Source: Jimgerdemannia flammicorona (lineage: Eukaryota). Taken from it: a DNA stretch of 33,270 nucleotides. The notes beneath the pieces were generated by a model, which saw nothing but the letters and a program-made list of their open reading frames with translations, ran no database searches and was not told where the DNA came from. Of this stretch, positions 1 to 33,270 are shown in pieces. The translations under genes and the position numbers were made by a program. Within the stretch, counting starts at the first letter, position 1, and each line of letters begins with the position of its first letter. The stretch covers positions 1 through 33,270 of the forward strand of contig RBNJ01000318.1 of assembly GCA_003990765.1 (NCBI GenBank), in the 5' to 3' direction.

Positions 1-2042
1 ATCTTTGGCCTCCTCAAGCATGATTTATATTTGCCAAGTGCTGATACTATTTGCAAAGATGTCCTAGAGGCTTATAGGAAGGAGCACGACAATCTCCACC
101 AGACACTTCAGGTAAAATAAGGGCAGCACTGTGACCTTTGTAAGCTAAATTATACAAAAGAGCTCACCAATTTAACCTCACATTCAATAAGCAGAATTCG
201 GCAGGCAAAATTTCATTTACGATCGACACATGGATATCCCCCAATGCAATTTCGTTTCTGGGTATTACTGGTCATTGAATTGACCTCGATTAACAGCTTA
301 AATCTCTCACCCTTGACTTCGTCAAACTTGCTGGCCCTCATTCTGGAGACAACATCCCAGATACTTTTATTAGTTGTATCCGGGAGCTTAGGATCACCAC
401 CAAGGTAAAAAAGGGGGGCTTACCATCAGGTCGGCATTTTGAGGGAGGTCCTAAACCAAACCAGATTTTATTGATTACTTATTTTCACATAAATTTGTCA
501 ACCAAATATTTCAAGTACAGATTTTGGCCATTATGACGGACAATGCCACAAACAACTCAATATTTTTCCAAGGTTTAGCGGCTAGCCTCAAACAGGAAAA
601 CATGGCCTTCAGTGCAGAAAGCTGCCGTGTGTGATGCCAGGCCCATGTACTGAACCTTGCTGTTCAGGACTATCTTACATACGTAGACAAAACATCCGAG
701 AGAGGAGGGGCCCTGAGTATAATTTTCAAGCTATGCAAACTGGTTGTATCAGTCCGATCATCCCCACAACGATGAGACAAATTCACTGCATAGTATAGAG
801 CAATCAGTTTAGCCCCGAAAGAGCTTATATTGGACATCTGTATGCATTGAAACTCAACATTTGCAATGATCCAGCGCATACTGGAGTTTGCTGTGGTATG
901 TATCCTTTTTTTCTTCAGTCGGCTGAAGCAACTGTTTCAGATGATGGAAGATTTATTTTAAAAAAAAAAAAAAAAGCCAATAGATTCAACGATGGCTGCC
1001 GACAAGGAAATATGGGCCGAGGCTCTAGGTGAAAGTGAGTGGGACATACTTAGGAATGTTATCAGAGTTTTGGAAGTAAGTGGTGGTTGCTCTGACTCCA
1101 CACTCATTTTGTCTGCCTCTGCACAGTGCAACACCTCACCACATATAACTACCAGTGTTTTGATGATTGTATGAAGGATATAGTCAAACAAATGACCCCG
1201 ACAATAAGCTCTGCGATACTGGTATACAACCTTCTGATTGACCAGCTAGAGGACAAGCTCGAGGATAGGCTGGAGGGTTGCAGTGATTTACGGTTAAGCT
1301 CGGATCAGAGAGATGCCATGGTGGTTGCTCTAAGCAAGCTTAGAAAATACTACACCCAAACAGATACTGCCATATACTCAATTAGTACAGGTATGTCGAT
1401 GTCGGCGTATGGCTATTGCCCCTTCCAAAACAGAGGAAACCCCGCAAAAACTCACTCTCCCTTTCTTCGAACAGTGCTGAACCCATGCTTAAAGCTACAA
1501 TACCATAAAGATCAGGGCTGGGAGCAGCACTTCATTAAGAGAACCAAGCAGGCCATAATTGAAGTATACCGGAAAAACTATGCACTGCCGCAAGGTTCTG
1601 GCCGAAGTCTGGACGAATATGCCAAGGGATCCCTCCTGTCCCACATTTACTTTGGCAGAAAGAGGAAGAGGGAGCCATCAGTGGAAGAGCTGCCGTCAAT
1701 AGATGAACTTATCATTTACCTCACTAGCGACCGCGTGGTCCTGCTAAAGGGCACAGAGGTGCTCAACTGGTGGAAGGTGGGTTATCAGACGAGCGTTGGG
1801 CCAATTTAACCCACCAATCTAACCACCGCTCTACCCACTGGGGCGTGCAGCTACGTCAAATGGACTTCCCCAGCCTGTGTGGTATGGCTCGGGACTACCT
1901 GGCGATTTCTGCCTCCAGCGCTCCTATTGAGCGGGTGTTCTCAGGTAGGGTGGACCTCGTTGCCCCAAAGAGGTGTACGCTGAATGCTGAGACAATCCGG
2001 GTGTGTATGTGTCTGAAGTCTTGGTGGGGCTCGGGCCGCTAA
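1..2042 (+). pseudogene. hAT-superfamily transposase, 5'-truncated by the window edge and inactivated by nonsense mutations; exons about 1-111, 195-404, 521-895, 977-1075, 1156-1390, 1475-1776, 1851-2042
   Basis: GT-AG splicing gives hAT motifs: KISFTIDTWISPN..FLGITGH*ID (first Asp), GPHSGDNI, IMTDNATNN (second Asp), C-x2-H-VLNL, LILDICMH*NST (decayed TRWNST), ESEWDIL, VLNPCLKL, and the C-terminal dimerisation region WWK..FPSLCGMARDYLAISASSAPIERVFS (catalytic Glu). In-frame stops at 276, 291, 632, 848 and others. Confidence 0.93.
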
Positions 2043-2189
2043 AATTCGGCAGATCCACGGATAGTTGGTTGGCCTTGTGGAATATTTAATACCTTTCAAA
2101 TTAATAAAAAGGAAAAAAAATCTGAGAACTTGGCCCAGAGTTTGCAGCCAAAGTGGGGTGGGGTTGGCAGCAGCGGCAGCAGAGAGGGC

Positions 2190-2515
2190 GTGCAAGGGGC
2201 AGCCCCAAGCTGCCAGTGCCTGGGTCAGTGGGCAGGTCGGTGGGCGGATCGGTGGGCAGGTCGGCAGAGGGAGTGCACAAAATTTGTGGCCCTCCGCCGG
2301 CAGTAAGGAGCAGCCCCAAGCCGCAAGTGTCCAGGTTGGGGGGGGAGGCGGAGGGAGCGTGCAAAATTTGCAGCCCTCCACCAGCAGCGAGGGGCAGCTC
2401 CAAGCTGTCAGTACCCGGGTCAGTGAGCAGGGTTGGTTGGCGGGTGGGGCAGGTGGAGGGAGCATGCAAAATTTGCAGCCCTCCACTAGCAGCATAGGGG
2501 CAGCCCCGAGCCACC
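2190..2515. repeat. GC-rich degenerate tandem repeat, about 3.5 units of 84-111 bp
   Basis: CAAAATTTG(C/T)RGCCCTCC at 2278, 2362 and 2467; GCAGC(C/T)CC(A/G)AGC at 2199, 2310, 2394 and 2500. Confidence 0.85.
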
Positions 2516-3255
2516 AAGGAGTCTGGGGTGGAGGGTGCTTCTGGCAGTCGGAGGGTGCTTCTGGCGGTTGGAGGGCATTTCTGGCAGTCGAAGTTGCCAG
2601 TTTGGATCCCACGGGTACCCTGGCCCTGCGCCACAGTGCTGCACTAGCGGCACTACAGAGCAGGGCCGAGGGGCCAGTAGGGCCCTGCATAACAGCTAAG
2701 CTAGTGCTACATAAGAGGTGCTCGGCCCAACTCCCCTACATAAGACTGCCCAACCCGCACAAAATGGCAGCCTAACCCTTACAAAAGATTGCCTAACTCT
2801 CACAAAAACTGCTCCACCCACTGGTCCCAGGCCTTGATGAGTCTGTCATCTGTTGTGAGTGCGACAACTGTTGTGTCTGAGCTCTCCTCAAAGGCGACGG
2901 TGCCGTGGTGGTCATGTGGTTAGAACAGGATGGCCATGTTGACCACAAATGGGACCCCGAAACCATAGGTGAGGTCATACCAGACTCTGCCGCTATTCTC
3001 CCAGGTTGGGTCCTTCTTTTCCGGGACGTAAAACATTACCGGGGTGATGTTGTTGTCTGTGTATGTGGGTAGAGAGAGGTTGCGCCTGACATATCCTAAT
3101 GTAACATGAGTGTACGGTTGGGTGAACCCTTGGTCCAGGACCTCATACTGCCAAGCTGTGCTAGTAGATGCCTGCCCTTGGTCCAGCCCTGGGAGCCCCA
3201 GCTTGGAAACCTGCCAAAACAGACAGCAACTGGTCAGTCCTTTTTGCATTTGGGG

Positions 3256-3302
3256 GCAGAAACCCCCCGGGCTGCAGAAACCCCCCGGGCTGCAGCACCC
3301 CC
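3256..3302. repeat. 18-bp tandem repeat (GCAGAAACCCCCCGGGCT x2.5) in intron 4 of the cargo gene
   Basis: Direct inspection: copies at 3256, 3274 and a partial copy at 3292. Confidence 0.9.
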
Positions 3303-4059
3303 AAAAAAGCGGAACTCCTCACCTCATACGGTATGCTAAATTGCACCAAGAATGTACATACAGCTGTGCCGAGATCACCACCAAGCTGGCCTACCATATG
3401 CTTTACCAATCTGCTCAAAGAACCCCAGATCATAGCCATCATCGCTGCACAGGCCGTGTCATGCTCACGTGCAGTTTGCTCTTCGACGGTACTTCTAAAG
3501 TTCCGGTAGGGATACAGAATCTTGTGCATCCCTGGAATTGTGTCAAAAAGAGTATATCGGCGAAGAGTGTGATTTATCTGGGGAGGGGTTAAAAAAAAAG
3601 GGAGACGAGTGCAGGGGATTTCGGAACCCACCCTTCACCAGTGTTGCAGTATACCCAATTCCCATCCAAACCCCCCCTCCTTACTTTTTTCGCCCCCTCT
3701 TCCCTGCCATCCGGTATTTGATGCAATCCTCGCAAATCTCGTTGATATGGTGGCGAAGCTCGTCACCATAGAGATTCCTTACCACCATCGCAACCACCTC
3801 TCTATGTTTGTTAATAAAGATATGGTTCTCTTCGTCGTTGGTTACTCCTGCTGGCCAATGGACCCCTTGGTCAAGTACGATTGGCTCTGATTCGAATGTA
3901 GACCCCCAAGCCTTGATGATGATGCTAGTACTGCTCATGCTGAACATCTTGTCCTTAAATTTCTCTATTTGATCAGATGCCAGACGTGGTTGAACTCGGG
4001 TAACTTTGAACTCTCCTTTCCAATGGAACTGAGCCCTGATCTGAGGGACTGAGATAAGT

Positions 4060-4310
4060 ATGCGGACGGGTTGCATGCAGGCGGGTTACATGCGGGCGGG
4101 TTACATGTGGGTGGGCGGGTTGCATACGGACAGGTTGCGTGCAGGTTGTGTGCGGGTGTGGGTGTTTTTTAGGGGAGACCATATAAAAATGAAATTAAAT
4201 AAAACACGGAGATGGGTATTTCAGAAAAAGAGCGTGAGTGAGTGAGCTGCATACCAACGAGTTGCATGTCGACGAGTTGCATGCTGACAAGTTGCACAAG
4301 TTGCACAAGA
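4060..4310. repeat. Two ~15-bp minisatellites (GGTTRCATGCGGGCG-like at 4069-4150; GAGTTGCATGYYGAC-like at 4244-4310) in intron 2 of the cargo gene
   Basis: Direct inspection; both share a GTTGCAT core. Confidence 0.85.
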
Positions 4311-5038
4311 ATTGCTCACGAAGGCTTGCTTCTGTTCCTTTTGAGACCTCTGCCATATGATGCATTGACTCAACAGCTCAGCCACCAAAGGCATGCCCTG
4401 CAACGTCTGCCAGCCTTTCTTCATCTTGACCAGATGTTGCAAATAAAGTCGGCAGATCTCGCCGTAAAGCTGTGGACCCTAAGAAAAGTATGAGATAAAT
4501 TGGGTCATGCTGGGGAAGTTTAAATAAATAAACACAAGTAAACAAGTAGTGGCCGAGTGAGCAACCTACATCTACTATCGGCTGCTCCAAAAAGGCTGCC
4601 GTATACATAGCTGTGAGGTCTGTGAATTCCGAGGTCCGAAGGGCCGCCATGAGTTGTTGCCAGAATTCTCCCTCATCTCTGCCATCACCATCGCTATTGC
4701 CACTGCCACCACCATCACCCCTTTGGCTCTTAATGAGCAGCTTGTGTACTGTCCATATGAGAAAGAATCTAACATTGTCAGCAGAGAGTGCGTTTCCACC
4801 TCGAATACTCCCTCTTTTGATGATCATTGCAGGGTGAAAAATGAGTAGACTGGACCAACGTATGAATTAAGGACTGCTGTTTTGTTTGCTCATGATGCGG
4901 CAGGAAAAAACAAAGAAAAAGAACAAAGAAAAGAGAGGGAACAAAGGAAAGGGTGATGTCACCAAAGTGCAGCAGAAAAAAAAAACAAGAGTGAAATAAA
5001 CAAAAGAAAGAGTGACATCACCAAAGATTTCAATCTGA

Positions 5039-5200
5039 ATGGATCAATCCAGATGGGTCAATCCGGATGGATCATCCAGATGGATTATCCAGATGGATCA
5101 ATCTGGATGGATCAATCCGGATCAGATCACAAGACCAATCCGAGTTGATTCGAATCCATCACATAATGAATCTGAATCGAATCTCATCCAGATCAACTCC
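5039..5200. repeat. Subterminal repeat array: six 13-14 bp copies of ATGGATCAATCC(A/G)G (5039-5120), then GATTCGAATC / AATCGAATC motifs
   Basis: Direct inspection. Short reiterated motifs near an end are typical transposase-binding sites of hAT elements. Confidence 0.85.
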
Positions 5201-5217
5201 ATTCATTCGGAGTACTA

Positions 5218-6420
5218 CATGCTACTAAAGGAGAAGTACCTCCATTAGGACAGAATATACCTACACAGCAACAAACAGTTATCTATTAAGCCCTCACTCC
5301 AGATCCACAACTACTACTCCAGCAACTTACACAGACCCAAAGAACCCCATCATACTCTGCACCAGTACCTCAAGTAGTATCAGTAACACCACTACCAGCA
5401 GTCCAACTATCTCCAGTAAACAACATGATGAACCAACAGATTCTAGACCTCACAGCCCAAGTAGCTATAATGGCAGCAACCATTACTGCCTTAGCTGAAC
5501 AGACTCGACCTACCAAAAATCTGAGCCTACCTACCTTCAATGGTACTGCACAAGAAGTCCAAAGCTTCATTAGTGTAGTTAACACCAACTTTGAAGCCAA
5601 TCAATGGACTAATGAGCGAGTCGCTGACCATGTTCTGACAAACAATCAAGACCACACTCTGGAACAACTCTTTGCTACTACTACAGCCTATATCCGCCAA
5701 GTTGTTACATTCTTCCGAGGACCTGCTGAAGAATGGTGGCAAACCCTTCTTGAAAAACCCCTCATATGGGATACCTGACCTACAGTAGTTCCCAGAATGC
5801 TGCAAACAATACCCCAGGATATGGAGCCTATCCTGCAGCCCCTGGACTCAAACAACTCATGATTGCTCAATACTGCAGTGAAACCATGATTGCTAAATCT
5901 CGAGTAAAACTCCACAACCTCAAATTTGATATATATGGCAAAGAAGAATTCGAAACCTTCTGTACAAAACTCGAGTCACTCCTGAACACTGTTGGCCTAG
6001 GATACATCACCAATGATGAAGCATGAAATGGTACAAGAGCAGACCATTTATTTGATGCCCTGCCTGAATGGCTTACTAGAAAAATCCGAGAACAAGGCCG
6101 CCCAGTTGGTTGTGATCACCAACAATGGTGCCTGGCAAGAATCAAGACCATGGTCAAGCGAATCCTAACAGCTGGACCAATTCTGCCCTGAAGGCAATTC
6201 AACAACAAGGAAAAGACTTGGACCAAGAAAGAAGAACACAAGCATGAAGCATCCCGAGCTCCCTCCACATCCACCTCTTGGACACCCAGAAATCCTGAAC
6301 CCACCCAGCCCAGTACCTTCAAGAAACTTACTGAAGGTGAAAGGAATGAACTTCGAAGAAGTGGAGCATGCTTCTATTGCTGAAAGATAGGATACATGGC
6401 CAGTGCCTACCCCAACTGAA
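5218..6420 (+). pseudogene. gag with zinc knuckle
   Basis: LPTFNGT..VQSFI, FFRGPAEEWW, KLTEGERNELRRSGACFYC*KIGYMASAYP (decayed C-x2-C-x4-H-x4-C at 6369-6410); one frameshift near 5775 and several stops. Confidence 0.85.
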
Positions 6421-6479
6421 AACCCCGAACAGCAATACAAGCAACTGTTACCACTCTTTACCACCTCAACAACCTGACT

Positions 6480-6900
6480 ATGAGAATACTAGACTTTGTC
6501 AAGTTAAGACAAACTGCTAAGGCCCCAACCAAAGGAAGTCAAAAAGCAGCTGGATATGACCTGTATGCAGCCGAAGAAGCTATAGTTTCTAACTGAGAAG
6601 TCAAACAAGTGTATACAGGAATTAGTATCCAAATCCCTGAAGGACATGTTGGAAGAATATGCTGTCGCAGCAGCCTAGCGTTGAAAGGACTCTCAGTAGA
6701 AGGAGGAGTCATTGATGAGGATTACACAGGCGAAATTATTGTCCTCATCCGAAACCACAGTTGGACACCCTTCAAGATCCCTATTGGTTTCTACATTGCC
6801 CAGATCCTATTCGAAAAAATTGAGTCAACTCTGATAGTCAAGGAAGTCCCTGAACTACTGCCCACCATCTGAGGATCCAAAGGATTTGGCTCATCAAACA
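6480..6900 (+). pseudogene. dut: Trimeric dUTPase domain of the retroelement polyprotein
   Basis: All five motifs are in one frame: AAGYDLYA, GRICCRSSLA, GGVIDEDYTGEI, IAQI and (R->stop)GSKGFGSS. It shares its frame with the upstream CCHC knuckle and the downstream protease. Confidence 0.95.
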
Positions 6901-7109
6901 AGGCCCCAGTCCAACCTACCATGAGTAAAGAAGAATAATTCTACAAGAAGATCGAAGATGGATATGTACCAAGTGGCCAATGCCCTCATGGTATTGGAAT
7001 ATACTCTTCCCGAATGATTGACAATTGCTTCTCTTGTATCAATGAACTGGCTCAAAGAAGAACCAACAGAAGAAAGGCTCCTATAACTGAAATCACCACC
7101 ATTGGATCA

Positions 7110-7450
7110 GACAAACTGCTCACCCTTAAGGCTTTTGTCAATGGAGCACCTATCAAGATTATGATAGACAGTGGTGCCTCAGACAACTTCATCAATGAAG
7201 AGACAGCCAACAGACTCAAGGTCTTCACCTCTCCAGTACAGTAAACTCAAGCAGTTGCTACAGCTGATGGAACCTCACATGTTATTAGCAAAGAAGTCTG
7301 CAATCTACCCTTCCGAATTGGTGACTACTGAGTATATGTTATCCTCCAAATCATACTACTTTCTGACAATGAAATCATCCTTGGGACTCCATGATTAAAA
7401 CAAGAAAACCCCATGATTGATTGGATAAATCATTCTCTGACCATCAAAAA
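7110..7450 (+). pseudogene. Retropepsin (aspartic protease) domain
   Basis: IMIDSGASDNFI, VATADG and IILGTP*LKQENPMIDW (typical gypsy ILGxPWLxxxNPxIDW). Confidence 0.92.
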
Positions 7451-7679
7451 AGGATACCACAACTTCAAACTACAAGGTGAAAAGGACCCACTCAACTCTA
7501 GTGACCCTGGACCAAAGATCACCCACATCAACAAGCTACAACTCAAGAAATTAGCCAAGAAATGTCCTCTCTTCACCATCTCCATCCACCCATCCAAAGG
7601 AGAACCCCAGAACTCTGAAGAAGACTTTTCCAAAGTTGACAGCCATGTCAGATCATTACTCCAGAAAGTTTGAGACACA

Positions 7680-7770
7680 TTTCTGAACTGAACCACAGAA
7701 CCACCTGCACCTGTCATTATTGATGACCAAGAAAAGTATGAAGTTGAACAAATCCTCAACAAATACAGCC
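7680..7770 (+). pseudogene. Chromodomain N-terminal remnant
   Basis: FLN*TTEPPAPVIIDDQEKYEVEQILNK matches the PPPV..EYEVExIL start of chromovirus chromodomains; the YLVKW..TWEP core is not visible. Confidence 0.75.
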
Positions 7771-7854
7771 ACAAGAACCATCCAAATGGTACAACAACAC
7801 CAGAACAAATTAGAAGGCCCCGACAAGGATGTCGAAAGCTAAGAAGGGGAGAGT

Positions 7855-8924
7855 TGTAAGCGCACAACCTCCAAGCTACCAAAATCGCATGGTATTCTCA
7901 GAACTAATTTGGAAACCACATGCGAGACTACAAAACAAGAGATCACCTGGCTATATGAAATATACCAGCAAGTATGAGAACCCACTGCCAAGATATAAGA
8001 ATACTAGAAGAAATACTATAACTATAAGACTGACTCTGAACTGCTATAACTAGTTTGGTGTACTGTACTATTACAAAAGGAAATCAAAAGTACCAAACTC
8101 AAATCGAGACAAGAAGAACCCTATCTCATCTACCAAAAGGTTCATGAACTGTACTTATCAACTCAAGACCAAGGTACACTATGACTATATAAGACCTCAT
8201 TACTTAGCAGAAGCAAAACACATTTGAATAACTCCATTCACTCTATCTGTGTCACCTCCGTTGGAGAGTGATAGATACTTTATCTGAACTCAAGAAAGCT
8301 GACAATGTCGAAACCAATCTCAAGCCATCCATGTGACAGATATTACTACTAGAAATTGCTTCGGATTACAGAAAATATCATTTCTGAGAGGTTCGAACCC
8401 CCAGCCGCGACATTGGGAGCCCTTGCCCTAGACAAGAATGGCCAGTCCTCACAAATACACCAGCAGACCAAAAAAAAAGAGAACCAAGACCTGTTATCCT
8501 TGTACAACTACTGCCACCAAAGATAGTCTTAATCTTGCAAGAGATAGAAGTGATGACATCTTGAAACTGATGATGTCAGAAGTCAGAAAACTGTTCAGAC
8601 TTTGCCAGTGATGATGTCATCAATAGTGATGTCATCAAAGACTACCCAGACAGTGCCTAAACCCATAAATAGCTTAGCAGTCATAGTATAGATAGATTAG
8701 TCTTGTATGACATAACTGTGAACTGACTCAGCAGTCAGACGATCTCTTGACATGTCAGATCACACTTGTACTACATGACTACATTCCAACTCAGCAAGGC
8801 ACTAAGTACTACATCCATATCTAGCATAGTCCAGATAGCCCCTCACTAGTATAAATACCCCCTCCCCCAGACCTCAGAATCTCAGATTTGAACATACAAG
8901 AACATTTCTGAATACTTCCTCACA
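7855..8924 (+). repeat. Putative 3' LTR of element 1 (~1.07 kb)
   Basis: Starts TGTAAG directly after the PPT; TATAAATA at 8850; CRE-like motifs at 8571-8634; candidate end CTCACA at 8924. No second copy in the window, so the right end is uncertain. Confidence 0.6.
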
Positions 8925-9376
8925 ATATCCCTTCACATAACTACTCCTAGTATAGCAATATCATGAATAGCAATTAAACCTATTTAATAACCCTCAAACT
9001 ACTCTTAAGTAAATCCACTTCCCATTAGGTCCTACTCCTAACCCCATCATGAAATTTCCTAATTGGGTATTGTCTACAGCAATATGCCAATTCAACTAAG
9101 CTAGTCTTAGTTTCTTGAACTTCCTGAAATACAGAAAATCCTAAACATCCAGAACTAGTCCGAAAAGGGACTTTGGTTGAGACTCAACCCAAACTTGAAA
9201 TCAATAAGCATAGAGGACATACTCCATATAAAATTGATCTTGACCATAAGAAAATGGTCTTCCAGAATATCCAGAACTTCTAGAAAACCCCTCCAGAACT
9301 ACGTAACAGTTACCATAAAAAATAACCCTCTTACACTCAAGGATACCCCAAAATACCTCTATCAAGACTACTTAAC

Positions 9377-10624
9377 ATGAATAAGGAGCTATACTATGGA
9401 TTAATCAGCTACTTTGGGCAGCGGAAGATGCCCAACCACCTTGAACCCTGGACAATCACCATCATCAACCAGACTTGGAAACAGTTTAAATTAGACAATA
9501 CTATACTCAGAAAAGGAGGAAAGCTAGTAATACCTGAATATAAGAAGTATCAAGTAATGAAGGAAGTACATGAGCAAGGATATTTAGGAGGAACCAATAC
9601 ATATAATAAGGCAAGAAGAACCATGTGGTAACCCAAGATGGAAGAAGACCTGTGCCAATTTGTCAAAGGGTGTGATAAGTGCCAAAAACAGAAACAAGAT
9701 CAGCAAGACCAGGCACCCGGATCATCAAGAATTGAGCTTATCTCCTTCTACCACATTACAATGGATATCATTGGACCACTACTAGTAATACTATCAGGAA
9801 ACCGCTATATTATAGTTATTGTAGACCTCTTCACCAAATAAATAGAGGCAGGAGTATTACAAGAAGCCAATGCCCTCTCTATAGCTGATTTCCTATACTG
9901 AGAAATCATCTACTACTACAAGACACCAAAGCAAATCACAACAGACTACAGCATAGAATTTGCCAATGGATTCCATGAGATAATGTACCAGAAATACAAG
10001 ATCCAGCACATCAAGACCACTGCATACCACTCTCAAGGAAATGGACAGACAGAGAGAACCAACAAGACTCTCAAGAACATCCTAGCAAAGATCTCAGAGA
10101 CATATGAGAATTGAGATAACTATCTCCCAACTGCCCTCTCTGTTCTATGAGACATACAGTCACAGAGCACACATTTTACCCCAAGAGAGCTGCTTTTTAG
10201 AGAAGAAGATTCTAATAGAACCTCAGCCATAAATCTAGACCTAACTTGGAGATGGGTTGATGCAAAAATCTGGAGACTATACCAAATCAGAAAGAAGGCT
10301 GAAAATTACATCACTAAGTTACAAGCACTGATAAAGAAGAATGTGGAAAAGAATCACAAGGCCCTAGAATCCATCTGAATTGGAGAAAAGGTTCTACTAT
10401 ATTGAAATATGGTAGAAGCCTCATGATCACAAAAACTGGAGCCCAAATGGGAAGGACTCTTCTATATGCAAGATATCAAGGGAACTACCTTCTGGCTTAG
10501 AAAAATCTCAAGGACTATACTGCCTACCATAGTACATAGGAACAGACTCAAGAAGTACTATGAACCTATACAAGAGAAGCAAAATGTGATGACTGCCCAT
10601 GAGGTTCTAGTCCGCGAATCATAA
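9377..10624 (+). pseudogene. Gypsy-type integrase as a free-standing ORF (element 2) with multiple nonsense mutations and no frameshift
   Basis: HHCC remnant (HEQGY..W*PKM..CDKC), MDIIGP..GNRYIIVIVDLFTK*, ITTD, TTAYHSQGNGQTERTN (DDE), and KLEPKWEGLF..VHRNRLKKY (GPY/F module); begins with its own ATG. Confidence 0.93.
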
Positions 10625-10937
10625 CAGCATGTCCTGTGACCAACAGACTATCTGTCTGGACCATTCTCTAAGGGATATGGTACTGGCAACTACTCATCCG
10701 TGAGACTTTCGCAGTCAGAGGAGTTTGAACCATCAACTGATTGGTCAAGATCAGAATCAGGCCCTTGCTCTATATGAAGGGAGCGACCCTTCACCATCAC
10801 GCCAAAATACAAAGAGAAGATGCCAGCCCATAAACACTAGTTTTCGACCCCTTGCCAGAGGTTATGGGATCAGTAAATTTTTCAGGACTGGACCAATGAA
10901 TAAGGATGCTCAGGAAGATTCTTATTCAGGAGGAAGA

Positions 10938-12392
10938 TGTAATGGTGACCCCAGAATGATGACATCAGCACAGGAGACAGCCTTTCCTTATAAGCCACCA
11001 GATCAGAGCATAAGAAGATCATACAGTATACGAGATGAGCAATAATGACCAACTGTGAGTCATTGTGACCACAGCATGAGTATCCTGAAGAATATAAAAG
11101 AAGGATCAAGAAACTGCAGTAGCAGCAACCAACAAGAATCACCAATCCCAAAATAGCTCAAAGACTTACCACAAACAAAATGTCTACTGCCCGCCAAACC
11201 TCAAGGTCAAGAAATCACCAAGGTATCTTAGTCGAGGAAAGGATATTCCAAGACATCAGAAGAGCCATGAGAACCTACTCAAGAAGGACTCTTAGCATCA
11301 ACCTGGATACTGCAGACTCTTATCACTTTATTCTCTACTGCTGTGAAATGGAAACAAGGATCACCATTGCTATCAAATGCCTCCAAATGTGGCAGGAGTA
11401 CAAAATAGGAAACCTCCTCTACCGGGAGTTCCCACAGACCAGCACCCAAGAGCTACAAGATGCCACTCCCATGAATATATACGAAACAAGGACAGCTAGG
11501 AAGATCCATCAGATCTTCAGGTATGTACTATGATCAATCTCCAACTTGGAATATGTTAGAGTCTCAGATTTCAGAGACCTATCATCCCACCATATCAATG
11601 CACTAGAAGCCAGAGTGACTACAGAAGCCCAGTCCACTATCACCCTCAACAGCAAAGAAGTAGAAGACTTCTGGCATCCTATCCTTTAGGACAACCCAGA
11701 TCAATTCCTGCAAGGATTGATCTCAGTATTCTAAGGCCCAAGTATCCAGATTAGATCTCCCCAAGACCCCACATTTGTTCCTTATTTTGTAGAAGAGAAC
11801 CTCATAGACTGGAGAGCTCCAGACCTTGTCCCCGATTTCCCTGCCACAGCCGAATGTGATGACGTCATCAATGACATCATCTCGTGTAACATCGAAGTAT
11901 GCGAAAACGACAAATTCGCAGATCTCATCTCCTTCAGTAATGATGATAATAAAGCCCCCATAATCCTGAACTTTCTGCTCTAAGTTCTTTGTTACACTGG
12001 ATAATGCCAGCACCAGCATTCTGAGGTGACACAAAATTATTTCAGCACTGGTATTTTGATGTGATACTAAATAATACCGGTCCTAGAACTTAGTAGTTTT
12101 AGTTATTGGAATTTATATTTAGCTTTATATCTTAGCAACCATTGAATTATATTTTGTATAATACCTCTCTTATTTCCTCTGAAATAAAGTCAGTTCTGGT
12201 TTCACTTACACACACTTCCTTACAAGCAATCTAAGAGATAACAAGACAGTTAAAGATAAGAAGTTTGAGGACTATAAGATCTTGGGAAGGCACTCCAATA
12301 AGAACTTGCTTATAACAACTTGAGTTAGTCTAAGAGATACACCTTGAAGAGAATCTGGCATATTTGAAGGACTCAGCGACCACTACGTGACA
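10938..12392 (+). repeat. Putative 3' LTR of element 2 (~1.45 kb)
   Basis: Purine tract AGGAGGAAGA (10928-10937) followed by TGTAATG; ends CGTGACA at 12392, exactly where CpG depletion stops; TATAAAA at 11093 and AATAAA at 12183. An alternative start (TGTTAC at 11990) lacks a PPT. Confidence 0.55.
11180..11983 (+). pseudogene. Accessory ORF of unknown function in element 2 (268 codons, three internal stops)
   Basis: The 117-aa ORF continues in frame through TGA 11531, TAG 11686 and TAA 11731 to TAA 11981-11983; TATA box 87 bp upstream; acidic C-terminus. Confidence 0.6.
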
Positions 12393-12605
12393 ATATGCGT
12401 ATACGCCATTCATGCGTTTCAATATACGTCATAGAATACGGGCGAATACGAGCGCAGGGATTTAGATATGCGTATACGCCATTCATGCGTTTCAATATAC
12501 GTCATAGAATACGGGCGAATACGAGCACAGGGATTTGGATGTATGCTTCATGCGTTTCATTGTATACGGGGGTACGCCATTCATGCGCAATTTCAGTGTA
12601 CGCCA
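12393..12605. repeat. 73-bp tandem repeat (two near-identical copies plus a degenerate third)
   Basis: ATATGCGTATACGCCATTCATGCGTTTC...GGGATTTRG at 12393-12465 and 12466-12538 with 2 mismatches; fragments continue to about 12605. Confidence 0.95.
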
Positions 12606-14459
12606 ATTTGTTAGTAGAAAAGGAAGTAGAAAAAACCTGTTCATTCGCGATAGACTAAGAACTAACCATCATTTGGGTATTCTAAATTTTACGTGGCAGC
12701 CAAGTTGACGCGTTTTAGATTTCTTCACAAATCGGCCAACCGACTATTTTATTCACAAAGGGTGAGAGTGAGTGCTGGTCAATTATCCCTGCTGGCATGA
12801 GGCTCCTAGCAAGTTTCCAAATCCCTTACGAAAGTCCTTTCCATATGGATGAACCATCAACTGTTTTCGCTGTGTGCCGTTGAACGCCTTCACCTGTTAT
12901 ACTTTCGACAGCATGCAATATAATTATATCGGTACTTCACAGAAGGAGTGCTGCTCTTCCAACGGCCACACCGGTTTGGAAGTTGCTGGCCGTTAGCTTG
13001 TATTCCTACTTGGCCTGGAGCACAAGAAGCATTATGAACTCTTTTTAAGGTATGGAATGTGGTATTGAACATATATTATGATGAACGAGGGAAGTAGACA
13101 GTTATAAAAAAAAAAAAGGGAGTGTATTCATGTCCGCTTGTTCACTCACGCTTCCACACGGTCACCTCTAATCAGTACCACGATCCTTGCCAAAGCTGGA
13201 CTCTGCGACATGATCAACAACGATTCTGCCGGACCTATGGCGACTATCTGGGGACTAATCCACTTTACATTCAAAAATAAAATAAATAGCACACCACGTT
13301 GCGGGACTACCGTGGTCGTACCTGCGACAAAGGTTTCTCGCTGTGGCGCCGGCAAGCGTCGACAAGGTAGCCATCGAGAGTGATGGTCAGCTGTAATAGG
13401 TGGAACGGGACTACGGAGGCTCGAGATGCATATACGGTTGCAAGCGACTGCTTATAGAGCGAATTGTAAGATGTATATGGAGCTGCCCGAGGTCGATATG
13501 TCTGAGGGTTAGACAGGAGGTACAGCTTCAAGGGGTTAATGCTCAGGGAGGATGAGTTGTGATTAGTTGATTGAGCAGAAAGATACGCGATGTAAACAGA
13601 TTTGGTGGAGAATACACCGTTGGAGAAGGATTTGCTGTCGCGTTACGCTTCCACCTTTTCGTCAGCCAACTCTTTATCACTTGGCGACGATCAATGATAC
13701 ATCACTTTTTTTATTATTATCGCCGACAAACCGTTCAGGTTTTGATGTTGAAGCAAGATGTCATCGTTACGTTCTCTCACGATAGGTTAGCCGCTAGGAA
13801 GCAGCCGCGGGTTAAAGTGCTGTTTGGTACTGTTTGTCAGAATATCAATGATGGTTTCGATAATGACCCTACTTTCTATTTTCCTATTTCTGTTGTAGAC
13901 AGATTGATAGTCTCCCTCAAAAAAAGAGGAGGGATAATGTCTTCTCTCCATGTTATCCTCGTTGGGCCACTCATTATTTACGTGGGGGAGATACATCAAA
14001 GTATTGCTTATGACGGATTCCAGTTTTCGTTTTACTAAAGCGAATGTCGGCTACCATTCTTCAATCAAGTCATTCAAAAACATCAACCACACAGTGGCGT
14101 GGCGTGTGAACTTTTTCTCTCCCCAGGCTTGGAGTATTCAAAGAGGTAGGTAGAATCGACGTTCTGGCCACGCGAGACTAACAACCCCAGCGTGTCCGAG
14201 ACATGTTATCGCCCCGAAGATCGCCGGGCGAGGGTTTCGCTGTTTTTTTTTTTTTTCAAGATGCCCTGATTGACCATCCGAGTCTATCTGTGATTCCGGA
14301 TCAGAAATGCAGAACTTCACGTGAAGAGCCGGAAGGCCCGGCAGTGTCCCCAGGAGTTGCCAGTTTCTTTTGGGTGATTGGTAAAAAATTTGGACTTGAA
14401 CCTCTTTAAGTCCGCTCGTCCCATTCCCCCAACCTCCCTACCCCATACCTCTACTTCGA

Positions 14460-17400
14460 ATGTCTTTGAGAGCCCTCCTCACCTCCCGTACTTTGCTGAG
14501 AACTTCCGCTATATCCCCTATCCCTAAGCAAATGGTACGTGTTCCCATTGGTTTATAGGGCCTGGCGCGGTGGTGATCCGGTGAGGGTGGAATGAATCAG
14601 TGAATATGTTTGTCGCCATATCCATGATACGAATCGGAGCTTTTGAAATGGACGCGCATATACGCTCCTGTGGCCAAAAACCCGATCCAATCTTTGAAAG
14701 TCATAGCCTTTCCAACCTGTCTCGCTAGCGTTCTGCTGATCATATCAACCTCTTTTATTCCGATCACCAACACCTCCAGACCGCAAATACTATGCTTCGC
14801 CGTAACTACACTGCTGCCGCGGTCAGCCTCCCCGCCGACAACTCCGTGGGCCATATGCTCCGTTATCAGAAGGCGATGCCCAAGCTCCCTGTCCCCGCCC
14901 TAGGGGCGACACTGGACAAGTACCTGCGGTCAGTACGTCCGCTGCTCTCGGACGCCGACTACGCCAAAACGGTAGTGGCCGTGGAGGAGTTCCGCGCTCC
15001 CGGTGGGCCCGGCGAGAAGCTACAGGAGCGCCTGCTGGCTAAGGCTCAGGACCCCAAGACCGTGAACTGGCTCGAGGATTGGTGGAACGAACTAGCCTAC
15101 TTTGGGTATCGTGACCCCGTCGTGATCTACGTGAGCTACTTCTTCGCGTACAGGGACGACAGGCTTAGAAGGGCGCCGGCGGCGAGGGCCGCGAGCATTG
15201 CTACGGCCGCGTTGGAGTTCAGGAAGCAGGTTGTCAAGTGAGTAGTGTGTGAGGGAATCCTGGGAGGTGTTGATGGAGAGCGACATCCCATGATGGTCGT
15301 TCGAATAGCATCACCCATCGCAATTCCCATCGCAATTGGTCAGTAGCATCTCGACCGTCTCGCAACCTCGCTCGTTATATTGACTTCCCCGCCTTCCACC
15401 ATAACCGCGCCAGTCAAACCATCGAATACGAGTTCGCCAAGAACGATCCCCTCTGCATGGACTCATATAAGTGGATGTTTAACGCCTGCCGTATGCCCGC
15501 CAAGCCCTCCGACTACGAGGTCGTCTTTGACCCGACCATGCACAATCACATCGTCGTCATGAGGCATAACCAATTCTACGTCGTGGAGACGCAACAGGAC
15601 GGGAGGCAGCTGAGCACCGCGGAGTTGGAGGCGTGAGTATTTTGAGAGTCTGTTTCTGGAGCTATTGGAGGGGGTGTCGGTAGGACGAGAGATGATAAAA
15701 GGTATATTTGTTCGCATTGATAATTGTGTGGCTTAATACATACATTTTATTGACTCTTGCCTGAACTTTCCCGATCCCTTGCAGTCAATTCGCCAATATC
15801 ATCGCTCAGGCTGGTGACAAGAAGGACCCCGCAATTGGTGCACTGACCGCTGAGAATCGTGATGTCTGGACTGACGTGAGTAATGGACGAACGCCCTTTT
15901 GTTATTGGCGTCAAGTCATCCCTTTCTCCGAGCTCAAACCTTTTATGCCGCCTCTTTTTGTTCCGTACGACCCCAACTCACCTGACCGTTCTCTGCCGTT
16001 TTGTTCTGCCAACCCATGCACCTTTCTTACAGTGCCGCGACCTTCTCGTCAAGGCGCATCCCTCCAACAAGGCTGCCCTCGAGAAGATCGAGTCCTCTGT
16101 TTTCCTCATCTGTCTCGATGACACCGCTCCCGTCACCCGTGATGAGGTCTCACGCGCCTGTTGGCACGGCGACGGCCGCAACCGCTTCTACGACAAGAGC
16201 TTGCAATTCATCGTGTTCGAGAACGGCAAGGCTGGGTTCATGGGTGAGGTAGGGGGTCGAGTTTGATATTTTATTGCGGGTTGGGGATTTCACCAAAGAG
16301 AGTGTGATCAAGAGGGGCAAGGTAAAGGCGACGGATGTCTAAAGATATAATAGGGCTGGCGTGACTGGACAGAGTAGACATGGCGATGTTAACCAACTGT
16401 AACGAGGAGTGAATACAAATGCCCCAAATGCTGGTTTACTGACATTTCAACATTCCTATCCAGCACTCCAGCATGGACGGCACCCCCACCTCTCGCCTGA
16501 ATGATTTCGTTTTGACCGAGTATGTGTGCTCTTGTCTTTAGTTAATTCAATATATGTGCGAATACGATCACGCTAAACTCTCAACGTAATGTTACCCCAA
16601 ATACAGGCTTGCCAAGAACAAGATCGACCACGGCTCCCCCCAAGTTCGCTCCAACCTCCCCACGCCCAGCAAGATTCAGTTCCACCTCAACCACGACGTG
16701 CATAAGGCGATCGATTCCGCCTTGCAGACCTTTGACTCGCTGATCGGGTCGCATGACCTGCACGTGCTCGCCTACAACGGCTACGGCAAGAACTTGATCA
16801 AGCGGTTCAAGACCTCGCCTGATGCCTACGTGCAAATGATCATCCAGCTCGCCTACTATAAGATGTTCGGCGTCAGTCGCCCCACCTACGAGAGCGCCCA
16901 GGTCCGCAAGTTCCAGCATGGCCGCACCGAGACCTGCCGCACCGTCTCCCTCGAGAGCGTCGCTTGGGTTAAGGCCATGGAAGACCCCAGCGTGCCTATC
17001 GACAAGAAGGCATTGCTCGGGAGGGAGGCCATCAAGAGCCACATCAAATACATGACTGATGCCGTGGAGGCGCATGGTGTGGACAGGCATTTGCTCGGTA
17101 GGTTTTACCAGCTTGGTTTACACTCCTGGGTATACTTTTATTCACGACTCCAACTACAATTGTCATCGTCCTATTTCCCCACACAGGTCTCCGCCTCTCG
17201 CTCAAGCCCGACGAGACGAAGCCTGCACTCTTCACGGATCCCGCCTACGCCTACTCATCGCACTGGTACCTATCAACGTCGCAGTTGACATCGGAATACT
17301 TTGAGGGCTACGGATGGGGCGAAGTGCAGCCGGATGGCTTCGGCATTGCCTACATGATCAAGAACAACTCCCTGCACTTCAACGTGGCCAGTGTCAAGGA

Positions 17401-17533
17401 CCTGACAGTGCACGGCACCAAGTACGTTGCCGGCACGCAAAAGATGCGCGCGTACCTGGAGGAGGCGGCGGACGATATGCGGCACGTGTTCGAGGCCGGG
17501 TTACCTGCGGAGCCGATCAAGGCTAAGCTTTAG
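14460..17533 (+). CDS. CAT2: Carnitine O-acetyltransferase, mitochondrial/peroxisomal; exons 14460-14534, 14780-15237, 15414-15632, 15785-15875, 16033-16248, 16464-16519, 16607-17097, 17187-17533
   Basis: MPKLPVPAL, NWLEDWW..AY, GRNRFYDKSLQF, GE|HSSMDGTP (catalytic His), SPDAYVQMIIQLAY, TYESA..F.HGRTET, WYLSTSQ and GFGIAY; all junctions are GT-AG and in frame; Arg/Leu/Ser-rich leader; C-terminal AKL. Confidence 0.96.
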
Positions 17534-17732
17534 AAACAATGGTTCATTATTGCAGGAGTGAAAACATCATTTAGAGGACTCAATAAAGTAGCAAGGCCAG
17601 ATGTGTTGGCCCAGAACGATTTCTAATTAATGCTGCGGATGTTGGTGACACCTTCCATGTCGGGCAAGCGCTTATATCATGCTTTGTTGTGCATCAACCA
17701 CCCAAACATCCTCTTCTGTCCAAACACAAACC

Positions 17733-18788
17733 ATGACCTTCTGCCTGAATCTCTTGCCCGAAGACATCATCCTCAACATTTTCAAGCGTACCTCCAACCC
17801 TCAAAACTTTGCTCGCGTCTCTCAAGACTTCCGCACTCTGTCCAAGGAGCCGCGCTTCAAGGCCCACTGGTTCGTACACCACTATGGCCCTCGCTTCGCT
17901 CTCTACTATGCCATCCTCCGCATGCCCCAGTCCTGTACGGACACTTTGGTCAGCACCCTCGTCAACTGCGGCGCCATCATCCCGCGTTACCTTGTCCAAA
18001 TGCTTGTGCAGTTCTACCACGGCCCCCGCCGTTTCCTCGCCGAAGGCGACGACAAGATCCCGCCCCTCCAGTTCGCCTCCAGCAAGCTCCCATTCACGGG
18101 CTACGCCTATATCGTCAACCACGCCTGGAGCCGCTACGGCGATATTTGGGGCGCTGGGCGGTCGGACGACCTCATGCTCTTCATCAAGTATGCGGGGTAT
18201 CGATCCCGAGAGCATCGCAACATCGATCGCCTCAACGACCTGATCCACACCTATAGCTTCATCCCGCTCCCACTCCCGGACACGGGCGTCATGCGCAACA
18301 TTATCCACCTGGCCAGTGAATACCCAGACATCTTCTGCCACTTCGCCGACATGTTTCTCTTTGACCGCTCTGTCCGCATGCACACCTGGAAGATCGCCCT
18401 CCTCTACCTCCTGGATTACACGCAGACCCCGCGCGATCCCGAGCGCCGCGTGTTCATCGTGCGCGGACTCAATAGGTGCTTTGGGGACGGGAAGCCGCCC
18501 CCATTTGATGATAAAGCTGTGTTCAAAACCGCGTTCGCGGTGACGTTCGTGCACGTCCTCGAGAGGCAGACCGATTGGCATGTGCTTGTGAACGTGTTGA
18601 AGCAGGTTGAAGAGGACATTAGGCTCACGTTCTCGGTCGAGGAGGCCGCGAGGGAGATGCTCGAGGCAAGAGACCAGAGGAAGGATCTGTGCGCTGCGCT
18701 GGTCGAGTTTCTGGGATTCGATATGGAGGAGGTGGAGAAGACAGGCGCGGCGTTGAACGGGGGGAGACATAATTGGATTTGGAGGTGA
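17733..18788 (+). CDS. Intronless 351-aa protein with an N-terminal F-box-like motif
   Basis: ATG at 17733; LNLLPEDIILNIF..NPQNFARVSQDFRTLSKEP resembles an F-box; strong C/G third-position bias. The remainder is not recognised. Confidence 0.8.
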   Translation: MTFCLNLLPEDIILNIFKRTSNPQNFARVSQDFRTLSKEPRFKAHWFVHHYGPRFALYYAILRMPQSCTDTLVSTLVNCGAIIPRYLVQMLVQFYHGPRRFLAEGDDKIPPLQFASSKLPFTGYAYIVNHAWSRYGDIWGAGRSDDLMLFIKYAGYRSREHRNIDRLNDLIHTYSFIPLPLPDTGVMRNIIHLASEYPDIFCHFADMFLFDRSVRMHTWKIALLYLLDYTQTPRDPERRVFIVRGLNRCFGDGKPPPFDDKAVFKTAFAVTFVHVLERQTDWHVLVNVLKQVEEDIRLTFSVEEAAREMLEARDQRKDLCAALVEFLGFDMEEVEKTGAALNGGRHNWIWR

Positions 18789-19596
18789 TAACACCGGAGT
18801 GGCTGGGAATGAACAATTGAAATGCATTCTAGACGTGGGAAATTTTCTCAATGGATGTCAATGCATACGGTTATTATTGGAACTGTCTTATTTCCATCGT
18901 TATTATCTAATTGTATATTATATCTACTGCGTCCAGCTCCGTGTTTAGTACACGTTTTTTTTTTTTTTTTTTTTTAAGCTGATTGTATTTCATCTAGTAT
19001 CTGAGCATCGCAACGTTGCTTGTTCAGATCCTTGGCGCATCCTATGTGAAAGCCGTACAAACATCCTGTTTGGGTGGATAGATCTTATTATTCTGACTAG
19101 ATTCTGCTTTTGTTTGCATACATTCCGACCTTTTTTCCCGGAGAAACCATACATCTATAATATCCGACTAATTTATTTACTCGTAGAACATCCCGATATC
19201 TTTAAAAATAAAAATAAAAAAAAAATAGGAATCCATTGTATCTAAATCCTGACAAATTCATTTACTGGCAAAAAAAAAAAAAAAAAAAAAAAAAAAAGAA
19301 AACCAATTTTAAAAAACCCTGACAAATTTATTTTAGGAAAAAAAAAAAAAAAAAAAAAAAAAGGTAAACCTCTTTATGAAGAGCAGAATTTATACTTTTC
19401 TTTTTCTTTTCTAACCCAACCCAACCACTTACCCATCTGCTAGGCACACGCCCTTTCGCACAAAGATAAATATTCAACAAAGAAAAAAAATCATGCCGAT
19501 CCCACAGAAGAACCCAATCTCAACCGCAAAGGAAAATACCCTCCCAACAGAAAGAAAAACTTAATGATACCACTAGAAAACTCATTCATCAACCCA

Positions 19597-21293
19597 CTAT
19601 TCCTGAGCCACCAACGTCACGTCCTTGCTCTGCCAGTCCACAATATGCATCTCTTCCTGGCGCCTGTAGACCCAGTGATTGGCGCCCGTCTCGTCCACGT
19701 AGATATCCTCCTCCAAGCGGAACGGTACGACCTGCCCATCCCACTCGGGAATCGGAACCAACGCTTGAAGCTCCACCGAGAACCAGCTGTTGGGGATGAC
19801 CTTGAGGTCGCCTTTTTTTTTTTTTTTTTTTTTTTGTGGGAGAATAAGTTATGGTGTCATTTTTTGTTTTTTGTTTTTTTTTGTTTTTTTGTCCTCGCGC
19901 ACGGGTGGAAAATTTACCTTTTCCGGGAATGCTCTCCTGAAGGTTGACCATACCGATAAGGGGTCCGGCGCTATGGCCCCTGTGGGTTGTGTTTCAAGAG
20001 TTTGATGGAATAGAATCGAATTAGGTTGTACACAAGGGCGGCTCCAGAAAGAAACAGCAAGGCCAGTCAAACAGAAAGCGCAACCCCACATACCAATCCC
20101 CGATCGGATGTGAATACACCGTGCCTGTGATCCCCTTTTCATTAATTCTCTCCAAGCTCGATGCCAAAATCTCATTTCCCGTCCTCTCAACCTTGATCTC
20201 CTCTTTCACGATGTCTTGCATGACGTTGGCATGTGAGCGCAATCCCTCGTGGATTCCTTCCGGGACCTCGTCCTCGCCATCGCGGAGCACGTAGCCGAGG
20301 TGCTGCGTGTCGGTGGCGAGGCCATACGCGACAACACCGACGTCGCACCAGAGGATGTCGCCGGGGAGGATAACGCGCACGGTACCCTCGGCCTCATTGG
20401 GCTTGGTGGAGTCATCACCGCGGCGGAAGACGTCGACGATGGGTTGGAACCATGTCGTCATGTTTTGAGCTTGGATGCGTTCGCGGAACCACCAGACCAC
20501 GTCCTGGAGCGGGATACAGTGGGTGGAGATGAGGTCAGATTATGGTAGATGCACGAAGTAGAGCTAATTTATGTTGTAATCGTAGGTTATGTTCTCATAC
20601 CTCTGTGGTGGTGACATGGGGGACAATCACATCGTCAGAGAAGGCCTCGGTGATCATGGCATGCACGGTCTCCATCACCTCCTTGTACGGTTGAATCATT
20701 GCTTTGACGCGAGTCTCAATAAGCTCGACGGCCAAACGAGGCTCACGCGTGACTTTAGCAAGGTTATGTTCGCCAAGAGCGAGCTCAATGGCCTCGCGCT
20801 CCCCGGCGTGCAAGCCGTCTGCGAAGGCAATATCGCTGTCGATGTTGAGGACGATGGTTTTTGGATTGGCGGCGTCGACGGCACTACGGAGGTCTGACCA
20901 TATCTGATCGGTATTGTCGACCAGGGTGTGGACCCTCACGGTGGTGGACTGTTGCAAAAGGCCCCAGAGACGTTTTTGCGTTACGCGCTCGAAGATCTGG
21001 AGGGTACGGCGGCGGGCGGCGAAGGTGGTGGCAGGCTTGAGACTCCAGAAAACGGTGTCCCCGGCATACTCGCGCTGTGAGACGATCCACAGATCGATGT
21101 TGTACTTATTGAGGAGGGCAGGGATGACATTGTTGATGCGTTCTTGACGCCAAGCGTCCTGTATCTTAGCCTGCTGGCGGAGGGAAGGAAGGCGGTGGTA
21201 CTTTGGAACGGGAAGTTGGACGGAGAGGACAAGGGTGGCGAAGATGATGACGAAAAAGAGGGAGGTAAGGCGAAGCCGTGTTGTTTGCGACAT
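19597..21293 (-). CDS. M24-family (Xaa-Pro aminopeptidase-like) metallopeptidase with a signal peptide or anchor; exons 21293-20601, 20503-20094, 19979-19918, 19811-19597
   Basis: Pita-bread metal ligands PGDILWCDVG, TDTQH, YSHPIGDWGHSAGP, WFSVE and LEED; hydrophobic N-terminus LFFVIIFATLVLS; in-frame GT-AG junctions. Confidence 0.92.
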
Positions 21294-21829
21294 TGCTGGA
21301 TGGTGGAATGGTTGACAGCAAGGGACTTGTAACTATGTAGGAGGCGCGGCGTTCGTTATACTGCGGAACAAAGCTTTGGGGAGCAGTCACCCAAACAACG
21401 CCTCCTCTACCCCCAACTTTCCCTCAATCTCAACCTCAACCCTCCCCCTTCCCAACCCTCCTCCTCGTCCATCCAATCCACATCCTGCATGTATATTGCA
21501 TTGCACGTTGCCATACATGATTGTCTGTGCGATATCTCAAGTAGAAATACCTTTCACATCCATCTCCGTGCTCGCGGCCCCCCCCATGGCGTTGGCCTGC
21601 GATTCATGGACCAAGCCTAACGGAGAGAAACATAATTACGCAACTTGTACATACGTATACAACCCTTTTTGGTCGCAATGAGAAAAATAGAAGGGAATCG
21701 AAGGAGTCATAATTGCGAAATACTTCTTGCTGGACCCACCAGTTCGGATCATCGGAATGATCGGATCATTCACAAATGGGCTGAAGGTTTTGTACTCCGC
21801 GAATTCCCGAACACAATGCGATTTCTGCC

Positions 21830-21960
21830 TTTTTTTTTTTTTCTTTTCTTTCTTTCTTTGGGGTTTCCTGCGCCCCCTTCCTTTTTTTTTTTTTTTTTTT
21901 TCTTTTCTTTCTTTCTATGGGGTTTCCTGCGCCCCCTTCCTATTTTTTTTTTCTTTTTTT
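21830..21960. repeat. Tandem duplication (~59-bp period) of TTCTTTTCTTTCTTTCTWTGGGGTTTCCTGCGCCCCCTTCC flanked by poly-T
   Basis: Copies start at about 21841 and 21900. Confidence 0.9.
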
Positions 21961-22596
21961 CCTCCCCTCTCTGAACCCCTCATTATTAGAAAACCCAATA
22001 CCCTACCTGCCTCATGAACATCAACGATATTCACATGATATACAACTCACGAATCAAAGGCCATTTCATGGATTGCATATACAATCTTCCATTAATAAAG
22101 TTTGTCCGACATCGGATGTTTGATCATTTGAACAGAAAACTCCAACACTCATATGGGAGGCCAGTCAGACCACATCAAGCTGCCAAAAAGAAATACGCCC
22201 CCATAACACAACAATAACGGGAGAAAAAAGGCATGCATTTGGAGCCAGAGCAAATTGTGTACAGAAATGTGAAGATGGGCATGACGCACGAGGCGAAGTT
22301 CCGGGGAAAGCATAGAAAGAACGTATTTTACATGTAAATGAGGGTGGATAGGTATATACAAGACCAAAGTCAGTATATAGGTGTGGGGGAAGCAGATGAC
22401 ACGATCGTACTCTATGTAGACTCATAAAAACAGGGCACTATGTTACAATGCTATGCAAAGATGCTGGCAAACAAAAACTTTTTGGTTCTTCTCTACAACG
22501 AGACGCTCCGCAACGGAAGGCTCGGGTGCTTTTAGTTCTCGAGGAACGCAAAGGTCTATAAGGAAAGAGCAATGCAAAAATAGAGTCTTTTTGTTC

Positions 22597-23087
22597 TTAT
22601 ATCAACACTCCGCGAACGCCATCGAAGCAGTCGTCGTCCGAGTCGACGCGAGTGTCGTGCTTATAGTATCCGAGTGAGTCCTTGGATTGTTCTGCCTCGG
22701 GGAGTTGGTAGGGAGTGACTAGGGAGAGGGTGCTGCGGTTGGCATAGGGGCGGAGGGAGCGGTTCCGGTAGAGGGAGGTAGGGAAGGAAGCGGATCGTCT
22801 CCGGTGAAGGGTGAGCTGGAGAGTGCCCTTAGCGGAGCCACCGTGGGTGCTGGTGTAAGGGAGATACTCCTTGGCGGCCTCTTTAGCGTGGCAGGTCGAG
22901 GAGCAGTAGGTGAGGCCCTGCGAAGGGGGGGGGGAGGAGGGGGGATTATGTGTGAGACCATGTTTATTGGTTTCCGCGAAAGTAGAGAGAAACAGCTCAT
23001 GGCTAAGCAAATAGCGCGGAACTTGTGTGGCAAACTTACGTCTTGGACAAGACGCTTCTCGCAGAACAGGCAGATACCGAGATCCAT
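22597..23087 (-). CDS. ecl1: Ecl1-family small zinc-binding protein (122 aa); exons 23087-23040 and 22917-22597
   Basis: Splicing GTAAGT...TCGCAG joins MDLGICLFCEKRLVQD to GLTYCSSTCHAKE, giving the C-x2-C...YCS-x2-C signature followed by a Ser/Thr/Arg-rich tail. Confidence 0.82.
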
Positions 23088-25012
23088 TTATTGTAGTGGC
23101 AGGTGGATTTTAAAAGTCGGTGTTGTTGAGTGCGGAAGAGTGCGACGAAGACGGAAGCACTGCCGACAAGTAAATCCAAGCTCGAAGGTCTGGGCGAGGA
23201 TAGGGTACTAAGCAAATTGCCCCTCGATGGGCCTTTTATACGTTTTCGGGTACAGTGCAATAATAATTATACCGCCCCATGATTGGCCTAACCATACTTC
23301 GGTGCGCATGCCACTTTCGCACCATTTCTCTGGGGAAGAGGTCACCAGTTCTCACCAATCCGACCTGTGCATATGCAGAGATCGCCCCGCTGGAGGTCCG
23401 TGATTTTCTGTGTGAAAAAGCTAGCTACAGGACAGGCTCGAAAGCGGAAACCTAATGGAGGCCCCGCGTCAAAAAGGAAATCCTGTCTGTGCCTGCAGTG
23501 CTCCTTTGTCAATCAAGCGGACGGGACGAGGGTCAGAAGACTGTCATGGTCTTGCACACCTTCGTCGGGGTACTGGATTAATGGATAGGCCGATCTATGA
23601 AAAAGGCATGCAGCTCGTTGACCTGGCCGAGATTCAAGTTTAGTGTTTGGCGGAGCTTATTCGGGCAATGCATAGGCCAAGGAGATCCGCTGCCTAAGCA
23701 ACATGGTCTTTGGGTTACTAAGATCGACAGCTTTGATCAGGTAGCCAGTTTGACAGGCCCCGAGCAGAATCAAACGACGGGGGAATCCCTCGGGCCCCAC
23801 AAAAGAACTATCTCACGAGAATACCAAAATGGCGTGTTTGGGGGAACTTGGATTTCGCCGCTACCGTCTGAGCAATCCCATGCTTGAACTCACGAAGAGT
23901 TCTCTATCTCTCTATTAATGGCAGCGAATCGAGGTTACCATAATGAGTTCACAATCTCCGTTGCTGCGCCATGTAATAGGTTCGCTTGGTGAGGCGGGGC
24001 CTCGTACAAGAAATAGGGTACGGGGCACGAAACAAAACGCCGGCTTTCGGGTTGGCTTCGGGTACCACGGCCCAGGGACAGCCCTCATGTAGTCGACCCG
24101 AAAACGGGACGATGGCACACACAAGCTCGTCCACGCGGCTCCAGGAAACCATGGATCGAGATCACGCTGCGATCACATAGCTACTTTGTGTTCTTGTCGC
24201 CATATCTATCGTATGCGGCTGGGTATTCAACTATCTGGGCGGTGATATCATTTTCCGATCCGCCCCGCGCCTGGCTTTCACGCTAGCGGATTTCGTTCAC
24301 GGTACCTGATAACTCAGAGCGCACTGCCAGTTTATCTACCGTACTCTGGTGAATCTTCCCGGATCGGATAATGACTATGCCCAAGACCATTCTGCATAGC
24401 AAACACCGTGGGAACTTCTGCGTGCAGCGTAGGCGCGCTGTGGCGTCAACATGAAGGCCCCTGGAAATTCTATGTCAACATTCCACAAACCATTCGCGAA
24501 CGCCATACAGTACATGGGCCATTACGTCGATGTTGATTTGCCAAATGTAATATCTTGAGGTTACTATATTTTCAAAATTTGGTGCTTGTGTCGAAAAAGA
24601 CCCGCAATTATCGTTATTATACTCTCGATGTTAACGGTCCGCTAGTTTGTTTGGCCGTACACAAACATCGGGAATTTTTCTCCTGTCAAGTTGCGATCTC
24701 AATGTTTAAAGTGTAAAAAAAAAAAGCACAAACAAGATATTTCCCCAGTGTCCTGTATTAGGCACGCCCCTCGTACTCTTTATTGCCATGTGGCTTCCTG
24801 GTCCTTCGTAAAGAGGCTGGACGGCAATGATTATCAAAAAAAATATGATTATCGATTGGCCACATTAATAAACAAAAGTCCGTCTCGAGCAAGCGTCGGT
24901 TTCGTCATTGACAATTCGCATATATCAGGTTTCTGTAATGTATATATACATTGCAGTACGATTTACCGGAGCAGACCGTGATGAAAGGTTTGTCAAATCG
25001 AAGAATCCCACC

Positions 25013-25075
25013 GACCCCACTAACCCCACAGGACCCTACCCACAGGACCCTACCCCACAGGACCCTACCCCAACC
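25013..25075. repeat. 14-15 bp minisatellite ACCC(C)ACAGGACCCT x3 plus partial copies
   Basis: Direct inspection. Confidence 0.9.
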
Positions 25076-25812
25076 TTATGACCATCATCGTTTTTACAGT
25101 TAAGCTTCTTTTGTGTCCTGAGACTGTCGATGAAGTGCATGCATACAGTGTGTTTTATTCATTTGCCCCCCGCCACAACATTTTCTTGCGCTCCTCTTCC
25201 AATCCGATGGTAACGTTCCAAGGCTTTCTATCTGAGATTCAATTATAGATCATCTCTGAGATGTAAGAAATTCCATCTCCATTTTTTTTTTTGAGGTCGG
25301 ATTGAATCGCAGCCTCCCTTCCGTCCTTTCCAGACGGTATATACTTTCATTCGGTGGTAGGCTTGATTGTAGGCCCTAACGGTCTTCCCCACTTGGATTT
25401 CGTCATTATTACCACGGTTGACCAATACGTCCCGTGTTATATTATTTTGTTCATGTGGCTCCCCGGCAGAATTCCGGTTTCTGCCTCGGGACCGCCATAC
25501 GACCCCTGCTCAGACGAATCCATGGCGTTTTTATTGTAAAGATTTGCAAAAAAAAAATTTACAACCCGCTACCAAAACTCCCTCGCAGCCAAGAGAACTG
25601 TGTACGAATGAGAGCACTTCAAAACGAGGTCGAAACCATATTGGAACGTGAATTAAGTTTTGTAGGGCGTATTGTTTTGCCGGTGATGATTTCAAGGCAT
25701 TTTTTCAAAGATGTTGCAGTCGCAAAAATGCCTATCCGGCTTTCGTCATTCGTGCCAATCAAGACTGAAAACCTATCTGCGTGACTCTTGTGGTGCTTGC
25801 GATTGTCGAATC

Positions 25813-25870
25813 GGCATGCCGTGGGGAGATGACCCATAAATTGGCATGCCGGGAGAGATGATCCATAAAT
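25813..25870. repeat. 30-bp tandem duplication GGCATGCCG-x-G-x-GAGATGAYCCATAAAT
   Basis: Copies at about 25813 and 25842, each with a GGCATGCC palindrome. Confidence 0.85.
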
Positions 25871-26811
25871 CAGCACTAATAAACCATGACGACTTTGTAT
25901 TTTAATGGGGAAATTGCCCGTAAAATTGAAGGAATGTAACCACATCTTGCGCCAATTTTAATACGCTTTTTTTTTTTTTTTTTTTTTTTTTTTGGGCAGG
26001 AGATACTACAAATGCAAAAGTATTTAGACAGAAATCCAAATTGGAACTTGATAGGTTTCGGAAATTCAAGTTACCCATTTGGGAGTCACAGATGCACCAC
26101 GAAAAATATTCTGCAATATAAAAGGCAGAATTTGGAACTAAACCGACCTATTGTTAGTCAGCTTAATCATTCAACATGTCTAGTGTTACATTGGCAATGT
26201 TGGCCATTGTCACTTGCAAGCTCTCGCGGTGCAATCACTCACTAATCTTGGCATTCCGGCGGCAAATGTTTATCAGCGTCATTCAGTTCGCAGCATCCAC
26301 TGCCGAAACGGCATAGATGAGAATACTCCCGCGGGATGCATTAAAAAAAAAAAAAAAACATCGGCAAACGCTCATTCGTCGTGGATGAACAAAAAGAAAC
26401 AAACCTTCACCTGGTTATGGGCCGATTTGATAAATTGGCAGCCTGAGGTCCCCAGTATCTCGCTGTGACGTGAGGGCCGCCCAGACAATGGTCCAATGGC
26501 TCAGATGATGATACCAGATGATATGACTGAGATATTAACTGTATTTTGATTTTAAATTTTTAGTAATATATATTTAGAAGAGATTTATTGAATTTAAATA
26601 ATATCTTATAATTTGAAATTATAGGTTAATAAGTTCTGGTAACTAAAGAAAAGTTCGGATATGATCCGAATTGTGACTGCGCATTAAGCGGCTTAGCCAC
26701 CATGTGGCGTCAGAGGACGTAGAATGAAAAATGTTTTTGTAAACCACCACAGTTGTGTTTTCAAACATTTCGACATCCGCCAACACTTTGAGATAAGGCG
26801 AAAAACCAGCA

Positions 26812-29146
26812 ATGGCACCAGCACCTTCAGGAAAAATTCAGTTGAAAACCACGTAAGTTGACGGTTCCTTCTTAGCACATGACAAGGAGGCGACGAAAAT
26901 TCTGACACAACTCTCACAGGTTCACATCTACGCAAACGATCGAGTCTATATACACTGGCGGTAAGGCTACCTTCTCACCAGACGAGAAATGGTTAATTAC
27001 GATAGTGGGAGAGGATATTGACATCACAGAGGTGGACACTGGGAAGAAGGTCTACCGGTTAAAAGGGGTATGGAGAGTCAATAGTTTTTAGTGATATTCC
27101 TACCGTTCGGATCAGAAGGAGGCTTAGTACCATTTCTGTCCTTTTTGTGTATTTTTTTATTTTTTTATTTTTTATTTTTTAATTCAGGATACTGAGATGA
27201 TTACCACATTCGCCATCAAACCCGACGGCCGTTACCTCGTCAGCGCGTCACGTTCATTAGTGATGCGAACTTGGGACCTCTCCACCGGCCAGATGGTGAG
27301 GAGCTACAAAGCTCACGAAGCGCCGATTATCGTAATGGACGCTGACCGTACATCGACGCTGGTGGCCACGGGTTCGGCAGATAGTACGGTTAAGGTATGG
27401 GATGTTGACAAGGGATATTGCACACACAATTTCAAAGGTCACGGCGGTGTTGTTAGTGCAATCAAATTCCATCCGGATAAGCACAAGTGGATATTAGTGT
27501 CTGGGGCGGATGATTGCCAGGTTCGGGTATGGGATTTAATGAAGAGGAGGTAGGTTACAGTCAATATATCGCTGGTTCCTACATACCCTGAAGAAATATC
27601 ACCAACATATCTTAAAAATTTGCATTTGCAGCTGCATAGCCGTCTTGGAGAGCCATGTGTCGGTGATCCGCGGTCTCGATTTCTCTCATGACGGCTGGCA
27701 TCTAATTTCGGGCTCGCGCGACAGAGTGGTAAATGTATGGGATTTAAAACAGAAGAAGCTACTGCGCACATTCCCGATTTACGAGGTTAGTTTTACATCT
27801 TCAATTTCATTGGATCCTTGCCACGCTAAGCTTTGCATTCAAATGGTACATATAATGGCTAACGTTGAGATAACTTATTATGAAATAACCCCTTCAGACG
27901 ATAGAAACGGTTGGTTTATTAGTTCCCGAAACACAAATGGAGGGCGATAAGAAGCCCGGAAGAGAGCTATTTTACACCGGCGGTGATAAAGGTATGTGGT
28001 TAAACGGCTGGCTTTAGTCTGAAGGGTGCCAAGATTTTGGTAGTTGGACCATCGCAATTTTTATGCATTCCAACGTTAAAATATATATTGGACACTATTT
28101 TATACCACTTCTCGATCGTGCATTAGGCGTGATTCGGGTATGGGATTTGGCGAATGGTGAGCTAGTCAAAGAACAAACACAAGAAAAAAACAGCAAACAC
28201 GCGATCTCGGATATAATGTATGTGATGTATGTCTTGATTCTGGCTGATTGTAATTCTATTAATTGTATGTTCGCGCTTCTGAGACACTATCCAATGCCAC
28301 AATCCAAATGACCTTTTCCAATACAGATATGCCAAAAAATCAAACCGCCTCGCGGCCGTCACAAGCGACCAAAACATCCTCATCTACGACATCCTCTCAG
28401 GCCTGCGTCGCATAAAACAAATCGTGGGTTACAACGACGAGGTTATTGACGTTGCCTATTTGGGCGAAACCGAAGATCACCTTGCCGTCGCGACGAACAG
28501 CGAACAGATTCGCGTCTTCAACATCAAGAGCTTTGATTGCGATATCATCTACGGCCACACCGATATCGTCCTCTGTCTCGGCCGTTCCCGCGATGGCCTC
28601 GTCTTTGTTTCGGGGTCGAAAGACAACACCGCTCGCATCTGGGCCGTGAATACAGATCATTCTGACTTGGACGCTCGTTATCGATGCGCGGGTATTTGCG
28701 TCGGCCACACTGAGGCCGTGGGTGCTGTGGCGATGTCTCAGAAGACGACAGACTTTGTGATTACCGGTAGCCAAGACCGGACGATCAAATGTTGGGATTT
28801 ATCCAAGCTTGATCTTTCTGGCCCAACATCCGACGAGGAGCCGGCGAAACCGAAATCCATGTACACGATTATAGCCCACGATAAGGACATCAACTCGATC
28901 TGCGTGGCGCCTAACGACAAGTTTTTGGCGACCGGGTCGCAAGATAAGACAGCCAAGGTGTGGAACGTCGAGACTGGCACGTTACTAGGTACTTGTAATG
29001 GGCATAAACGCGGCGTGTGGTGCGTGCAGTTCTCGCCAGTGGATCAAGTGTTGGCGACGAGTTCGGGGGATAAGACAATTAAGATCTGGAGTTTGAAGGA
29101 CTTTTCGTGTTTGAAGGTGAATGAAGCGGCTTTATTGCATGATATT

Positions 29147-29201
<55 letters not shown>

Positions 29202-30389
29202 AAACTGAAGTCTCGCCGTTATTGTATCGTATCGTATCGTAGTAAACCGCTTTGGCCCTCTCACCTACTTTATACCTCTAACTACCATGTCGGTCTTCAT
29301 CACAGACATTCGAAGGCCACACCAACTCGATCCTCAAAGTTGCGTTCCTTACGTCAGGCATGCAGCTCGTCTCCTCGGGCTCCGACGGCCTCGTCAAGCT
29401 GTGGACGATCAAGACTACCGAGTGCGTCACCACACTCGATAACCACACGGAAAAGATTTGGGGCTTGGCTGTACGGCATGATGAGCGTGTGGTGGTGTCG
29501 GGCGGGGCGGATTCGATGATCAATTTTTGGGAGGATCAAACGGAGGAGGAGATGGAGAAGGAGGCGTTGGGGAAGGAAGAATTAATTCTGAAGCATGTAT
29601 TTGATGTCTTGTAGCCATCTGTCTTCCAGCTATCTGTCTTCCAGAGAATATCACACACGGTAAAGCTTTGACGATAACTTACTCTTCATCATTTCTCTTT
29701 TTTACAGGGAACAAGACCTCCAGAACTATCTTCGCAAAAAAGACTATCACAACGCTATTCTCCTCTCCCTATCCCTCAACCAACCACACCGTTTGCTCGG
29801 CTTGTTTACGGAGATCATTAGCATGCGGGAGGACAAGGACAGCATCACAGGTTCCAAGTCCGTTGACCAGATTGTCGAAGGCATGACGAATGAGCAGGTG
29901 GGTGTTTGACAGACAATGAAGTCGACCAGTGGTTGACAATTTTACGAATTTTTGGCTAAAATACTACTATGCTTTTCGCTTGCGCAGCTGGAAAAATTGT
30001 TAACGTATATTCGTGACTGGAACACGAACGCAAAGCACGCACGTACAGCACAGACAATACTCAATGCAGTGTTGCACGGGTTCACGTCGGAGCAATTGTT
30101 GGAAGTGAATAATGCGAAGGAGGTTGGATATTTTTACATAAACTACTGTATTTTATTTCGTTTTGTGCTTTGATTGCATGCATATCGGCCCAATATCTGT
30201 TTACTGATTTAAATGATTGCCTAAACTCGATAGTTCATCGACGGTCTCATTCCGTATACAGAACGACACTACCAACGACTCGACGATCTTATCACTCAAT
30301 CTTTCATTGTCGATTACACGCTGCACGCGATGGATTTGATTGATCCGGTTGGGAAAAAGGTCGAAGTAGATGGGATTGAAGAGGATTGA
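26812..30389 (+). CDS. UTP13: U3 snoRNA-associated WD40 protein Utp13/TBL3; exons 26812-26852, 26920-27067, 27188-27549, 27632-27785, 27898-27991, 28127-28217, 28327-29116, 29306-29592, 29708-29897, 29988-30122, 30234-30389
   Basis: N-terminal IYTGG; GYCTHNFKGHGGVV; GYNDEVID..HLAVATNS; AHDKDINS..PNDK..ATGSQDKTAK; C-terminal Utp13 domain IRDWNTNAK..AQ and LIPYTERHYQRL..VDYTL..MD. Confidence 0.96.
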
Positions 30390-30631
30390 CCTTCTTTGTG
30401 AGGGTGAGCAATGTGGAAGAATGACCCTTTTTCTCATGGCCGGGATTAGCTAGCGTAATTGATAGAATAACCGTTTTACAACTATAGGTTGACAATGACA
30501 CATCTCATGTCATCGTCTATTATTCGCTTTTCTTTGTGTGTGTACATATACGTCCTTGCATTTACCATTATCAACCATAACGCACTTATTCGACAGTCCC
30601 GCTTGAGCCACACGTGATAAACCCCGTCCTA

Positions 30632-31438
30632 CTACTCTCCTTGCATTGATTGTCTAATACACGCGTCCAAGAAACGCGCCGATAACGTGCGAAGAAAAAA
30701 AAAAAAACTTAAAAAAGACAAAGCACCTCGGGTTACCTGTTGCGGTATCGCCATCTTTCTCACGATCTCAGAATGCCCAATCTCCGAACGCGAGGACGCC
30801 GGGAGGTGGCGGATAGAGGTGGTCCTGTTAGAGAGCGAAGCGGATGGGGGAGTGATTGTAATGCTTGGTCCCACCGTTAGATGATAATGGGGTACGCGGT
30901 GATGGTGTCCGAAATCGGTCCTTGAGGTTTGATCGAGGTAGGGAAAACTCTTGTCCAATGCACTGCCCCTACGGCGGTTCGTGACATTATTACGACGAGC
31001 CGACACCAAACGCGCAGGTCCTGAACCTGATCGAGGCCTGGGGTTGTTGCGAGGATCCCACCGCCGATGTCTCATGGGGTCGCACATTGAGATTCCGCGC
31101 TTTACCGGCTCCCGCCAGCGGGGGAAAGGTCGTTTCTCCCATGTCGCGGTTTTGGTCTTGGGGATCGAGCTCTGCTCGGGCCGCGTTTGGAGGGAGGGAG
31201 GGAGGGAGGGGAACGGGGTTCGGAATGACACCGATGTTTTGGCAGTCGCGTGCCGCGTGTGGCTAGTGGGGGCGAGGATTGGAGGATGCGTGGGTTGATG
31301 AACTGGTGATGGGACTAATACGTGACGTAGAAGGAAGATAAAGAAGGTGAGAAACGAACGACGCATTAGAATCAATAAAATAAAATACAAAAACACCCGT
31401 ATAAGAACCGGCAACGACCTTAATAATGTCATCCTCAC
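30632..31438 (-). CDS. Possible orphan Arg/Pro/Ser-rich protein or non-coding transcript
   Basis: 268-codon open frame with no recognisable domain; possible donor CAG|GTAACC near 30736; the true start is unclear. Confidence 0.25.
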   Translation of the reverse strand: MRMTLLRSLPVLIRVFLYFILLILMRRSFLTFFIFLLRHVLVPSPVHQPTHPPILAPTSHTRHATAKTSVSFRTPFPSLPPSLQTRPEQSSIPKTKTATWEKRPFPRWREPVKRGISMCDPMRHRRWDPRNNPRPRSGSGPARLVSARRNNVTNRRRGSALDKSFPYLDQTSRTDFGHHHRVPHYHLTVGPSITITPPSASLSNRTTSIRHLPASSRSEIGHSEIVRKMAIPQQVTRGALSFLSFFFFLRTLSARFLDACIRQSMQGE

Positions 31439-31889
31439 AAACCGTCATCCATTATCCAATGCCGGCGAGTAAGAGAGCTCTTTTGATGACAAGGAGAGGC
31501 AAGGGAGAGACCTACCTAGATCGGAAAAAAAAAATCCGAGATGTTTTTGTGACTTTAGTAGCTAGATGTGGCTCTTGAGTGGCTAAACGTGAAACTGTTT
31601 GATGAACGCGTGGGCAATTTCTGTAGCCAAGAATGGATGTGATTTACCACCTCAAATTAAACGCAATGGGCACAAGAGATTGCTAGAGAGAGATATACGA
31701 AAAATACGAACTGAATTGGGTTTGCATGTACGTATTTGGGAAGAATTCTTTTGTGTTGTTGTATGTACACATGAAATGATAAGAAGCATCCATTTGCCAT
31801 TTCATGAGAAGCGACGCACGCCTCTGGTCTCCATGCCATGACGATTGCTTGCCGCCTCAACGATTCAAATATGTAAACCAACGACCCCC

Positions 31890-32933
31890 TCATGGTTTCA
31901 CCGCCCTCTTCTTTGATTTCTTTTGCCATCCTTCTTCGTCTCCGAGATCCGTTTCCTCCCGCTCTCCCTCCCGCCCCTCCTCCCTCTCCACGACCCCGAC
32001 TTCCTCGTACATTTCCTCCTCAACCAGCCGATCCTCCTCCTCCCCGGACACTTTCACGTGCCTCCGCTCTTGATCCGCGGCCTCGCCGCCCGGACTCCCA
32101 GTGGCGTCCGCGGTTCCATACTTTTCCCTCGCGCGCTGGGCGCGCTTCGCCTTCTGCTTGGCGAGTTTGGCGGCCTTGGTGGAGCTGTGAGACAGGTTGC
32201 CGTTGTACAAATCGTCGAGCTTGGCGCGGAGAAGCTTGCGCGCGGTGGCGCGGTTCAGGGATAAGGAGCGGGTGTGCTGGCACTGGGTGGTGATGAATGA
32301 TAATAGTTTATTCAGGGGTAATTATTAGTTTTTGATATTGGTCATATATGTTTCTTCAGATCATGAGATGGCTGTGGTAAGACGAAACAAAACAAAAATT
32401 CCCCCAGGGTCTTGGGCGACTTTGCAAATAGGTAAGTATAGGTGTTGTGTAAACACTAAGCGTTCGTGACGGTATCCTTCATACGGCGTGGTACAGATGT
32501 CTGAGGCTTAGGACAGGGGGTTTGACACACATACCCGGATTCTGATTCCCGTTGGCGTGTGTGTGAGGTTGACGCAGTTGCTACGTTTGTTGACGCACTG
32601 ACCGCCCGGTCCCGAGCCCTTGACGAAAGTTTCAACCAGATCGGCCTCGTCAAGCACAATGGTCACACGTTCGCGGTGTTTAGTTTTCGCGGGATCTAGG
32701 ATAGGAAGGGAGGAAACCGAGGGCCGGGAAGGTGCGGGCGTTGCGGGTGTGGACATTAGACGAAGTGACGAGCTGATCCGGAGGTTGTTGACGGTTCGGG
32801 GGTGGAAGGAAGAGGGCAAGGGGGTGGGTGGGTGGAGGAGGGCATTGTTTACGAAGAGGGAAGATAGCAGGCTCGGGAGGAGGGGTTGACGGCAAAGCAG
32901 AAGGAGGGTTCGCTGGAAATGTGGTGCAGACAT
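31890..32933 (-). CDS. PTH3: Mitochondrial GGQ peptidyl-tRNA hydrolase / ribosome-rescue factor (Pth3 / C12orf65-MTRFR type), 263 aa; exons 32933-32535 and 32282-31890
   Basis: [63 protein letters not shown] followed by a basic helix; mitochondrial-type leader; no codon-recognition domain. Confidence 0.92.
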
Positions 32934-33059
32934 AAAATTCAATATTGTTTGTTACTACAAGAAGAAAGACCGACCAGAAGGATCGAACAATGCAACAGCC
33001 GGATTTGTCGCGCACGTGGGACCTGCCTAAGCTGGAACCCTAACCACCCGACGTCTGGG

Positions 33060-33270
33060 TGACCCACTAATGCGCCACAAGAAACCCAACCCAACCTACC
33101 ACTCGTCCAACCGAGCACACATTCTCCACAACACTCCAATCCTTTCTTCTCGCTCCTCTCCATCCACACCCCACCTCACTTCACATCACTCTCCACCTCA
33201 CTCACTCACGTCATTCCACCTCACTCCACCTCACCCCTCTTCCTATTCTTCTCTTCTCCCAAACAACCCC
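33060..33270. repeat. C/T/A-rich low-complexity tract with CCACCTCACT-like repeats
   Basis: Direct inspection; almost no G on the plus strand. Probably promoter or 5' UTR sequence. Confidence 0.6.

Follow-up and report, generated by a model that had tools for sequence, protein, structure and literature searches.

Given that canonical hAT transposons (Ac, hobo, Tam3 and the fungal Restless) encode a transposase only, the question raised by the left edge of a 33,270-nt stretch of Jimgerdemannia flammicorona DNA (contig RBNJ01000318.1, hereafter the window), where a second gene lies beside a hAT transposase gene, is whether that gene belongs to the transposon and what enzyme it once encoded. As argued below, positions 1-5217 of the window probably belong to a multi-copy hAT element of a fungus, of which they make up the right ~5.2 kb, with two convergent genes, one for the transposase and one for a TET/JBP-like Fe(II)/2-oxoglutarate (2OG) dioxygenase. 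Nowhere is a mobile element with its own eraser of a host silencing mark more clearly suspected than in transposons that carry TET/JBP genes, and every further transposon lineage that has captured such a gene independently makes it more credible that the enzyme works for the element, not the host.

The transposase gene (1-2042, plus strand) is a pseudogene: the window edge leaves its 3' two-thirds, which are distributed among several frames and interrupted by in-frame stops. When its pieces were searched with Pfam, the hAT superfamily C-terminal dimerisation domain was the only family returned (Dimer_Tnp_hAT, PF05699, at 1845-2024; E 7.4e-12, 45.3 bits vs a cut-off of 21.4), and hAT-like motifs (..SFTIDTW.., ..MTDNATNN.. 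and ..CQAHVLNL..) were recognised by eye. In-frame stops lie at 632-634 and within ..GITGH*IDLD*QLK.., the latter at what we take to be the usual Trp positions of hAT proteins. The window starts inside this gene, with the left end of the element outside it and the right end (5216/5217) present.

Tail to tail with the transposase lies a minus-strand gene, an arrangement that is seen in the sequence as the original prediction described it. Its scattered open reading frames, previously proposed to splice into one gene of ~480 codons, indeed join by predicted splicing into five exons, running from ATG 4827 to the stop at 2802-2800 (481-494 codons), with all four introns GT..AG and in frame. Exon 1 (4827-4570; ATG at 4827-4825, 86 codons) is an open frame ending at the donor gtaggt, and exon 2 (4478-4320, 53 codons) is bounded by ..tcttag and gtgagc, in phase 0; both are covered by metagenome contigs of other copies. 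Exon 3 starts at 4040 and contains the N-terminal half of the putative domain, including ..VVAMVVRN.. and ..GGGVWMGIGY... The exon 3/4 junction fits two in-frame models: in model A, exon 3 ends at 3639 and exon 4 spans 3577-3323 (a 61-nt intron, 494 codons), and in model B, exon 3 ends at 3632 and exon 4 spans 3531-3323 (a 100-nt intron, 481 codons). Exon 4 is an open frame with the acceptor ..ccccag or ..ttccag and the donor gtgagg, and no homologue was found for it alone. Exon 5 (3210-2803, followed by the TGA stop at 2802-2800) holds the C-terminal half of the domain, with a P-x-(H>Y)-x-D motif, an in-frame TAA and an H-G-T motif. In a protein of ~480-490 codons, the C-terminal ~340 residues would form an Fe(II)/2OG dioxygenase domain as in fungal DNA transposons.

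Two homologous ORFs bear on this gene. When 1.84 billion representatives were searched with exon 3, P0001 (E 3.3e-15) was the only match at E<=0.001, and a pairwise alignment of the two is gapless, with 38% identity over 119 aa (E 1e-25). Exon 5 is 79% identical to P0002, a metagenome ORF (E 1.4e-65; one of six candidates), whose tblastn match spans 3195-2806 of the window. Each is a single-member cluster from a contig of <1 kb. Further relatives proved scarce: a 'longer' protein search with exon 5 gave 77 candidates, none at E<=0.001; P0002 was the sole match among the 110 candidates of a 'near' search with profile A2; and of the 111 and 63 pattern matches obtained in two scans of JGI metagenome contigs, none was confirmed. 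Together with this locus, P0001 and P0002 provide a seed for a profile detecting the divergent group, though the practical value of such a seed is modest.

These homologues also reveal what the gene looked like before it decayed. The original prediction placed a TAC (Tyr) at 3063-3061, a TAA at 2922-2920 and the His of H-G-T 52 residues past that Tyr, and took the ancestral residues at the two sites to be His, the first iron ligand, and Gln. The coordinates and spacing are correct, and P0002, an independent relative, carries both residues: His in ..SLPTHTDNN.. and Gln in ..LFQPHDLHGT... Its residues thereby restore P-T-H-T-D and Q-P-H-D-L-H-G-T at both sites named beforehand. Accordingly, the H-x-D...H triad is present in P0002 (H-T-D, then H-G-T 52 residues on) and lost in the window copy, where Tyr replaces the first His and a stop falls between the motifs. 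A second in-frame TAA (3683-3681, minus strand), previously taken for an exon end, is a further nonsense lesion: P0001 aligns gaplessly through that codon, with Glu there and a conserved GGG-W-GI-YT downstream. Since the transposase too has in-frame stops, besides the lesions of the dioxygenase gene, the window copy is dead.

Could these frames instead be chance ORFs in decayed repeat DNA, with a coincidental HxD...H layout? The lack of any Pfam match and the scarcity of homologues (one each for exon 3, among 1.84 billion representatives, and exon 5, among six candidates) would be in line with this idea. However, gapless alignments were obtained with two independent homologues, both of them ORFs of other assemblies (38% and 79% identity), one of which has exactly the predicted His and Gln, and the four introns are all GT..AG and all frame-keeping. 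We therefore consider coincidence extremely improbable, and regard it as refuted by the P0001 and P0002 alignments.

The region is also present in other copies. Contigs from four public runs (X1, X2, X3 and X5) cover 30/30 bins of positions 1-5400 in X1 and X5 and 29/30 in X2 and X3. Identities to the window are mostly 90-99% in X1. The copies part from the window only after 5216/5217. None of these short contigs (150-620 nt) reaches from one gene into the other. Relatives were encountered in runs with the label soil metagenome.

When the window was compared with these contigs, transitions far exceeded transversions (574/21 in X1, 436/18 in X2, 402/31 in X3 and 606/29 in X5), and at 36 of the best-supported 40 of 1038 differences, the window had A/T where the others had G/C. 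This agrees with the earlier view that C-to-T changes dominate the region. Sites 3063, 2922 and 3683 are not among the best 40 of 1038. By context, the 36 window-specific changes from this set comprise CA 15, CC 10, CG 7 and CT 4. The lesions described above (a Tyr in place of a ligand, two CAA-type codons read as TAA, and the transposase stops) fit such a load of G:C-to-A:T transitions. Moreover, host genes have CpG observed/expected ratios of 1.0-1.2, against 0.51-0.54 for the element and 0.21 for a retroelement next to it, a depletion that fits methylated transposons. Classical RIP was considered as the mutation source and rejected (TpA/ApT 0.68-0.82; (CA+TG)/(AC+GT) 1.39); deamination of methylated C explains the CpG depletion better.

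Does the dioxygenase gene then belong to the hAT element? It is flanked by the transposase on one side and by the end of the multi-copy repeat unit on the other, as expected of a hAT passenger gene. Members of the hAT superfamily have short TIRs and 8-bp TSDs (7 bp for hAT7), and arrays of subterminal motifs are typical just inside both ends. Such an array, made of a palindromic ~13-nt motif of the GATCCATCYGGAT type, is found at 5033-5122 (TRF period 14, 6.1 copies). With at most two mismatches, the 13-mer occurs 12 times in the window, 10 of them in 5033-5122, against a chance expectation of 1.58, and none of 100 shuffles reached 12. The array that the original prediction saw beside the gene at 5039-5200 is thus real, but ends at ~5122, not 5200. 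It is followed by a terminal stretch and the right end of the repeat unit (5123-5217; ..GGAGTACT/A, the slash marking the boundary), where contigs of other copies leave the element, entering unrelated sequence after 5216 in X1 and 5217 in X3. A different repeat begins at 5228 (X3 and X5).

On the other side, a spacer of GC-rich short tandem repeats (2043-2802; TRF arrays at 2223-2264, 2530-2590 and 2734-2812) separates the convergent genes, and its length differs among copies: within 2096-2531, stretches of 79-300 nt are missing or duplicated in contigs from other copies, which nonetheless continue on either side. This spacer could in principle conceal a boundary, in which case the dioxygenase gene and 5033-5217 would constitute a second element, beside or nested in a hAT that ends at ~2050-2800 and has no cargo. 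The left TIR lies outside the window, the spacer is repetitive and variable (2100-2800), transposase and dioxygenase are spanned by no single metagenome contig, and a lone GATCCACGGAT similar to the subterminal motif is present at 2052-2062, a likeness correctly pointed out beforehand. Nevertheless, this motif is present there as a single copy, and an array of the kind that hAT elements typically carry just inside each end is absent near 2052. In addition, one contig (X2 record 13) covers 1581-2118 and resumes at 2198, leading from the 3' end of the transposase into the spacer; other-copy contigs also cross the spacer deletions; and, of the loose ends listed, those followed by a long stretch of unrelated sequence lie at 5180, 5216 and 5217 only. 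Altogether, we judge two separate elements to be unlikely, and favour a single hAT element carrying both genes.

As to the enzyme, none of the dioxygenase exons, nor P0001 or P0002, matched Tet_JBP, 2OG-FeII_Oxy_6 or any other Pfam family with the threshold relaxed to E<=10, at which P0002 and exon 5 read through with X likewise yielded 0 families. The profile comparison that had been proposed as a check, against Tet_JBP (PF12851) and other 2OG-Fe(II) profiles including PF20515, therefore came back empty in Pfam. PDB sequence and profile searches produced no chain match, only spurious WD40-like rows at E>0.08, and AF2 models were of low confidence (mean pLDDT 31.7 and 46.7). Since the domain is missed by standard profiles, annotation pipelines overlook such genes.

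In the ESM Atlas, when compared by features, P0002 fell closest to two Basidiomycota clusters (0.95 and 0.93), followed by a 'Tet-like 2OG-Fe(II) oxygenase' cluster (0.91, 178 shared features), 72% of whose members carry PF20515, and a cluster of which 11% carry Tet_JBP scored 0.88; the nearest named clusters are thus the basidiomycete Tet-like ones. Compared by structure, using the Atlas's own model, 8 of the 10 rows listed were 2OG-Fe(II) oxygenase clusters (TM by query 0.54-0.63), in keeping with a putative dioxygenase fold. A query with exon 3 gave nothing above 0.76. The fold alone is not diagnostic of TET/JBP, because the structural rows match prolyl-hydroxylase-type families about equally. 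In TET2 and JBP1, the 2OG-binding Arg lies ~15 residues after the second His. The original caveat that this Arg is not evident stands for both the window and P0002, which read ..SSDTTVVALTTDDRL.. at that position; the only conserved Arg is at +21 from the second His, in ..DDRL...

The motifs of the protein offer a further lead. In Kojima 2025 (Biology 14:1741, PMC12730594), the H-x-D/E...H triad comprises the sole residues conserved across all three types of transposon TET/JBP domains (Figure 7 legend). Compared by eye with Table S1 of that paper, P-x-H-x-D-x-N and GG-x-[MV]-W-x-x-G-[WY] of this protein match the PU type, and V-x-M-V-x-R-[DN], Q-P-x-x-L-H-G-T and the terminal ..T-x-x-R-L match the PE type. 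It is on such leads, the Atlas neighbours and motifs compared by eye, that we would place the enzyme among the TET/JBP-like dioxygenases.

The structural matches would fit equally well with a different class of 2OG-Fe(II) dioxygenase (prolyl/lysyl-hydroxylase-like, AlkB-like or small-molecule), acquired by the transposon and with no role in DNA demethylation: P4H, HIF prolyl hydroxylase and 2OG-FeII_Oxy_3/5 clusters have TM values of 0.54-0.63, on a par with 0.61 for the Tet_JBP-containing cluster, the Tet_JBP and PF20515 HMMs do not match, and the classical position of the 2OG-binding Arg is not conserved. Yet the best named feature match is the basidiomycete Tet-like cluster, the ten best family-bearing Atlas matches all belong to one family or clan, the N-terminal and HxD-flanking motifs resemble PU and PE transposon TET domains by eye, and all dioxygenases inside fungal DNA transposons that are described in the cited parts of PMC12730594 are TET/JBP. 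Another class thus seems rather improbable. The original claim of a hAT with TET/JBP-like cargo is accordingly supported: the restored His and Gln, the Atlas neighbours and the location of the gene inside the repeat unit speak for it, although neither profile nor fold comparisons gave a significant TET/JBP match.

If the favoured reading of a TET/JBP-like enzyme is correct, the intact protein, by analogy with CcTET and published transposon-borne TETs, would act on the DNA of the element itself, where its His-x-Asp...His triad, together with Fe(II) and 2OG, would serve to oxidise 5-methylcytosine; this would counter methylation-based silencing of the hAT and the ensuing C-to-T decay. The window copy would then have lost its iron ligand and gained its stops through the very G:C-to-A:T decay that the enzyme is thought to prevent.

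Among known systems, canonical hATs resemble the element in their catalytic-core motifs, in the dimerisation domain at the C-terminus of the transposase and in short palindromic repeats immediately internal to the end; the element differs from these transposase-only hATs in having a second gene. The pairing of hAT and TET/JBP, which the original prediction believed to be undescribed, is in print for rust fungi: Kojima 2025 (PMC12730594) reports 20 TET+ hAT7 families in six Puccinia species, and TET/JBP genes in hAT and ten other DNA transposon lineages. Puccinia hAT7 elements likewise are multi-copy, combine a transposase gene with a TET/JBP-type dioxygenase gene having HxD...H, and have a proposed role in escape from methylation-based silencing. 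Here, however, gene order, orientation and sequence type differ. In hAT7 lineage P4 (PMC12730594), the TET gene precedes the transposase gene and points the same way, whereas in our element it is downstream and convergent; with this locus, a hAT of another gene layout joins the known cases. The hAT7 group, defined by a 7-bp TSD, has termini that begin with CAACGGTGGG or CAGCGATGGG, with GCTACAC-type subterminal repeats (PMC12730594, Table S1), unlike the present end (TAGTACTCCG on the inward strand) and its GATCCATCYGGAT repeats. Among the entries listed in the supplement of PMC12730594, none matched the termini of this element exactly, and only short peptide motifs were in common. The motif ..R-[IL]-G-[FL]-S.., with its Arg, is retained by the PU-type domains of hAT7 (Table S1, PMC12730594); by eye, our domain shares some PU motifs and is without this one.

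PE-type TET/JBP-like dioxygenases, found in Zisupton, EnSpm, Plavaka, IS3EU and Helitron elements of Agaricus, Laccaria, Gymnopus and Pezizales (PMC12730594), resemble the protein in other respects. By eye, both have ..V-x-M-V-x-R-[DN].., ..Q/K-P-x-x-L/W-H-G-T.. and a terminal ..T-x-x-R-L, both lack the PU-type Arg, and the Arg layout is the same. PE domains, too, are near-undetectable by sequence: the e-values reported from HHpred are 1.4 (CMD1) and 19 (NgTET) (PMC12730594). In contrast, their hallmark is HxE and not HxD, the N-terminal GG-x-V-W-x-G-I-G-Y of our protein is nearer to the PU type, and no PE-type gene in a hAT is reported in the cited parts of PMC12730594. The AG-type TETs, including CcTET of Coprinopsis (Kyakuja/Zisupton-linked; PF20515, 2OG-FeII_Oxy_6), are also transposon-linked 2OG dioxygenases, and PF20515 is carried by the named Atlas cluster nearest by features. 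Our protein, however, has no PF20515 HMM match, its carrier is a hAT and not a KDZ element, and the AG-type motifs ..P-F-H-R-D.., ..H-G-V.. and ..D-R-x-x-x-x-x-Y (Table S1, PMC12730594) are unmatched in it.

Tentatively, the gene may represent a fourth TET/JBP-like transposon type, captured independently, downstream and convergent, by a non-hAT7 hAT in a soil-dwelling, non-rust fungus. Such a type would combine HxD, as in PU and AG, with a C-terminus that resembles PE and is devoid of the classical 2OG Arg, would be invisible to the Tet_JBP and 2OG-FeII_Oxy_6 profiles of Pfam, and would have an extra N-terminal extension of ~140 residues. If so, passenger TET genes in hAT elements would extend beyond Pucciniales, and one more independent capture would be added to the eleven published transposon lineages.

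On the minus strand of the window, five exons with GT..AG introns join into a single reading frame: exon 1 at 4827-4570, exon 2 at 4478-4320, exon 3 at 4040-3639 (or to 3632), exon 4 at 3577-3323 (or from 3531) and exon 5 at 3210-2803, followed by the stop codon at 2802-2800. Two alternatives exist for intron 3, 3639|3577 (model A) and 3632|3531 (model B), both of which keep the frame and yield 494 or 481 codons, respectively. The five-exon gene of the original prediction was thereby confirmed, though its exon bounds required correction: the TAA at 3683-3681 had been taken for the end of exon 3. This second in-frame TAA (minus strand) is crossed by the alignment to P0001, a homologue of exon 3, and a conserved G-G-G-x-W-x-G-I-x-Y-T follows it. 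P0001 was the single exon 3 relative among 1.84 billion representatives (E 3.3e-15), and matches the exon without gaps over 119 residues (38% identity, E 1e-25). At 3615-3638 (minus strand), similarity to P0001 (G-x-F-x-x-P) persists for ~8 residues past the model A splice donor, such that exon 3 may outrun both splice models, or P0001 may read its own intron.

The original prediction was exact in its description of a TAC (Tyr) at 3063-3061, a TAA at 2922-2920 and an H-G-T motif 52 residues on; with the extra TAA at 3683-3681, the gene holds at least three disabling changes. The Tyr codon and both TAA codons lie one G:C-to-A:T-type step from His and Gln-type codons. The single exon 5 relative in a collection of 5.8 billion proteins, P0002 (136 aa, encoded on an 823-bp metagenome contig; 79% identical, E 1.4e-65), reads ..S-L-P-T-H-T-D-N-N.. 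and ..L-F-Q-P-H-D-L-H-G-T.., and thus presents, in the aligned columns, both the His and the Gln predicted as ancestral to the window's Tyr and TAA. This one independent copy therefore keeps neither the Tyr nor a true stop.

Other copies of the element were found in contigs of four public metagenome runs (X1, X2, X3 and X5), aligned to window 1-5400. Nearly all differences between the window and these copies are transitions (in X1, 574 against 21 transversions; the proportions in X2, X3 and X5 are comparable), and at 36 of the 40 best-supported sites listed the window has A/T where other copies have G/C, in agreement with the predicted dominance of C-to-T changes. At one of these 36 sites, 3098, the majority of copies encode Ser, matching P0002. 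The contexts of the window changes are mixed (CA 15, CC 10, CG 7, CT 4). Classical RIP was considered as the mutation source and rejected, its indices being negative. CpG is depleted in the hAT and the neighbouring retroelement, yet not in host genes (observed/expected 1.0-1.2), a pattern that fits methylation-linked deamination of transposons. The window looks like fungal nuclear DNA, with short GT..AG introns, and two host genes of normal CpG content lie at 14729-17533 and 27128-29614. A carnitine/choline O-acyltransferase (Pfam E 5.7e-60) is encoded by the first, and by the second a multi-WD40 protein of WDR3/Utp type, with long poly-T/poly-A runs flanking this second gene at ~29150-29200.

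The 3' two-thirds of the hAT transposase occupies 1-2042 (plus strand), recognized by its C-terminal dimerisation domain (E 7.4e-12) and by catalytic-core motifs seen by eye. Its frame is broken by in-frame stops within 144-443 (..GITGH*IDLD*QLK..) and at 632-634, the latter directly preceding the ..CQAHVLNL.. motif. The two former stops fall where Trp is usual in hAT proteins. Since the transposase also carries in-frame stops, both genes are pseudogenes in the window copy, which can make neither protein.

The left end of the element lies outside the window. Contigs fitting 1-5400 numbered 2007 in X1 (mostly 90-99% identity), 79 in X2, 70 in X3 and 117 in X5. Coverage was complete in X1 and X5, reached 29 of 30 bins in X2 and X3, and extended over both genes. 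Past the 3' end of the transposase, contigs run on into the spacer and over its variable tandem repeats. The GC-rich spacer between the genes (2096-2531) is made of longer repeated blocks, and its length varies within the family, as stretches of 79-253 nt are skipped, or of 147-300 nt repeated, in other copies. Just inside the right end, an array of 10 palindromic 13-mers spans 5033-5122 (1.58 expected in the whole window). Among the loose ends listed, long stretches of unrelated sequence follow only at 5180, 5216 and 5217; other copies depart from the window sequence after 5216 in X1 and 5217 in X3, and a different repeat starts at 5228. These observations fit one repeat unit holding both genes, whose co-linearity in other copies we infer from short contigs, 0 of which span both.

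Adjoining the hAT end is a decayed retroelement (5228-12100, plus strand) with many stops and a CpG observed/expected of 0.21, comprising a gag-like ORF, a dUTPase (6420-6869, E 1.2e-20), an aspartic protease and an integrase zinc-binding domain. No LTR pair, sought as direct repeats of >=60 nt, was found in 5200-14000. As the sequence before 5228 differs in other copies, the retroelement is truncated or interrupted there. Past it, in AT-rich non-coding DNA, a 73-nt unit occurs twice in tandem (12393-12538, 97% alike).

Comparison with profiles of Tet_JBP and other 2OG-Fe(II) families lent the enzyme assignment no backing: no Pfam family matched exons 1-5, P0001 or P0002 at E<=10, and no PDB chain matched by sequence or profile. 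AF2 models, built with too few homologues to bear on the fold (pLDDT 31.7 and 46.7), retrieved unrelated proteins in fold searches. The ESM Atlas holds its own model of P0002 (pTM 0.59). By Atlas features, the nearest clusters were two unnamed Basidiomycota clusters (0.95 and 0.93), followed by a 'Tet-like 2OG-Fe(II) oxygenase' cluster (0.91; PF20515 in 72% of members) sharing 178/256 features, more than the 170 that the tool regards as usual for genuine family members. A score of 0.88 went to a cluster in which 11% of members have Tet_JBP. Among the 10 rows listed by structure, 8 were 2OG-Fe(II) oxygenase clusters (TM 0.54-0.63), one row having Tet_JBP in 28% of members. The tool treats such matches as leads, and the feature and structure searches count as a single source of evidence. 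Overall, the analysis supports the original interpretation of a TET/JBP-like dioxygenase carried by a hAT, which we consider likely.

On the model of CcTET and the TETs already described in transposons, we propose that intact copies would oxidise 5mC on element DNA, and would thereby ease silencing by methylation and retard C-to-T decay. The same anti-silencing role is proposed in Kojima 2025 (PMC12730594), which, in the part covered here, describes TET/JBP genes lying inside complete elements from 11 lineages of DNA transposons. Among the carriers are 20 hAT7 families, which come from six Puccinia species and have PU-type domains and TSDs of 7 bp, so the prediction's view of the pairing as undescribed is out of date. 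That part lists no hAT carrier for Agaricomycotina or Pezizales.

We compared the window protein by eye with the predicted TET domains of its Table S1, as far as covered. It has in common with PU-type rows, including those of hAT7, G-G-x-[MV]-W-x-x-G-[WY] and P-x-H-x-D-x-N, after which comes a hydrophobic strand that ends in P. The Arg-bearing R-[IL]-G-[FL]-S of the PU type is missing from the window protein. With PE-type rows it has in common V-x-M-V-x-R-[DN], [QK]-P-x-x-[LW]-H-G-T and a terminal T-x-x-R-L, whereas the PE hallmark is HxE and the window protein family has HxD. Relative to the published systems covered, what appears new is a domain that escapes Pfam and, by eye, seems to fit none of the three types (PU, AG, PE) cleanly. 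A probably non-rust host appears new too; the Atlas taxa are Basidiomycota, and the relatives come from runs labelled soil metagenome. Also new are termini different from those of the published hAT7 and the gene arrangement: in hAT7 lineage P4 the TET gene lies upstream of the transposase and co-oriented with it, whereas here it lies downstream and convergent.
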